A stretch of 64,000 nt of DNA from Candidatus Iainarchaeum sp. (GTDB lineage Archaea > Iainarchaeota > Iainarchaeia > Iainarchaeales > CSSED10-239): assembly GCA_037441475.1 (NCBI GenBank), contig JBBISB010000001.1, positions 136,163 through 200,162 on the forward strand, in the 5' to 3' direction. Under the pieces are notes generated by a model. That model did no database searches and had not been told where the DNA came from. It worked only from the letters and a program-made list of their open reading frames with translations. Shown here one piece after another: positions 1 through 64,000 of this stretch (position 1 is the stretch's first letter; each line of letters starts with the position of its first letter). A program made the translations under genes and the position numbers.

Positions 1-29
1 GTTAAACAATATATTTATATATCTTACTT

Positions 30-3000
30 TTAACTACATTTTAAAGAATCTTGAGGAGAATCTATAAACTTTTGAGAGAATATCTCTGTTTGGTTATAAA
101 AGAACTCAGAGGAAGAACCATCAGAGGAGTTAACCACACATACTTTGTTCTCTCTAATCATATTAAAGACGTCAGCGATAGAGGAAACAGCAAGATTACC
201 CTCTCCTAAAGAAACACTAGAAGAATAACTAGTACCATTAGTTGAAAATCTAACATTTACGCCTTGACTAGTTCTATTTTCAAGAGAGTATGTCTGCTTT
301 TCAGGAGCATAAAAGATTGTTCTTAAATAGATCTTTCCTGTTCTATTAATCTGTGGCCAATCTATAAGGAAGGCAAAGGTTGCTCCTTCTGCGCCTGCAT
401 ATCTATCATTATAACTCATGTTATATATGCTATTACCAGAAAAGTCACAACCTGAACCTACGCCTGTCCATCTTAGAAGAGAGGTTAAAGATATAGCATT
501 ATCTGAACTATCTTTTAACCTATAGTAGACATTCAAAGGAGTGTTATTTCCTTTATCTATACTCATTAAAAGAGGTATTGGAGAGCTTGGTGTTAAAAGA
601 AGATCAATATTATTATACTGATCGTACTTAAGGCTTAATAAATTACCTCTTGTCTCTATATTTGAATTAATCTTTGAAAGATCATTTGATTTTGTAATAT
701 TTATGTTCTTTAAAGCATTTGAACCATAATCAGAGTCTGTTACAGTATAGTCATTATCAATTCTTATGGAGTCTCCTGTGTATGAAACACCATACCCTTG
801 TCTATTATACCCTGAGTTTGTTTTTCCAACAAAACCATTAAATGGCATTCTATAGAAGATACTGTCTGTTTCAGGAGAAGAGATAAACCTTAAAGTAACA
901 AAGGCATTAACATCAACATCATTTCCTTCTTTAAATTTCCAAGAAGCATTATCAAATAAGAAATCTATTCTTACTTTATATTTTCCAGGAACATTTATAT
1001 TAACATTGTTTACTTCATTTGAATATTCTTTAACAAACTTTAAATTATTTTTAAAAAGTAAAGATAAATAATCATTTGAATATACTGTAGGAGATGCCAT
1101 TATAGCATAGTTACCTGTACCTGTTCCATCTTTTTTAGATGCAAGTCCACCGTAAGCTATATCAAAGTCTTTTATAAAACTTTCATTGTATTTATCAGTT
1201 ATTAAGTATGCATCAAACTCTAAGATATTTTTAAGCTTTATAATATCTTCTTCAGGCCAACCTGAACCAACAACATTATCAGGGTACATTTGTTTATTAA
1301 GCCACATATCTAAATAACTTGTTCCATCATACCTTGCGGTTGTTGCAGGGACAAGACATTCTGATGTATTTGTATATTCATAGACAGATAAAGATAACAG
1401 AGAATTAAACACACTATGTTGTATAAAATTATTTGAAGAATTATAAACAATGTTTAAAGAAAGATTATCAGCAATTATTACTGGATTATTTTCAAAGTGA
1501 TATAGGATTGCTGTAATATCATTATCAACAATTATTATTGGAATAGTCTCTTTAATTTCAGAAACCGCTTTGAAAGATCCTAAACTTTCATCAAATATTT
1601 CTATTTTTTTAGGAGTATAGTTTGAAAGCTTTAATGATAAGGTACCGTTATCAACAACACTATTTCTGTTTTCAAGAGTAACTTTAATTATTAAAGAGTT
1701 ATTTTCAGTATTTATTCTTACTGAGTTTATACCTGATCTATTTACAGGAATCTCATTATCTAATCTTGAAGGCTCTGCAGAAACAACATACCCCCCATTT
1801 TTATTTTTGTTATCTATTTGAGAATAACTTATAGGACATTGAACTGTTTTTAAAGAAATTAATTTTTCAGCTTCATTTATTCTGTTTAAAACAACCTGTG
1901 ATAATTGTGTAGCATCACAGTATGTTTCACTACATTTAGTAGTATCTTGTAAATTCCATTTCCAATCAAGAGAGATGTTTGGAACAGCACCCTCTCCTGT
2001 CTTTCCTGATCTTCCGGTATCAGTAACACAATCTTGTAAATTAAGATCATAGTTAGGAGTTTCTTCTGGTTTTGTTAAAAAGAAACCTACTCTGTATTTT
2101 CCAAAGTCATCTGAAAATATATGGTTGTCAGAAGAACTATTTTCATTTAATGTAGGAACAATTGTATTTTCTTTAAAGAAATATTTTCTAGAATCATTAT
2201 GAACCTGAGAATATAAGGCATCATCTAAGGTGTATTTTAAAGCCTTAATACCTGCTTGCTCAGGCCATACTTCTTTATTGTTTTTACAAACAAGATAAGC
2301 ATTATGTTTTAAATTAACTTCATTTCTAGGATACCCTCCTTGACAAGAAATATTAAATTTATAAGTACCTTCTTCTTCTACAAACACATAATACATTGAA
2401 CAACCATCATACTTATCAAAGTTGTTTGTTATTGAAACAAACTCTTGATTTGAAGGGCATTTATTTATTATGTTTGTAAATGTTTTTTTCTTAATTAATT
2501 TTCCTTTAACATTTAATTCTGATTTATAGTAATTGATGTTTTTAAGACCAGTTAAGTCAACAACTGATAAACTTAAATTTTCTGAACTAAGATTATTTAA
2601 AGTAATTTCTTTATATTCTGTAGAAAAATAAGATAAATTAAAGTCAGTAGTTAAAAAATCTTGTTCAACATCATAAATATTTGTAAAAGTTGGAGCTAAT
2701 GCAGCTATAGCTAATAATGCCCCTCCTCCAATCCAACCCCATACAGGAACTACTAATAAAGCACCAACAATACCAATCTCTGCAAGTATAGATGATGCAA
2801 TTATGCCTATTGATACCCCACTTGTTGCCCATAAAAGAGGATCTGTGCCCTTACTTGAAGATAATTCATCAAAAGGAATAAAATTAATATTTCTTTGATA
2901 TGGGTTGTAGTCTTTATTAAAATTTGTAATTGTGAAATCACTTTGACTTTGGTTTAAAAAATGCCATAATGTCTTCTCTAAATTATTATTATAAAGTCTT

Positions 3001-6000
3001 GTAACTTCTGAAGTCTTATTTTCATTAATCTCAATAAAAGGATCTTCCATCCATAAACCATTTTGGTCCTTTGCATTTATTTTTAAAAGAACAAAAGAAA
3101 ATGCAAGCTCTCTTTGGAAGTTATTAACAACAGAGACTCTATTGTTTAAGATGTAAGCACCAGGTGCCTTTGTTGAATCTCTTTTTATAGTCACTGTTTT
3201 TTGAGCATCAAGTAAAGAGAAGTTTAAGATATTTCTTTCTTCATCAGTATTTAAGATTTTTAAATCTCTACAACCATCATCAAAAGCATCACAAAGATCC
3301 ATTCTAAAGGTTGCTTTTCCTACACATTTATTATTAATAGTTAAATTATTTTCTTCAATACCATTTAGAACATAAAGACCACCAGAGTTAATGGTTTTTC
3401 CTGTATTGTCAACATATCCAAAACACTCAGTTAAATCCATTAAAGAAAGATTTGCTTTTAAAATAACTTCTTTTGCTCCATTGTTTACAAAGACAAGACC
3501 TTGTTCAGTCTCTACTTGAGCATTAAGATGTATGTTTGTTTTAACTTCTGCAAACTTAGTTCCATTAGGGTTAAAGGTTAAGTCTATTTTATAAATTTCC
3601 TCAGGTCTCATTTCAGGAATAACAATTCTGTAATAGTTTTCAGATAACTGTATCTGACTTGCAGAAGCAGGCCCTATAAGCTTAAAGAAATAAACACCAA
3701 ATCTATCTCCTTGTGAAGTTATCTTAGCTTGAACATTCTTAACAGCTATTGGTGTTTTTCCTTCCTTTGAAAGACAAGTGTTAGTTATTGTTAAAGTTGT
3801 TGTTTGAGGAGAACCTGCAATTACTGTTGTCCAATCACTTACACCTTGAGTAACTATTACACAATTATCCTCTAAAATTCCACTTCCAACAGAAAGTTTA
3901 ACATTTACAGGAATATCAAACAAGTATTCATTATTGTTTAAAAGATATTTACCTGTAACTACACCTAAGATATCAACTGAAACTGGGTGGCTTCTTGCAG
4001 ACTGGGAAGGAGCAAACTTAATTACAAGTTCCTTTGAGGAGTTTGCTGGTATTATAAAACCTTCTTGAGAGGAGGTTATTTGGTTATTAAGATAATTTAC
4101 AGTTTGTTCTAAGTTTAATAAATCTGATTTATTAAAAGAAACATCATGTGTGTTAAATTGTTTTAAAGAAATATCATATGCTGTTTTATTTTCTAAAACT
4201 AAAGTATATAACTCTCCATTTAAGTTTGTCTTATGGATAGAAGCTTGAAGAGGAGAAGTTGAAGTTAATAGAGAACCTTTGCTCTTAACATCTAAAATGT
4301 TTTTAGTTATTGAAAACTCTAAAGGAGTTGCATAATATTTAGACTTAATAGCCTCTATTATAAATGTCTCTCCTGTTCTTAAAGAAGGAAGAGAAATGTT
4401 TACAACACCCTTTTCGTTTGTTGTTTTACCAGTTGAAACAGTTAAAGTATCGTTATTTACTTTTTGTAAAATATTAATATTTACACCCTCTAAAAAATTA
4501 CCTTTAGAGTCCTTTACAGTAACAGTTAAAGTGAAAGGAGTTCCAGGAACAATGTTTTGAGGCTCGTAAGAAACACTCATCTTTTCAAGTTCAGAGACAA
4601 CAAAGTTAATAGGTAAAGAATAAACTTCTTGTTGAGCAGAAATAACTCTGTTAACCAACTTAGATTGTCCAAGATTTAAAGGAATTACTTCTAAAGAATA
4701 ATCAATGTTTGAAAATGCAGAAAAGTTATCTTTTAAAAGTTCAGGAGCATTAAAAGGAATATTAAAGTTAGTTTCTCCTAAAGCTATATTACCAGATGAT
4801 ACAAACTCTCCAGATAAAGAATACTTCTTTATATTTATCATAGTTGCAGGAGTGTTATCACTCTTTAAATTTCTTGCAGAAACTCTTGCTTGAGAAAAGT
4901 TATTTGAAGAGGAGTTTGAAATTGTATATTCTAAAATATAATCTGAGTTAACCTGCATTGGAACTAATCTATTACTTCCAATATCATATCTTAAGCCCTC
5001 TAAAACATCCACATACTGACCAGAGAAACAAAAGGTGTTATTACATAAACTTGTAGCATCTACAAAGTATTGTAATTGTGAATATTGGGTATTCATAAAG
5101 TTAATAGAATTAATAGATGAAGTATAAAACAAAGATACCTTATCGTTTGTCTTAGCGTTCTTAATCCTTATAGGTATGGTTATTTCATGAACAGAGGCAG
5201 GATACCCTACTACCTGAACATTAACAAGCTTAGATTCTAAAAAGTTTCCTGAAACTGAGAATGGTTCTTTTTCATAGTAAGTAGAAACACCTAAAGAACT
5301 GCTTTGTGGCATTATAAAAACAATATCTTCAGAAACATCAACCTTTGAACCTGCTCTAAATGCAAAATTAAAGCTAGAGGAGGAAGATGGCATTATTACC
5401 TTGTACTTAAGATAGAAAACTTCATTGTTCTTTAAAGACTCAACCTTATTTTCAGAAGTATTAAAAAGACCAAAATATTCAACAGAGACTTCATCGCCCA
5501 CAAGTGCTCTTTCTAAAATAATTTCTTTAGTAACTGTTTTGTTCTTATAGATTCTAAAAAGCTCTGTAAAGTATGGAAGATAACCTGAACTTTCTATTTT
5601 AACAAAAACTCTTTTATCAGCCTTAACTTGGTTTTCTAAAAAACCATTAGCTGAGACTAAGGAAGTTCCTAAAACTTCTAAACTTTCATAGTAAAAGGTT
5701 GCTTGAGCATCTGAGATTGAATCTCCTAGTTTGTTTTTAACATTTAACTTAATTGTTCCTTTACCTATAACTATTGGTAAAGTTATGTTTGTGTCTTCTG
5801 GTGGTGCATTATGGTATACTGAAGAAATTTCTTCTAAAAAGTCATTCTTTACTTTAATAGTAAAATTAAGATCAGGAATATTTTCAAAAGTTGAAATTCC
5901 ATTTTCATCTGAAATTGAAAAACTAAATCTAGGGTCTATATACTGCCCTTGACTATCGTATATCCATGTCTTGATATTCATCATTGGTTTTAAGTCTTCA

Positions 6001-7310
6001 TCTTGTATCTTTACAACAATCTTTGAAACATTACTTATTGTTATTTTTTCTAAATTAAAAATATATGTGCTTTGTGTTTCTAAAACAGGTAAAATATTAC
6101 CTGTAATGTATCCTTCTGCTTCTGCTTTTAAAGAATAGTCTTTAGAAGTGTCTATATTAAAGATAAAGCCTTCATGTAAGTTTCTTTCTTCAATATTTTG
6201 GTTACCATCTAAAAGTAAGGTTACCTTAGGTGAAAAGGTTTCATCTAAGACTTCACCAGTAGCTTTGTCTTTTATAAAAACTGTTATTTGTTTAATATTT
6301 ATTTCTTGATTTGTATCAGGATTAATGATTGTTCCTGTGCTTGTATCAGCCATGATTATCATAGCTTCAGCTTTTTTATTTTTTATAACAATTACTTGTG
6401 TTTGGTTTTGAAGATATCTATTTTGAATATCACTTGCTTTTACAATATATTCTCCTGCTTCAACAGAATTAAAGAAACCAACACCAAAGTTAGTTTGCAC
6501 TGTTTTAATAGCAGTAACAGGATCATTAATTGAGAACAACTTTAAAGTGATTGATTCTTCAATAAATAAATCTCCTGAAAGAACAGAAACTGAGATTGAA
6601 CCAGTATCTCTTACTTCAACAAAAGGATTAATAGAAAATGTACTTTGTGTTGCTGGAATAGATATGCTTCTTTCATTATATCTATCACCAACAATTGTTG
6701 CTGATAATTTTTGACAGTTTGAAGGAACTCTAATAGCTAAAGTTCCATCTGTGGTGGATGCAGAGGAAGGCGTTATAATCTCTTGATTATCACAAACAAT
6801 TGTAATATTAAGTTCTTCTTTAATCTTTAGGTTTGTTAAAGCATCTTCAAAGTAAACTGTTTTTAAAAAATCTTTTTGAATGTTTAAAATAGGTATTATA
6901 AAGTTTAATGAAGGGGATGAAAAAGTTATTTCTTTTTCTGTATATTCATAACCTACAGAATCAATTATTAAAAGATATAGTTTCTTTCTGTCTAAGGAAA
7001 GAGTTAAAGATCCATTCTGATTTGTCCTATAACTATTTAATGTTCCTTCTGATAAGTTTCTTATCTTGAAATCAAAGTTATCTAAAACATTATTTTCAGA
7101 ATCAGCAAGCCTAATGGTTATATCAACCATATCTGCTCTTGAAGCTAATGAAGAACCTAAAATAAAGTATAGAACAACTAATATTATTAATAAAAATAAA
7201 AAAAAAGAAGTTAAAGGAAATTTCTTGTCTAAAGGTCCTGTAATTTTTTTTATTGGTATTCTGTTATCTATCTTTGTTAAAATGTTTTGCCAGGTTTCTT
7301 TAAATGACAT
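30..7310 (-). CDS. Giant membrane-anchored surface protein (2426 aa). Short cytoplasmic N-terminus, single TM signal-anchor, then an S/T/N-rich beta-sandwich-repeat ectodomain. Carries an internal ~45-aa Gly/Ala-rich hydrophobic segment.
   Basis: Uninterrupted 7.3-kb ORF with an ATG start (rc 7308-7310) and an SD-like AAGAGGG 8 nt upstream. TM helix FFLFLLIILVVLYFIL after ~35 aa. Repeated carboxypeptidase-regulatory/Ig-like segments. C-terminal modules are shared with the 964-aa paralog: WTGVGSGCDFSG..GKIYLRTIFYAP, MPFNGFVG..RQGYGVSYTGD and YCDATQLSQVVLN. Confidence 0.85.
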   Translation of the reverse strand: MSFKETWQNILTKIDNRIPIKKITGPLDKKFPLTSFFLFLLIILVVLYFILGSSLASRADMVDITIRLADSENNVLDNFDFKIRNLSEGTLNSYRTNQNGSLTLSLDRKKLYLLIIDSVGYEYTEKEITFSSPSLNFIIPILNIQKDFLKTVYFEDALTNLKIKEELNITIVCDNQEIITPSSASTTDGTLAIRVPSNCQKLSATIVGDRYNERSISIPATQSTFSINPFVEVRDTGSISVSVLSGDLFIEESITLKLFSINDPVTAIKTVQTNFGVGFFNSVEAGEYIVKASDIQNRYLQNQTQVIVIKNKKAEAMIIMADTSTGTIINPDTNQEINIKQITVFIKDKATGEVLDETFSPKVTLLLDGNQNIEERNLHEGFIFNIDTSKDYSLKAEAEGYITGNILPVLETQSTYIFNLEKITISNVSKIVVKIQDEDLKPMMNIKTWIYDSQGQYIDPRFSFSISDENGISTFENIPDLNFTIKVKNDFLEEISSVYHNAPPEDTNITLPIVIGKGTIKLNVKNKLGDSISDAQATFYYESLEVLGTSLVSANGFLENQVKADKRVFVKIESSGYLPYFTELFRIYKNKTVTKEIILERALVGDEVSVEYFGLFNTSENKVESLKNNEVFYLKYKVIMPSSSSSFNFAFRAGSKVDVSEDIVFIMPQSSSLGVSTYYEKEPFSVSGNFLESKLVNVQVVGYPASVHEITIPIRIKNAKTNDKVSLFYTSSINSINFMNTQYSQLQYFVDATSLCNNTFCFSGQYVDVLEGLRYDIGSNRLVPMQVNSDYILEYTISNSSSNNFSQARVSARNLKSDNTPATMINIKKYSLSGEFVSSGNIALGETNFNIPFNAPELLKDNFSAFSNIDYSLEVIPLNLGQSKLVNRVISAQQEVYSLPINFVVSELEKMSVSYEPQNIVPGTPFTLTVTVKDSKGNFLEGVNINILQKVNNDTLTVSTGKTTNEKGVVNISLPSLRTGETFIIEAIKSKYYATPLEFSITKNILDVKSKGSLLTSTSPLQASIHKTNLNGELYTLVLENKTAYDISLKQFNTHDVSFNKSDLLNLEQTVNYLNNQITSSQEGFIIPANSSKELVIKFAPSQSARSHPVSVDILGVVTGKYLLNNNEYLFDIPVNVKLSVGSGILEDNCVIVTQGVSDWTTVIAGSPQTTTLTITNTCLSKEGKTPIAVKNVQAKITSQGDRFGVYFFKLIGPASASQIQLSENYYRIVIPEMRPEEIYKIDLTFNPNGTKFAEVKTNIHLNAQVETEQGLVFVNNGAKEVILKANLSLMDLTECFGYVDNTGKTINSGGLYVLNGIEENNLTINNKCVGKATFRMDLCDAFDDGCRDLKILNTDEERNILNFSLLDAQKTVTIKRDSTKAPGAYILNNRVSVVNNFQRELAFSFVLLKINAKDQNGLWMEDPFIEINENKTSEVTRLYNNNLEKTLWHFLNQSQSDFTITNFNKDYNPYQRNINFIPFDELSSSKGTDPLLWATSGVSIGIIASSILAEIGIVGALLVVPVWGWIGGGALLAIAALAPTFTNIYDVEQDFLTTDFNLSYFSTEYKEITLNNLSSENLSLSVVDLTGLKNINYYKSELNVKGKLIKKKTFTNIINKCPSNQEFVSITNNFDKYDGCSMYYVFVEEEGTYKFNISCQGGYPRNEVNLKHNAYLVCKNNKEVWPEQAGIKALKYTLDDALYSQVHNDSRKYFFKENTIVPTLNENSSSDNHIFSDDFGKYRVGFFLTKPEETPNYDLNLQDCVTDTGRSGKTGEGAVPNISLDWKWNLQDTTKCSETYCDATQLSQVVLNRINEAEKLISLKTVQCPISYSQIDNKNKNGGYVVSAEPSRLDNEIPVNRSGINSVRINTENNSLIIKVTLENRNSVVDNGTLSLKLSNYTPKKIEIFDESLGSFKAVSEIKETIPIIIVDNDITAILYHFENNPVIIADNLSLNIVYNSSNNFIQHSVFNSLLSLSVYEYTNTSECLVPATTARYDGTSYLDMWLNKQMYPDNVVGSGWPEEDIIKLKNILEFDAYLITDKYNESFIKDFDIAYGGLASKKDGTGTGNYAIMASPTVYSNDYLSLLFKNNLKFVKEYSNEVNNVNINVPGKYKVRIDFLFDNASWKFKEGNDVDVNAFVTLRFISSPETDSIFYRMPFNGFVGKTNSGYNRQGYGVSYTGDSIRIDNDYTVTDSDYGSNALKNINITKSNDLSKINSNIETRGNLLSLKYDQYNNIDLLLTPSSPIPLLMSIDKGNNTPLNVYYRLKDSSDNAISLTSLLRWTGVGSGCDFSGNSIYNMSYNDRYAGAEGATFAFLIDWPQINRTGKIYLRTIFYAPEKQTYSLENRTSQGVNVRFSTNGTSYSSSVSLGEGNLAVSSIADVFNMIRENKVCVVNSSDGSSSEFFYNQTEIFSQKFIDSPQDSLKCS

Positions 7311-7327
7311 TTAATATCCCTCTTTAT

Positions 7328-10222
7328 TTAATTAACAATACATGCTCCTCTTGCATTTATCCAGCTATTTTGAGAATCTGAAGATAAATCATTACTGAAT
7401 AATGGTTCTGATACTGCAATTGGGTTGTAATATACTTTTAAGTTGTTTGCACTATAATCAATACATGCTTTCTTATCTTTTACAAGAGCAAAGATTTCTG
7501 ATACAAACTTAATATCATTTCCTAAAATATTCTTAAGTTCAACTGTCTTTGATCCATTTTTTTCTCTTGTATAGAATAATGCATCATCGTCATAAGCATC
7601 TTGGTATAATACACTTACACCATTACCGCTCTTGAAATTACTTGGTGTGTAAAAGACTGTTCTTAAATAAACATCTCCTCTTCTTGTGATGTTTCTATTT
7701 TCCCATTCAACACCGTATGAAACTCCTTGACTTGATGTTGTTGGTGCAAGTCTTGAAGATAATGCTGCAATGTCTGGTCTGTAAAGGTATACTTCTTGAA
7801 CAGAAATACCTGTAAAGTCTAAACAATTTCCAACACCTGTCCATGGAACTAAGCTTCCAGGAGTACTTGCAGGAGATCCACCTAATGCTTGTGGTGCACC
7901 TATATCAAGCTTATAGAAACTATAAGCATTGTTAGCTTGGTTTGAAACTTTTAAAACAACTGGTGTTGCTCTAGAAGGAACAAAAACTAACCTTGGATTT
8001 GTTTTTGTACTTGATAAAGAAATGTCTAAAAGCATTCCTCTTGTTGAACTGTTGTTTATAAAAGAAAAGTCAGTTGCTTCTTTTCCATATTCCTTAACAC
8101 TTATAGTATTAACTGTATTTGATTGAGTAAAAGGCTCAGTTCTTAAATATTCATTAGTTTGAAGTTGTGAGATTGTTACAATATCTCCTGTAAAGTCAAC
8201 ACCGTAACCTTGTCTTGCGTTCTCTGAATCAATACCAACAATACCATTAAATGGCATGTAGTAAAGAGGAGAATCTCTTTCAGGTGCAAGTTCTCTAGTT
8301 AAGATAACTTCAACTTTTCCAGAAACTTCTCCTGTTGTTTTATTAAATAAATTCCATTCATCATCAAATGTTACTTTTAATAAAACATTGTATCTTCCAG
8401 GTCCTTGAAGCATTAATCTACCAGGCTCTGAATCAAAGGAAGATTTAAATATTAAGTTATCTGTTGTAAAGTATTTATAGTAGCTATCCTTGTAGTAATC
8501 AGGGGCAGCTGTTATTGTGAATCTATAGTATCTATCAAAATCAGCTTTAAAGTCATTAGAATAACCATCTTTCATTAAATAAGATCTAAACTCTACTAAA
8601 GAAGTATCTATCTTGTTATTCTTTGAATAAAGGTTTATGTTTTGAGATGTTTTTTCTAAGTTACATAAATCTGAGTTTGGAGTAAATTCATTTATTAAAA
8701 TATTATCTGCTGTTGTAACCTCTAATGATTTATAAGGCTCTATTAAAGTTAAGATAGCTTGTACCTTAAACTTTGTTTCATCATCTAAGATTAAACCAAC
8801 ATTAAACTTTTCAGATCCTGAGAATTTTTTGTTTGTAAAGTCAATAACATTTATTGTTATAAGTTTAGATGTTTGTAAAACATTGTCTTTGAAAACAATT
8901 ATGTTAAGGTCACCGTATTTTGGAGTTGCTGCATTCTTATCACTTGAATTAAAGGATCCTTTTAAAGTATAATCTACTGTTACAAAGGAAGCTTCATAAT
9001 TTGAGTTTAATTGAGTTATACCTAAATTATTATTTTCTGAAATTAAGCTTTGAGTTATACCTGGTGTAGGACATGTAAATGAACCTTTGTTGTTTTGTAC
9101 AAATGTTTCTATATCTTTTAATTTATTTAAAACTTCAATTGAGAATTGTGTTGCATCACAGTAAATTGATTGTTTGTCTTTTTGACCTGTTAAGTCAGCA
9201 TCACACCAGTTCTTTCTTGAAACACTCATTCCTGAGATTGTTTCTGCGTTGTCTATACTGTATGTCCAGTCAAGAGCTATTCTTGGAAGAGCTTCTGTTC
9301 CTGTACTTCCTAAAAGAGTAGTACCATCTTCAGCTATACAGTTAACTTGATCAAGTTCAATTCCTGTAATATCGTCTCTTACATAAGAGTTAAAGATTAA
9401 TTTAAATGGTTCTAAAACAACTTCTTGTTTTTTATTTTCATCAATTTTGTTTAGAAGTTTTTTATTTGAACCGTCTAAGTATTTTGAAATTTTAATTTGA
9501 CTTGCACCTGTAAAGAAAGGTATCAACATTGAATAGCCACCCCAGATATCTTCAAAATCAAGTTCATAATCTACTTTTCCTGTATATGTTGACTTAGGAT
9601 ATCTTATTACAAAGTTTCTATATTCATATGCATTTTCAATAGTTTTGTTTGTATCTTCAAATAATATTTCTCTTTTTTGTATGTCTTTAGGTTGATTGTT
9701 TGAATCTAAAAGAGTTACTAGTTTTGTTTTTTCTGCAAGTCTGAAAAGAGGTGAGTTTTTACCATCATCTATTTCAGATAGATTTTTGGTGTTTATAAAT
9801 CTTGCATCTAAGATGTTTTCATCTGTTAAAAGCATGTTATTTTTAACTATTTTTTGATCTATTCTATTATCTAAAAGGTAATTATCATATGGCTCAAAAT
9901 AATCTATTTTATCAGTAGATATATTTACTTTGTCTCTGTCTAAGGCAAAATCAATCTCTACTTTTGAAAGTTGAGAAAAGGTATTAATAGCTGAAAAAGC
10001 ACCTGCTAGGACACCGTGCACAATTGGGTTTAGACCAAAGACTTTGTTTAAAAGTGTTTCAGCACCAGAAAACAATTGTTCAATAAGTACATTTCCTGCT
10101 TGGCTTTTGGCTTCACTAGCTAATTTATTAGCAGAGACAGGCATGCTTACAAATGAAAGCATAAGTGCCATTATTAAAAAAATTCCTAAAAATTTTATTT
10201 TATTATTTTTTATTTTTTCCAT
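7328..10222 (-). CDS. Large secreted protein (964 aa) with a Sec-type signal peptide. Paralogous to the C-terminal part of the 2426-aa giant.
   Basis: N-terminus MEKIKNNKIKFLGIFLIMALMLSFVSMPVSA|NK is a classic n/h/c signal peptide. Shares the YCDATQFS..VLN, MPFNGIVG..ARQGYGVDFTGD and WTGVGNCLDFTG..GDVYLRTVFYTP modules with CDS 30..7310. The 17-nt gap to the next gene suggests translational coupling. Confidence 0.85.
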   Translation of the reverse strand: MEKIKNNKIKFLGIFLIMALMLSFVSMPVSANKLASEAKSQAGNVLIEQLFSGAETLLNKVFGLNPIVHGVLAGAFSAINTFSQLSKVEIDFALDRDKVNISTDKIDYFEPYDNYLLDNRIDQKIVKNNMLLTDENILDARFINTKNLSEIDDGKNSPLFRLAEKTKLVTLLDSNNQPKDIQKREILFEDTNKTIENAYEYRNFVIRYPKSTYTGKVDYELDFEDIWGGYSMLIPFFTGASQIKISKYLDGSNKKLLNKIDENKKQEVVLEPFKLIFNSYVRDDITGIELDQVNCIAEDGTTLLGSTGTEALPRIALDWTYSIDNAETISGMSVSRKNWCDADLTGQKDKQSIYCDATQFSIEVLNKLKDIETFVQNNKGSFTCPTPGITQSLISENNNLGITQLNSNYEASFVTVDYTLKGSFNSSDKNAATPKYGDLNIIVFKDNVLQTSKLITINVIDFTNKKFSGSEKFNVGLILDDETKFKVQAILTLIEPYKSLEVTTADNILINEFTPNSDLCNLEKTSQNINLYSKNNKIDTSLVEFRSYLMKDGYSNDFKADFDRYYRFTITAAPDYYKDSYYKYFTTDNLIFKSSFDSEPGRLMLQGPGRYNVLLKVTFDDEWNLFNKTTGEVSGKVEVILTRELAPERDSPLYYMPFNGIVGIDSENARQGYGVDFTGDIVTISQLQTNEYLRTEPFTQSNTVNTISVKEYGKEATDFSFINNSSTRGMLLDISLSSTKTNPRLVFVPSRATPVVLKVSNQANNAYSFYKLDIGAPQALGGSPASTPGSLVPWTGVGNCLDFTGISVQEVYLYRPDIAALSSRLAPTTSSQGVSYGVEWENRNITRRGDVYLRTVFYTPSNFKSGNGVSVLYQDAYDDDALFYTREKNGSKTVELKNILGNDIKFVSEIFALVKDKKACIDYSANNLKVYYNPIAVSEPLFSNDLSSDSQNSWINARGACIVN

Positions 10223-10255
10223 ATTTTTTTACACCTTTTTTTAAAAATATAAAAA

Positions 10256-13200
10256 TTATTTAATTATTTGTATAGGGATATAACCACTTACATTAAACTC
10301 AGATAAGTTTTGAACAAGATATTGTTGTGTACTACCACTTATTCTTAATATTTTTTTACTTCCTGCTTTTTCACCTAAATAAATTGCAAAATAGCCCATA
10401 GCTCCAGAAGAACTTGGGGAAGTGTAACCTATAAAGTCACCAGGAGATAAATTATTTTCAGCGTAAGGACTACAGGTTTCATAATTACAAATAAAATTAA
10501 CAACTGTAATTTTATTTGTTTTTTGAATACCTTCTAATGCAGCTAACTTATTATACATTTCAATACCAGAACCATAGTTAGTTAAGTTAGGAGAAGTTCC
10601 ATTCAAGGAATCTAAATTAATATAATTATTTGTAACACTAGAATCTTCAGTTTCAGTAGTGGTTGCAGTTCCAGTTCCAGGAGTGGTTGCAGATCCAAGA
10701 GTAGTAATTGTAGAAGTGCCTTTTACAGCAGCTTCAAGAGCAGTTGTTGCCTCTTTTATTTTTTTCTTATCTCCACCAGCAATTGCTGCTTTTAAAGCAG
10801 TTGCAGCAGTAATAACATCAGAATCATTATTTCCCTCTACACTTTTTAATAATTTATTTGCCTTATCTTCTGCTAAAGCAAATATCTTACCTTGTAAAAA
10901 AGCAGAGATAGTTGTAGTGTATATTCCTTCTCTTAAGAAAGCAACAAAGGCCATCTTCCATTTAGCATTTTCTTTTACAGTAAACTGTCCTGTTATCTCT
11001 TGACTATAACAAAGGTTAATAATGTTTGTAACATCGTAAGCTATAGCACTCATAGAAAGACCAGTACTCTCAGATGTCTCTGATCTATAAAGATCAAACT
11101 CATATCTTTCAAGATCTAAACAATAGTCAGTAGGTCTAACATATACCTTAACTCTTTTTATTAAATCTTCATCTTGTCTTGATTCTTTCATAGCACCGTA
11201 AACGTTTAAAACATAAGCACCAGGTGTTGCGCCCATAGATGATACTGTAACAGCTTGACTTGTACCTGTAGAAGATACCTCAATATCTCCTCTAGGATCA
11301 ACTATAAGACCAATACAATCATCACATGAAAGTCTGTATACCATGCTTGTAGAGCATGCTTTATTTTCAATAGTGAAAGAGTCCCCCATTTGTCCAACAT
11401 TTAAAGTGTTCTTTGAGAATACAACACAGTCTTTTAAATTTGTAACATCAATCTCAAAAGCGATTTCAGAAACTATTTCTTGAGATCCATTACCAGTATT
11501 GTTAATAGATCTAAATTGTACCTTACCTTTAACAGTTCCTTTCATTCTTCCTATAGGTTCATACTTTAAAACAACTGGAAGAGATCTATCTCTATCAAAA
11601 GTATCAAGTAAATTTCTATAGTTACCATGTGTAAGTTCAACAGATCTATTATCTATACTTACTATAAACTTACCTTGTGGATTAGATTCAAATAATACTC
11701 TTGCTTCAAGACCATTTGATAAAGGCATGTTTGTTCCTTTTATAGAACATGTGTTTGCAATTATAAAGTTTGTTTGTACAGGTTTATTTATAGAAACATC
11801 TTTCCATAAACCATTTGAAATTGTTAAACAATTTGAATTATCAATCATACCATCAAAGCCAATATTTACTTTAATAGGAAGTTCTGTTTGCCATTTATTA
11901 TCTCCACTTGAAAGAACAATGTAAAGTGTTGAAGATAAATTTTGAAGTTCTCTAATAGTTTCAGCTCTTGGGTTTAAACTTATTGTTAAAGGTATAACTT
12001 TTGAAGCATCTTTGTTGTCAGGTAAACTTGATACTGTATCGTATCCTTTTATAACAATTCCAACACTTTCAAGAAGAGAATTATTAATTCTTGCTAAGTC
12101 AACAACCTCTAAACCATTTCCTTTAACAACTAACTCTTCAATAGTTAAGTCTATTGGAAAAATATTATTAATTGTAAAGTTTTCTGTTTTTTGTTTTTCA
12201 TTAAAGATATTTAATGAATATGCTAAGTTTCTTGGTATTATATTAAATAATCTATCAGTAGCTCTAAGCTCTATTAAAGTAGTTTCATACTCTGGAGCAG
12301 AAACATAAACATATATAACATCATTTGGACCTTGAGCAGGGATGTTTGAAACATTTAACTCTCCTGTTGAGTTAGGTATTGCAAGAGGTCCTTTTATTGT
12401 ATCTTTAAATCTATCTTTAATAGTTACAGTAGCATCTTTAACAGGAACTGAAGATTTTGAATCTTTTTGTTTTACTAAAAGATTAAAGTTTTTACCTGAA
12501 GGTATAACTTGTGGATCAGCTGTAACAATTAATGTTTTATCAGAAGCAACATCTATGAATAATTGATTAATAAATCTTACTCTTTGATCTGATATAAACT
12601 TAATAGATAAGTTTCTTGTACCTTTTAATTTAGGAGTGAAAATAATTTCACCAGTTACCTTTTGTTTAGATAACAATTGTGTTATTGAAATATCAAAAGT
12701 GTATGAAGATGGATTATTCTGTGTGAATATCTCTCCATTTGGTTTAATGATCTTAATAGTTTTAATATCAAGACCTTCATCAATATTCTCTAAAATGAAT
12801 CTTGAGGATAAATATCTTGTTTCATTTGAGTTATTGATTAATGTAAAAGTATACTTATACTCTTTGTTTGGTTTTGCACCAAAACTATCAGTAACATCGT
12901 ATCTTAAATCTTCTAAAACATCAACCATTGTTGAAGAGAAACAAAACTCTGTAGAACAGAAAAGTTCACTTCCCACACCGTATGTTATATGGTCATAAAC
13001 ATCATAATATTCTATTTTATCATTACTTCCTAAATATTGGCTAAATGTTTCATACTCTTCATCTTGGTTTAAACCAAAACCAAGATTATATATTTTTAGT
13101 TCTTCACCAAAGACAGCTGTATCTTTAACTGAAATTGTTGCTTCTATTTCATAGTTGTTATAGAAACCAATAGAACCTGTATAATCAATAGGCCATTCCT

Positions 13201-15370
13201 TTAATGTTGCTTTAGCCCATTTAAAATTTCCTTCAGTTAAGCTATCTTGATCTTTAAAGCCTTCACTTTCATGTGGAGGGTTTAAGTTATATTGAGTGTA
13301 TTTTTGTATACTATCTAAATATGGAACATCTAGATGTTTAATAAATAAAGAATCATTTTCAATCATTGAAGTTGAACCTGTTCTTAATAAGAAACCAATA
13401 TCTTCAAATCTATCATCTCCAGTTCTGTTTTGAGGAACTAAAAGATTATATCTTACTTGATAATCCATTCCAGCCTTTAAATTATCTTTAACTTCTAAAC
13501 CATCTTTAAAGATACCAATAAACTCCATTCTAGGTTTTGATGTAGAACTGTTCTTTGGATATAAAGTAACTGTTAATTTTTCTTGAGTATCTGCTCTTAA
13601 AGGAACAAATCTTGATTGTGTTTTTCCATAAAAGTCATTTAAGTAATCTGTAGCAACAACATAATAATCATTACCAGCATCAACAAAGAATTCAATTATT
13701 CCTTGTGAGTTTGTAAGATTACTTCTAAGTGGTATTGCAGGAGTAAAGCTGTAGTAACTATATCTATCGTATAAATCTATTCTTGCATCTGGAACTGGCA
13801 TGCCATCTTTATCAACAACAGAGACAAGTAAAGAACCTTCTGAAATACCCATTGGTATTATAATTTCTCCAGAAAGATCTGGAAATTTAACATTAAATTC
13901 AAATGATGAAGATTCTCCAGTGACACTTCCCTTAATAGCTTTAGCTATATATCTTCCTGATGAAATATTTATTGTAGCATTTCCATCATAGTTTGTTACA
14001 AATGGTTTATAGTCTGTTAAAAAGCCAGTCTCTGCATCATATAAAACTACTTTTGCAAACTTAAAGCCTTTTCCATCCCAAGTTGTAACTTTAACTTTTA
14101 ATGAAGCTAAAGTACCAGGAGTTATTAATGTTAATGGTATTACTATAGGTGTTGAAGGCATTTCTGCTTTTGCAGTTACGACTTGTCTTTTTATTAAATA
14201 ACCTTCAGCATCAACAACTACATTATAGTCTTTTATTTCAGGGACAGTGAAAATTACATATCCATTATCATCTGAAATTTTTGTTTCAATAGTATTATTT
14301 GAAATTGTTTTTAAACTTACTTCAGCATCTTTAACAGCACCAACTATTGGAGCTGTTACTCTTACATAGACATAACCTTTAACATCTGTTGTAAGTGTTT
14401 CTGTTTTAGTTGTATTTTCTGATAAATAATATGGTTTTGATAAAGTTCCGTATAAAGGAACTGTTCTTTGATCTGAATAGTTTGCTGTATATTCTCCTTT
14501 AGAAACTTCTTCGATTGTACATGTTCCGGTAGATATAGTTATACATGAACCAGCAGAACCGTAGTTGTTTGTTAAAGTTACCTTAATATTTGATAAGCCT
14601 TCACCTAAGGAGTTTTTAACATTAAAAACAACCTTAAATTTATCTCCTTCAAAATTAAAGTTTGTAGGTATAAGTGCAATTCTTCCTGTTGAGTTTGTAA
14701 TAGGAATATCATACTGTGAAACATACCCTGTAAAAGATATTGAAGAGATTGCTAATCTACATTCAGGGAAAGCATCAACAGTTATTTGACCATTTGAAAA
14801 ATTCATTGGTGCAGGAGCCATGCTTCCATTTAAACATTTAAAAGCAACTGAACCTGATCTATCAATAATTTGATTTGTTTCAGAGTTTACTGCATTAAAG
14901 GAATAAGTAACTGTAAGAGGTGTTACTTTAGTTGGTTCTAAAGCTAAAGGAATTATCTCAAAATTTTCTTTAGATAAAATCTCTGTTGTGAAATTATTAT
15001 AATTCTCTTCAGAAATATCTATTTTATAAAAGGAATTTTTAGGAACTTTTGATTTTTCAGTAAGACCATTTTCTGAAGTTTTAAGATATAGGTTACCTTC
15101 TGTAGTTGAAACTATTAAAGATATATTTTCAAGCAAAGCACCTGTATCTGCATCCATAACCTTAAACTGGATATCAACTCCATCTCTTACTCCACCTGAA
15201 GGTAAAAGTAAAAAGATAAGTCCAGAAATTATAATTAAGATTAAAAGAAGAAATAAAACAAATGAAGGCATAACCTTATCTATCTTATCTGTGATCTTGT
15301 AAAGACCAGTTCTTTCAACAAAACTATAGTATCTATCTTCTAGATTGTAATAAAACTTTTTAAGTCCCAT
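10256..15370 (-). CDS. Giant membrane-anchored surface protein (1704 aa). Conserved N-terminal cytoplasmic motif plus TM anchor, then a beta-rich ectodomain.
   Basis: N-terminus MGLKKFYYNLEDRYYSFVERTGLYKITDKIDKVMPSFVLFLLLILIIISGLIFLLL, with the motif shared with CDS 15411..22376 and 24515..32605. Contains the FCSTEFCFSS..VDVLEDLRYD module also present in CDS 30..7310. SD-like GAGGT upstream of the ATG. Confidence 0.85.
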   Translation of the reverse strand: MGLKKFYYNLEDRYYSFVERTGLYKITDKIDKVMPSFVLFLLLILIIISGLIFLLLPSGGVRDGVDIQFKVMDADTGALLENISLIVSTTEGNLYLKTSENGLTEKSKVPKNSFYKIDISEENYNNFTTEILSKENFEIIPLALEPTKVTPLTVTYSFNAVNSETNQIIDRSGSVAFKCLNGSMAPAPMNFSNGQITVDAFPECRLAISSISFTGYVSQYDIPITNSTGRIALIPTNFNFEGDKFKVVFNVKNSLGEGLSNIKVTLTNNYGSAGSCITISTGTCTIEEVSKGEYTANYSDQRTVPLYGTLSKPYYLSENTTKTETLTTDVKGYVYVRVTAPIVGAVKDAEVSLKTISNNTIETKISDDNGYVIFTVPEIKDYNVVVDAEGYLIKRQVVTAKAEMPSTPIVIPLTLITPGTLASLKVKVTTWDGKGFKFAKVVLYDAETGFLTDYKPFVTNYDGNATINISSGRYIAKAIKGSVTGESSSFEFNVKFPDLSGEIIIPMGISEGSLLVSVVDKDGMPVPDARIDLYDRYSYYSFTPAIPLRSNLTNSQGIIEFFVDAGNDYYVVATDYLNDFYGKTQSRFVPLRADTQEKLTVTLYPKNSSTSKPRMEFIGIFKDGLEVKDNLKAGMDYQVRYNLLVPQNRTGDDRFEDIGFLLRTGSTSMIENDSLFIKHLDVPYLDSIQKYTQYNLNPPHESEGFKDQDSLTEGNFKWAKATLKEWPIDYTGSIGFYNNYEIEATISVKDTAVFGEELKIYNLGFGLNQDEEYETFSQYLGSNDKIEYYDVYDHITYGVGSELFCSTEFCFSSTMVDVLEDLRYDVTDSFGAKPNKEYKYTFTLINNSNETRYLSSRFILENIDEGLDIKTIKIIKPNGEIFTQNNPSSYTFDISITQLLSKQKVTGEIIFTPKLKGTRNLSIKFISDQRVRFINQLFIDVASDKTLIVTADPQVIPSGKNFNLLVKQKDSKSSVPVKDATVTIKDRFKDTIKGPLAIPNSTGELNVSNIPAQGPNDVIYVYVSAPEYETTLIELRATDRLFNIIPRNLAYSLNIFNEKQKTENFTINNIFPIDLTIEELVVKGNGLEVVDLARINNSLLESVGIVIKGYDTVSSLPDNKDASKVIPLTISLNPRAETIRELQNLSSTLYIVLSSGDNKWQTELPIKVNIGFDGMIDNSNCLTISNGLWKDVSINKPVQTNFIIANTCSIKGTNMPLSNGLEARVLFESNPQGKFIVSIDNRSVELTHGNYRNLLDTFDRDRSLPVVLKYEPIGRMKGTVKGKVQFRSINNTGNGSQEIVSEIAFEIDVTNLKDCVVFSKNTLNVGQMGDSFTIENKACSTSMVYRLSCDDCIGLIVDPRGDIEVSSTGTSQAVTVSSMGATPGAYVLNVYGAMKESRQDEDLIKRVKVYVRPTDYCLDLERYEFDLYRSETSESTGLSMSAIAYDVTNIINLCYSQEITGQFTVKENAKWKMAFVAFLREGIYTTTISAFLQGKIFALAEDKANKLLKSVEGNNDSDVITAATALKAAIAGGDKKKIKEATTALEAAVKGTSTITTLGSATTPGTGTATTTETEDSSVTNNYINLDSLNGTSPNLTNYGSGIEMYNKLAALEGIQKTNKITVVNFICNYETCSPYAENNLSPGDFIGYTSPSSSGAMGYFAIYLGEKAGSKKILRISGSTQQYLVQNLSEFNVSGYIPIQIIK

Positions 15371-15410
15371 ATTTTATAACCTCTTATTTTGAAAAATTCC
15401 TTTTTTATAA

Positions 15411-18400
15411 TTATTTAAATTTATCAGGATTATGCCATAGTAATAACTCTGGGTTATTTCCTGAAATATTGAAACATACATTTCCTGTAGGTATCTCCTT
15501 AAAGACATCATTCATTGTATTGTATGTTAATTTTGGTTCTACATTATTCATTACTAAATTATAGATCATGAAATTATTACTCACTACTGTTTTTGTAAAT
15601 GCAGTTACATTCTTTGTATCTCCATTATTGATTTGTGGATTTGCATACAAAGCAACTTGTAAAGATGTTTTATCTTTAAGTAAGAATAATCTATTCATGT
15701 TGTTTAAAACCTTAAGATCAGTGTTATTGTTTGTTTGAACTATCTTAAAGTTATATGGTTTATTAAAGTAAAATGGTCTTGAGTCTATGAAAGTATAGTT
15801 TGCCATATCCTTAAAGCTAAAGATATATCCATCTTGTATTGTGTCTGTAGATGAATAATCTGTAACATTATAAATTCCACTTAAGAAAGGAGCATTATAT
15901 AATGTATTGCTTTTAGACATAGTATATCTAGGGTTAATTGGCATACTGAATAATATGTTTTTATTATATTCATCAGGAAGTGCCCTTACAAGACTTCTTA
16001 TCTTTATAACAACATTCTTACCAACACCTTGTGAAGCATGTATTAAATAAACACCTGGTTTTGAAACATTCATAGCTCTTTCATAAGTAAATTCATATGT
16101 TTTAACAACAGTACTACTGTTATATGTGTTTAAGATATTAACATTTAATGGATCATTAGTTTGTCCAAACTTCTTCAAGCTTGAAGTAAACACTTGTGGA
16201 GAAGATCCAAAGTAAACTTCCATGTTTGCGTATACTTCTGCTCTTTGGTTATCATTAGAAAATTTATTATGTAAATTATTTAAGAAATACTCAGCAGTGG
16301 TGTATTGATAGTCCCCAATTGTAACTACTGCTAAATAATCTCCGCTTGGATTATATTCAAGACCCTTTGTCTTAATAATGGTTATTTCTCTTAACTCCTG
16401 AGGAATAGAATTAAGTAATTTTACAGCTTCATCAATATAACTTTGAAGAGTCTCTTTTCCTTGCCTATTAAAGTCTTCACAAACATCTCCGTCACCACAG
16501 AAATCAACTTTTATATCTGATCTTTTTATTGTTTGCCAATCTTTTTCAAAGTAGATATCTCCAAGTTTTACATATTTTGAAGTATCTTTTAAACTATCTA
16601 AACCAACTACCTTCTTTTGTAAATAATCATAGAATTGCTCTTGATCACAGTACATGTTATCACAAGAGGTTGCAGTTATCTTTGAAGAATCATACTCAAA
16701 TAAGATTTTATCAAATCCATAATCGTTGTATGCTTCTAAGCCAGTTTGTCCAAGATTTGAAGAAAGGTCAGGAGCTAAACATTTAAGAGCACCAGTAGCT
16801 ATAGTTTCTCCATCAGCAGTTGGTGTTACAGAACCATCAATACTCCTATCACTTACAGCTGTTGAAACACCAATAGAGATATGTGATTCTAATTTTGCTT
16901 TTTGATTCTCACTAGATGCCCAAAGCTCAAATACTTTATTAATATTAGAGGTCTGACCTTCTTTGAAAAGATCATAAATTGTTATCTTACTATTAACAGC
17001 TAAAACATTATTAAATGAATCAACTGGTCTTGTAAAACATAATTTGAAAATATGTCTTGTTGGTTTTAAAAATCTAATACTTACCTTTAATGGATTATAA
17101 GTATCCTTAAGGTAATAAGTACCATTATCATTAATATAAGAGGTATCCTTAATACCGTTTAATGGAAAGTCTTTAACATAACCAAAGAAACATCTAGTAA
17201 CTTCAGTTTCTTGATCCATTCTTTTAAACTTATCAGCAGTCAATTGATTTTCAGGAACATGTATCATAACAGCTTTATTTTCAGAATCTAAGGTGTAAGT
17301 TAACTTAACAGATGTATCAACAAACATCATATCTTCATCAGTTACATTTTCATCAGTAAACTGTTTTATTAAATCCCAGTTATCCTTATTATCTAAGATA
17401 AGCCACTGGAAGTTATCTGTAAGTTGCATACCTACATTATTATAGATTAAAGAGGATTGTCCGTGTGGTGGTTGAAGACCAACTTGAAGCACAAACTTTA
17501 AGTTAACTGTATCCTCTACATCTATTAATATTTTTCTAAAGGATGAAACTATTCCTGCTGCTAAAGAATACTGTGAATATTTATTTAGATATTCCTTTGC
17601 AGAAACTGTGTTTTTAATCTCTGGATTTCTTCTTAATGCAATTTCCCAATATTCAATTGGTTTATTAGTTGTAAGTTCTGTAAAAGTATCCACCTTAATA
17701 GGCTGTATCTTACCTTGCATCTCTCCAACAGTTAAGAAAGAAACACCATCAAAATCAAGATCCATTAAATCAAGATAACTAACTTCAACTAATCTATAAC
17801 CATCAGCAAAGCAAGTGTTCATAACTTTTACCATTTGGTATTTAGGGTCAAGTATATTTGAAAAATCTAATTTTTGAGGAGTTACCTGTATACATTTTGA
17901 AGGCATAAAGCTTATTGGTAAAGTTACTGAAACAGGCACATTTCCTACAAGTCTATAATTTGCTTTATTTACTAAAGATGGCTTAACATTAACAGGTATA
18001 TTGAAAGTACCCATTGACTCTCCACCTAAGATAGTAGTTTCTTTACTTTCACCAGGCTCTAAACTAAACTCTGCATCAGAAGTAATTGTTACACCGTAAG
18101 ATGCATCAAGCTTAATTGTAACACCCTCTAAACAGTTGTTCTTAATATAGAAAGGTCTTACAGGACAGTTCATGTTGTTTGACATACCCATATTACCATA
18201 GTTATCTTGAGGGTAACCTGACATAAAATTATAACTATTATAGTTACCAAAAGTATTTTGATACTGTGCTGTTGGGAAGTTATAAGGGTTAACTGTTGAT
18301 GCTTGAGGACCAGCATAACCAAATTGTCCAACTAAATTGTAATTTGGATTTCTGTACCCTTGTTGTTGAGTAAAGTATCCTTGTCCTGCTTGATATGTAT

Positions 18401-21400
18401 TATGAGGATTAAATTGATTATTCATGTTGTATGGAGTATTAAAGTTATTTCCTCCAAAGTAAGGATTATTGTATCCTGAGGAGAAGTTATTACCACCATA
18501 ATATTGATTATAGTTATTAAATCCTGAAAACCAATTACATGCAAGAGCAGGAACTGGTTGTTTAGGCATTTCTATACATTCAGCATAGTTGTTAACAATA
18601 ACCTCTAATGGAAGTCTTGCCTTAACTTCATCAACACCATTGATATTTCCTTTCTTAGATGTGAAATATATGGTTGGAGTCTTAATATTTGATGCTATTT
18701 TATAAGCTTTAAACTTTAATTGTAAAGTTGATTTTGCATTCTTTAAAAGAGAGGATAATATAGAAACTTCTTTTAAGTCTTCTAAAATATATTCTTTACC
18801 AGAAACAACAATAGATAAAACACCAGCTTCAGATTCATTACCCCAATCTGCCATAGCGTTAATAGATGTTAAATCAATTGCAATTTGTCTTGAGGTACAT
18901 TTATTCTCTACTGTAAAATCAAAAGTAACTGTTTTATCAGCCTCTGTTCTTATGGAAGCTGAACTTGGAAGTACTTTTAAACAATCTAAGGAATCAAGAG
19001 CATTTCCTAAAACAACTCTAACTGTTACTGGTATTGTAACAAGCCATGTCTTATTCATTTCTTCGCTTCTTATCCTGATTGCAACTTCGTTTTTAATAGT
19101 TTGTTGAGTATAAAGATTCATTCCTGCTTCTGTTAATGTAGCAGTTAAGGTTATATCATTTTGAGAGTTTCCATTTATGGTATAATTTTCAATATCTAAA
19201 GCTAACTTTACATATTGATTATCTAAGCTTTGAGATACAGAAACTATAGATAAAGGAACATATGCTTCGTTAAATAAACTAAAGTTATAAACTTCTCTAA
19301 CGTTTACTGATGAGTCTAAAGTTAAAGTTATTTCCTTAGGTATTGCAGTGATTAATTGATCATCAACAACTAAGGAGATGTCTTTCATCCTATATTCATT
19401 CTTTGTAACAATTATTCTAACAACATCCCCTAAGTCAGTTGCTGGAAGAACATAACCATACAAACCTTGTGAGTTTGTAAGAGATACAACTAAAGGATTA
19501 TTGTTTAATAAAATATTAACATTCGCACCATTTACTGGCTTATTACTATGATCAGTAACAGCAATCATTAAATCATTTGCTATAAATGGAATAATTTTTC
19601 TTGGTACCATTTCAACATACATTTCTTTAGCTTCCTTAACATCTATAAAAATGTTTCTTGAAAACACTTCTTGTCCGTTTGAAACTATTGAAATTGTAAT
19701 AACATCAGAAACATCATCAATAACCTTAAAATCAATATCTCCTGAAAGAATATCATTAGAGGTTAAAGATCCAATCTCTATATTTGAAAACTCATTTCCT
19801 CTTAAAAGATTACCTGTAACTGAGTTGATCATGTATTCTTTTAAAACAACTGAGGAACCTGTTGTTATTACCATTGTTGAATTAGGAGCAATCTTTCCTT
19901 CTAAAACATTTAAGTTAAATGAAAGTCTATAATCATTATTAATCTGTGCATTATATCTATCAATTATGTTTCTTGAAAGATTTGTTTGGTTGCTTGTTAT
20001 TGTAAAAGCATAACATAAAAGTGAAGAACATTGGTTCTGTGAACCAGTAAACAACATTGCTTGCTTTGTTTGTGCATATAAATTTTGTTTTGTATTTCCA
20101 GAAGTATAAGAGGTATCAACAGGTGATCTTACTATACTTGTACCCTCATAAAACTCAGCCCTATAGTTTAAAGCTTGGTTTATAAAAGCACTCTCTAAAA
20201 CAACAACATCAGCTTCAATTAAATAACTTCCTTCTAAAGGATTGTTAATGGTTAAGTTAAACCACTTTGCATTTCTTAAAGTCTTGTTTGAAAGATCAGT
20301 TGTTTGTCCTGAACATGGAGTGTATGAAGTTGATCCAATAGTTTCAGACTTAGCGTATCTTACTTCCTTAATAAATAAAGCATCCTCTAAAACAGTATAA
20401 GTGGTTGTACCACATACTGGGTTTGGTGCATTTCCTATTCTTAAGTGTGCTACAACTTTTGAAAACTTTTTAGTAACATTTAATGAATATCTAGCAGTTA
20501 CTTGCATACCTGGAGTTACAGAGTTTATTTTTTCTCCTAAAGCATTATAGAAACCTAAAAACTCAATACCTGATGTTTGTGAAATTCTTGATGGTAAAGT
20601 AAATGAAAGATTAACAATCTCATTTGCATTAATCTCATATCTTGAAGTTATAAATTTAGAATCAAAATTATCAATAACAAAGTATACTTGCTTATCTGCT
20701 CTTATCTTTATTAAAGTAAAACCCTCTGCGTTTGTAGATGTGGTTTTATCTGCTAAGATACTATCGTTTAAAGTATCATAAACATATACGTTTCCTTGGT
20801 AGAAATCCCCAAACTCAGTTTTTAAAGTTAAGTTAAAGGTTCCTTCTCCAATTGTCATCTTTATTACTTGTTCATTTATTTGTTGTTCAACAATTCTAAA
20901 TGGATTTGTAAACTCAGAAGTAAATTGTCCTTTAGATGAATCAAGCTTATATGTTCTACTTATATCTAAGTTTGTTAAAACAGCTTTACCATAAACATCA
21001 GCAGTTATTGTTTGAAGAATAATGTTTTCTTCAGCATCCCATAGTCTAATGGTTGCAAAATCAACTGGTTTAAGTAAATTATCTTGAACTGTTATAACAA
21101 GGCTTCTTAAGTTTTCATTAGTTATTGGGTTTAAAGAGATTTGTTTTACAGAGTCACTTATTCTTAAGTTATTCTCTGTTTTTAAAATATAATTAGGATT
21201 ATTAAAAACAACCTTGTAAGTTATGTTTTCTTCAACACCGAAATTTACAAGACCTTCTTTGTTTGAGATTAATGTTTTTACAAGTGTGCTTGTTTTGTAT
21301 AAAGAAACTGAAACATTTTCAATAGCTTCTTTTGTTTTAGAATCAATTACTTTAAATTTAAGTTGACCAATATATGCCTTTGTTAAAAGAACATCTTTAT

Positions 21401-22376
21401 TTTGAAGAGCTGAATCAACAATTGTTATTTGTATATTTTCAAGTTCTGTTATTGGTCTGTATCTATCATCATTATCATATATAACAACTCTGTATGTTCC
21501 TATTGTTATGTTTTCAAAAAGAACAATACCGTTTGTGTTTGTAGTTGCTTCTCTTACAACTTGACTTTGCATATTAACAATTGAAACACTAACATTTGAA
21601 ATTGGTGTTTTTAAATCATTATCTAAAACTTTAATCGATGCATTACCTGTTTTCTTTTCTGCAAAGCTTAACTCAACATCTCCTGATAAACCATCTTCGT
21701 TTACTGCAACAGAACCAACTGCATTAACTGTGGATGATTCTATTGAAACTTGTAAGTAACCACAATCAGCAGGTATGTCTGTTAAGGTTAAAGAACCGTC
21801 GTTTGTTAAAAGATTATTTTTTCTATAATTACTGTTATTTGAACAAGTGATTGTTGAAACTGTTAAAGGAGAATTATATAGTTCGTTATTTGATTTAAAA
21901 TATATTGTTTTTGAAACTGTACTAACTGTTAATTTAAGATAAACTGGATAGTTATTCTTTTTACTAAAGTTAATAGTTAAAGGAGTCTCTATTTGGTATT
22001 TAGAACTTTTAATACCTAAAGGCATTTCCTCTTTCTTAATACCAGTAACCTCTGCTATTCCTAAAGAGTTTGTTACAAGAAGTTTTGGAGAGTTGTTAAA
22101 TAATATTTCTAAACTCTCATTTGAGATTGGTTTATTTTGGGAGTCTACAAAAGTTAAAGAATAGGTCTGATCAGTAACAACTGAAGATCCAAATAATAAG
22201 AATGCTAAAAATACTATTAATAAAAGTATTATAAGATTGAATAATAGGAAGGTTGGAATTCCGTTCTTTTCTAAAGGATCTACAATTTTATATAAATTGA
22301 TTCCCTTTTTTTCTAATCTATCAAGAAATGCAAAGTATTTCTCTTCTTGCCTGTAGTAAAAAGATTTTAGACCCAT
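15411..22376 (-). CDS. Giant membrane-anchored surface protein (2321 aa) with the same N-terminal anchor module. Contains a ~130-aa N/Q/Y/G-rich low-complexity (prion-like) segment.
   Basis: N-terminus MGLKSFYYRQEEKYFAFLDRLEKKGINLYKIVDPLEKNGIPTFLLFNLIILLLIVFLAFLLF. Internal low-complexity region CNWFSGFNNYNQYYGGNNFSSGYNNPYFGGNNF..QGYRNPNYN..NMNCP at roughly nt 18160-18545. A YCDQEQFYDYL module related to YCDATQ of the paralogs. Confidence 0.85.
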   Translation of the reverse strand: MGLKSFYYRQEEKYFAFLDRLEKKGINLYKIVDPLEKNGIPTFLLFNLIILLLIVFLAFLLFGSSVVTDQTYSLTFVDSQNKPISNESLEILFNNSPKLLVTNSLGIAEVTGIKKEEMPLGIKSSKYQIETPLTINFSKKNNYPVYLKLTVSTVSKTIYFKSNNELYNSPLTVSTITCSNNSNYRKNNLLTNDGSLTLTDIPADCGYLQVSIESSTVNAVGSVAVNEDGLSGDVELSFAEKKTGNASIKVLDNDLKTPISNVSVSIVNMQSQVVREATTNTNGIVLFENITIGTYRVVIYDNDDRYRPITELENIQITIVDSALQNKDVLLTKAYIGQLKFKVIDSKTKEAIENVSVSLYKTSTLVKTLISNKEGLVNFGVEENITYKVVFNNPNYILKTENNLRISDSVKQISLNPITNENLRSLVITVQDNLLKPVDFATIRLWDAEENIILQTITADVYGKAVLTNLDISRTYKLDSSKGQFTSEFTNPFRIVEQQINEQVIKMTIGEGTFNLTLKTEFGDFYQGNVYVYDTLNDSILADKTTSTNAEGFTLIKIRADKQVYFVIDNFDSKFITSRYEINANEIVNLSFTLPSRISQTSGIEFLGFYNALGEKINSVTPGMQVTARYSLNVTKKFSKVVAHLRIGNAPNPVCGTTTYTVLEDALFIKEVRYAKSETIGSTSYTPCSGQTTDLSNKTLRNAKWFNLTINNPLEGSYLIEADVVVLESAFINQALNYRAEFYEGTSIVRSPVDTSYTSGNTKQNLYAQTKQAMLFTGSQNQCSSLLCYAFTITSNQTNLSRNIIDRYNAQINNDYRLSFNLNVLEGKIAPNSTMVITTGSSVVLKEYMINSVTGNLLRGNEFSNIEIGSLTSNDILSGDIDFKVIDDVSDVITISIVSNGQEVFSRNIFIDVKEAKEMYVEMVPRKIIPFIANDLMIAVTDHSNKPVNGANVNILLNNNPLVVSLTNSQGLYGYVLPATDLGDVVRIIVTKNEYRMKDISLVVDDQLITAIPKEITLTLDSSVNVREVYNFSLFNEAYVPLSIVSVSQSLDNQYVKLALDIENYTINGNSQNDITLTATLTEAGMNLYTQQTIKNEVAIRIRSEEMNKTWLVTIPVTVRVVLGNALDSLDCLKVLPSSASIRTEADKTVTFDFTVENKCTSRQIAIDLTSINAMADWGNESEAGVLSIVVSGKEYILEDLKEVSILSSLLKNAKSTLQLKFKAYKIASNIKTPTIYFTSKKGNINGVDEVKARLPLEVIVNNYAECIEMPKQPVPALACNWFSGFNNYNQYYGGNNFSSGYNNPYFGGNNFNTPYNMNNQFNPHNTYQAGQGYFTQQQGYRNPNYNLVGQFGYAGPQASTVNPYNFPTAQYQNTFGNYNSYNFMSGYPQDNYGNMGMSNNMNCPVRPFYIKNNCLEGVTIKLDASYGVTITSDAEFSLEPGESKETTILGGESMGTFNIPVNVKPSLVNKANYRLVGNVPVSVTLPISFMPSKCIQVTPQKLDFSNILDPKYQMVKVMNTCFADGYRLVEVSYLDLMDLDFDGVSFLTVGEMQGKIQPIKVDTFTELTTNKPIEYWEIALRRNPEIKNTVSAKEYLNKYSQYSLAAGIVSSFRKILIDVEDTVNLKFVLQVGLQPPHGQSSLIYNNVGMQLTDNFQWLILDNKDNWDLIKQFTDENVTDEDMMFVDTSVKLTYTLDSENKAVMIHVPENQLTADKFKRMDQETEVTRCFFGYVKDFPLNGIKDTSYINDNGTYYLKDTYNPLKVSIRFLKPTRHIFKLCFTRPVDSFNNVLAVNSKITIYDLFKEGQTSNINKVFELWASSENQKAKLESHISIGVSTAVSDRSIDGSVTPTADGETIATGALKCLAPDLSSNLGQTGLEAYNDYGFDKILFEYDSSKITATSCDNMYCDQEQFYDYLQKKVVGLDSLKDTSKYVKLGDIYFEKDWQTIKRSDIKVDFCGDGDVCEDFNRQGKETLQSYIDEAVKLLNSIPQELREITIIKTKGLEYNPSGDYLAVVTIGDYQYTTAEYFLNNLHNKFSNDNQRAEVYANMEVYFGSSPQVFTSSLKKFGQTNDPLNVNILNTYNSSTVVKTYEFTYERAMNVSKPGVYLIHASQGVGKNVVIKIRSLVRALPDEYNKNILFSMPINPRYTMSKSNTLYNAPFLSGIYNVTDYSSTDTIQDGYIFSFKDMANYTFIDSRPFYFNKPYNFKIVQTNNNTDLKVLNNMNRLFLLKDKTSLQVALYANPQINNGDTKNVTAFTKTVVSNNFMIYNLVMNNVEPKLTYNTMNDVFKEIPTGNVCFNISGNNPELLLWHNPDKFK

Positions 22377-22580
22377 AATTTATCTCTCATATATATATAT
22401 TAATATATTTTTGCAGCATAATCCTTTAAAAGCTATGCTATTTAGTAAATATTAATTGTCCTTATATATTTAAATACCTTTTTATTCACCATAAAAAGTT
22501 AATATTTTTTAAATTTTAGTAAAATTACCTATTTTTTATAAATTTTCCTTATATTGTTCAAGCTTTTAAAGTTTTTTTCT

Positions 22581-24257
22581 TTATTGAGCAACACACCCTG
22601 CTGTCCCTGGTAACCCTGCTTCGTAACTTTTACATCTCCATCCTGATGTCAGAGGATTATTTAAAATTACTTGGTTTTGAAAATATCCTGGGGTTCCAAA
22701 GCTAAATGTTTGAGAAGGATTAAAAAAAGAATAACTTGCATAATCATCTTCTAATTGCACATAGATATTTTTATAATCTTCTGCAAGGATATATCTTTCA
22801 TCCTGGTCTTCAAATTTAAATAAAATATTTATTTTTTCTATTTTGCTACACTTTAAATTAAAATTTTTATTATCTTGAGAAATATTAGTAGGGTCTCTTA
22901 AAATAAAAATATTATTATCATTATTTAAAGAAAGTCCAATATTTGAAGCTTTATTATATTGTAATGGATTAAAAATTACAGGTGTTATTGATGAGTCCCC
23001 TTGAATACCTCCAGCAGAAGGTTCTGATAAAACCTCTTTTGTGACTTTTGAAACATCAATTACACTTACATTACAGATATTTAAACCATTTTGTGAAACA
23101 ACAGAGTTTCTACACACCCCAATACCATCATTTACTGATTTAAGGTTATTTCCTGCATAGATTTGTACTGGTGTTCTTGCAGAAACATTATTTTTAATAG
23201 TTGTCTTAACAAGATCTTCAAAAACAGGTTTTAAATTTTCTGATGTTTGAAGAGAATAACTATTATTTCCTGAAAGATTAATATTTGTACCAACTACAGT
23301 ATACCCTCCGCCGTTGTTTGCCTTAACTCCTGAAACTGATGTTGGTTTTGTACAAACATCCGAAAAATAATTTTTATTAGTAGTAATAAAAAGATCTTCT
23401 CTTAACCCACAACTATCAATATCACAAACCCCAAGCTTTGCACTGTTTAAAGTGTAATGGATGTATGGGTTAAAGAAACCTTGAGAGGTTGAAGAACGAT
23501 TTAATATTTCACTTTGATCTTTTTTTTCGAGCTCAGCATCAAGAGCAAAGTTTCTAACAGTCCTCATAGCTTGAAACCCTCTCCAAGGAATATATATCTT
23601 ATACTCTCTTCTTGCAAAAACTGGTCTTTGAATAACCTCATCATTTTGATTTCTTTTAACAACAATCATTGGAAGTTTTTCATAGTCCTCTGCAGATAAG
23701 TTTCTAGTGTCTATTGTAAAATATAAAGTTCCTAAACAATTTACACTATTCTGCTCACAATCAACAACTTTTAACTTATTATCTCCTGCTGCAACAAAAG
23801 AAGCTTTAATAATTCTAGATAATTCTATTTTATCATAATCAGGAACTTGAATACCATACCCTATAGGTGGGTTTGTATATAATAAACTACTTATAACGTT
23901 TTGTGCAAAGAAATTTTCAAATTGATTATCAAAAAAAATATCATCTGCATAATATTTTACAAAACTATCCCAATCAAGCATCACTTGTTCTCTTTGAATT
24001 TTAATTTGATTATCAGGGTTACTTCTAAACTTTATCCATTGTTCTCTAAAAGAAACAACAAAGTTATTAAAAGCATCAGCTCTTGAAATATCTGCAATAG
24101 TAATTAGATCAGAAGTTCTTGATTGATCATCAATTAAGGATAAATAGTTTTCTTCGGTCTGTACCATGTTATATACAAAAACAATTGTTATGGAAAGTAG
24201 CATTAAAGAGATTAATGCTGTAAAAAGATTAAATCCTTTTTTGTTTTTTATAAACAT
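22581..24257 (-). CDS. Prepilin-like protein (558 aa) with a class III (type IV pilin-type) signal peptide, embedded in the giant-protein cluster.
   Basis: N-terminus MFIKNKKG|FNLFTALISLMLLSITIVFVYNMV: short basic leader, Gly, then a ~22-aa hydrophobic helix, matching the archaeal PibD/FlaK and bacterial prepilin peptidase substrate pattern. The rest is a large Cys-containing globular region. ATG start. Flanked by 204-nt and 257-nt intergenic spacers. Confidence 0.6.
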   Translation of the reverse strand: MFIKNKKGFNLFTALISLMLLSITIVFVYNMVQTEENYLSLIDDQSRTSDLITIADISRADAFNNFVVSFREQWIKFRSNPDNQIKIQREQVMLDWDSFVKYYADDIFFDNQFENFFAQNVISSLLYTNPPIGYGIQVPDYDKIELSRIIKASFVAAGDNKLKVVDCEQNSVNCLGTLYFTIDTRNLSAEDYEKLPMIVVKRNQNDEVIQRPVFARREYKIYIPWRGFQAMRTVRNFALDAELEKKDQSEILNRSSTSQGFFNPYIHYTLNSAKLGVCDIDSCGLREDLFITTNKNYFSDVCTKPTSVSGVKANNGGGYTVVGTNINLSGNNSYSLQTSENLKPVFEDLVKTTIKNNVSARTPVQIYAGNNLKSVNDGIGVCRNSVVSQNGLNICNVSVIDVSKVTKEVLSEPSAGGIQGDSSITPVIFNPLQYNKASNIGLSLNNDNNIFILRDPTNISQDNKNFNLKCSKIEKINILFKFEDQDERYILAEDYKNIYVQLEDDYASYSFFNPSQTFSFGTPGYFQNQVILNNPLTSGWRCKSYEAGLPGTAGCVAQ

Positions 24258-24514
24258 TTTTTTTCATTACCAGTATTTTTTTATATTTTTCAAAATAAAA
24301 ATATTTTTCTTTTAAAAAAATAAAAATTATTCTTTTAAAAAATATTTTAAAAGTTAAATAACATTCTAAAAGAAAAATATTATTATTCTTAATATAATAT
24401 ATTAATATTTTTTATATTAAATACTATTATTAGAAGATGTTTATATTTTTATATATTTCTGTTTTATAAAAAAAATAAAAAAAGAAGAGAAAAAGAAATA
24501 TTTTCCCTATATTC

Positions 24515-27500
24515 TTAATTTGCTTTAACAGGGTCAATACATTTGTCAACTCTTAAAACATCTGTTAAAGCTATTATTGAAGGAGCTTGAGAGTTGTAAG
24601 GTCTTACATCAACAATATATCTTGACTTATACTCTTGTGAACTTTCAGGAGCAAGATAATCTACCTCTGTTATATAGAAGATATTCTTTTCAAAGACAAT
24701 AGGTGTTTTAATCTCAATTGAGCTATTAAGACCAGTCATACCTTTATCTCTTAAACCATTAATACCAACTATGTTACCCGCAATTCCACAACCAAGTCCT
24801 CTTAAAAATCCACCAGCACCTCTAACCCACTTTAGTTTACTTGAAGCAGTTGGTACTTTTGAACCGCTTATCTTTGTAAAGTCATCTATAACTTCGTCAG
24901 GAACTAAATAATTTCCAGCACCATCAGGAGCTAAACTACTTATCTTAATACTCATTGCTTCTAATGAAGCTTTTTGTGCTTTTGCATCAGCTAGTTTAGT
25001 TTTTAATGAAGCTAAGTCTGATGATGCTTTTCTAGATGCTCTGTCCACAGCAGTAATTTTATTAGGGTCTGATTTTACTTTTTTAGGATTAAAAGAAGAT
25101 CTTGCATTATTTTTTTCAAGATCAGTAATCTTTCTTTCTAAAACTTTAATTGAGTCATCTGCTTCTTTTATTAAACCTTTCTTAGAATCACCTATTGTGT
25201 CTAAAAGATTATTTAGTGAAGCGTCATCAATTACATTAACTGTACTTGTAGTTGTTGTTCCAGGTCCAGCTCCTGCTGCAACACTTCTGTCATAACCTTG
25301 TAACTTAGATAAATAGCCATTATTTTTGGTTAGACTATTAACTGCATCAACTTGACTTAAATGTCCTGATGGATAAACTCCAGAATGAGGAAATTGACTT
25401 CTTGAAACAACTTGTAATAAATCATCTAATTGAGCACTAGTTATTTTTGAATAATTAATTTTTGCGTTTGCACCACTTCCTGATATTACATCTGGATTAT
25501 TCATCAAAGCCTCAATTACATTATCTGCTATTCCAGTAGTATTAGTAAAGGATGTCGGAACTTGATTAAAATATATTCCTGCTGATTGAACATTATTTAC
25601 TGTAACCATTTGAGGGGATGAAAGATAATTATTTGAAATAACTTTAATATAATCATCTAAAAAATTTATTGCCTTTTCAGAAGGTGCTCTAGGTCTTACT
25701 AAATTAGGGGTTGTTCCAGGTGTTGTAGTTGTTACTGTTTGAGATACAAAAGGATCATCACCTAAACTTATTGTTGCCTCTCCAAGATTTAATGGAGTTG
25801 CAGCAGCAGAAGATCCTGCCTTAAAAGAACCTGCCATTACAGATCCAACAATTCCTGTAAACCACTCTTCAACCTCTCCAAACAAAGGACCTAAAAACTT
25901 AAGTTCAGGTTCATTAAATAACCATCCTAAAAACTTATCAATAAGCCATCCTAAACCGCCCTCTCCACCTGTTAAAGCAGATGCAAAGATTTGAAGAGCA
26001 GGAAGACCACATGAAAAGCCTAAACAATCAATTCCAATACCTGCAATAGATACTGGCATTAAAACTGCTGACAAACCATAACAACCAGCACAAGTTGCAG
26101 AACATCTTAAGAAATACTGTCCAGCATTGTTTAAGCCTTTATTTATTTTCGAGGTTGTCTTTTGTTCAGGGTCCTTTAAATCACAACCAAGTTGTTCATA
26201 GTTATAAAAGAAATCTCCATTATACTTTCCAGAGTCCATAACCTTTTGTAAAGTAGAACACATCTCTTCTTTTTCAGCAGCATTATACTCTTTCTTCCAA
26301 TCAACTAAGGCAGTGATGTTAAGAGGAAGATTTTTATCTTCATCTTTTTTATTATTCTCTAAAAGAATATTATTATAAACTTCTAAAAGATATTCAGAAG
26401 GAGTTATAGCACATGAAGCTAAAGTAACCTCTGCAATTGCACTCCTGTTACCAATAGTACCATCAGAAGAATAAATACTTGTAGCTGTAACAGTTGCTTT
26501 TTGACCAACCAAAGTATTCATTTCAGAGGGTGTTAATGGAGTTACACACATAAAAAAATTATTATCTTGGTTTTGAAGAACAGAAAGGCTAAGAGGCTCT
26601 TGAACACCATCATCTTTATTTTTCTTAAAACCAATAGTGCCACCAGGAACTTGTGTTGATGAAATTTTTAAAGTCTCATCCATTGATGATTTTATTTTCA
26701 TTAAAGTACAAGAAGATGTTTCTTGTAAAGTTAAAGAAACTTCCTTTTCAGTAAAAGCTAAATCTCCAGCCTTAACTAAATCAAGGATAAGCATATATGT
26801 TTGATCTTTAGAAACACAAACCTTTGCACTATAATCGTTCTTTGTTATCATTGAGCTTATAACATTTACAAACTCTCTTCTTACCTTGTCAGGAGTTAAG
26901 CCATCTGCTGTTTGATATTGACTATTAAGAAGAACATTTATTTGTTCAGGGTTTGCTTTTTCATAAACTTGTTTATCATTAAAAGATATTTTTGCAAGAG
27001 CATTTTTATTTTCAGAAATAACACCTGAAGAAACATTTAAGGTACTGTTTCTTGTAGATAAAACATCTCTATTGTAAACATATCTTAAATCTACTTGATC
27101 TGTCTTAAACTTACCTACACCCTTGATTAAGTCTTTTGAAATATTTTCATCACCAGTAAACAAAGTAAGCCATGTTCCTTGTCTATTGTTTTTATCTAAA
27201 GTTAAATCCCATGGAAGGAAGTTTAAATAATTCATTATCTTTTTATCACAGTGAGAAGTTTTTTCATACTTTAAAACATTTATGAAATAATATGCTCTCT
27301 CTGGATAAATATAATCAGGAGAAGCTGCTATAAAACCATCAAGCTCAATTGTGTACTTACCACAACCACTCAATTGATTTGAAACAAACACTTTATTTCC
27401 ACCAGCATAAACACCTAAAGAAGTATTCCCTGCACTATTAAATGGATTTGTTTCAACAAAGTAATTTTTAAAACCATAATTTGATTTTGAAAGAATAGCT

Positions 27501-30500
27501 CTTACAAGCTCAGTAGAGACTACATCATTTTGCATATAGAAAGTAAACTCAATTGGCTCAACATCTCCACCAAGCTCTGATATCTTACAATACCCTCTTG
27601 CAGCATCAACTAGAGGACATCCTGTGTTCATTGTCTTTGCTTGTGCTTGAGAAGACATTTGTTTTATTTGGTTTTGAAGTTCACTTACCTTCTTTAAAAT
27701 ATACTCTGTTGAAGAAACAGCATCACAGTAACCTGATTCTTCAGAACATGCACCAATTGAGATTAAAGGTCTACTTAAGGTTGTTGTTTCTTTTAAGTCT
27801 TCACAAACTGGAAGAGAAGAATTTATTGTAACAATATTATCTTTAGCTTGATCTTCAAAGACATCTTTGATATTTATAGAAACTGTAAAGTCCTCTGAAG
27901 TTACAGGATTACCAGAGTTAAGTAATCTTCCTATTATTACCATTGGCATTTTAGGAGAGCCACCTAAAGAGCTTGCTGTAAGCTCTAAGCTATAGGTTGC
28001 TGATTGATTAGGGTATATTAAATTATTACCAGAGGTTGGAATTATTCTAAAAGGATTAGCACCAAAAGTCTCTGTATAACCATCTTGTTTTTTATCAATA
28101 CCAACAACAGAAACTGGTTCTGCACAGTAGTTTGTTAAGGTAATGTTTCTTGCTCTCTTTTCTCCAACCTTTAAAGTATAATCTAAATTTTTATTACTTA
28201 CCTTCAAACAGTTAGGAGAGGAGATTGTAAAAATAATCTGGGTGGTTGCTGTTATTGGGTTATTAATACCAGCAGCTTTTCCAGTAACTAAAATAAATGC
28301 ATTATCAGCAGTTGATTTATTTATATTAACTGTAAACTGTAAATCAATAGGTATTGATGCACCAGGCTCTAAAACAGATACCTCTCTAGGATATTCTTTA
28401 ATACCTATGTTTGAAGATACCATCTTAGGATATTGACTTATCTGTATATCTGTTATTGGAACTGTTCCTATATTTTTAATCATGAACCTTGTTGCATTAA
28501 CAGCAGATTGCTGAGGATGAAGTTGTGAGATTGGAACCTGTATTAATGTAGGCATTATCCATAAAGCCTTACTTAGATCTAAAAGATCAACATTTAAAGT
28601 TGATGGGGAAACAGAGTATAAGCTGTTATGCCATAGGATATTATAAGTAAATTTTCTTTGTTGTTTAAGGTTTGATTTATTTTTAATAATAACATCATAA
28701 ACCTTCTCTTCTCCTGGAAGAACAGTTACATGAGCAAGGGAAAGCTCTAAACCATTGTTTGAAGCTGAGGAGGTTAACACTGATTGTGGAGTAAAGGTTA
28801 TAGCTTGTGAACAGTTGTTTTTAATAATAAAGAAAGTAGTATTTTCTGTACTCTCTGTTGTTGAATCTACTTTTGAAGAATAGTAGGTATAATAGTTAGG
28901 ATCTGTATAGTTTACAGTATTCCTTGAAGAAGAATAATTTTGAGTATAGTTTTGAGATGCTAAATAATCTGAGTAATTGGAGTAGGTTTGAGAAGGTGCA
29001 AGTAAAAGATTACTTCTTTGTGTATTTCCAGCATAATTGTAGTTTGTGAAAGGAGTGTTATACACATTTGGTGCAGTATACTTAAGGTTTAAACCTACAA
29101 AGGAGTTAACTGCATTTGGAGTTATCTCAATACAGTCGCTAACCAAAAGACCTTTGTTTATCCTAATAGGGACAATCTTTGTAATCTCTCTAGGACCAAT
29201 GGTTGCATAGATAGGAACATTTGCAAATGCTGTTTCAAACAATATATCTTTTGATACAGTGATTACAACCTCGTAGTTTTGAGAGGAATTTTTATTAATA
29301 AAAGGATTACCTCTAATATCTATAAAGATTTTATCAGATCCATCAACCCAGACTGGTTCTCCAAACCTGATGTTAGTTGCTTGGTAAACACCGTTGTTTT
29401 GTAAAGTAAATCTTGAAGAGGAGGTTATCTGGTCAAGACCAAGATTGATTAATACCTCAGGAGGTGTTAATGTTAATAAAGAATCATCAACTATGAAAAT
29501 TTGTTTTTTATAAGGAACATAACCATAACTTTCAACTAAGACGTTTACAGAGGAGACATTAAATTTATTTTCAATAGTATAGTTTCCATTTCTACCATTA
29601 CTTCCCTCTCCCTTAACTGAGGAAATAAAGGCTCCTCTATCATCATAGAAAGAGATGAATGCATTTTCAATAGGTTTTAAAGAAACTGAATCAATAACCT
29701 CTATATTAAACTTAGAACCGTATGAAACAAAGATATCAGGTGTAAAAATAACCTTCATTTCTTTTTTATCAAAAACATTAAAGCTTAGTCTATCATTAAA
29801 GACTTGAGAACCTAAGATAGCATCTGTTCCCTTAAGATCAATGTATGCTGTTCCTATCTCCTTTGAAATAAATGTTAAATAAATTTTCTTTAAACTGTTT
29901 TGGTTTATTGAAAGATTATCCCTTACTGCTTCAAAGTTTGAAGAATCATAAGTTGTGCTTTGGTTATTTAGAGTATCTGTAAAAAGATTAAAGGAGATTA
30001 AAGGAAAGCTCTTTGAAGTTTCAGCTAAAAGATTTAACTGTGAGTTTTTTAAAGAATAGATGCTTGTTTCAAGAGAGTAGTTTTCTCCTTTAATAGCATA
30101 AAAGTCTTCAATATTAAACTCATTATCTTTTGAGTCAATTATCTTATAAGAAACACAAACATCACCAGAACAATTTAAAGGAACATTGAAAAGATCAATT
30201 GAAACTTCTTTTGTTTGTGCATAAAGAGCTCCCTTAAGATTATTTGAATAGTTTTGTTTTAAAGTTGTATCAATAGGATCTCTATAGTAAAGTTTATTTT
30301 CTTCAATCAATGCCCTGTACTTAAAGATTAGTTTTGTAACAGACATATCAACTGCATTAACCTTAACCTTTATTTGTTTGTTTCCTAAAGGAACATCTGA
30401 AGCCCATTTAAGCTCAAGCCATTTATTTATTATCTGTGAAGAACCTTCATTAAGAGAGTCAATACCTTGCATTCCCGGGGCAGGCTCACTATTATAAGTT

Positions 30501-32605
30501 GTCCCATATTTAAAGTTAGTTATGTCCATTGCAGAGAAACCAGTAATACCGTAACTCATTAGTTCTGAATCTGTTTGAGTATCATCACCAGCTCTGATAT
30601 GCACTTCTCCTTTATATGTTTTTTCAGGGAAAAGAACATCAAAAACTAAATAGTATTCTTTGTCTGTTGTTAAGTAGTTTGTTTTAATACCTTTAGAGTC
30701 AACCACACCTGCAAACTCAATTACAGGGTAATCAGAGTAGTTAACTTGTTTGTTTAAATCAAGTCTTAAGTAACCACCATTATCTGCTTGGTCTGCTGAA
30801 AAGTTAATAACAGATTTATTTCCATTCTCGTCTGTATATTCAGCAATTAAGTCCTTGTAACCTTCTGTGTTAAATATTATTTCTTCACCTAAAGAAATAT
30901 TTCCATCAAAAAGAACAGTTCCATCTTTTGTTCTTATTAAAAGATTTCCTGAAGTTATTTTCATTCCGTTTTCATCATAAAAATCAAGTTTTATCATTTT
31001 TGAAGCATTATCAACAACAAAGATGATTTTATTTTCTCTTAAAGGATTTATTTTTATATTTTCAAAAACTTCTGTTTCTCCAACCATGGCATAAACCCTG
31101 TAGTCCTTGTTTACTCTTAAAGGTAAAGCAAAAGAACCTGTTATGTCTGTTTGAAGAGAGGTGTTGTAAGGAACTTCTACTTCTGTTTCTGGATTGAAGT
31201 TTATAAGTTCATAGATTTTTAAAAAAGCTTTTGTTACTGGAAGATTTTTTTCATCAACAACAAAGATATTAAGTATTGCACTATTTGAAACATCTATTCT
31301 TTCTAAGATAAACTCAGCTTTTGTTGTTTGTCGTAAATCTACTGTTTGATTTTCACAAAAATAATCTACTTTACATGCTGTTATTAAGATTGGTTTTTCA
31401 GAGGTTATTCCTTTAAAGCTTATTTGACCTAAAGCATCTGTTTTTCCAGAATCAATAACTGTGTTATCTTTATTATATAATGTTATTAAAACATCCTCTA
31501 AAGAAAAGAAATTTGTTTTTGATTTAGTTGAAATATCAATAAAGTTTCCACCAAGCTCTAAGACAACAATAAATGTTTCTTCAGAGTTGATTATTCTTAA
31601 GGAAATGTTTTCATCACTTATAGCTGTTCTGTAACCTTCCTTTTTAACCCTGTAAGAGATTGTTTCTCCAGTGTCTATGTATGCTAAGGCCTTACCATCT
31701 ATTGTTTTTTGATTTGCAACCTCTTCTCCACCTAAATTAAAGATTAAAACTTCTGCATTATCAATTACTTTTTGAGAAGTGTCTAAGACAACAAAGGTAA
31801 CTATGCTTTTTCCTTCAAAGGAAAGTGAAGAGATATCCATCTCAATAACTTTCTCTTGTTCTTTTGAAGTTATTCTATAGTTTGTTTCTCTATAGTCTTC
31901 ATAACCATCTGCCTTTATTAAAATTTCTAAATCTTTGTTTAAAGGTACTTCTAAGGTTATAAAATGATTTTGATATTGATTTACAATTCCTTCTTTACTT
32001 TCTTGTCTATTGTTAATAGAGAAGTTAACTTTTGCAGAGCCTGCAGGAATTGTTTTTCTATTTTCTCTATCTATTAGTTTAATTTTTAAAACTCCATACT
32101 CTATTGATTCTGTAAAAACAATTGAGATGTTTTGTTTCTTCTCTGTAATGGTTATAACTTTTGTAAAGTCAGGGTGTCCTGCTTTTGTTGAATAAAAGGT
32201 ATATGATTCTCCTAACTTAAGTTTTATTTTTTTAGAAAAACCATTTTCAATAGTTCCTTTAAAAACATCTTTATCTTTGCTTGATATTTTTAAGTAAACA
32301 TCAGATAATGAGTTTCCTTGATAATCAGTAACTGAAAAAGTCAAGGTTGATTGGTTTGAGAAAGAAAAGAAAATTAAAAAGATTATTATGAAAAGTAATA
32401 ATAGTAAAATAGATGCAACAATTGCAAAGGCAGGTAAACCTTTTTCTTCTAAGTAATTATTAAAATCGTTTAGAGGGATTCCTTTTTCTGAAAGCCAGTT
32501 TGAGGTGCTTGCATATTTATCTTCAAGATAATTATAGACCCTTGAGAAAATATTTTGTGAACTGCTTTCTTCTGATGACGCCATATTTTTCTTTTCTTTA
32601 ACCAT
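24515..32605 (-). CDS. Giant membrane-anchored surface protein (2696 aa) and first gene of the cluster. The C-terminal ~600 aa combine glycine-zipper-like hydrophobic segments with a coiled coil.
   Basis: N-terminus ..FSRVYNYLEDKYASTSNWLSEKGIPLNDFNNYLEEKGLPAFAIVASILLLLLFIIIFLIFF (conserved motif plus TM). Ectodomain of carboxypeptidase-regulatory-like beta repeats and Y/N-rich stretches. C-terminal region has CSATCAGCYGLSAVLMPVSIAGIGIDCLGFSCGLPALQIFASALTGGEGGLGWLIDKFLGWLF, a heptad-like stretch IKEADDSIKVLERKITDLEKNN..LASLKTKLADAKAQKASLEAM, and WVRGAGGFLRGLGCGIAGNIVGINGL. Confidence 0.85.
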   Translation of the reverse strand: MVKEKKNMASSEESSSQNIFSRVYNYLEDKYASTSNWLSEKGIPLNDFNNYLEEKGLPAFAIVASILLLLLFIIIFLIFFSFSNQSTLTFSVTDYQGNSLSDVYLKISSKDKDVFKGTIENGFSKKIKLKLGESYTFYSTKAGHPDFTKVITITEKKQNISIVFTESIEYGVLKIKLIDRENRKTIPAGSAKVNFSINNRQESKEGIVNQYQNHFITLEVPLNKDLEILIKADGYEDYRETNYRITSKEQEKVIEMDISSLSFEGKSIVTFVVLDTSQKVIDNAEVLIFNLGGEEVANQKTIDGKALAYIDTGETISYRVKKEGYRTAISDENISLRIINSEETFIVVLELGGNFIDISTKSKTNFFSLEDVLITLYNKDNTVIDSGKTDALGQISFKGITSEKPILITACKVDYFCENQTVDLRQTTKAEFILERIDVSNSAILNIFVVDEKNLPVTKAFLKIYELINFNPETEVEVPYNTSLQTDITGSFALPLRVNKDYRVYAMVGETEVFENIKINPLRENKIIFVVDNASKMIKLDFYDENGMKITSGNLLIRTKDGTVLFDGNISLGEEIIFNTEGYKDLIAEYTDENGNKSVINFSADQADNGGYLRLDLNKQVNYSDYPVIEFAGVVDSKGIKTNYLTTDKEYYLVFDVLFPEKTYKGEVHIRAGDDTQTDSELMSYGITGFSAMDITNFKYGTTYNSEPAPGMQGIDSLNEGSSQIINKWLELKWASDVPLGNKQIKVKVNAVDMSVTKLIFKYRALIEENKLYYRDPIDTTLKQNYSNNLKGALYAQTKEVSIDLFNVPLNCSGDVCVSYKIIDSKDNEFNIEDFYAIKGENYSLETSIYSLKNSQLNLLAETSKSFPLISFNLFTDTLNNQSTTYDSSNFEAVRDNLSINQNSLKKIYLTFISKEIGTAYIDLKGTDAILGSQVFNDRLSFNVFDKKEMKVIFTPDIFVSYGSKFNIEVIDSVSLKPIENAFISFYDDRGAFISSVKGEGSNGRNGNYTIENKFNVSSVNVLVESYGYVPYKKQIFIVDDSLLTLTPPEVLINLGLDQITSSSRFTLQNNGVYQATNIRFGEPVWVDGSDKIFIDIRGNPFINKNSSQNYEVVITVSKDILFETAFANVPIYATIGPREITKIVPIRINKGLLVSDCIEITPNAVNSFVGLNLKYTAPNVYNTPFTNYNYAGNTQRSNLLLAPSQTYSNYSDYLASQNYTQNYSSSRNTVNYTDPNYYTYYSSKVDSTTESTENTTFFIIKNNCSQAITFTPQSVLTSSASNNGLELSLAHVTVLPGEEKVYDVIIKNKSNLKQQRKFTYNILWHNSLYSVSPSTLNVDLLDLSKALWIMPTLIQVPISQLHPQQSAVNATRFMIKNIGTVPITDIQISQYPKMVSSNIGIKEYPREVSVLEPGASIPIDLQFTVNINKSTADNAFILVTGKAAGINNPITATTQIIFTISSPNCLKVSNKNLDYTLKVGEKRARNITLTNYCAEPVSVVGIDKKQDGYTETFGANPFRIIPTSGNNLIYPNQSATYSLELTASSLGGSPKMPMVIIGRLLNSGNPVTSEDFTVSINIKDVFEDQAKDNIVTINSSLPVCEDLKETTTLSRPLISIGACSEESGYCDAVSSTEYILKKVSELQNQIKQMSSQAQAKTMNTGCPLVDAARGYCKISELGGDVEPIEFTFYMQNDVVSTELVRAILSKSNYGFKNYFVETNPFNSAGNTSLGVYAGGNKVFVSNQLSGCGKYTIELDGFIAASPDYIYPERAYYFINVLKYEKTSHCDKKIMNYLNFLPWDLTLDKNNRQGTWLTLFTGDENISKDLIKGVGKFKTDQVDLRYVYNRDVLSTRNSTLNVSSGVISENKNALAKISFNDKQVYEKANPEQINVLLNSQYQTADGLTPDKVRREFVNVISSMITKNDYSAKVCVSKDQTYMLILDLVKAGDLAFTEKEVSLTLQETSSCTLMKIKSSMDETLKISSTQVPGGTIGFKKNKDDGVQEPLSLSVLQNQDNNFFMCVTPLTPSEMNTLVGQKATVTATSIYSSDGTIGNRSAIAEVTLASCAITPSEYLLEVYNNILLENNKKDEDKNLPLNITALVDWKKEYNAAEKEEMCSTLQKVMDSGKYNGDFFYNYEQLGCDLKDPEQKTTSKINKGLNNAGQYFLRCSATCAGCYGLSAVLMPVSIAGIGIDCLGFSCGLPALQIFASALTGGEGGLGWLIDKFLGWLFNEPELKFLGPLFGEVEEWFTGIVGSVMAGSFKAGSSAAATPLNLGEATISLGDDPFVSQTVTTTTPGTTPNLVRPRAPSEKAINFLDDYIKVISNNYLSSPQMVTVNNVQSAGIYFNQVPTSFTNTTGIADNVIEALMNNPDVISGSGANAKINYSKITSAQLDDLLQVVSRSQFPHSGVYPSGHLSQVDAVNSLTKNNGYLSKLQGYDRSVAAGAGPGTTTTSTVNVIDDASLNNLLDTIGDSKKGLIKEADDSIKVLERKITDLEKNNARSSFNPKKVKSDPNKITAVDRASRKASSDLASLKTKLADAKAQKASLEAMSIKISSLAPDGAGNYLVPDEVIDDFTKISGSKVPTASSKLKWVRGAGGFLRGLGCGIAGNIVGINGLRDKGMTGLNSSIEIKTPIVFEKNIFYITEVDYLAPESSQEYKSRYIVDVRPYNSQAPSIIALTDVLRVDKCIDPVKAN

Positions 32606-32660
32606 ATTTATTCTTTTTATATTTTTTTTATAAATATCAGATATATGATATTATATATAA
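32606..32660 (-). promoter_or_regulatory. Putative archaeal TATA/BRE promoter region for the giant-protein operon (leaderless or short leader)
   Basis: On the coding strand, TTTATATTTTTTTTATAAATAT elements lie 15-40 nt upstream of the ATG at 32605. The region is very AT-rich, so specificity is low. Confidence 0.2.
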
Positions 32661-32823
32661 TATATTGGTAAGATATATAAAGATTTGTATCTTTAGGTAA
32701 ATATATTATTTATAGAAATGTTTATATATTAATTTTTTCCCTATAAACAATTTATATGTTTTCTTTTAAAGAAGAAATTTTTAAAAAATATTTTAAAAAA
32801 TAATTAAAAAAAGAAGAAAACAA

Positions 32824-33159
32824 TTATTTAGAGTTTGAAACTCTAATAATTGCAACTATTGAAACAATTAATGCTGCTGGTGCTACAAAGTAAACAAGGT
32901 TTACTAAGATCCCTCTTAAGACATCTCCCACAACAGGAATTGCATTAATTGAGTTACTGGTTGCTATAAATGTTATTGAGGCTATTAAGAAAAGAGAGAT
33001 ATTTCTATCTTCAATGTTTAAAAGACCAATAACAAGACCTAATACTATTAAAACAGTTGAAAGCCATACAGGGTGACTTATACCATAGATAAGTCCAAAA
33101 ATAATTGAAAGTAAGATACCACCAAGGAAAGCAAAAGCTCCTATTTTTTCAAGTTTCAT
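32824..33159 (-). CDS. Small integral membrane protein (111 aa, 3-4 TM)
   Basis: Hydrophobic throughout (FAFLGGILLSIIFGLIYG.., VLIVLGLVIGLL.., AALIVSIVAIIRV). No recognisable family. Confidence 0.5.
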   Translation of the reverse strand: MKLEKIGAFAFLGGILLSIIFGLIYGISHPVWLSTVLIVLGLVIGLLNIEDRNISLFLIASITFIATSNSINAIPVVGDVLRGILVNLVYFVAPAALIVSIVAIIRVSNSK

Positions 33160-33307
33160 ATTTTATCTTTAACTCCATTTTTTGTAATTAAGTTATTTTC
33201 TTCTAATATCATAATTACATGTTACCTATATTATTTTTAATACAAAATATTTAAAAAGCCTGCATAAAAATGAAAATAAGGACTTTTAGGTAGAAAATAT
33301 TAAATAA

Positions 33308-33386
33308 GGGCAGAAAAGAAGAAGGGAGATTATTTATTAAAATCAACCTTTTCTTTTTTAAAATAAGTAGGCAGAAAAGAAGAAGG
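33308..33386. repeat. Direct repeat of AAATAAG..GGCAGAAAAGAAGAAGG (two copies 62 nt apart) in the intergenic region between the wHTH regulator and the surface cluster. The region also holds two AAAAAGGGG boxes at 33531-33566.
   Basis: Copy 1 at 33308-33324 (gggcagaaaagaagaagg) and copy 2 at 33370-33386 (ggcagaaaagaagaagg), both preceded by aaataag. These G-containing islands stand out in an otherwise A/T-only spacer. Confidence 0.4.
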
Positions 33387-33587
33387 TTAGAGATTAAACA
33401 TACTCTTTTACCTAACATTCTTTTTTATTAGTTTAGATTTGTTTTAAACAGACTTTTTTTGTTAAAAGGAAAAAATTACTTTTTAAAAATAAAAACAAAG
33501 AAGAAAGGTATAAAAGATGTAAAAAGGGGTTATTTACATTTTTTTAAAAAAGGGGATTTTTATTTAAAATGATTTTTTATAAAAAAA

Positions 33588-34049
33588 TCATCTAACAATA
33601 AAGTATACCTTTCTTCCTGCTTGAATCTTTTTTAAGTATCCTTCTTTTACAAGTCTATTTAATCTTTGAGAAGCTGCATTTGATCCCTTGTAATTAAACT
33701 CAGTCTGTACTTCTTCTGCATCAACCTTTTGCTTTGTTCTTATAAAAGAAATTATCTTATCATCAATCTCTGCTAAAATATTAATTGTATCTAAATTACT
33801 AGTATCTTCTGACTCTTTCTTTTGCTTAAATGCAAACTGAAGAGAATCATACTTTTCATAAAGATCTTTTAATATTGAGTTTGTCTTTTTTCTTTCTTCT
33901 AAAAGCTGATGTAGAATGACTGAGAGGATTAATGGATCATTAAACTTCTCCTGGATCTGAATAAGATCACTCAAACCCATTTCTTGAGAATCTTCTTTTA
34001 GTAACTGTTCTAAAAACAATTGCTTTGTGAGATTGTCATTTTTAGTCAT
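33588..34049 (-). CDS. Winged-helix DNA-binding transcriptional regulator (153 aa)
   Basis: C-terminal QTEFNYKGSNAASQRLNRLVKEGYLKKIQAGRKVYFIVR is a typical wHTH recognition helix plus wing, as in the TrmB/MarR/ArsR-like archaeal regulators. Positioned directly upstream of the surface cluster. Confidence 0.55.
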   Translation of the reverse strand: MTKNDNLTKQLFLEQLLKEDSQEMGLSDLIQIQEKFNDPLILSVILHQLLEERKKTNSILKDLYEKYDSLQFAFKQKKESEDTSNLDTINILAEIDDKIISFIRTKQKVDAEEVQTEFNYKGSNAASQRLNRLVKEGYLKKIQAGRKVYFIVR

Positions 34050-34403
34050 AATATATCATGATAATGTCACGAAAGTATTAAAAGAACTTCGGTTTCTAAA
34101 ACCTATAAGAAATAGTTTTTTTGGTTTGAAAATCAAACTTCTTTATGTAGTTTAACTTTTAAGCCTTAGTAAATAACATATTTTTCTTTAAAAGTAATGT
34201 TTTTCTTTAAAAGAAAATATAATGCTCTTAAACAAATATATCTTTCTTTAGGATAAAACAATTATCTTTCTTTAAAAAGATAATATATTATTTATGATAT
34301 AATATAGACCTTAGTATTTAAAAAGCTTTTTAGTTAAGAAAACAAAATAAAAAAAAGAAAAAGAAGAAAATCTTCTAAAAAAGAAGATTTATAATTTACT
34401 TAC

Positions 34404-35621
34404 CTATGTAGCACAATTAGGTGATGGAGGTGATGATACTGTAAATGTTTTTGAACTTGTGCCTGTTAATTCACCGAAAGGACTATTTTGTGGATATCTA
34501 ATTGTTACAATCCATGTATTTTGTCCTGTATTTAACATTGCAACTGAAACAATAGTTTCTATAATATTTCCATTTCCACTAAAAGAACCTTGATCTATTG
34601 TAGTACCATTTAAATTTATAGTATAGTTACAAGAACCAATACAATTATTACCAGTAACTCTAAGTATATAAGAACATTCTTCTAAAGTTTCAGTCATATT
34701 AGCTCCAACTTGAGGTTGACAACCAGTTGTAGGTACTTGATTAAAACCTAATCTTATTTTTTCTGCTGATAATCCTGTTGCAGATTGAGATAACTTATAT
34801 TTTACATCATAAGATAATTTATATAAATTATTTGAAGCAGCATTAAAAGTAAATGTTCTATTTCCTGAAATATTATTTACAGTTTGAGCATTAGAATCAC
34901 TACCCCCACTTCTAAAGATTGACCATTCTTCAAGACATGGTGAGCCTGAACAAGAAGTTCCTGTTACAGTATGGGTTACGCTTTGTATACATTGGTTAAA
35001 AGGAGATGCAAAATTTATTGTAGATCTTCGAGATTCAATATATCCACTAATCCCCATAGTTGAACTACAATCCATGGAATTTGACCATTCAAGTCTATTA
35101 TTTCTATAAATAATTGTAGCTCCATTTGCAGGACATTTATCTAAAGGATGAACTTCAAGTCTTGCATGATCAACTGATTTAACTGCAATTTTTTCTTTAG
35201 TAACTGCACCATCTGCTATCTTTGAATTTATTACTGCTGAATTTGCTATTTTAAAAGCTGTAACTGAATAATCTTTAATATTTTCTGTTAAAACACCATC
35301 TATTTGAATCTTTCTAGTATCAACAGATGCATCTGCAAGCTTTGAATTTGTTACTGCGTTGTCTGCAAGCTTTGAATAAGTTACAGCATTGTTTGCAATC
35401 TTACTTGAAGAAACTGCTAAAGCTCTTATTGAACTTTCATATACTGAATTTGGATTTGCAATATTTGAATAATCAGAAACAATTACCCCGTAATACGGAT
35501 TTGGTAATTTAATTGTTACTTCAAATATTTTATCTTGCCATAAATTATTATTTGGTGTTGCTGCAAAAATAAAGCCTGAAAATAATAATATTGATAATAT
35601 TATAAATATAAATTTTTTCAT
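34404..35621 (-). CDS. Secreted protein (405 aa) with tandem ~11-aa repeats resembling phage tail-fibre repeats, plus a Cys-rich C-terminal domain
   Basis: Signal peptide MKKFIFIILSILLFSGFIFA. Repeats IANNAVTYSKLADNAVTNSKLADASVDTRKIQIDGVLTENIKDYSVTAFKIANSAVINSKIADGAVTKEKIAVKSV (periodic [IL]A[DN]xAVTxSK). C-terminal region has >10 Cys. Confidence 0.6.
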   Translation of the reverse strand: MKKFIFIILSILLFSGFIFAATPNNNLWQDKIFEVTIKLPNPYYGVIVSDYSNIANPNSVYESSIRALAVSSSKIANNAVTYSKLADNAVTNSKLADASVDTRKIQIDGVLTENIKDYSVTAFKIANSAVINSKIADGAVTKEKIAVKSVDHARLEVHPLDKCPANGATIIYRNNRLEWSNSMDCSSTMGISGYIESRRSTINFASPFNQCIQSVTHTVTGTSCSGSPCLEEWSIFRSGGSDSNAQTVNNISGNRTFTFNAASNNLYKLSYDVKYKLSQSATGLSAEKIRLGFNQVPTTGCQPQVGANMTETLEECSYILRVTGNNCIGSCNYTINLNGTTIDQGSFSGNGNIIETIVSVAMLNTGQNTWIVTIRYPQNSPFGELTGTSSKTFTVSSPPSPNCAT

Positions 35622-35635
35622 ATCCTAAAACCCCC

Positions 35636-36058
35636 TTAATTACTTGCTCCACCTATTGATGTTACTACAGGACCTTCATTTATTATTACAACATTATTTG
35701 CTGCAGCACAATAAGATGAAGATGGATATTGTTTCAAAATTAATCTTAAATCAAAATTCTTAGAAGTATGCCCTACAATACTTGATGGAATTGGACCTAT
35801 GAAAATACCATTTGTAAGTTGTGTTTGCATTCCTTCATAATTATAACAACCTGATTTTCCAACAGCATAATTTTGTACAGCAGCTACTAAAAAATAAGAA
35901 TTATTGCCTGGATTTGTAAGATTTAAATCTCCTGTAACCTTATAGATTGTTGGAAGACTTCTTGTTGTTACATTAGCAGAAACATTAAAACTAATTAAAA
36001 TAACTAAAGCCAATGTTAAAAATATAAAACTTAATTTATTAAATTTCAATTTAATCAC
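35636..36058 (-). CDS. Small secreted protein (140 aa)
   Basis: Signal peptide MIKLKFNKLSFIFLTLALVILISFNVSA, 4 Cys, no recognisable family. Confidence 0.5.
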   Translation of the reverse strand: MIKLKFNKLSFIFLTLALVILISFNVSANVTTRSLPTIYKVTGDLNLTNPGNNSYFLVAAVQNYAVGKSGCYNYEGMQTQLTNGIFIGPIPSSIVGHTSKNFDLRLILKQYPSSSYCAAANNVVIINEGPVVTSIGGASN

Positions 36059-36129
36059 CCTTTTTTTTAAAAAAATAATAATAAAATATATTAAATATAA
36101 TGAGAGAATATCTTTATAAACCTTAACTT

Positions 36130-36911
36130 TTATCTGTTTTTATTATATTTATCCACAAAAGAAGAATAACTTTCAGGAGGTAAAACAAAAATAGGGTCTG
36201 AAAAGTATAATTTATATGGTTTTTTAGAAGTATCAATAAATACGTTATTTGGTTCAATATCCCACATATTATGCCCTTTATCTTTCATTTTATGTAAAAC
36301 CTCTTCTAATTTACCTTTTAATATCCTAAATTCTTTATCACTAATCATTTTATTTGCATGCGCAACATCGCAAGTAATTAAGTTTGTAAAATCAAGTAAA
36401 AGAAAGGTTTTTTCAGATTTTCCAAAAACATGACTTGCAAAATGAGGTTTAATAATATTTATACCATTACTTTCTAGAAGTTTAAGAGCTAAAAACTCAT
36501 TTACTCCCCCCCGATTATTTTTAATAAATGCACTAGAGGATACTTCTTTTAGAAAATATCTTTTAACTATCTCTTTACCATTAAATATTTTAATATCAAA
36601 ACCATTTGAAAGAGTATTTCCTCTTTTCTTTCCAATAATATCTTTAGAAGTTACAAAAGAGGTTATTCTTTTTATAAAATAATTTTCTCTTGAAATTTTA
36701 TTTATACCTTCTTGAGAAACAATTTTAAAAACGTCTTGTTGTAAACCTCTATTTTTTTTATAAGTTCTAAAAAAACATTATCATATACTATGAAGCTTGG
36801 AGAGTTAGTTTTTCTATTAATAGATTTAATATTATGTTCTTTTTTAAAACTTACAGATAAATCAAAAACAGATTTATTTGTTTTTTGAGAAGGATTTTTT
36901 TTAAAAACCAT
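36130..36911 (-). pseudogene. Protein-kinase-like (RIO/Bud32/Kdo-kinase-like fold) gene interrupted by a frameshift at an A8 homopolymer
   Basis: ORF 36702..36911 (MVFKKNPSQ...LIKKIEVYNKTFLKLFLKKV*) and the downstream open frame 36130..36777 (..KKNRGLQQDVFKIVSQEGINKISRENYFIKRITSFVTSKDIIGKKRGNTLSNGFDIKIFNGKEIVKRYFLKEV...LLLDFTNLITCDVAHANKMISDKEF..DKGHNMWDIEPNNVFIDTSKKPYKLYF..) would fuse with one extra A in the coding-strand A8 run (plus-strand T8 at 36752-36759). The downstream frame has no ATG until 36348. The WDIEPNNVFID segment matches the kinase catalytic-loop pattern xD[IL]xPxN[IV][LF][IV]D. A C7 run also lies at 36506-36512. Confidence 0.5.
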
Positions 36912-36914
36912 ATT

Positions 36915-37988
36915 TTAAAACGCCCTTGATTCTCTTCTTGGAAGACGAAGACCAACTCTTTTTGTCTTTTCTAAAACATTTCTAACAATTAAATCTATTT
37001 CTTGTATTTTTAATCTACTTTGAAGATCACTCTCTATTAAAGGAGCAGGGTAGATATATCTTTTGTTAAACGAAGAAACTGAAGAGATGTTTGAAACAAT
37101 AAAGTCAGTATACTCCTTTAAAGACAAACCAAACTCCTTAAAGTAAATAAACTCTATCCTTAAAGGATAGTCCTCTTCTGAAAGCTTTAAGTAACAAACA
37201 TAAAGGTTTTCATAAATCTCTTTTGGAAAATCCTTTAATATAGGGTGCTCCTTTAAGTCCTCTGCATACTTAAAAACACATGTTCTTTGATTTTTAGAAA
37301 GTAAAGAGAAAACTAAAAATGAATCAGATAAGTTATACTCAATCTCCTCTTTTATATAATTATTTTTTAAAATATTAAAGAAACGATCAGCTCTAGAGTC
37401 TTCAATACATCCTACAAGAAAAATCTTTCTTTCTTTAAATATATTATATAAAGAAATAAATAACTCTATTAAAGAAGAATAATCTTTAAAAAATTTAGAA
37501 TCCTTTGAAGGTTTTGAAAGATACTGTGGGATAATAGATCCATCCATTAACATAAAGTCTAATTTTTTTGTTTTTTCAATAATCTCTTTTGAAAGAGATA
37601 GTTCTTTTTTAAGTCTTAAAATAGAGGTGTTCCAAATAATCTCTTCAACCTCTAAAGAAGAAGTGGTTAAGTATGGTTTTGGAAGGTTATAGGTTTTTGG
37701 AAAGTATTTAACAGAAGAAAGTTTTGAGTCCTTGTAATTAAAAACAGCACCTGCTTCTTTAATGATTATTAGGTTTGCAAAATTAAATTGCTTGTTTACA
37801 AAACCAGAATCAACTCCTGCAAAACTTAGGTTTTGATTTTTTTCAATGGTTATTGGGTTTACTATTTTTTCTTCTTTGTTATAAGGAGATTGATTGATAA
37901 AAAGATTATTCTTTTTAAAGATAGAAACAATCTTTTGATTTCTTTCATGTGTCTTTAAAATCAAGTTAATAATATTTTCTTCAATCAT
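36915..37988 (-). CDS. nurA: NurA-like 5'-3' nuclease (357 aa)
   Basis: Two DGS-type motifs as remembered for NurA (SFAGVDSGFV.. and FMLMDGSIIPQYL). Size and C-terminal acidic and basic residues are compatible. Archaeal context. Not adjacent to the HerA-like ATPase at 51521. Confidence 0.45.
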   Translation of the reverse strand: MIEENIINLILKTHERNQKIVSIFKKNNLFINQSPYNKEEKIVNPITIEKNQNLSFAGVDSGFVNKQFNFANLIIIKEAGAVFNYKDSKLSSVKYFPKTYNLPKPYLTTSSLEVEEIIWNTSILRLKKELSLSKEIIEKTKKLDFMLMDGSIIPQYLSKPSKDSKFFKDYSSLIELFISLYNIFKERKIFLVGCIEDSRADRFFNILKNNYIKEEIEYNLSDSFLVFSLLSKNQRTCVFKYAEDLKEHPILKDFPKEIYENLYVCYLKLSEEDYPLRIEFIYFKEFGLSLKEYTDFIVSNISSVSSFNKRYIYPAPLIESDLQSRLKIQEIDLIVRNVLEKTKRVGLRLPRRESRAF

Positions 37989-38099
37989 TTTTTTATACCT
38001 TATAAATTATTTAAAGTAACTTTTCTTTTTAAAAAATATTAACGTCCATTTAAACAAATTATTTTATCATAAACATTTTTTTAAAAGAAAGATTATAAT

Positions 38100-39005
38100 C
38101 TACATTGCTTCAAGTCTTTTAATTCTTTCTTCAATTGGAGGATGTGTTGCAAACATTCCTGAAAGACCTCTTCCTCTAAAAGGATTTGCTATGTAAAGAT
38201 GAGCTGTTCCTCTTGATGCTGCCTGTACAGGGACATTAACACCAGATATTTTTCTTAAAGCATTTGCAAGACCTTTAGGGTATCTTGTCATCTCAGCTCC
38301 AAAAGCATCAGCTAAATACTCTCTTTTTCTTGAAATTGACATCTGTATCATTGCCCCAATTATTGGAGAAAGAATAACAAAGATAACAGCAATGATTAAG
38401 AGAACAGGACTTCTATTATCATTTCCTCCTCTTGCACCACCAAAAATAATACCTCTTAAAGCAATATCTGAAACCATCATTACAAGTCCAAAAAGAACAG
38501 TTGCCATTGTCATAACCTTAATATCTCTGTTTTTAATGTGGGATAGTTCATGAGCAATAACACCTTCAAGCTCCTCTCTGTTTAAAACTTCTAAAAGACC
38601 AAAGGTTACTGCAACTGAAGAGTGTTTAGGATTTCTTCCTGTTGCAAAGGCATTAGGAGATTTATCCTCAATTATATACACTTTTGGTTTTGGAAGACCA
38701 GAAGCCATTGAAAGACCTTCAACTAAGTTATCTAAAAATTTATGTTTTGGATATTTATCAGGCTCTATTGGTTTTGCTCTTGAAGTTGCTAGAACAATCT
38801 TATCTCCTGCGTAGTAACCTACCAAAGCATAGATTATTGCAAAGAAACCAGCAAAGAAAAGTATACCTACCCCAAAGTCTGAAAAGATATAGTTTAAGGC
38901 AACACCAATAATACCTATGAAAACAAAAAAGAAGAAAAATAACATATATGTCTTTAAATTATTATTTCTTACTTCTCTATAAAAATCAGTTTTGTAACCA
39001 GTCAT
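38100..39005 (-). CDS. htpX: Zn-metalloprotease HtpX (peptidase M48)
   Basis: HEXXH motif VIAHELSHIKNRD, N-terminal TM helices, C-terminal ..ATHPPIEERIKRL typical of HtpX. Confidence 0.85.
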   Translation of the reverse strand: MTGYKTDFYREVRNNNLKTYMLFFFFFVFIGIIGVALNYIFSDFGVGILFFAGFFAIIYALVGYYAGDKIVLATSRAKPIEPDKYPKHKFLDNLVEGLSMASGLPKPKVYIIEDKSPNAFATGRNPKHSSVAVTFGLLEVLNREELEGVIAHELSHIKNRDIKVMTMATVLFGLVMMVSDIALRGIIFGGARGGNDNRSPVLLIIAVIFVILSPIIGAMIQMSISRKREYLADAFGAEMTRYPKGLANALRKISGVNVPVQAASRGTAHLYIANPFRGRGLSGMFATHPPIEERIKRLEAM

Positions 39006-39105
39006 TTATCATCACGTTTTTTCGTTATTTTTTTATAAACCTTTTTTTTAAACACATATAATTAGTACATATAATATATATGTAAACAAATATAAAAAGA
39101 TATTC

Positions 39106-40095
39106 TTATTTTAAAAGAGTTGAATTTAGGGAGCTAACACAGTTTGCATCAATTCCTAACTTCATTTCAATACTTTTTGCAAAGTCCTTTGTAAACCCAT
39201 GTATGGTAAACACCTTTTTAGGGTTAACCTGGTTTATAAAATCAAGAAGAGAATTATAGTCACAATGATCAGAGACAGGCACAAGGTTTGCACCAATTGA
39301 GTATTTCCAACCTGTTAAGACATAGGAGGATATTTTTTTAAAGATTTGATGTTCTAAACTTTTTATTAAATTAGGGCTCATTAAAGATAAAGGCATAACT
39401 AAGACATCTGAAGAATGTATGTTGTAATCAAGAAGAGTAAACTTAAGATTATTAGAATGGTTATTGTATACTTGAGAATATCTAAAAGTATCTTTATCAA
39501 CCAAAGGTGTAACTTTTAAGTATTCGTTTAGAAAAGAAATAATCTCTTGATTTTTACCTAAGGAATAACCTGCAAGGATTACAAACTTGTTTTCAAAAAG
39601 ATCTTGTTTTATTTTTTTAAAAAGATCATCATAAACTAAACTTCTTTCAGGAAAACTAAACTCCTCTCTTCCAAAGGTTGAATCAATAACTAAAATATCT
39701 GCATTAACTGGTTTTGCACCTTTTAAAAGTAAAGAGGTTTTTGTGTTAAAGTCTCCTGTATAAAGTAGAGATTTTTTTTCATCTTCAAATAAAAACATTG
39801 AGCTTCCTAAAATATGTCCAGCATTTAAAGCAGTTACTTTTAAGTTATCTGTTATAGAGACTTGTTCATTATACTTTACTTCTTGAAAATTAAATTTATT
39901 ATTATCATACCTTCCCTCTAAAAGATCAATTGTTTCTTTAGTTGCAAATGTCTTTTGAGAGGTATTACAAACATGATCTGTATGTGCATGTGTTAAAAAT
40001 AAATATTCGTCTATTGAACATGCTTTTGTTTGATCTAAATTTATTTTTAGGTTATCTTTTAGGATACTAAAAAAGGAAGAATATTCAAATTTCAT
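39106..40095 (-). CDS. Metallo-beta-lactamase-fold hydrolase (beta-CASP-like nuclease candidate)
   Basis: HxHxDH motif LFLTHAHTDHV, downstream NAGHILGSS and TGDF motifs, C-terminal ..VSDHCDYNSLLDFINQVNPKKVFTIHG reminiscent of beta-CASP motif C. Confidence 0.6.
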   Translation of the reverse strand: MKFEYSSFFSILKDNLKINLDQTKACSIDEYLFLTHAHTDHVCNTSQKTFATKETIDLLEGRYDNNKFNFQEVKYNEQVSITDNLKVTALNAGHILGSSMFLFEDEKKSLLYTGDFNTKTSLLLKGAKPVNADILVIDSTFGREEFSFPERSLVYDDLFKKIKQDLFENKFVILAGYSLGKNQEIISFLNEYLKVTPLVDKDTFRYSQVYNNHSNNLKFTLLDYNIHSSDVLVMPLSLMSPNLIKSLEHQIFKKISSYVLTGWKYSIGANLVPVSDHCDYNSLLDFINQVNPKKVFTIHGFTKDFAKSIEMKLGIDANCVSSLNSTLLK

Positions 40096-40142
40096 ATTTA
40101 GATCATTTTTGTCTATATTTTTTAATAAAAATAGATATTAAA

Positions 40143-40351
40143 TGGGGACACCGGGATTCGAACCCGGGTCTACAGGTTTCTCCTATTCTAATTTCACTTC
40201 TCTAAATTTAATTAGATTAAAATAAAATTAAACAAACCTGTAAGCTATCAATCATCTGTTTTTTTTAAAAAAACATCTTGCGATCCAGATTAATTATCAA
40301 AGATAAAAATATCTGGAGCCTGTAAGGTTAACCTGGCTACCCCATGTCCCC
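40143..40351 (-). tRNA. tRNA-Trp (anticodon CCA) interrupted by a 135-nt intron at the canonical 37/38 position
   Basis: Reverse complement gives 5' exon GGGGACATGGGGTAGCCAGGTTAACCTTACAGGCTCCAG (40351..40313). Intron ~40312..40178. 3' exon ACCTGTAGACCCGGGTTCGAATCCCGGTGTCCCCA (40177..40143). 7-bp acceptor stem GGGGACA/TGTCCCC, T-arm CCGGG-TTCGAAT-CCCGG, anticodon stem ACAGG/CCTGT with loop CUCCAGA. No encoded CCA. Confidence 0.8.
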
Positions 40352-40431
40352 CATTTAATAAATATATACAATAAAGTATTTATATGTTTGTGAAAAATAA
40401 AAAATAAATAGAAAAAGAAAAAAAAGAAAAA

Positions 40432-40989
40432 TTAGAAAGAAACCTTAACGTTCTTTCTTTCTTCTGCTGGAGCCTCAAAGAATACTTCCTTCTTGAAATT
40501 AAACATACTTGCAAAGATGTTTGATGGAAACATTTCTATCTTGTTGTTATATAACATAACAGAGTCATTATAGAATTGTCTTGCGTATGCTATTTTGTTT
40601 TCAATACCTGCAAGCTCTTCTTGAAGCATTAAAAAGTTTTGACTTGCTTTTAAGTCAGGATAGTTTTCAACAGCAATGTTAAGTCCTGATAAAGCTCTTG
40701 AAAGTTCGTTGTTTGCTTTAGCTTTCATTGTCATATCAGTAGCACTCATTGCTTGTGATCTTAGTTGAGTAATCTTTGTAAAAGTCTCTTTTTCATGTTT
40801 CATGTATCCTTTAACAGTCTCAATTAAGTTTGGAACAAGATCGTATCTTTTCTTTAATTGAACATCGATCTGACTCCATGAGTTTTTAACTCTGTTTCTT
40901 AATCTTACAAGACTATTGTAGATACCAAAGACAATTAAAAAAAGAACACCAACTATGATTAAAATTATTATCCAAGTTGCCATAGTCAT
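40432..40989 (-). CDS. lemA: LemA family membrane protein
   Basis: N-terminal TM helix followed by ..RLRNRVKNSWSQIDVQLKKRYDLVPNLIETVKGYMKHEKETF.. characteristic of LemA. Confidence 0.8.
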   Translation of the reverse strand: MTMATWIIILIIVGVLFLIVFGIYNSLVRLRNRVKNSWSQIDVQLKKRYDLVPNLIETVKGYMKHEKETFTKITQLRSQAMSATDMTMKAKANNELSRALSGLNIAVENYPDLKASQNFLMLQEELAGIENKIAYARQFYNDSVMLYNNKIEMFPSNIFASMFNFKKEVFFEAPAEERKNVKVSF

Positions 40990-41174
40990 TCTCCCCCGTT
41001 TAGATACCTATTTTACTTTATAAAAAGTCTTTTGTTTTTGTTAATATTATATATTATAGATAAAAAAGAATAAAAACAAATGTTTTTTGTAACGTACAAT
41101 TATTTTTTGTAAAGTGCTATTTTTCCTTGTTATTTTTAAGATGTTTATATATTAAAAAAGAAAAAGAAGAAAAA

Positions 41175-41447
41175 TTATCCAAGATAACAATCTTCTGGAC
41201 AATTTAATGGTGTTTCTCCGATAGCATAGTTACAGTCTAAGTCTCCACAATAAGGGGCAACTGAAAACTGTTTCTTTGCACTATACATGCTACCATTTAC
41301 ATAATAATTTTCTTTTAAATCCTTACTACTTAAGGAAACAAAGAAGATATTTGTAAAGATAAAGATAGCAATTGTAGCTACGGATATTAAAACCATTCCT
41401 TTCTGTCTGTTGTTAGGCATATTTATTCCTCCACTGTATGAAATCAA
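41175..41447 (-). CDS. Small membrane-anchored Cys-rich protein (90 aa)
   Basis: One TM helix (MVLISVATIAIFIFTNIFFV) and a C-terminal CGDLDCNYAIGETPLNCPEDC motif. Confidence 0.4.
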   Translation of the reverse strand: MISYSGGINMPNNRQKGMVLISVATIAIFIFTNIFFVSLSSKDLKENYYVNGSMYSAKKQFSVAPYCGDLDCNYAIGETPLNCPEDCYLG

Positions 41448-41804
41448 GTTTTTGAAAGTTTTTTTAAATTACAAAGGGTATTTATCTGTATGAACATTTT
41501 GTTTGTAATTTAAACTTTGGTTTTCTAAAAAAAGTCTTTTTTAGGAATTAAAGAGTAAATCAAATATATTATAAAAAGAACTGCTTTAGTTATCAAACCA
41601 TTTTCTCGTAATGGTTTACAAATCAAAAAATAATTATGTAAAGATAAATTATAAAAAATTAAAAAGTTATTTTTTAGTTATGTAAAAAAAGTCTTTTTAA
41701 TTATATTTAATATTTAAAGAGAAATAAAATATTAAATTTTTTTAAAAATAAAATTTATTTTTTGTAGAAAATTTAAAAAATATTTATTTTTTTAAAAAAA
41801 AGAA

Positions 41805-41852
41805 GAATTTAAAAAAAAGAAAAAGAGAAAAAAAATCTATTTTCTAGATTTT
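41805..41852 (-). terminator. Hairpin plus T-tract terminator-like element at the 3' end of CDS 41837..42082
   Basis: On the minus-strand transcript: AAAATCTA-GAAAA-TAGATTTT (perfect 8-bp stem at 41832-41852) followed by TTTTTCTCTTTTTCTTTTTTTT. Confidence 0.4.
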
Positions 41853-42082
41853 TTAATTAACTTTGGGAATATAGACTTATTCTTTGGTTTTTCTTTTAAA
41901 GCATCCTTTGGTTTATTTCCTATTGCTCTACTCAGCCTTACAAAACCACTACTTTTACCTTTTGTAACACCAACCTCAGCATACATAGAAAATTTTCCAT
42001 TAACATTTGGTTTTAAGAAAAAACCAACATTAACATCAGGAGCTTTTTTACCCTTTTGACCAAAGACACCTATGTAAGGCAC
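41837..42082 (-). CDS. Lys-rich small protein (81 aa), or the C-terminal continuation of the upstream ORF across an in-frame TAA
   Basis: Apparent GTG start. It is in the same reading frame as CDS 42101..42784, separated only by TAA (42101-42103) plus 18 nt (..KDIWI*VKKIIFVPYIGVFGQ..). Confidence 0.35.
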   Translation of the reverse strand: MPYIGVFGQKGKKAPDVNVGFFLKPNVNGKFSMYAEVGVTKGKSSGFVRLSRAIGNKPKDALKEKPKNKSIFPKLIKKSRK

Positions 42083-42100
42083 AAAAATTATCTTTTTTAC

Positions 42101-42784
42101 TTAAATCCATATATCCTTGTAAACCAAATAAGCATTCTTTAATTTAGCATTACTTTGATTAACAACTCTTAAAGAGCCAGTTAATTTTTTAGATAACTTA
42201 AACTCTTGAATTATATCATACTGAGATAATTTTTTACCATCTGGGAAAGTTAAAGAAATACCAGTAGAAGTATTCTTAGTAGAAGCAGTTGCTTGTAAAA
42301 CCACATCAGAAAGAACAAAAGAATTAAGTTTTTGATTATAGCCAAGCCTTAAGTCTATAGGTGTGTTTAAAACCTTTGAAAGATTCATAGCTAAATATAT
42401 CTGTTCATATGCTTTCTTACTTACAGGTTTATTATCTATTATATAGTTATTACTGCCTACCTCAACACCTACATTATAAGTTCCAGAAAAAAGTTTATTT
42501 GAAATATCTCTACCATATCTATATTCAAAATTTGACATTAAAAAATCTAAAGAACTTTTATCTATATTCTGTATTAAAAAAGTATTTGAGTGAATAGAAT
42601 GTCCAGCACCTTCAACAATAGGAGTTATTGATTTATCTCTAATTCCTGATAGCTCTTGACCAGACAATTTACTTGAACCAACAGAAATAGTTCCTAAAGC
42701 AACAGCTGTTGCTGTTACTTTTCTAGGATCTTGTAGAAATGATTTTATAAAAGATATTTTATCTTTGAAATTAATAATAATCAC
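42101..42784 (-). CDS. Hypothetical protein (227 aa); start overlaps the ppsA stop (ATGA overlap)
   Basis: ORF is 4-nt coupled to the end of PEP synthase. No recognisable motifs. Confidence 0.5.
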   Translation of the reverse strand: MIIINFKDKISFIKSFLQDPRKVTATAVALGTISVGSSKLSGQELSGIRDKSITPIVEGAGHSIHSNTFLIQNIDKSSLDFLMSNFEYRYGRDISNKLFSGTYNVGVEVGSNNYIIDNKPVSKKAYEQIYLAMNLSKVLNTPIDLRLGYNQKLNSFVLSDVVLQATASTKNTSTGISLTFPDGKKLSQYDIIQEFKLSKKLTGSLRVVNQSNAKLKNAYLVYKDIWI

Positions 42785-45183
42785 CTTTTCTTTTCTTTAT
42801 TTGAAACTAAGATCTTTGTCTTAATTAAAGTATCTGGGTTTAGACTCATAGAATCAATGCCAATAGATACTAAAAATTCAGCAAAGTCAGGATAATCAGA
42901 TGGAGCTTGACCACAGATACCTATATACTTGTTCTTCTTCTTTGCAATCTTTACAACATTTGTTATAAGCTCTTTAACAGCTGGATTTCTTTCATCATAA
43001 ATACTTGCAACAATCTCTGAGTTTCTATCAAGACCTAAAGTTAACTGTGTTAAGTCATTTGAACCTATGGAAAAACCATCAAAGACATCTAAAAACTCAT
43101 CAGCTAAAATAACATTTGAAGGAATCTCACACATACCAATAACTTTTAAACCATTCTTACCTTTTTCTAAACCATTCTTCTTAAGTTCAGCAATTACTTT
43201 TTTAGCTTCCTCAACAGTTCTACAAAAAGGTATCATAACCTCTAGATTTACAAGACCCATCTCCTCTCTTACCTTTTTTATAGCCCTACACTCTAAAGCA
43301 AAACCTTCTCTGTAGTTACCTTGGTAATATTTTGAAGCTCCTCTCCACCCTATCATTGGATTAGATTCAATTGGTTCATATTCTTTTCCACCAATTAAAT
43401 TTGCATACTCATCAGACTTAAAGTCAGAGGTTCTTAAGATAACTTTCTTAGGGTAGAAGGCAGCTGCTATTCTTGCTATACCTTGAGCTAATTTATCTAC
43501 AAAGTACTCAACCTTATCATCATAACCTAAAGTAAGTTTATCAATTTCTTCTTTAACAGCTCTATCTTTTATTTTATTATAATTGATTAAAGCTAAAGGG
43601 TGTATCTTTATCCAAGAATCAATAATAAACTCCTCTCTTGCAAGACCAACACCATCTGAAGATAAGAAAGATTGTTCAAAGGCTTGTTCAGGGTTTCCAA
43701 TATTTAACATTATTTTTGTTTTTGTTGTTGGTATCTTTTCAATATCTTGAACCTCTTTTTTAAACTTTAAGGTGCCTTGGTAAACATAACCATAATCTCC
43801 TGAAGAACAGTCAATGGTTATTAAAGATTTATCTTTTATTTTTAAGGTAGAATCTATTGTTCCAACAATACATGGTATACCTAATTCTCTTGCGATGATT
43901 GCGGCATGACAAGTTTTTCCACCTTTGTTTGTAACAATACCTGCTGCTATTTTCATAATAGGTACCCAATCAGGGTCTGTCATTTCTGTTATTAAGATAT
44001 CTCCTTTCTTAAACTTATTAATATCTTTAACATCTTTGATAATTGAGGCAGTTCCTGTTGCTATCTTTTGGCCTATTGAAATACCAGAAACAATTGGTTC
44101 TTTCTTATCTAAGATTGAGTATGTTTCTATTTTGTTTAAATTTTTATTAGATTGTACTGTTTCTGGTCTTGCTTGAACAATGTATAGTTTCTTTGTTAAA
44201 CCATCAATTGCCCATTCCATGTCCATTGGTTTATAGTAGCCAGCTTTCTCTGAATAATAGTCTTCTATAATGCATGCCCATTTTGCTAAAGTTAAAACAT
44301 CTTTGTCACTTACACAGTATTTGTTTCTTTCTGCAATCTCAACGTTTATGTTTTTAACAGGTTTATTACCTTGAGTATCATAAACCATTCTTATTGCTTT
44401 TTCTCCAAGTCTTTTTGAAATAATTGCATTTTTACCTTGCTTTAATGTAGGCTTAAAAATCATGAATTCATCAGGGTTAACAGCACCTTGAACAACATTC
44501 TCTCCTAAACCATAAGCACCGTTAATAACAACAACATCTTTAAAACCAGTTTCAGTATCTATTGAAAACATTACACCTGAAGAAGCTACATCACTTCTTA
44601 CCATTTTTTGAACAGTTATTGAAAGTGCAACTTTTGTGTGATCAAATTTCTTTTCAACCCTGTAAGCTATTGCTCTGTTTGTGAAAAGAGAGGCAAAACA
44701 TTTTCTGCAGGCATCAAGAAGTTCCTCTGGACCTTTGATGTTAAGATATGTTTCTTGTTGTCCAGCAAATGAAGCATCAGGTAAGTCTTCAGCAGTAGCT
44801 GAGGATCTTACAGCAACATCAAGTTCTTTTGTGTTTTCAGATTTTGAAAGTTTATGATAAGCATCAATTATTTGTTTTTCAAGATCTTTTGGTATCTCTG
44901 CATTTCTTATTAATTTTCTTATGTGTGAGCCTTTTTCTGCAAGAGAAGTTAAGTTATTTACATCTAAGTTCTTTAAAGAAGAGGTTATTACTTGTGAGAT
45001 TTTGTCTTTTTCAAGTAGGTATCTATAAGCATCAGCTGTTATTGCAAAACCATTAGGAATAGCTACACCTTTTTTAGTTAAATTTCTATACATCTCTCCT
45101 AAAGATGCGTTTTTTCCTCCAACTACAGGAACATCTTCAATTGAGATTTCTGAAAACCATAAAATATATTTTTCTTTATTCAT
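42781..45183 (-). CDS. ppsA: Phosphoenolpyruvate synthase (pyruvate, water dikinase)
   Basis: 800 aa. N-terminal ..VPVVGGKNASLGEMYRNL.., central phosphohistidine domain ..GGKTCHAAIIARELGIPCIVG.., C-terminal PEP-utilising TIM-barrel motifs. Confidence 0.9.
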   Translation of the reverse strand: MNKEKYILWFSEISIEDVPVVGGKNASLGEMYRNLTKKGVAIPNGFAITADAYRYLLEKDKISQVITSSLKNLDVNNLTSLAEKGSHIRKLIRNAEIPKDLEKQIIDAYHKLSKSENTKELDVAVRSSATAEDLPDASFAGQQETYLNIKGPEELLDACRKCFASLFTNRAIAYRVEKKFDHTKVALSITVQKMVRSDVASSGVMFSIDTETGFKDVVVINGAYGLGENVVQGAVNPDEFMIFKPTLKQGKNAIISKRLGEKAIRMVYDTQGNKPVKNINVEIAERNKYCVSDKDVLTLAKWACIIEDYYSEKAGYYKPMDMEWAIDGLTKKLYIVQARPETVQSNKNLNKIETYSILDKKEPIVSGISIGQKIATGTASIIKDVKDINKFKKGDILITEMTDPDWVPIMKIAAGIVTNKGGKTCHAAIIARELGIPCIVGTIDSTLKIKDKSLITIDCSSGDYGYVYQGTLKFKKEVQDIEKIPTTKTKIMLNIGNPEQAFEQSFLSSDGVGLAREEFIIDSWIKIHPLALINYNKIKDRAVKEEIDKLTLGYDDKVEYFVDKLAQGIARIAAAFYPKKVILRTSDFKSDEYANLIGGKEYEPIESNPMIGWRGASKYYQGNYREGFALECRAIKKVREEMGLVNLEVMIPFCRTVEEAKKVIAELKKNGLEKGKNGLKVIGMCEIPSNVILADEFLDVFDGFSIGSNDLTQLTLGLDRNSEIVASIYDERNPAVKELITNVVKIAKKKNKYIGICGQAPSDYPDFAEFLVSIGIDSMSLNPDTLIKTKILVSNKEKKR

Positions 45184-45242
45184 ATCTTTATCACACCATT
45201 TATTATTTTTAATAATATAATATACCTTCTATTTTAAAAGGT

Positions 45243-46421
45243 TTATCTTCCACCGGCACCACCGCCGCCTCCACCACCACCAAAGCCTCCACCTGAACCT
45301 GAAGAGCTTGTTGATGAAAGATTTGAAAAACTATTTGAGAGTGCAAATGAAGAATAAACTGCAAGTCTTTTATTATTTTCAAAGTCTTTTGGGTTTAATA
45401 TTTTAATATTTTTTAAAACTTCCTTTGCAACTCCAAAAGCAGTTGCATATACTAAATATTCTTCCCAAAGAATAACATGCTTTGGAGGGTGGTTTTTAAT
45501 ATCTGAAAAGTCAGTAATGTATTTTTTAAATCCTTTCCACTTAAGGTTAATTACTCTTCCTTCTTTTGTAAACCTTCCAAAATATTTAGAATTAACAAGA
45601 GCTAATGATGTAAATAAGATTATTCCAAAAAACATAAAGATGAAAGGCATTCTTTCAACAAGAACCATAGTTAAAATAAATAGAAAAATTAAATAAATAA
45701 TTGAACAAATTAAACCATATTTCTTTCCTTTTCTATCATACATTTCTTTATTTTTAAAAAACTTTTTATCATAAGACTCTTTTATTTCTTTTGACATTAA
45801 TGAAAAGTCTTTTCTAAAATCACTTATTTTTTTCATTTGATCAAAAATATTTTCTTTAAAGTTATAATTTCCTTTTAATATTCTTGAAATTTCTTTTATA
45901 TTAAATTTTTCGTACTTAAAATACTTAAATAATAATTGATCAATTTTAGAAATATATTCTGGAAGTTGTAAATTAAGATTATTTCTAATTAAAAAGTAAT
46001 CATCTTCTTCTTTTTCTAAAAAATAAACATTTTTCCATACCAAGTACATTATAGCTGATGAAAACCAACTTTCAGAAAATTTTTCATTAAGAAAGTAATT
46101 TGCAAGAAGGGGGTCTTTATTATCTGGAAGCTCTCTGTAATATTCTTCAAAAAAACTAACCTCTTCTCTTGATAATTCTCTTGAATACTTTCTCCAAATA
46201 AAAAATAAAAATGGAATTATTAACATAATTGCAATAATTATAAGTTGTGTTGACAAAGATAAAGGAGTTATTGATTTTAGATATTTATTATAATCCTTTT
46301 CCCAATCTTTTTCAAGTTCTCTCATTTGCTGTGAAGAATACTCGCTTCCTGAAATATATTGAAAATTTGTAAACCATTCTCTTGGCATTAAAAGATTAAT
46401 CTCAGCAGGTTCTTTTGGCAT
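45243..46421 (-). CDS. DUF2207-like membrane protein with a C-terminal poly-Gly tail
   Basis: TM segments, ..WEEYLVYATAFGVAKEVLK.. and the C-terminal SSSGSGGGFGGGGGGGGAGGR typical of DUF2207. This family is often genomically linked to LemA. Confidence 0.6.
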   Translation of the reverse strand: MPKEPAEINLLMPREWFTNFQYISGSEYSSQQMRELEKDWEKDYNKYLKSITPLSLSTQLIIIAIMLIIPFLFFIWRKYSRELSREEVSFFEEYYRELPDNKDPLLANYFLNEKFSESWFSSAIMYLVWKNVYFLEKEEDDYFLIRNNLNLQLPEYISKIDQLLFKYFKYEKFNIKEISRILKGNYNFKENIFDQMKKISDFRKDFSLMSKEIKESYDKKFFKNKEMYDRKGKKYGLICSIIYLIFLFILTMVLVERMPFIFMFFGIILFTSLALVNSKYFGRFTKEGRVINLKWKGFKKYITDFSDIKNHPPKHVILWEEYLVYATAFGVAKEVLKNIKILNPKDFENNKRLAVYSSFALSNSFSNLSSTSSSGSGGGFGGGGGGGGAGGR

Positions 46422-46533
46422 TACTTTTTTTGCAAAAAGTCATTTAGATTTTTATGATATTATAAATGAAATTCTAACTAATTATGGTAATTTAATATTA
46501 AGTAAAAAAGTTGGAATTGTAGTTGATTTATTC

Positions 46534-47061
46534 ATGCCTCCCAAAAGTTTTTTAATAGAAAATAAAAATTATACAGTTCCTTTAAATGTTTTTGGAAATA
46601 TTGAATATAATGTTCTAGATTTACTTGATGAAGAAATAATTGTAGGACTTCAAAATAATTCTAGAATAAGTTTTGTTGATTTAGCTAAAAAGTTAAATTC
46701 TACTGTTGATATTATTAAAGGTAGAATTAAAAAGTTAGAAGATAAAAAGATTATTTTAAGATATAGTATTGATATTAACTATAGTTTGTTAGATTATGAG
46801 CTTTATAAGACTTTCAAATATTTTAAAGTTTTTTCAAAAGAAACAGAATTAAGATTATTTAATTATTGTAACCAGAATCCTAATATTATTAATTACATAC
46901 ATCAAATTTTTTATTTTGATATTGCTTTTGAAGTAGTTGCAGAAAATTTTAAGCAATATAATTTAATTATACAAAATATAAAACGAGAATTTTCAGATGA
47001 TATAATAAAAATAGAAACTTCTATTTTAAGTGATTATTATGCATTTTCTCATAACTATTAA
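46534..47061 (+). CDS. Lrp/AsnC-family transcriptional regulator
   Basis: N-terminal HTH (..NSRISFVDLAKKLNSTVDIIKGRIKKLEDKKII) followed by a RAM-like alpha/beta domain. Size 175 aa. Confidence 0.6.
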   Translation: MPPKSFLIENKNYTVPLNVFGNIEYNVLDLLDEEIIVGLQNNSRISFVDLAKKLNSTVDIIKGRIKKLEDKKIILRYSIDINYSLLDYELYKTFKYFKVFSKETELRLFNYCNQNPNIINYIHQIFYFDIAFEVVAENFKQYNLIIQNIKREFSDDIIKIETSILSDYYAFSHNY

Positions 47062-47130
47062 ATGTAAATAAATTTTACAAAACTATTTAATGTAAAATAG
47101 ATTTTAATAAATAAAAAAAAGAAAAGAAAA

Positions 47131-47415
47131 CTATTCTGCTTTAATTTCAGTTTTCTTCATTCTCTTTGGTATAACAAAGTAACTCTTTGCTTTACACACT
47201 AAACATTCTGCTGTATAAACAGGTTTTTTATTCTGCTTTTTAACAGGCTTTATTAATTTAGCTTTTCCACCATAACCAGACTTATGCTTTGCTTCATTTT
47301 TTCTAGTTCCAATAGACATAGCTCTTGCTTTCTTAGGCTTATATGCCTTTAATTTTTGTTCTGAATGTTTTTTACATTTTTTACAATATCTTTTTACTGT
47401 TTTTGGAAGGTTCAT
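47131..47415 (-). CDS. rpl44e: Ribosomal protein eL42 (L44e)
   Basis: MNLPKTVKRYCKKCKKHSEQKL...TAECLVCKAKSYFVIPKRMKK: C4 zinc ribbon and basic composition diagnostic of archaeal/eukaryotic L44e. Confidence 0.9.
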   Translation of the reverse strand: MNLPKTVKRYCKKCKKHSEQKLKAYKPKKARAMSIGTRKNEAKHKSGYGGKAKLIKPVKKQNKKPVYTAECLVCKAKSYFVIPKRMKKTEIKAE

Positions 47416-47523
47416 ATCATTTCACTCTTTTTATAAATTTTAATTTTTTTAAATAAGTTGTTCACTCTTACTTTTATATAATATATATGAGCAAGCTTTA
47501 AAAACAAATTGTTTTTTAAACTT

Positions 47524-49428
47524 TTAAGAAAAAAACTTAAAAATCTCCTCTTTATATTCCTTAGTTTTAATAAACTTAATACTTCTTGGAAGATGACGCC
47601 TGTAGTTATCCCATTCATACCTTGAGTCAAGATAAACAATTACTCCTTTATCCTTCTCACTTCTAATAACCCTACCAGCACTCTGTACAACTTTTTGTAA
47701 AGCCGGTTGAATATAAGCATACTGCCATCCTTTCTTATAGATCTTTTCATAATAATCTATTCTTGCCTTTGTATATATCTCTAATTTAGATAAAGGAATA
47801 CCAATAATAACAGCTCCTAAAAGTAAATTTCCAGGCAGGTCAATTCCTTCAGAGGCCTTTCCTCCCATAACAGCAAACAAACAAGAACCTAGAAGTCTTG
47901 AAGAGTCCTTAAATTCTGCAATCATTTTTTCAAAGTCTTCAGTTGTGCTTTCTTCCTGTTGGTATATCTTAGGCTTACTAATCTTAATATGCTTTTCAAT
48001 ATCCCTCATCATCTCAAAACTTGGGAAAAAAACAACAGTGTTTCCTGGTATGGAGTTTACAACATCAGAGGCAATGCCTGCAATCTTTTTATACTCGTCA
48101 TGGTTTCTATTAGTAAACTTAGTTGTTACACTGTTTATTAAAATATCAAGTCTATTTTCCTTAATGAAAGGAGAGTCATATTCTTTTAAAACAGCATTTC
48201 CCTTAAGTCCATATATCTCTTCATACATGGAAAGAGGGGTTAAGGTTCCTGACATTAAAACTGATGAAAAACAGTTTTTAAAAACATCTTTGGTTATTTT
48301 AGACACATCAAGTGCGTTGTTTTTAAGAGCTATAATGTTATTTTCAATCTTTATATACTTTACAAAATCCTCTTCCTTTATTAAAAACCAACTTTCTAAA
48401 AATAAAGCTAAGGTTACAAGAGAGGATCTAGTTTCACTTTTCTTTTCAACATAAGATATACCAGCTTCTTCAATCTCCATTATCCTTTCTTCAATATCTT
48501 CAAGATATTTAGAAGGAATAATCTCATTTTCTTTAACAAACTCTTCCTTTTCATAAAGACTTTTTTTATCCTTAAACTTAAGGTGAGCTATCTCTTCTAT
48601 TTTTTTAACAAAGTCTTTTAAGAAACTAACAACGTTCTTTTCATCAATCTCTTCTGCTTCCTTAATAGCTCTGTTTATTATGTTTGTGTTTATTGTTTTT
48701 GAAATAAGCTTAATTATTCTTTCTTCTAAGTTATGTGCTTCATCAACAATAACAATTGTTTCTTTAATATCCATGTTTATTTCAGCAAGGAAGGTTGAGG
48801 ATATTCTTTTTGAGAATAAATGGTTATAGTCTGCAATAACCAATTGACATTCTCTTGCAAATATCTTTGAAAATTCATAAGGGCATAATGGCATTGGTTT
48901 TCCTTTTAAGGACTTAAACTCATAGGAGATGTTTTTTGAGTTTTCTGAGGTTAGAATGGTTAAGCCTCTATTCTCTCTCTCTATCAATTGTTCTGTAATC
49001 TCTCTTTCTGTTTTGTTAATAGGTTTTACATTCATAAAGAAAGGGCATTGTTTATTTAGGCATGCATTTTTACAAACTTCATAAAAACCAGTCTTTACTT
49101 GTGAGATTCCAGGTTCAATACAAAGGTTTCTTTTCCCTACAAAATCAATTGCTTTTATTTTTAAGTTATACTTAAAGTTAAGTTCTCTAATAACTTCTAA
49201 GGCTATCTTATGTTGTGAGGTTTTAGGTGTTAAAAAAAGTATTTTTTTATTATTTTCAAGAGCATAACTTATGGCTGCTGAAAGAGAGGCATCTGTTTTT
49301 CCTGTTCCTGTAGGTGCATGTAATATTATGTTTTTTCTATTTTCAAAGGCTTCAAGTATGTCTATAATGATTTGTTTCTGTCCTTCTCTAAAGGAAGAAT
49401 GTCTGAAGTATATTTTCTTAAGTGGCAT
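47524..49428 (-). CDS. xpd: XPD/Rad3 (DinG-family) Fe-S DNA helicase
   Basis: Walker A LHAPTGTGKT, DEAH box VIVDEAHNL, four-Cys Fe-S domain (CIEPG..C.NAC..KQCPF..CPYEF), C-terminal helicase motifs ..QSAGRVIRSEKDKGVIVYLD. Confidence 0.8.
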   Translation of the reverse strand: MPLKKIYFRHSSFREGQKQIIIDILEAFENRKNIILHAPTGTGKTDASLSAAISYALENNKKILFLTPKTSQHKIALEVIRELNFKYNLKIKAIDFVGKRNLCIEPGISQVKTGFYEVCKNACLNKQCPFFMNVKPINKTEREITEQLIERENRGLTILTSENSKNISYEFKSLKGKPMPLCPYEFSKIFARECQLVIADYNHLFSKRISSTFLAEINMDIKETIVIVDEAHNLEERIIKLISKTINTNIINRAIKEAEEIDEKNVVSFLKDFVKKIEEIAHLKFKDKKSLYEKEEFVKENEIIPSKYLEDIEERIMEIEEAGISYVEKKSETRSSLVTLALFLESWFLIKEEDFVKYIKIENNIIALKNNALDVSKITKDVFKNCFSSVLMSGTLTPLSMYEEIYGLKGNAVLKEYDSPFIKENRLDILINSVTTKFTNRNHDEYKKIAGIASDVVNSIPGNTVVFFPSFEMMRDIEKHIKISKPKIYQQEESTTEDFEKMIAEFKDSSRLLGSCLFAVMGGKASEGIDLPGNLLLGAVIIGIPLSKLEIYTKARIDYYEKIYKKGWQYAYIQPALQKVVQSAGRVIRSEKDKGVIVYLDSRYEWDNYRRHLPRSIKFIKTKEYKEEIFKFFS

Positions 49429-49600
49429 GTGTTTTCTTATAATCTTTATTTGTTTTCTTTATGTTTTTTTAAAAGAAGATATAATATATTGTTTCTAAAG
49501 TAATATATACCTTTTGTAGGTTTCTGTCTTTGATAAAATAGTTTATAAAGCTTTCTTAGGTAATATATTGATCATATATTTATAATGCGTGTGAAAAAAT

Positions 49601-50413
49601 ATGGACTTTAAAAAAATAAAATCTTTAGCTATTTATTACTTTTCAGGAACAGGAAATACCTTCTTTATCTCTGATCTTTATAAAAAGAACTTCCTGCTTA
49701 AAAGCATCTCAGTTGATTTTCTTCCAATAGAAAGTATAGAGGTTGTTTCAAGCCAAGGAAAGTATGATATGCTTGTAATAGCTTTTCCTGTCCATGCTTT
49801 TAAAGCGCCTAAGATGGTTGAGGATTTTGTAAAATCACTTCCTTTAACAACCACTAATAAACCAGTTTTGCTTCTTGCAAGCTGTGGGGGTATGCCAGGC
49901 TCTTCTTTTAGTTTTTTAAGAAAGATTCTTTTAAAGAAAGGGTATCATGTAGCCTCTATCTTTTACTATTCAATGCCAAACAATGTTTCTTTCATGTTTT
50001 CAAAAGACTTAATACCTGAAGAAGAGATTAAACAAAAAATATATCTTGCAAAAGAAAAAATAGAAAATGACTTTAATAAGCTTTACAAGGGAGAGGAGGA
50101 GATTATTAAGTCTAATATCTTTGTAAAAGCCTTTTCAAATATTGTTTTTTATTTTTTAAAAAAATCTTTAAAAAAGAACAAATGGGTTGTTGACATGAAC
50201 AAATGTACTTTATGTGAAATTTGTTCTAAAAACTGTCCAACTCAAAACATCACTGTTAAAAAACAAAAAAATGAGGTTAAGTTTTCTGATAAGTGTATAA
50301 TGTGCACTAAATGTTATAACTTCTGTCCAGTTAATGCCATTAACTATAAGTCTGAAAAAACAAAAGATTATAGAAGATATTTTCTTTTTAGAAAGGATAC
50401 TATAAAAAAATAA
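49601..50413 (+). CDS. Flavodoxin-like domain fused to a 2x[4Fe-4S] ferredoxin domain
   Basis: N-terminal YYFSGTGNT flavodoxin-like motif. C-terminal CTLCEICSKNCP and CIMCTKCYNFCP cluster-binding motifs. Confidence 0.65.
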   Translation: MDFKKIKSLAIYYFSGTGNTFFISDLYKKNFLLKSISVDFLPIESIEVVSSQGKYDMLVIAFPVHAFKAPKMVEDFVKSLPLTTTNKPVLLLASCGGMPGSSFSFLRKILLKKGYHVASIFYYSMPNNVSFMFSKDLIPEEEIKQKIYLAKEKIENDFNKLYKGEEEIIKSNIFVKAFSNIVFYFLKKSLKKNKWVVDMNKCTLCEICSKNCPTQNITVKKQKNEVKFSDKCIMCTKCYNFCPVNAINYKSEKTKDYRRYFLFRKDTIKK

Positions 50414-50429
50414 AAAGAATGATTTATTA

Positions 50430-50720
50430 ATGAGAAAGATATTGTTAATATTATTATTACTAATAATGCTACTGCCTTCCTTTACCTTTGCAAGGGCTTT
50501 ATCCATTGATTCTTACAACATAGATTATACTTTAAACAAAGATGGAATTGTAAATGTTTCTGAAAAATTACAGTATACCTTAAATGGATGTTACACAGAA
50601 CTTTACCTTCAAAAACCAACTTCCTTAAAGATATTAAATGCAAGTGGTTTTTGTGAAGATAAAGAGTGTACCTTTAGGCATGACTTAACAAACACACCTA
50701 GAAGTAAGTTGTGTTTTTAA
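50430..50720 (+). CDS. Small secreted protein (96 aa), DUF2207 N-terminal-like
   Basis: Signal peptide MRKILLILLLLIMLLPSFTFA, then SIDSYNIDYTLNKDGIVNVSEKLQYTL resembling the start of DUF2207 ectodomains. Confidence 0.35.
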   Translation: MRKILLILLLLIMLLPSFTFARALSIDSYNIDYTLNKDGIVNVSEKLQYTLNGCYTELYLQKPTSLKILNASGFCEDKECTFRHDLTNTPRSKLCF

Positions 50721-50842
50721 AAGTTATGTTTAAAGAGAAAAAAGAAGATAAAAGATAAAAACCTTAGAGTAAAAAAGAAAAACAAAGATTAAAAAGAAAA
50801 ACAAAGTATTTATAAATCAATTTCATAAATATATTTAGTATT

Positions 50843-51517
50843 ATGGTAAAGATAGATAACTATTATAAAGTAGTTGCTTCAACTTTTGGTATTGCATACG
50901 TTATTGGTGTAATCATTGCTTTAATCTATGCATATAGAGGAGAACTAGTTGTAGAGACAAGTAAAAGCTTTATTCAAAATCTAACACTTACAAACGCCAT
51001 ATATTTCAAACAAACCTTATATGAAATATTTAACAACTCCTTAGATCTTTTTGTAACACCATTTGCATACCTTGTTGCAGCTATACAGTATGCATACGTT
51101 CATGTAGATCTTTTAACATCCTCCTTTTTAGGACAAATAAAGTTATTGGTTGAACTAATACCACAGTTTCTTTTCTTTATATCCTATATCATCTTTTCAA
51201 CCTTAGGTCTTAAAACCATTTTATTAATAGTTAAAACATTTTTAAACAACTTAATAATTAAAGAAAATAAATATAAAATAAAACAGAAGTTTTTTACAAA
51301 AGAAGATATTAAGCTATTGTATATAGCTTTACTTTCAATAGTTATAGGAACAACAATACAAACACACTTGATAAAGGTGTTGTTTATTTTCTTTATAAAC
51401 TTAAAATCAATTGCTTTTATCTTAATTGGTATTATATATTTGTTAATAGTCCTTCTTTCAGTATATATAACCTTTAAGATAGTTAGTGAATACTTAAAAA
51501 CATATAAAAAAGAATAA
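50843..51517 (+). CDS. Integral membrane protein (224 aa, ~6 TM), unknown function
   Basis: Hydrophobic segments throughout. ATG start with AT-rich upstream. Confidence 0.45.
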   Translation: MVKIDNYYKVVASTFGIAYVIGVIIALIYAYRGELVVETSKSFIQNLTLTNAIYFKQTLYEIFNNSLDLFVTPFAYLVAAIQYAYVHVDLLTSSFLGQIKLLVELIPQFLFFISYIIFSTLGLKTILLIVKTFLNNLIIKENKYKIKQKFFTKEDIKLLYIALLSIVIGTTIQTHLIKVLFIFFINLKSIAFILIGIIYLLIVLLSVYITFKIVSEYLKTYKKE

Positions 51518-51520
51518 AAT

Positions 51521-54043
51521 ATGAGTCTTGACTTTACAGATAACATTGTTGTTGGAAGAAAACAAAGCGATATTGATAAATACGCAGAAAAAGCAACAGG
51601 GTATTTAGGAAAAGTAGTTGTCTCTGGTGGAGATGATCCTGTTTTAGGTAAAAAAGTATTAATGGATCTTTCAAGATCACATGTTATGATAATCTGTGGT
51701 AAGCGTGGTGGAGGAAAGTGCGTAACTGGAGACACTTTAATAGCCTTAGAAGATGGTAGAGAGATACCTATAAAAGACTTAGAAAAAGAAAAAACAAAAA
51801 TAATCTCTTTAAATCAAAATCTAAAAATAGAAAAAGGAAAAGTAGAAAAATTTTTAAAAAGAAAAGTAAATGAAATAATTGAAATTAAGCTTAGAAGTGG
51901 AAAAGAAATAAAACTTACACCAGAACACCCTCTTTTAACAGTTGAAGGATGGAAAGAAGCAAAGGAACTTAAAGTTAAATCAAGAGTAGCAACCCCTAGA
52001 AAATTAAATAACATAGGAACAGAAAAAATAGAGATTGAAAAAATAAAAATAATAGCATACCTTCTTGCAGAAGGGCATCTTTCAAACAAAGTAGTTCTTT
52101 TTTGTAATAGTGATGAAAAAATAGTTGATGACTTTAAAAAAGCAGTAAAAGACTTTGATAAAGAACTTGACTTTACAGAAATTGGAAAATACAACTATAA
52201 GGTTATATGGGATAAAGCAAAAAAAGAACATTTTCAAAAAGGGACTTTAAAAGAATACCTTAAGAAAATTGGTATGTATGGTAAGCTTGCATACGAAAAA
52301 GAAATACCAGAAATGATATTTAAACAAACAAAAGAAAGACTTTCACTTTTCTTAAACAGACTATTTAGCTGTGATGGAGGCATATACTTTGAAGAAAAGA
52401 ACAGGTGTAGGATAAGCTACTCCTCTTCCTCTAAGAAAATGATTTTACAGGTACAAGGGTTATTATTAAAGCTTGATATACTATCTAAAATAAGAAGAAA
52501 AAAGACTCTAAGAAGAGATAACTATGAGCTTGAAATATTAGAACAAGATGTTAATAAATATATATCAGATATAGGGTTTATTGGAGACAAAGAAGAAAAG
52601 GCAAAAAAGTTTAAACTAAAAATTAAAAATCCAAATATAGATACTGTGCCAAAAGAAATATGGAAAGACTTTAAGCCTAATAAAAGTTGGAAAGAAATTG
52701 GAATTGAGTTCAATTACAAACAACCAAAGGCCTTGAGAAGTTCTATAAACTACTCTCCTTCAAGAGATAAACTTTTAATAATTGCAAAGAAAGAAAATAA
52801 CAAATATTTAGAACAACTTGCAACCTCAGATATATTCTGGGATGAAATTAAAGAGATTAATGTTGTTAAAAGAAAGGTTGAAGTGTATGATATTAGTGTT
52901 TTAAAAAATCATAACTTTGTTGCAAACAACATAATAATACACAACAGTTACACTTTATCTGTTGTTATGGAAGAATTTGCAAGACAACCCTTTGAAGTTA
53001 AAGATAGACTCTCTGTTATTGTTATTGACACTGTTGGCATTTTCTGGACCATGAACTACCCTAACAAAGAAGTACCTAAATCTCTTCTTTATAAATGGGA
53101 TATAAAGGCAGAAGGTATAAACATTAGAAACATGATACCAACAGGAAAGCAAGAGTTTTATAAAGAAAAAGAAATACCATTTGATGCACCTTTCTCAATA
53201 AGGACATCCCAAGTAGACTTAGAAGACTGGCTTGGGTTATTTAGGCTTACATGGAGAGATCCTGAGTCTGGTCTTCTATCAAGAACAATAGATACTTTAA
53301 AACAAAAGTTAGGAACTCTTTATGATATTGATGATATTATTAAGATAGCCTCAACAGATACAGATACAACAAAAGAAATAATTGACTCACTTATAAACAG
53401 AATGAAGGTTGCAAAGTCCTGGGGACTATTCTCAAAATCAGGAACAACCATGAAGGAGTTTGCAAAATCAGGAACCATAACAACCATTGATGTTTCAACA
53501 TATAAGCAAGCTATTGGTATGGAATCTGTTCAAGAACTTATAGTTGGGCTTTTAGGAAAGAGACTATATGAAGAAAGAATGCTTTATAGAAAAGAAGAAG
53601 AAAAAAATCTTTTAGAAGTAAAAAGAAAAACTAGTGAAATGCCAATCATATGGATGGTAATAGATGAAGCACACATGTTCATGCCACAGGATAGGCCAAG
53701 CATGGCTTTAGATGTTTTATTACAATGGATAAGGGTTGGAAGGCAACCTGGACTTTCCTTAATCTTAGCAACACAAAGACCAAACAAACTACACTCTGAA
53801 ACCATCTCACAATGTGATTTATTTTTAAGTATGAGGATGACAGCTCAAGAGGATATTCAAGCAGTTTCCTCAATAAGACCAAGCTACCTTAACATACCAA
53901 TGGATAAATACTATGCACAAATGCCAAAAGAACAAGGGTACGCTATAATGATTGATGACAACTCTGAAAAAGTAATACTCTTAAAGATAAGACCAAGAAT
54001 AACATGGGATGGAGGAAAAACAGCTAATGTTTTTTCTGATTAA
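51521..54043 (+). CDS. HerA/DUF87-type (FtsK-HerA superfamily) ATPase whose P-loop is interrupted by an intein
   Basis: Exteins: ..HVMIICGKRGGGK|[intein]|SYTLSVVMEEF.. restore the Walker A motif GKRGGGKSYTL. Downstream Walker B IIWMVIDEAHMF and ..LILATQRPNKL.. typical of HerA/VirB4-like ATPases. Spliced size ~431 aa. Confidence 0.7.
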   Translation: MSLDFTDNIVVGRKQSDIDKYAEKATGYLGKVVVSGGDDPVLGKKVLMDLSRSHVMIICGKRGGGKCVTGDTLIALEDGREIPIKDLEKEKTKIISLNQNLKIEKGKVEKFLKRKVNEIIEIKLRSGKEIKLTPEHPLLTVEGWKEAKELKVKSRVATPRKLNNIGTEKIEIEKIKIIAYLLAEGHLSNKVVLFCNSDEKIVDDFKKAVKDFDKELDFTEIGKYNYKVIWDKAKKEHFQKGTLKEYLKKIGMYGKLAYEKEIPEMIFKQTKERLSLFLNRLFSCDGGIYFEEKNRCRISYSSSSKKMILQVQGLLLKLDILSKIRRKKTLRRDNYELEILEQDVNKYISDIGFIGDKEEKAKKFKLKIKNPNIDTVPKEIWKDFKPNKSWKEIGIEFNYKQPKALRSSINYSPSRDKLLIIAKKENNKYLEQLATSDIFWDEIKEINVVKRKVEVYDISVLKNHNFVANNIIIHNSYTLSVVMEEFARQPFEVKDRLSVIVIDTVGIFWTMNYPNKEVPKSLLYKWDIKAEGINIRNMIPTGKQEFYKEKEIPFDAPFSIRTSQVDLEDWLGLFRLTWRDPESGLLSRTIDTLKQKLGTLYDIDDIIKIASTDTDTTKEIIDSLINRMKVAKSWGLFSKSGTTMKEFAKSGTITTIDVSTYKQAIGMESVQELIVGLLGKRLYEERMLYRKEEEKNLLEVKRKTSEMPIIWMVIDEAHMFMPQDRPSMALDVLLQWIRVGRQPGLSLILATQRPNKLHSETISQCDLFLSMRMTAQEDIQAVSSIRPSYLNIPMDKYYAQMPKEQGYAIMIDDNSEKVILLKIRPRITWDGGKTANVFSD
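51719..52945 (+). mobile_element. Intein (409 aa) with a LAGLIDADG homing-endonuclease domain inserted in the ATPase P-loop
   Basis: Block A CVTGDTLIALEDG immediately after GKRGGGK. LAGLIDADG-like motifs IIAYLLAEGHLS and LNRLFSCDGGIY. Terminal block G ..NNIIIHN followed by the +1 nucleophile Ser. Confidence 0.75.
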
Positions 54044-55469
54044 AAAACTTAACCTTAGGTTTTAGTTTCTCTAAAACCTCTTTTTTTAATTTTAAATCTA
54101 AAAGCATTTTCTTTTCCTCATGGGAGAGAGAAGTAAACTCTAAAAGCCCATAAAAGACTGGTCTTTGGAAAAGAACATATTTAAAGAACCTTAAGTCTCT
54201 TCTCTCTAAAGAAGCAAGCTTTAAAGAGTAAAGGAAAGCAAACAACCTAAAGCACATTGTAAAAATAAATAAAAAGATTAAGGCTTTAAACTCAGTTCCA
54301 TAATACTTGGTTGCTAAGTTAATTATTAATGCACCTAAAAGAGTACCTATTAGGATTGCTGAAGACTGTATTATTAGGTAAAAAGAACTATGCCCTATTA
54401 AATCTCTTTTAATATTTTTATAAAGATAATTAATTAAGGAAAGATTAAAGGCACCAAAAATAACACCAAAAACAAAAATTGAATAGATCATTAAGGCATA
54501 GTTGTTATAAAGGAAAGCTGGAACTACTAAAAAGAAAGGTAAAAACAAACTACTTATCTGTAAGACCTTTGAAGGAGAGTACTTATCTGAAACATAACCC
54601 CAATAGCTTAAGCCTAAAACAGTTCCTAAAATAAAAGAGATTCTCCACCAGATATACTCAACAGTCGTATACTTTAAGTGCTCTAGAATAAAGTAAGTTA
54701 CATATGAGGTTGCAAGATGTATACCAATAAAAGAGATTACTACGAAGATTAAAAAATGCATGAAAGCCTTGTCTTTGAAAACTGCTTTTTTAAAAAAATG
54801 AAAGGTATTTTCAGTTTTCTTTTCATCAACAAGCTTTAAGATATACTCTTTATCCTCTGTTTGGTTCATTTTGTTTAGGTATCTTGAAGAGATAAGCCTA
54901 AAGATTGCTGCAAAAACAAAGATTATTGTAAAACCTAAAAAATCATTCTTGGTTTTCATAAAATCTAAAAAATAACCAATTATGAAGACTGGGATAATTG
55001 ATATAAGCTCAATTACTATGTTCTTTCTTGCTATGAAAAAACCCATCTTTGAGGTTGGAAAAAGCTTTCTTATCCAGTCCATGTAGATTGGGGTAACTAT
55101 CATTCCTGAACCTACTATTAAGGTGTAGATTAGGATTACAAGCCAGATTGTTATTTGATTTGTAAAAAAATAATTAGCAAGAGCTAAAGGTATCCATAAA
55201 AGAGCTTGAAGAGTTATAAAAGTTACAACAGCATGCTTCTTTGAATCAAATAACTTTAGTATCCTGTAAGAAATTAAAACTAGAAAGGAAGTTATGAAGA
55301 AAGGGAAGGCCTGTACTAAACCTACTTGAAAAGCATTTGCTCCTAAAGAGATTAAGTAAGGTATTAAGAAGGTTACAGCTATTGAGTTCATTAGAACCCA
55401 GAAGATACCGTCCTTTATTGAAAAAGAAAAGTCCTTTTTTATTTGGTTTTCTGATCTTCTAAACAGCAT
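54024..55469 (-). CDS. MFS-type transporter (~12 TM)
   Basis: 481 aa, two sets of six hydrophobic helices separated by a charged loop. No substrate assignment possible. Confidence 0.55.
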   Translation of the reverse strand: MLFRRSENQIKKDFSFSIKDGIFWVLMNSIAVTFLIPYLISLGANAFQVGLVQAFPFFITSFLVLISYRILKLFDSKKHAVVTFITLQALLWIPLALANYFFTNQITIWLVILIYTLIVGSGMIVTPIYMDWIRKLFPTSKMGFFIARKNIVIELISIIPVFIIGYFLDFMKTKNDFLGFTIIFVFAAIFRLISSRYLNKMNQTEDKEYILKLVDEKKTENTFHFFKKAVFKDKAFMHFLIFVVISFIGIHLATSYVTYFILEHLKYTTVEYIWWRISFILGTVLGLSYWGYVSDKYSPSKVLQISSLFLPFFLVVPAFLYNNYALMIYSIFVFGVIFGAFNLSLINYLYKNIKRDLIGHSSFYLIIQSSAILIGTLLGALIINLATKYYGTEFKALIFLFIFTMCFRLFAFLYSLKLASLERRDLRFFKYVLFQRPVFYGLLEFTSLSHEEKKMLLDLKLKKEVLEKLKPKVKFFNQKKH

Positions 55470-55543
55470 ATTAAAACACTTAAATATTTAACAAATAGTT
55501 TTTTTTGTAAAATAGATTTTCTTTTTTAAAAAAAATAAAGAAA

Positions 55544-55617
55544 GTGCTCGAAGGGGGATTCGAACCCCCGTTATCAGAGTGAGAGTCTGATGTGATTACC
55601 GGGCTACACTATTCGAG
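55544..55617 (-). tRNA. tRNA-Glu (anticodon CUC)
   Basis: rc: GCTCGAA-TA-GTGT-AGCCCGGTAATC-ACA-TCAGA-CUCUCAC-TCTGA-TAAC-GGGGG-TTCGAAT-CCCCC-TTCGAGC-A. Good acceptor, anticodon and T arms. No encoded CCA. Confidence 0.8.
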
Positions 55618-55645
55618 CTTTTTTTATTTTATTGTGAAAGGTATG

Positions 55646-55727
55646 CAAGGGACAGGATTCGAACCTGCGAAGCACTAAGCACACGGTTCTTAGCCGTGCC
55701 CCTTTGACCACTCGGGAACCCCTGCTT
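55646..55727 (-). tRNA. Class II (long variable arm) tRNA, Leu-like. Anticodon loop reads CUAAGAA, giving an apparent anticodon AAG (atypical).
   Basis: rc: GCAGGGG-TT-CCC-GAGTGGTCAAA-GGG-G-CACGG-CTAAGAA-CCGTG-TGCTTAGTGCTTCG-CAGG..TTCGAAT-CCTG-TCCCTTGC-A. 7-bp acceptor stem with a G-U pair, 14-nt variable arm, canonical T-loop. Confidence 0.65.
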
Positions 55728-55813
55728 TTTTTTATAAAGATTAAAACCTTAAAAACAAAAAGTAATATTATGATTACTATATATAATATAGAAACAAAAA
55801 GAATATAAACAAA

Positions 55814-56392
55814 TTATTTTTTTGATTTTCTTTGTTTTTTAGGTTTTTTTTCAATAACCTCTTCTTCTTCTAAAAAATCCTCTTCTTCTGAAAAGTTTTC
55901 ATCTTCTTCTGGAAAATCATCCTCTTCTGAATCTAAAGAATCTTCTTCTAGGATAGGGTTTTCATCCTCTTCTTCTGTGAAATTCTCTTCATCAGGAAAC
56001 TCCTCTTCTTCATCTAAAAACTCATCTTCTTCTTGATTTTTCTTAACACCAAGAATGTTTGTAGAAAAGCTTTGTGTGTTTGAGAAAGATATAAAGTAAA
56101 CTACTAAAAAGAAAGCACCTAAGACATAGGTTAAAACCTTATAGTAGATGTTAACATCAAACAATAAAAAAACCTTAATAAATAACAAAATTGAAAAGAA
56201 AAGTTCAAGCTTTGATAAATATCTATTCTTTTTAAAAAGTTCTAAAAAATTAATCTTAAAGAAAGCTAAAAAAGCAATTGTTACTAAACCTAAAAGAATG
56301 TATTCATTTTCAGTAAAGATAAAAGAAAGTAAGGTAAAGATAAATAAGATATATGATGCAAACTTTCTAAATAAAGAAACTATCTTATTCAT
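55814..56392 (-). CDS. Membrane protein with a highly acidic repetitive C-terminal tail
   Basis: N-terminal TM helices, then EEDEFLDEEEEFPDEENFTEEEDENPILEEDSLDSEEDDFPEEDENFSEEEDFLEEEEV followed by KKPKKQRKSKK. Confidence 0.5.
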   Translation of the reverse strand: MNKIVSLFRKFASYILFIFTLLSFIFTENEYILLGLVTIAFLAFFKINFLELFKKNRYLSKLELFFSILLFIKVFLLFDVNIYYKVLTYVLGAFFLVVYFISFSNTQSFSTNILGVKKNQEEDEFLDEEEEFPDEENFTEEEDENPILEEDSLDSEEDDFPEEDENFSEEEDFLEEEEVIEKKPKKQRKSKK

Positions 56393-56419
56393 AATCTATT
56401 TTTTACCTTATTTTTATAA

Positions 56420-57040
56420 TTAATGCTTATGTCCGCAACCGCATGAATGAGAGTGGCCTTCTTCTGAATCATCTTCATCATCTGAGTCGCAATCATCGCA
56501 TTCACAGTCATCACCGCACTCTCCATCTTCACAACCGCATTTTGAGTGGTCGTGGTGTTCGTGGTGGTGGGCATGCTCGTGAGCCATTACTTCTGCTTCA
56601 TAAGCCTTAGCTTCATCTTCTGATAATATCTTAACAAGCTTAATATCAAAAGTTAAGTCTTCTCCAGCTAAAGGATGATTAATAGTTGCTTTTATCATAT
56701 CATCTAAGATATCTTCAACATCTATCTTTATAGGACCCATATCTGTAATAAAGTTATAGCTTTTACCCTTCTCTAAAGTATCTATATCTTTAAAAGAAGT
56801 TTTTGGTATCTCTACAGCCTCTGTGTTTTTAGGACCATAAGCTTCTATAAAAGGTATTGTAAAACTTTTATTATTATTTAGATCCATACCAATAACTGAA
56901 GCATCAAAACCAGGAATAACCATACCTGCTCCAACCTTAAATCTTAAAGGTTCTCTTCCTTTTGAAGTATCAAAAACATCACCGTTTTTAAGTTTTCCAG
57001 TGTAATCTACTTCAATCCAATCATTTTGTTTAACAGTCAT
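56420..57040 (-). CDS. slyD: FKBP-type peptidyl-prolyl cis-trans isomerase (SlyD-like) with a His/Cys-rich metal-binding tail
   Basis: N-terminal ..WIEVDYTGKLKNGDVFDTS..GREPLRFKVGAGMVIPGFD.. FKBP fold with an IF-domain insertion. C-terminal HEHAHHHEHHDHSKCGCEDGECGDDCECDDC..HSHSCGCGHKH. Confidence 0.8.
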   Translation of the reverse strand: MTVKQNDWIEVDYTGKLKNGDVFDTSKGREPLRFKVGAGMVIPGFDASVIGMDLNNNKSFTIPFIEAYGPKNTEAVEIPKTSFKDIDTLEKGKSYNFITDMGPIKIDVEDILDDMIKATINHPLAGEDLTFDIKLVKILSEDEAKAYEAEVMAHEHAHHHEHHDHSKCGCEDGECGDDCECDDCDSDDEDDSEEGHSHSCGCGHKH

Positions 57041-57178
57041 AAAATATCAACTTCATCTTTGTAAATATTATTATTTCTAAAGGTTTTTAAATAGATTCTG
57101 TCCAAGAAAAATAGAATATTTTACCAACAATATAAATTTAAAAACTATTCGTTTATATATTATCTATAGGGATTAAAT

Positions 57179-58042
57179 ATGAGTAAAAAAAACATAATTT
57201 CAAAGATATCAGAAAGTATTAATAATCATCAAAGAGGATTGGATAGACTAATCTTTATATTTGGTGGAATCCTTGCCTTATTTATCACATTAATTGTTGT
57301 TGATAACTATGAACTCATATCATTTTCAAAAACAATAATAAATGTCTTAAAAACATTGGCTGTTATTGTTAGCTCCTATTTCATTGCATCAGTTATTATT
57401 AGGTTTACAAGCTCATGGTCAGTTAGGTTTATTAGAGAAGAAGATATTGAAACAAAGCTTATAATGTCAAAAGTATATAGTTTTATGATATATTTACTGG
57501 CAACAGCTTTTGTTCTTTGGAAAATTGGTGTAACTATTCAAAATATTGCATTAATTTCAGGACTTATTGCAACTGGTCTTGCCTTTGCCTTAAGAGAAGT
57601 TTTACTTTCTTTCTTTGTATGGCTTATACTTTTAGTTAAAAAACCATTCAGGATAGGGGATAATATTAAGATAGGGGAAGAAGAGGGGGTTGTTAAACAT
57701 ATCGGTATATTTTATGTACATGTAGATAATACCCCTGAAAGTTATGATGATTATGTTAAAGTTCCAAATAAAATATTTATTGATAAGGCAATATATAATT
57801 ATGGTAAAAAACCAGTACCTATAAAGATATCAATGAATATTAATGCTGCAACTAAAGATATTTATAAGAAAATTAAATTACTTACAGAAAAAATGGATTT
57901 TGTTGAGATATATAAAAAACCTTATCTTGAAAACCCAAAAGATAACTTTTTATATATTACAACCATTGTTTATTCTGAGTATCATAAGAGAACAGAAAAT
58001 AGAACAAAGATAACTGAACTGATTATTGAGATTTTTAAATAA
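57179..58042 (+). CDS. Small-conductance mechanosensitive channel (MscS family)
   Basis: Three N-terminal TM helices, then the ..KKPFRIGDNIKIGEEEGVVKHIGIFYVHVDNTPESYDDYVKVPN.. beta-domain signature. Confidence 0.7.
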   Translation: MSKKNIISKISESINNHQRGLDRLIFIFGGILALFITLIVVDNYELISFSKTIINVLKTLAVIVSSYFIASVIIRFTSSWSVRFIREEDIETKLIMSKVYSFMIYLLATAFVLWKIGVTIQNIALISGLIATGLAFALREVLLSFFVWLILLVKKPFRIGDNIKIGEEEGVVKHIGIFYVHVDNTPESYDDYVKVPNKIFIDKAIYNYGKKPVPIKISMNINAATKDIYKKIKLLTEKMDFVEIYKKPYLENPKDNFLYITTIVYSEYHKRTENRTKITELIIEIFK

Positions 58043-58059
58043 ATAAAAAAAAGAAAAAA

Positions 58060-58428
58060 TTACTTATAGGAAAGATATCCTACAAGTATGTATGTTGAAC
58101 CTAAAGCTAGATGCTGTATCATGCTTTGATAGTTTCCAAATGCTGTTGTAAAAGTTATTACAAGCATTATGAAAGCTGGTACTAGAACAACATATTTTTT
58201 ATAAAGACCAGTGAAAAGCATTATTCCTGAACCTATTTCTGCTATAACTAAAACCCATGCAAGGAAAACTGGTAAGAAAAAACCTGCTCCTGTAAGCATA
58301 TTTATAACACCATCTATTCCTCTTATGAATAGTTTGTTAATACCTGCATAAAGCATTAAAGCAGCTAAAAGATAAGTGCTTATCCTTATTAGGTAAAAGT
58401 TTGTTTGTTGTTGTTTTGTTAAACTCAT
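58060..58428 (-). CDS. DoxX-family small membrane protein
   Basis: 122 aa, 4 TM, ..LAALMLYAGINKLF.. pattern typical of DoxX. Confidence 0.5.
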   Translation of the reverse strand: MSLTKQQQTNFYLIRISTYLLAALMLYAGINKLFIRGIDGVINMLTGAGFFLPVFLAWVLVIAEIGSGIMLFTGLYKKYVVLVPAFIMLVITFTTAFGNYQSMIQHLALGSTYILVGYLSYK

Positions 58429-58709
58429 AAATTTTCAAACCCTTTTTTTTAAAAAGTTTTAATGTATATATATTTATAAAAAGTAAAGTTTATAAATAAA
58501 TTGTATATCATATATGCTTTTTGTTTTTAAAAAAGAAAGAAAAGGAAATAACCTTACTAAAAAATAGGCTTTATATTTGTTTTAGGTCATAAGTTACTTA
58601 GTTAACCATTATCATAAAATTACAGTTAAAAAAGAATAATGGGTGTAAAACATTAATAATTATGGTATATTTTAAAAAAAACAATTACTTAAGAAGGTGA
58701 AAAAAAACT

Positions 58710-60911
58710 ATGAAAAATAAAACAAACTTATTTTTAGGTATAATAATACTTGTTCTTGCAATTGTAGTTGTAGGACTTGTAATAAATCAAAATAATTTAA
58801 GAGAAAGGATGATAAATGAAAATAAAGATCCTTTACAAAAATTTCAAAGCTTAGAAGAAAAGTATGGTAACTTAACATACAGTAACTTTGAAACTAAAAA
58901 AGACGGACCATTTATGGAGATTACTCCTGATGAACTGTTAACACTTTTAACAACCACAAACTCAAGTTCTAGTTATGGGACAAGAGGAAATATGACAAAA
59001 GGCTTGGCAATGACAGATGCTGTTATGTCGTCAATGCCAATGGATAGATCTCAGAGTGAAGCTGGAGCAGGAAGTAATGATTACTCTCAAACAAACGTTC
59101 AAGTTTCAGGTATTGATGAAGGAGATATTATTAAGACTAATGGAGAAAAAATATTTATTGCAAAAGACAAAACAATAACTGTAATAAATAAAGTAGATGT
59201 ACCTATTTTAGAAGAAGATAAATATATTTTAACCATAGAAGATCCTACTGCAGAATACCTTAACATAAAAGCAATGTTTGTTGATACAGAGAAAAAACTT
59301 CTATATGTTATATTTGAGAAAAATCTTGTAGAAAGTAAATTTACTCAATATTCATTACTTTATCCTGAAATGAACTATATACCTTTTACTGTTATAAAGA
59401 CATATAAGATAGAGACAGAAGCACTTACAGAAGTTAGTAGTATTGAAACTAAAGGAAACTACTTCCAGTCAAGGATGAAGGATGGAATTGTGTATACTAT
59501 TACATTAGATTACTTAAACAACTTTAGACCTGTTCTTTATTACGATACTGTTATGATACCTGTTATGGAGACAAAGAACGGAGTTGTTGAAAACTTCCAA
59601 CCAAAGATCATTGTTCCAAGAGATGTTACTGAGGAAAATAAAGTAATGTACAATTTAACATCATTAAGATATTCAGAAAATACCTCCTCTTTAATAGACA
59701 GTATTGATCTTATACTTAATAGTTCAAACACAGTGTATATGAGTAGTAATAACTTATATATTGCAACAGAAAAGAACAACTACTTTCCTTTCTTTAGATT
59801 TGGATGGTATAATGAGTCAAGAGAGGTTGTTTTTGAAGAGATATACTCAAAAATATATCCTACAAACGTTTCAAGTGAGATTAAGAAGAACTTAAAAGAT
59901 CAAAAAAAGTTAGTTGAGATATTAAACAACTACTACCAAACACTTGATAGTGATCAAAAAGAAGAACTTTATAATAAGATACAAGAAGAAACAAACAGAT
60001 ATTATGAAGAAAGAAGAAATGAGAATGATAAGACATACATTAACAGAATAGAACTTCTTAATAATGGTTACTTTGGAGATGTTTTACAAGGAGAAGTTAA
60101 AGGAAGACTATTGAATCAATTTTCATTAGATGAAAGTGAAGGATATTTAAGAGTTGCAACAACATATCAAGATTACAATGGGTATAGATCAACTAATAAA
60201 AATGCAGTTACTATACTTAATAGCTCTTTAAAACAAGTTGGTCTTGTTGATGGGATTGCACCTGATGAAACTATCTATAGTGCGAGGTTTATGAAAGATA
60301 AACTTTATTTAGTAACATATAGATTAGTTGATCCTTTCTTTGTTATTGATCTTTCATCCCCTACAAAACCTAAGATATTAGGAGAGTTAAAGATTTCAGG
60401 ATACTCTGATTATCTTCATCCAATCTCAGATACCTTGATATTAGGTATTGGTCAAGAGACTGAAGTTAATCAATGGGGTGGAGAAAACAGAATTGGGGTT
60501 AAGGTTGCTTTATTTGATGTAAGTGATTTTTCAAACCCTAAGGAAATTGGTAAATGGGTATCAAGTGCAAGTTACTCAAACACACAAGTTTCATATGATC
60601 ATAAGGCATTCTTGTATATTGCAAAGAATGATTTAGTGGTAATTCCTATTTCAGAATCATTTAACACTAGAAATCCTGCATTTGGGTTTGTTGTTTTAAA
60701 GGTTGATGAGGATGGAATTGAAAAGATTACAACTATTGATCATTCTAAAAATAGTCAATACTACTATTACTCAACAATGGCTAGAAGCTTATATATTGGA
60801 GATGAATTGTATACTATTTCAGATAATCTATTAAAGACATATAACTTTACAAGTCAAGAAGAAACAGAAGTTGTTTTAGGTTTTAAGGATGTTTCTAATA
60901 TATACAGGTAA
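58710..60911 (+). CDS. Membrane-anchored secreted beta-propeller-domain protein (733 aa)
   Basis: N-terminal TM/signal anchor. C-terminal half (..VDGIAPDETIYSARFMKDKLYLVTYRLVDPFFVIDLSSPTKPKILGELKISGYSDYLHPI..) resembles the archaeal/Firmicutes 'beta propeller domain' family. Confidence 0.5.
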   Translation: MKNKTNLFLGIIILVLAIVVVGLVINQNNLRERMINENKDPLQKFQSLEEKYGNLTYSNFETKKDGPFMEITPDELLTLLTTTNSSSSYGTRGNMTKGLAMTDAVMSSMPMDRSQSEAGAGSNDYSQTNVQVSGIDEGDIIKTNGEKIFIAKDKTITVINKVDVPILEEDKYILTIEDPTAEYLNIKAMFVDTEKKLLYVIFEKNLVESKFTQYSLLYPEMNYIPFTVIKTYKIETEALTEVSSIETKGNYFQSRMKDGIVYTITLDYLNNFRPVLYYDTVMIPVMETKNGVVENFQPKIIVPRDVTEENKVMYNLTSLRYSENTSSLIDSIDLILNSSNTVYMSSNNLYIATEKNNYFPFFRFGWYNESREVVFEEIYSKIYPTNVSSEIKKNLKDQKKLVEILNNYYQTLDSDQKEELYNKIQEETNRYYEERRNENDKTYINRIELLNNGYFGDVLQGEVKGRLLNQFSLDESEGYLRVATTYQDYNGYRSTNKNAVTILNSSLKQVGLVDGIAPDETIYSARFMKDKLYLVTYRLVDPFFVIDLSSPTKPKILGELKISGYSDYLHPISDTLILGIGQETEVNQWGGENRIGVKVALFDVSDFSNPKEIGKWVSSASYSNTQVSYDHKAFLYIAKNDLVVIPISESFNTRNPAFGFVVLKVDEDGIEKITTIDHSKNSQYYYYSTMARSLYIGDELYTISDNLLKTYNFTSQEETEVVLGFKDVSNIYR

Positions 60912-61018
60912 ATGATAGGGAAAAAACGTTTTTTTCCTTTTTCTTTCTTTTTTTTAAAATAACTAGCAATAAGAATATTTAACTAACATATAAATATCTT
61001 TTGGTTTAATAAATAATT

Positions 61019-61786
61019 ATGAATTTTATATTTAGAAAAATATCTGTAGCTTTAGTCTATGTAATAATGATTTTTGTTAATTATTTAGCTAATGCTTTAC
61101 CAATAAATAATATTGATACTGGAGCAGTTTCTGACCTGTATCCTAACTTATTTGCACCTGCAGGAATTACTTTTTCTATATGGGGTATAATTTATTTGTT
61201 ATTAGGATTGTTTGTTTTATATCAATTTGGAACTTTTAAAAAAATTAGTTTAAAAGAAGATAAATTATTAAACAAGATAAGTATTTATTTTATTACAAGT
61301 TCTATTTTTAATGCATTATGGATTTTTTCTTGGCATTATGGGTTATTATGGATGTCTATAATCTTTATGCTAGGTATATTGTTTTGTTTAATTAAAATTA
61401 ATTTATTAATAAGAGAAAATAATTCTAAAGAATTTTTCTTTTTATCCCTTCCATTCAGTATTTACTTTGGGTGGATAACAGTTGCAACAATTGCAAATAT
61501 TACTGCTTTACTTGTTAGTGTTGGTTGGAATGGTTTTGGAATAAGTGAAAGTATTTGGGCAATTGGTATTCTTTTAGTAGGATCTATTATTGGTATTTTA
61601 ACAAGTGTTAAAAGTAAAGATATTGCTTATATTTTAGTTTTTGCATGGGCGTATATTGGGATTATTATTAAACATACAAGTTCTGTTGGTTTTAATAATC
61701 AATATCCAGAAATAATTACTGCTTCATCTCTTTGTATTGTTTTATTTTTAATAACAATTTGGTTTTTATTGTATAAGAAAGCTTAA
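61019..61786 (+). CDS. TspO/MBR-like (tryptophan-rich sensory protein family) integral membrane protein
   Basis: ..LANALPINNIDTGAVSDLYPNLFAPAGITFSIWGIIYLLLG.. plus Trp-rich helices. Family call is from memory of similar annotated sequences. Confidence 0.4.
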   Translation: MNFIFRKISVALVYVIMIFVNYLANALPINNIDTGAVSDLYPNLFAPAGITFSIWGIIYLLLGLFVLYQFGTFKKISLKEDKLLNKISIYFITSSIFNALWIFSWHYGLLWMSIIFMLGILFCLIKINLLIRENNSKEFFFLSLPFSIYFGWITVATIANITALLVSVGWNGFGISESIWAIGILLVGSIIGILTSVKSKDIAYILVFAWAYIGIIIKHTSSVGFNNQYPEIITASSLCIVLFLITIWFLLYKKA

Positions 61787-62027
61787 TTTATTTTTTAAAA
61801 AACATTAGGTGCAATCTTTGACTAGAACCAAATTAGATTAAGGTTAAAAGTACTCATTTTTAAAAAATTATTTTACTGCAATATATCTACTTCTACTTTT
61901 AAGGCCCTAAGATTTTAACTAACACAACAAGTTTAGACCCTATAACTATAAGCAGGTGTATTACAATAAATTTATTTCCTACAAATACGAATAAAGGAAA
62001 ATTAAAACCAAACAAGAAAGATAAAAT

Positions 62028-62411
62028 TTGGCAAGACATAAGGAAGTAATTGATATTGATTATAATAAAAAAATGAATCAATATATAGGGTCAGTTCTAA
62101 GTAGATTACCTGCGTTATTCAAAAAAGATAGACAATTTGATGGGATTAAGTATTGGATAACTCCAGAAAATATTAGAAAATATATGGATATAAAGAACTA
62201 TCCTTATGACTCAGAACATTCAGAGGGTTCATTAGATACATTATACATTAAGGGAAACAAGATTACTAAATTAAAAGAACCAATTATAGATGTTTGTAAA
62301 AGTTATAATTTACAAAAATATGTTAGTTATACATGTACAGAAAAAATAGGTGTAAACTATTGTGAAGAGTGTGTAGCTTATGAAGGCACCCACCTAATTA
62401 GATTATATTAA
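62028..62411 (+). CDS. Hypothetical protein (127 aa by TTG start). The real start may be the internal ATG (MNQYIGS..).
   Basis: ORF with a non-ATG first codon. C-terminal CxxC..C..C (CTEKIGVNYCEECVAYEG). Confidence 0.3.
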   Translation: MARHKEVIDIDYNKKMNQYIGSVLSRLPALFKKDRQFDGIKYWITPENIRKYMDIKNYPYDSEHSEGSLDTLYIKGNKITKLKEPIIDVCKSYNLQKYVSYTCTEKIGVNYCEECVAYEGTHLIRLY

Positions 62412-63375
62412 ATGGTTCATTATTCCATTACCTGTATTAATAAAAGCAATTAAATCATATTTTGTATTAGTTATTTTATTTAATCTTGGTAATATTGCTA
62501 ATCCAGCAGCACCGCTTGGCTCAGCATCTATATTTAAATTCTTAAATATATTTAATGCATTTAATATTTCTTGTTCTTCAATATTATATATTTTATTTTT
62601 TATATTTTTTGCAATAGTATATCCTTTTTCTCTTAAATCAATAATACTTTCCTGCCAAGTTTCTGAACTATCGCAAATCTTATCTGCAATTGTATTTAAG
62701 TTTCCTGTACTTACTGCTAATATATCTATGGCAAATTACTTTCTTTTATTACTTCTTTAGAGTCATCATATAACATTCCAGCACCAAATTGAATAACTAC
62801 TAATGTTTTTGGAAAAGTAGAATGATAATGCTCTTTAATTTGTTCAATAAATTCTTGCATAACTTGTTTATAAGTAGGATTAAAACCTTCTGTGATATCT
62901 ACTGAATTATCTTTAGTTACATTTAACCCTAATTCATTCATTTTATCAATACAAGGCTTCCAAACCAATATTGTTCTTTAAAATCAACTTGTACTAATAT
63001 GCCAGACTTATATTTTTGCATATCTTCTCTAAATATTTTACCATTAGTAAATCTACCTTTACTATCTGGTCCTAATTCTTTAAAATCATAATGAAGTGGA
63101 TAAAAGTTTACTACTTTTATTTTTTGCTCACTTAATAAATCATTTAACATATCTGCATAAAGAAAATCAGCAATTCCTGCATTACCAGTAGAACCTAAGT
63201 AATAAATATAATTATTTGGATATATATTTGTTAAATAATGAAGACCCATCATCCACCCATGCTTATCTTTATATGTATTTGTAATATTTTTACTTTCATC
63301 TTTAATTACTATATCTTGATTATTAATAGTTGTAAATATTACAGGTGTATTTTTTGGTCTTTTTTCATTCCACAT
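62398..63375 (-). pseudogene. Threonine-synthase-like fold-type II PLP enzyme gene split into three reading frames (two frameshifts)
   Basis: Segment A 62938..63375 (..ITNTYKDKHGWMMG.. PLP-Lys region; ..YLGSTGNAGIADFLYADML.. phosphate-binding loop). Segment B 62726..62968 in the +1 frame. Segment C ~62398..62725 in the -1 frame (..NIDAEPSGAAGLAIL..DLIAFINTGNG..). The combined length is ~320 aa. Confidence 0.5.
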
Positions 63376-63407
63376 TTTAATTAATTCTTCTTTATTCGTA
63401 TTAACAC

Positions 63408-64000
63408 CTATTTTTTACAAGCTAAAAATAATCCATTATCTATATTTAAATAATAGGTAAATATTCTTTTATCTTTTTTTAATTTATCAGTGAATTTATT
63501 AATTTCTTTCATTACCCTATCATTAACCTTTGGTCCGTGAGTTAATTTATACTTTCCCGTATTATCAATAACAAGTAATCCACCTTTTTTTAATAAAGGT
63601 AAAAATAATTTATAATACTTTTCATAATTGTCTTTATCTGCATCAAGAAAAATAAAATCTATCTTTTTATTTTTATCCCAATTTTTAAGAACATCCATAA
63701 TATTATCTTCTATTAATGTAATCTTTTTATCTAATTTTGCTTTTTTAAAGTTATTTTTTGCAAGTCTAATCTTTGTAGTTAATATTTCAGTAGTATATAT
63801 GTGTCCTTTTTTTAGTCCATTTGCTAAAAACAAAGTTGAATACCCAACAGAACAACCTAACTCTAAAACTATCTGAGGGTTTATTAATTCTATTAAAAAT
63901 TGAAGAAATTCTCCTGTTGTTCTTGGAACTGACCACAAACCAACTTTCTTACCATCTTCTGGAACTCTTCCATAACTATATAATTTATCCTCTTTATCTG
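63408..64000 (-). CDS. Class I SAM-dependent O-methyltransferase (caffeoyl-CoA OMT-like); N-terminus runs off the window
   Basis: ..PQIVLELGCSVGYSTLFLA.. SAM motif I and ..IDFIFLDADKDNYEKYYKL.. motif. The listed start at 63938 is a TTG. The frame stays open to nt 64000 (..YSYGRVPEDGKKVG..). Confidence 0.7.
   Translation of the reverse strand, partial: DKEDKLYSYGRVPEDGKKVGLWSVPRTTGEFLQFLIELINPQIVLELGCSVGYSTLFLANGLKKGHIYTTEILTTKIRLAKNNFKKAKLDKKITLIEDNIMDVLKNWDKNKKIDFIFLDADKDNYEKYYKLFLPLLKKGGLLVIDNTGKYKLTHGPKVNDRVMKEINKFTDKLKKDKRIFTYYLNIDNGLFLACKK

What the first reader, a model, noticed from the sequence alone, without database searches (positions are those of the whole stretch)
32440..32605. 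Conserved cytoplasmic N-terminal motif preceding the TM anchor in four of the giant proteins
The N-termini of CDS 10256..15370, 15411..22376, 24515..32605 and, more weakly, 30..7310 align. Examples are MGLK(K/S)FYY.xE(D/E)(R/K)Y(Y/F).F(V/L)(E/D)R.. and a repeated (L/S)EK(K/N)G(I/L)P element just before the hydrophobic helix (LEKKGINLYKIVDPLEKNGIPTF, SEKGIPLNDFNNYLEEKGLPAF, TGPLDKKFPLTSF). The same motif recurs at the start codons of paralogs at 15370, 22376 and 32605. A conserved cytoplasmic tag on otherwise divergent giant ectodomains suggests a dedicated sorting or insertion signal, or a docking site for a cytoplasmic partner, rather than a generic signal anchor.
Basis: seen in the sequence. 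Interest (0 to 1): 0.6.

Follow-up and report, generated by a model that had tools for sequence, protein, structure and literature searches.

The report
Conserved cytoplasmic tag on giant archaeal proteins
Giant membrane-anchored surface proteins of two phyla of tiny symbiotic archaea all begin with the same ~43-residue, almost invariant intracellular tag just before their membrane anchor; no database or paper I could search describes it, and it probably docks these proteins to shared cell-surface assembly machinery.

Summary
Three giant proteins in the window share an N-terminal module, Y-x3-EDK[YW][YF]-x3-D-x-L-x2-KG[IV]P[VL]Y-x3-D-x2-E-x2-[GN]IPSFP. They are P4 (15411-22376), P3 (10256-15370) and P6 (24515-32605). 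A roughly 22-residue hydrophobic helix follows the module directly. P1 (30-7310) keeps only a degenerate remnant. A fifth tagged giant lies just left of the window.

An exhaustive profile search finds 891 protein clusters with the tag. In the 150 listed it sits almost always at residues 1-10, and most full-length members are 1300-3600 aa. A DNA-pattern scan of reference genomes returned 119 loci before hitting its cap, and all 119 are true instances. Every informatively named archaeal record is Iainarchaeota/Diapherotrites or Micrarchaeota (DPANN).

The tag changes far more slowly than the ectodomains. It has no match in Pfam, NCBIfam, the PDB or the searchable literature.

In related genomes, tagged genes lie in a conserved island. 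The island holds a pilin-like protein and, often, a FlaI/TadA-type ATPase and a short archaeosortase-family gene.

My best reading, at moderate confidence, is a cytoplasmic docking and assembly handle for a multi-subunit surface apparatus. The rivals are a dedicated targeting signal, a mechanical anchor and a cleaved leader. I judge it a new variant of a known kind.

The parts
32552..32605 (-). P6 N-terminal extension (aa 1-18, MVKEKKNMASSEESSSQN), lying upstream of the tag
   Evidence: similar acidic or basic extensions occur in P6-type homologues P0062, P0093 and P0099
32426..32551 (-). P6 tag (aa 19-60, IFSRVYNYLEDKYASTSNWLSEKGIPLNDFNNYLEEKGLPAF). This is a diverged copy: the residues aligned to consensus D19, Y29 and D33 are all Asn
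   Evidence: independent HMM E=4e-12; coordinates
32366..32425 (-). P6 hydrophobic anchor helix (aa 61-80)
   Evidence: family-wide, the uncharged stretch after the PSF motif has a median of 28 residues
24515..32605 (-). P6, a 2696-aa giant protein with Ig-like and macroglobulin-like domains
   Evidence: its ectodomain shows no BLAST similarity to P1, P3 or P4
22248..22376 (-). P4 tag (aa 1-43), the most canonical copy in the window
   Evidence: independent HMM E=1.5e-22; AF2 model predicts helix 2-23, helix 29-37 and a TM helix 42-65, with pLDDT 77
22191..22247 (-). P4 anchor helix (aa 44-62)
15411..22376 (-). P4, a 2321-aa giant protein (CarboxypepD_reg, SdrD_B, SpaA and bMG3 domains)
15260..15370 (-). 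P3 tag (aa 1-37). This short variant lacks five residues of repeat unit A and ends in ..DKVMPSF
   Evidence: independent HMM E=1.4e-9; the same short variant recurs in many other genomes
15203..15259 (-). P3 anchor helix (aa 38-56)
10256..15370 (-). P3, a 1704-aa giant protein
   Evidence: 23% identical to P4 over about 1300 aa
7203..7310 (-). P1 degenerate tag remnant (aa 1-36). It keeps only the two ..IP.. units and has lost the YxxxEDKYY helix
   Evidence: E=0.076 and not detected; distant full-length homologues carry canonical tags, and L070:611 is an intermediate form
30..7310 (-). P1, a 2426-aa giant protein
22581..24257 (-). P5, a 558-aa protein with a class III (type IV pilin-like) signal peptide (KKG|FNLFTALISL...). 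It is a conserved member of the cluster and sits directly upstream of P4-type genes
   Evidence: [KR]GF[TN]LFTAL is conserved across homologues; found in 34-39 of the related loci
7328..10222 (-). P2, a 964-aa secreted protein with an ordinary signal peptide and no tag. Its C-terminal ~630 aa are homologous to the C-terminus of P1

Best explanation
The tag is a small folded cytoplasmic module made of three elements:
- an amphipathic helix carrying Y-x3-EDKYY-x3-D;
- two tandem D-x-L-[DE]-x-KG-IP-x-[YF] units;
- the membrane anchor, which follows directly.

It stays attached to the protein and leaves the giant Ig-domain ectodomain outside the cell (a type II, N-in anchor).

I propose that the tag is a docking and assembly handle. 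In this view it holds the four to six paralogous giant proteins of one gene island together, or ties them to a common membrane or cytoplasmic partner. The most likely partner is the type-IV-pilus-like machinery encoded beside them in related genomes. The result would be one multi-subunit cell-surface apparatus used for cell-cell contact.

Shown here:
- the sequence conservation;
- the position at the extreme N-terminus;
- the hydrophobic helix that follows;
- the restriction to giant proteins of two DPANN phyla;
- the conserved gene order and the neighbouring gene families.

Inferred, not shown:
- the N-in topology;
- that the tag is retained after insertion;
- that it binds anything.
For: 1. 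Purifying selection on the tag far exceeds that on the rest of the protein.
- P4 orthologues that are 31-39% identical overall keep tags that are 65-76% identical.
- P0018 and P0019 match P4 only through the tag, at 3-4% coverage.
- Near-invariant charged and aromatic residues point to a specific binding surface rather than a generic flank.

2. All paralogues in a genome carry the tag, even though their ectodomains are unrelated or only 22% identical. The window genome has P6, P4, P3, a remnant in P1, and a fifth giant at L122 20213-26602.

3. Distinct tag flavours are each conserved across genomes and keep the same gene order. They are the P6-type Y[SN]DF[FL]E..G.P[SA]F, the P4-type KGINLYK..DPLEK.GIPTF, the ..AIE..NIPSFP type and the P3-type DPIDKVIPSF. 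This fits fixed, non-interchangeable positions in an assembly better than one generic signal.

4. The predicted structure is helix-turn-helix-turn-TM at pLDDT 77. Helix 1 is amphipathic, with muH about 0.4 and a heptad-like stripe L3/Y7/L10/Y14/F17/L21.

5. Gene context links the tagged genes to surface-assembly machinery.
- A pilin-like P5 lies directly upstream of tagged genes in at least 35 loci.
- A FlaI/TadA-type ATPase is present in about 18 loci.
- An archaeosortase-family gene is present in about 28 of 119 loci.
- In L045 the ATPase, a 768-aa membrane protein with a weak T2SSF match, a small pilin-like protein and a tagged giant all run in the same direction.

6. Several features support an extracellular ectodomain and a cytoplasmic tag.
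- The ectodomains carry Big_1, CarboxypepD_reg, SdrD_B and SpaA domains, 16-28 Cys and 31-48 N-x-S/T sequons.
- The N-flank is less negative than the C-flank (-0.6 against -1.65).
Against: - No partner has been identified, and no interaction has been modelled or measured.
- The window itself has no ATPase or archaeosortase-like gene within 31 kb upstream of the cluster. There is also none in the 10 kb read beyond its left edge.
- Co-location in other genomes may reflect only a shared cell-surface theme.
- The tag is net acidic (K+R 5.2, D+E 7.2). That is unusual for a cytoplasmic flank, so the topology assignment rests mainly on the nature of the ectodomain.
- Strong conservation would also be expected of a dedicated targeting signal.
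Confidence: 0.4

Rival explanations
1. Dedicated targeting or insertion signal. In this view the tag is an extended n-region that controls how very long nascent chains reach or engage the translocon. It would work like the N-terminal extensions of signal peptides on giant bacterial surface proteins (ESPR, YSIRK, KxYKxGKxW). It may also fix the N-in orientation by folding before the anchor emerges from the ribosome.
For: - The tag sits at residues 1-10 in almost all listed hits, directly before the hydrophobic segment.
- It is tied to very large proteins. Of the sequences held, 105 are at least 1300 aa, and 7 of the 8 ORFs that end inside the GTDB loci are 1600-2608 aa.
- The tag lacks the usual positive n-region, so ordinary signal recognition may not apply.
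Against: - Subfamily-specific tag flavours conserved across phyla are not expected of a single generic signal.
- No extra Sec or SRP component was seen in the neighbourhoods.
- There is no sequence relationship to ESPR, YSIRK or KxYKxGKxW.
- P1 has lost the first helix yet remains an intact 2426-aa ORF with its anchor.
Confidence: 0.25
2. Mechanical foot or self-association. In this view the amphipathic, Tyr/Trp-rich helix lies on the inner face of the membrane, or bundles with other tags. It acts as a stopper so that a single anchor helix is not pulled out when a 2000-3000-aa adhesin is under tension. No separate partner is needed.
For: - Helix 1 is amphipathic, with many interfacial aromatic residues (Y7, Y8, Y14, Y15, F17, W20).
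- The N-terminal anchor is the only membrane anchor. None of 105 full-length members has a C-terminal TM helix.
- The first Ig-like domain begins within a few residues of the anchor.
Against: - Near-invariance of E11, D12, D19, D33 and E36 is more than membrane association needs.
- The net negative charge is unfavourable for binding a lipid surface without bridging cations.
Confidence: 0.2
3. Cleaved leader. In this view the tag is removed. One route is a prepilin-peptidase-like enzyme cutting after [GN]39 (..[KR]G|IPSFP + hydrophobic helix), which would make the giants pilin-like subunits. Other routes are signal peptidase cutting after the helix, or the neighbouring archaeosortase-like enzyme.
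For: - The architecture resembles a class III signal: K/R at -2 in 58% of tags, G at -1 in 72%, then a hydrophobic helix.
- True class III proteins (P5 and small pilin-likes) and a FlaI/TadA ATPase are encoded alongside.
- An archaeosortase-family gene sits directly upstream of many tagged genes, and P-[ST]-F resembles the PGF and PEF motifs.
Against: - The -1 position is Asn in 26% of tags, and is missing in the P3-type.
- Pro at +2 is 96% conserved, which from my recollection is not typical of class III sites.
- The leader would be 39-43 aa, net acidic and almost invariant, unlike known leaders.
- No prepilin peptidase gene was identified in any neighbourhood I read.
- By the positive-inside pattern of its loops, ArtX has its Cys, Arg and His at the outer face of the membrane, whereas IPSFP lies at the inner face (inferred from the sequences).
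- The uncharged stretch has a median of 28 residues, which is long for a cleavable h-region.
- There is no conserved extracellular motif next to the membrane.
Confidence: 0.12
4. No specific function. The similarity would be only a remnant of common ancestry of the paralogues, or a compositional effect in an AT-rich genome.
For: P1, P3 and P4 are ancient paralogues along much of their length.
Against: - The tag is far better conserved than the rest of the same proteins, across two phyla.
- P6 shares the tag but has no detectable ectodomain similarity to the others.
- The DNA pattern gave 0 matches in 2.9 million viral contigs but at least 119 true matches in archaeal genomes.
Confidence: 0.03

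Closest known systems
Extended signal peptide region (ESPR, PF13018) of giant autotransporters and two-partner-secretion proteins
   Same: It is a conserved aromatic and charged N-terminal extension placed before the hydrophobic core, and it is found on very large surface proteins.
   Different: - There is no sequence match.
- ESPR is bacterial and belongs to double-membrane cells.
- ESPR precedes a cleavable signal peptide, whereas this tag precedes a long anchor helix.
- This tag is about 43 aa with an internal repeat.
YSIRK-G/S and KxYKxGKxW signal-peptide motifs of Gram-positive giant adhesins
   Same: They are conserved N-terminal motifs that mark a defined set of large surface proteins and direct them to a dedicated route or site.
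   Different: - There is no NCBIfam match.
- Those motifs lie in basic n-regions of cleaved signal peptides, whereas this tag is net acidic.
- No accessory Sec genes were seen nearby.
Class III (type IV prepilin-like) signal peptides of archaeal pilins, archaellins and bindosome proteins
   Same: - The leader is cytoplasmic, a K/R-G pair lies immediately before a ~20-residue hydrophobic helix, and large extracellular domains are possible.
- It is co-encoded with pilin-like proteins and a FlaI/TadA ATPase.
   Different: - The leader is 39-43 aa, highly conserved and acidic.
- The -1 residue is Asn in 26% of tags.
- Pro is nearly invariant at +2.
Bitopic docking proteins of type IV pilus and type II secretion machines (the PilN N-terminal peptide that binds PilM; the GspL cytoplasmic domain that binds GspE). 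This comparison comes from my own knowledge.
   Same: They have a short conserved cytoplasmic N-terminal element, then a single TM helix, then an extracytoplasmic domain. The cytoplasmic element docks a cytoplasmic machine component.
   Different: - There is no sequence similarity.
- Those proteins are small structural parts of the machine rather than giant adhesins.
- No interaction has been shown here.
PGF-CTERM / PEF-CTERM / PEP-CTERM sorting signals with their archaeosortase or exosortase
   Same: - A short P-x-F motif lies directly before a TM helix.
- A family-specific exosortase/archaeosortase-type gene sits next to the candidate substrate gene in about 28 loci.
   Different: - This signal is N-terminal rather than C-terminal.
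- The motif lies at the inner rather than the outer membrane face.
- There is no basic tail.
- None of 105 full-length members has a C-terminal TM helix.
[quoted passage not shown] Forterrea multitransposorum (PMC5905446)
   Same: It is the same gene island in a related genome. L100 is CP045477.1, and P0003 is 63% identical to P4. The paper predicts a role in cell-cell interaction.
   Different: The passages returned by my term search of that paper do not mention the shared N-terminal tag, its distribution or the neighbouring machinery.

Membership tests
ESPR (PF13018) | Match to the Pfam ESPR model at the N-terminus | tested here: not met
   No Pfam hit with E<=10 to ESPR for the four window tags or for six canonical tags
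ESPR (PF13018) | Extension precedes a classical cleavable signal peptide in a Gram-negative autotransporter or TPS protein | tested here: not met
   The host is archaeal. The uncharged stretch has a median of 28 residues, which fits an anchor. No autotransporter or TPS domains are present
YSIRK / KxYKxGKxW signal peptides | Match to the NCBIfam/TIGRFAM signal-peptide models, with a basic n-region | tested here: not met
   No NCBIfam hit. The tag is net acidic
Class III (prepilin-type) signal peptide | Short basic leader ending in G/A at -1 | tested here: not met
   The leader is 37-43 aa, net acidic and conserved. The -1 residue is G in 72% and N in 26% of tags, and is absent in the P3-type
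Class III (prepilin-type) signal peptide | Hydrophobic helix of about 20 residues immediately after the cleavage site | tested here: met
   Columns 44-66 are hydrophobic; TM helix 42-65 in the model
Class III (prepilin-type) signal peptide | Cleavage by a prepilin peptidase | not testable with these tools
   This needs N-terminal proteomics or an in vitro assay. No prepilin peptidase gene was identified in the neighbourhoods I read
Class III (prepilin-type) signal peptide | Co-occurrence with type IV pilus assembly genes | tested here: inconclusive
   A FlaI/TadA-type ATPase and pilin-like proteins lie next to tagged genes in many related loci. In the window only the pilin-like P5 is present
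Archaeosortase/exosortase sorting signal (PGF-CTERM and relatives) | C-terminal tripartite signal: motif, TM helix, basic tail | tested here: not met
   0 of 105 full-length tagged proteins have a C-terminal TM helix. The P-S-F motif plus TM helix is N-terminal and has no basic tail
Archaeosortase/exosortase sorting signal (PGF-CTERM and relatives) | Cognate sortase-family gene in the genome, often adjacent | tested here: inconclusive
   An ArtX gene (TIGR04178, 36-46 bits against a cutoff of 23) lies upstream on the same strand in about 28 of 119 loci. None occurs in the window or in L122
New family proposed here: EDKYY-GIPSF N-terminal tag of DPANN giant proteins | Profile match at the extreme N-terminus, followed directly by a TM helix and then a large Ig-domain ectodomain | tested here: met
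   P4, P6 and P3 score E=1.5e-22, 4e-12 and 1.4e-9 with an independent HMM. Architecture. P1 does not meet this test

The most novel reading that the evidence does not exclude
The tag is the recognition handle of a previously unknown, dedicated pathway that sorts or assembles giant surface proteins in Iainarchaeota and Micrarchaeota. That pathway would be built from the co-encoded FlaI/TadA-type ATPase, its membrane platform, pilin-like proteins and the short archaeosortase-family enzyme. If so, this would be the first N-terminal, cytoplasm-facing sorting signal coupled to pilus-type or archaeosortase-type machinery. It would also be the molecular basis of the DPANN host-contact apparatus.
Probability: 0.18. 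Interest if true: 0.85.

Novelty: new variant of a known kind. Interest (0 to 1): 0.6.

Why it matters
DPANN archaea have tiny genomes yet spend about 5% of them on a handful of giant surface proteins. These proteins are thought to mediate contact with host cells (PMC5905446). How they are delivered, anchored and organised is unknown.

A short, almost invariant cytoplasmic tag shared by all of them gives a concrete experimental handle:
- It defines the protein set in any genome. A 49-position profile recovers 891 clusters.
- It can serve as bait to find the partner machinery.
- It links the giants to pilus-like and archaeosortase-like genes, which had not been connected to them in any paper or database I could search.

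It is also a candidate new Pfam/NCBIfam domain for proteins now named only 'hypothetical' or 'carboxypeptidase regulatory-like domain-containing'.

Tried and rejected
- Pfam and NCBIfam scans of the tags at E<=10 gave only chance-level hits.
- Word-indexed protein searches with tag alignments were nearly blind, returning 1 hit and 9 hits, all short proteins of 58-127 aa. The exhaustive profile search was what worked.
I replaced it with a hand-made degenerate DNA pattern.
- I looked for a small conserved cytoplasmic partner gene by clustering all ORFs of at least 70 aa in 119 loci. Only the pilin-like family, ArtX, the ATPase and antisense artefacts recur.
- I looked for C-terminal sortase-type signals in neighbouring proteins. 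There was no recurrent family.
- I asked whether the Micrarchaeota S-layer protein is one of these proteins. It is not: that protein is about 101 kDa with an ordinary signal peptide or TM.
- Literature searches for the motif strings and for DPANN giant proteins found no description of the tag.
- N-terminal extensions upstream of the tag (the fifth giant, P0158) gave no informative domain. The exception is a PLDc_N two-helix domain in P0158, which may be a mis-called start.
- The archaeosortase-cleavage idea was set aside on topological grounds. The class III cleavage idea was down-weighted because of N39 and P41.

Full report
**Context**

The window is AT-rich, at about 29% G+C. It carries archaeal genes: NurA, an intein-containing HerA-like ATPase, an XPD-type helicase and PEP synthase.

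Its minus strand holds a tightly packed row of genes:
- P6 (24515-32605, 2696 aa)
- P5 (22581-24257, 558 aa)
- P4 (15411-22376, 2321 aa)
- P3 (10256-15370, 1704 aa)
- P2 (7328-10222, 964 aa)
- P1 (30-7310, 2426 aa)

P4's closest relatives come from 'Candidatus ainarchaeum' and from the complete genome of Ca. Forterrea multitransposorum (63% identity). The organism is therefore a DPANN archaeon of the phylum Iainarchaeota, also known as Diapherotrites.

P4, P3 and P6 begin with a shared motif, followed directly by a hydrophobic helix.

An HMM built only from tags of other genomes scored the window's ORFs as follows:

| ORF | E-value |
|---|---|
| P4 | 1.5e-22 |
| P6 | 4e-12 |
| P3 | 1.4e-9 |
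| best unrelated ORF | 0.03 |

P1 is not detected by this model. It is still best read as a decayed copy, for two reasons:
- Distant full-length homologues of P1 carry canonical tags.
- An intermediate form exists in L070.

The finding's interval (32440-32605) covers P6's 18-residue N-extension and most of its tag (aa 19-60). It does not cover the anchor helix.

**Recent duplication does not explain the similarity**
- The four 5' regions align poorly at the DNA level.
- P3 and P4 tags are 54% identical in protein and 65% in DNA. Synonymous differences occur in 10 of 22 conserved codons.
- Outside the tag, P1, P3 and P4 are only 22-23% identical.
- P6's ectodomain shows no detectable similarity to the others.

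**Extent of the family**

A 49-position profile was searched against 1.84 billion representative proteins.
- It found 891 proteins at E<=1e-3 and 232 at E<=1e-10.
- Among the 150 listed, the match begins at residues 1-10 in nearly all (median start 1.5).
- Of the sequences held, 105 are at least 1300 aa long, up to 3612 aa. The shorter ones appear to be fragments, but this was not checked for each.

A degenerate DNA pattern for the core of the motif was scanned against one genome per GTDB species.
- All 119 encode the full motif plus the hydrophobic helix, at the start of a long ORF.
- Seven of the eight ORFs that end inside their locus are 1600-2608 aa long.

Among the informatively named archaeal records, the names are Ca. 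Iainarchaeum or Diapherotrites and Ca. Micrarchaeota, including Norongarragalinales. The rest say only 'archaeon'. Three bins labelled as bacteria carry sequences nearly identical to Iainarchaeal ones and are probably mis-binned.

The same DNA pattern has no match in 2.9 million viral contigs.

**Anatomy of the tag**

Conservation was measured over 211 tags that are less than 80% identical to one another.

| Position | Residue(s) and frequency |
|---|---|
| 7 | Y 97% |
| 11 | E 99% |
| 12 | D/E 99% |
| 13 | K 84% |
| 14 | Y/W 95% |
| 15 | Y/F 99% |
| 19 | D 97% |
| 21 | L 83% |
| 25 | G 94% |
| 29 | Y 96% |
| 33 | D 88% |
| 36 | E/D 98% |
| 39 | G 72%, N 26% |
| 41 | P 96% |
| 42-44 | S-F-P |

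- Positions 19-29 and 33-43 are two copies of one unit, D-x-[LI]-[DE]-x-K-G-[IV]-P-x-[YF].
- AlphaFold2, given a 91-sequence alignment, predicts helix 2-23, helix 29-37 and a transmembrane helix 42-65, with mean pLDDT 77.
- Helix 1 is amphipathic.
- The tag is net acidic.
- The uncharged stretch after P-S-F has a median of 28 residues, which fits an anchor better than a cleavable signal.
- The ectodomains carry domain families that are extracellular wherever they are known, together with many Cys residues and glycosylation sequons.
- None of 105 full-length members has a second, C-terminal TM helix.

Taken together, these points support an N-in, type II arrangement. That topology is inferred, not shown.

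**Conservation relative to the rest of the protein**
- P4 orthologues fall to 31-39% overall identity but keep tags that are 65-76% identical to P4's.
- Two proteins of 2297 and 2724 aa were recovered by a full-length P4 query solely through the tag.
- Tag flavours are themselves conserved as orthologous groups and keep a fixed gene order across genomes. The order is P6-type, then the pilin-like gene, then P4-type or '..NIPSFP'-type, then P3-type '..DPIDKVIPSF'.

**Neighbours**
- P5 and its homologues carry a canonical class III (prepilin-like) signal, [KR]GF[TN]LFTAL.... They sit 70-260 bp upstream of a tagged gene in at least 35 loci.
- P6-type and Micrarchaeota-type tagged genes are preceded on the same strand by a ~200-aa membrane protein. 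It passes the exosortase/archaeosortase signature model (TIGR04178, 36-46 bits against a cutoff of 23) and keeps the Cys, Arg and His motifs.
- A FlaI/TadA-type ATPase lies divergent from, or co-directional with, these genes.
- In L045 the ATPase is followed by a 768-aa membrane protein with a sub-threshold T2SSF match, a small pilin-like protein and a tagged giant.
- The window has only P5. No ATPase or ArtX homologue was found in it, and none was annotated among the genes called in the 10 kb beyond its left edge.
- Beyond that edge the island continues with two secreted proteins and a fifth tagged giant of 2129 aa. In that giant the tag follows a cytoplasmic extension of about 125 residues.
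[quoted passage not shown] Forterrea (PMC5905446). The passages my term search returned from that paper do not mention the tag.

**Interpretation**

Three things argue for a specific binding function on the cytoplasmic side:
- the near-invariant acidic and aromatic residues;
- the presence of the tag on every giant paralogue, whatever its ectodomain;
- the paralogue-specific flavours held over phylum-level distances.

I therefore favour a docking and assembly handle, at confidence about 0.4. It would organise the giants into one apparatus, possibly through the pilus-like machinery encoded alongside.

The rivals remain open:
- A dedicated targeting or orientation signal, analogous to ESPR, YSIRK or KxYKxGKxW (0.25). 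The size correlation and N-terminal position favour it. The subfamily-specific flavours and the survival of the decayed P1 tag count against it.
- A mechanical foot or self-association module (0.2).
- A cleaved leader (0.12). Asn at the would-be -1 position, the invariant Pro at +2, the acidic conserved leader and the outward-facing active site inferred for the archaeosortase-like enzyme all count against it.
- Pure ancestry without function is contradicted by the data.

**Comparison with known systems**

The tag works most like the conserved N-terminal extensions of giant bacterial surface proteins, or like the short cytoplasmic docking peptides of bitopic pilus-machine proteins. It fails the sequence tests for every such family. 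It differs in charge, length, internal repeat and host lineage.

I found no description of the tag in the literature available to me. I therefore rate it a new variant of a known kind. It is an unnamed domain family that marks a defined set of DPANN giant proteins, and its mechanism is still to be shown.

Noticed in passing
Related loci, e.g. L107 396-1388, L099 260-976, L117 3439-4086, L061 1336-1941: A short (~190-220 aa) exosortase/archaeosortase-family membrane protein (TIGR04178 36-46 bits; motifs ISWLCxG, NxxRI, AHDxLFR) lies just upstream of tagged giant genes in about 28 of 119 loci. No neighbouring protein, and none of 105 tagged giants, has a C-terminal sorting signal, so its substrate is unknown.
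   Followed up: partly
Related loci, e.g. L045 5540-7840, L056 1413-3773, L042 3-1916: A FlaI/TadA-type (T2SSE) ATPase with a Cys-rich N-terminal extension lies next to the tagged genes in about 18 loci. In L045 it is followed by a 768-aa membrane protein with a weak T2SSF match and a 152-aa pilin-like protein.
   Followed up: partly
window 22581-24257 (-): P5 is a 558-aa protein with a canonical class III (type IV pilin-like) signal peptide. Its family is a fixed upstream neighbour of P4-type tagged genes in at least 35 genomes. It has no Pfam or NCBIfam match.
   Followed up: partly
window 30-250, 7328-7550 and 15411-15600 (C-termini of P1, P2, P4): These proteins share a C-terminal module, ..VF..I....VC[FVI]........[LFY][WY].NP... 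By eye it recurs at the C-terminus of many tagged giants in other genomes. In addition, P2's last ~630 aa are homologous to the C-terminal region of P1 (24% identity, E=5e-37).
   Followed up: partly
L122 17352-27281 (genome sequence beyond the window's left edge): The island continues with a 125-aa and an 816-aa secreted protein, then a fifth tagged giant (2129 aa) in which the tag follows a cytoplasmic extension of about 125 residues with no known domain, then small multi-TM proteins.
   Followed up: partly
window 51521-54043 (+) and 36915-37988 (-): A HerA-like ATPase is interrupted by an intein with a LAGLIDADG endonuclease domain. Its usual partner NurA is encoded 13 kb away rather than adjacent.
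   Followed up: no
L020, L074, L116: Contigs assigned to bacterial bins (Falkowbacteria, Chloroflexota/Chloroflexi) carry tagged giant genes and ArtX genes nearly identical to Iainarchaeal ones. They are probably binning errors in public MAGs.
   Followed up: partly
e.g. L028 5975, L099 1124, L107 2231, L114 4989, L069 7688: P6-type tagged genes often appear to start with TTG or GTG (LISEKL or VISEKL where others read MISEKL). Automatic gene calls may therefore truncate or miss the tag.
   Followed up: no
window 32824-33159 (-), 33588-34049 (-), 34404-35621 (-), 35636-36058 (-): In the window the genes upstream of P6 occupy the position that ArtX takes in relatives. They are a 111-aa three-TM protein, a 153-aa protein with weak, sub-threshold matches to DNA-binding helix-turn-helix domains, and two secreted proteins of 405 and 140 aa with no family match.
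   Followed up: no
window 38100-39005, 40432-40989, 45243-46421: An M48 peptidase, a LemA protein and a DUF2207 membrane protein lie within 8 kb of one another. I did not examine whether they are linked.
   Followed up: no
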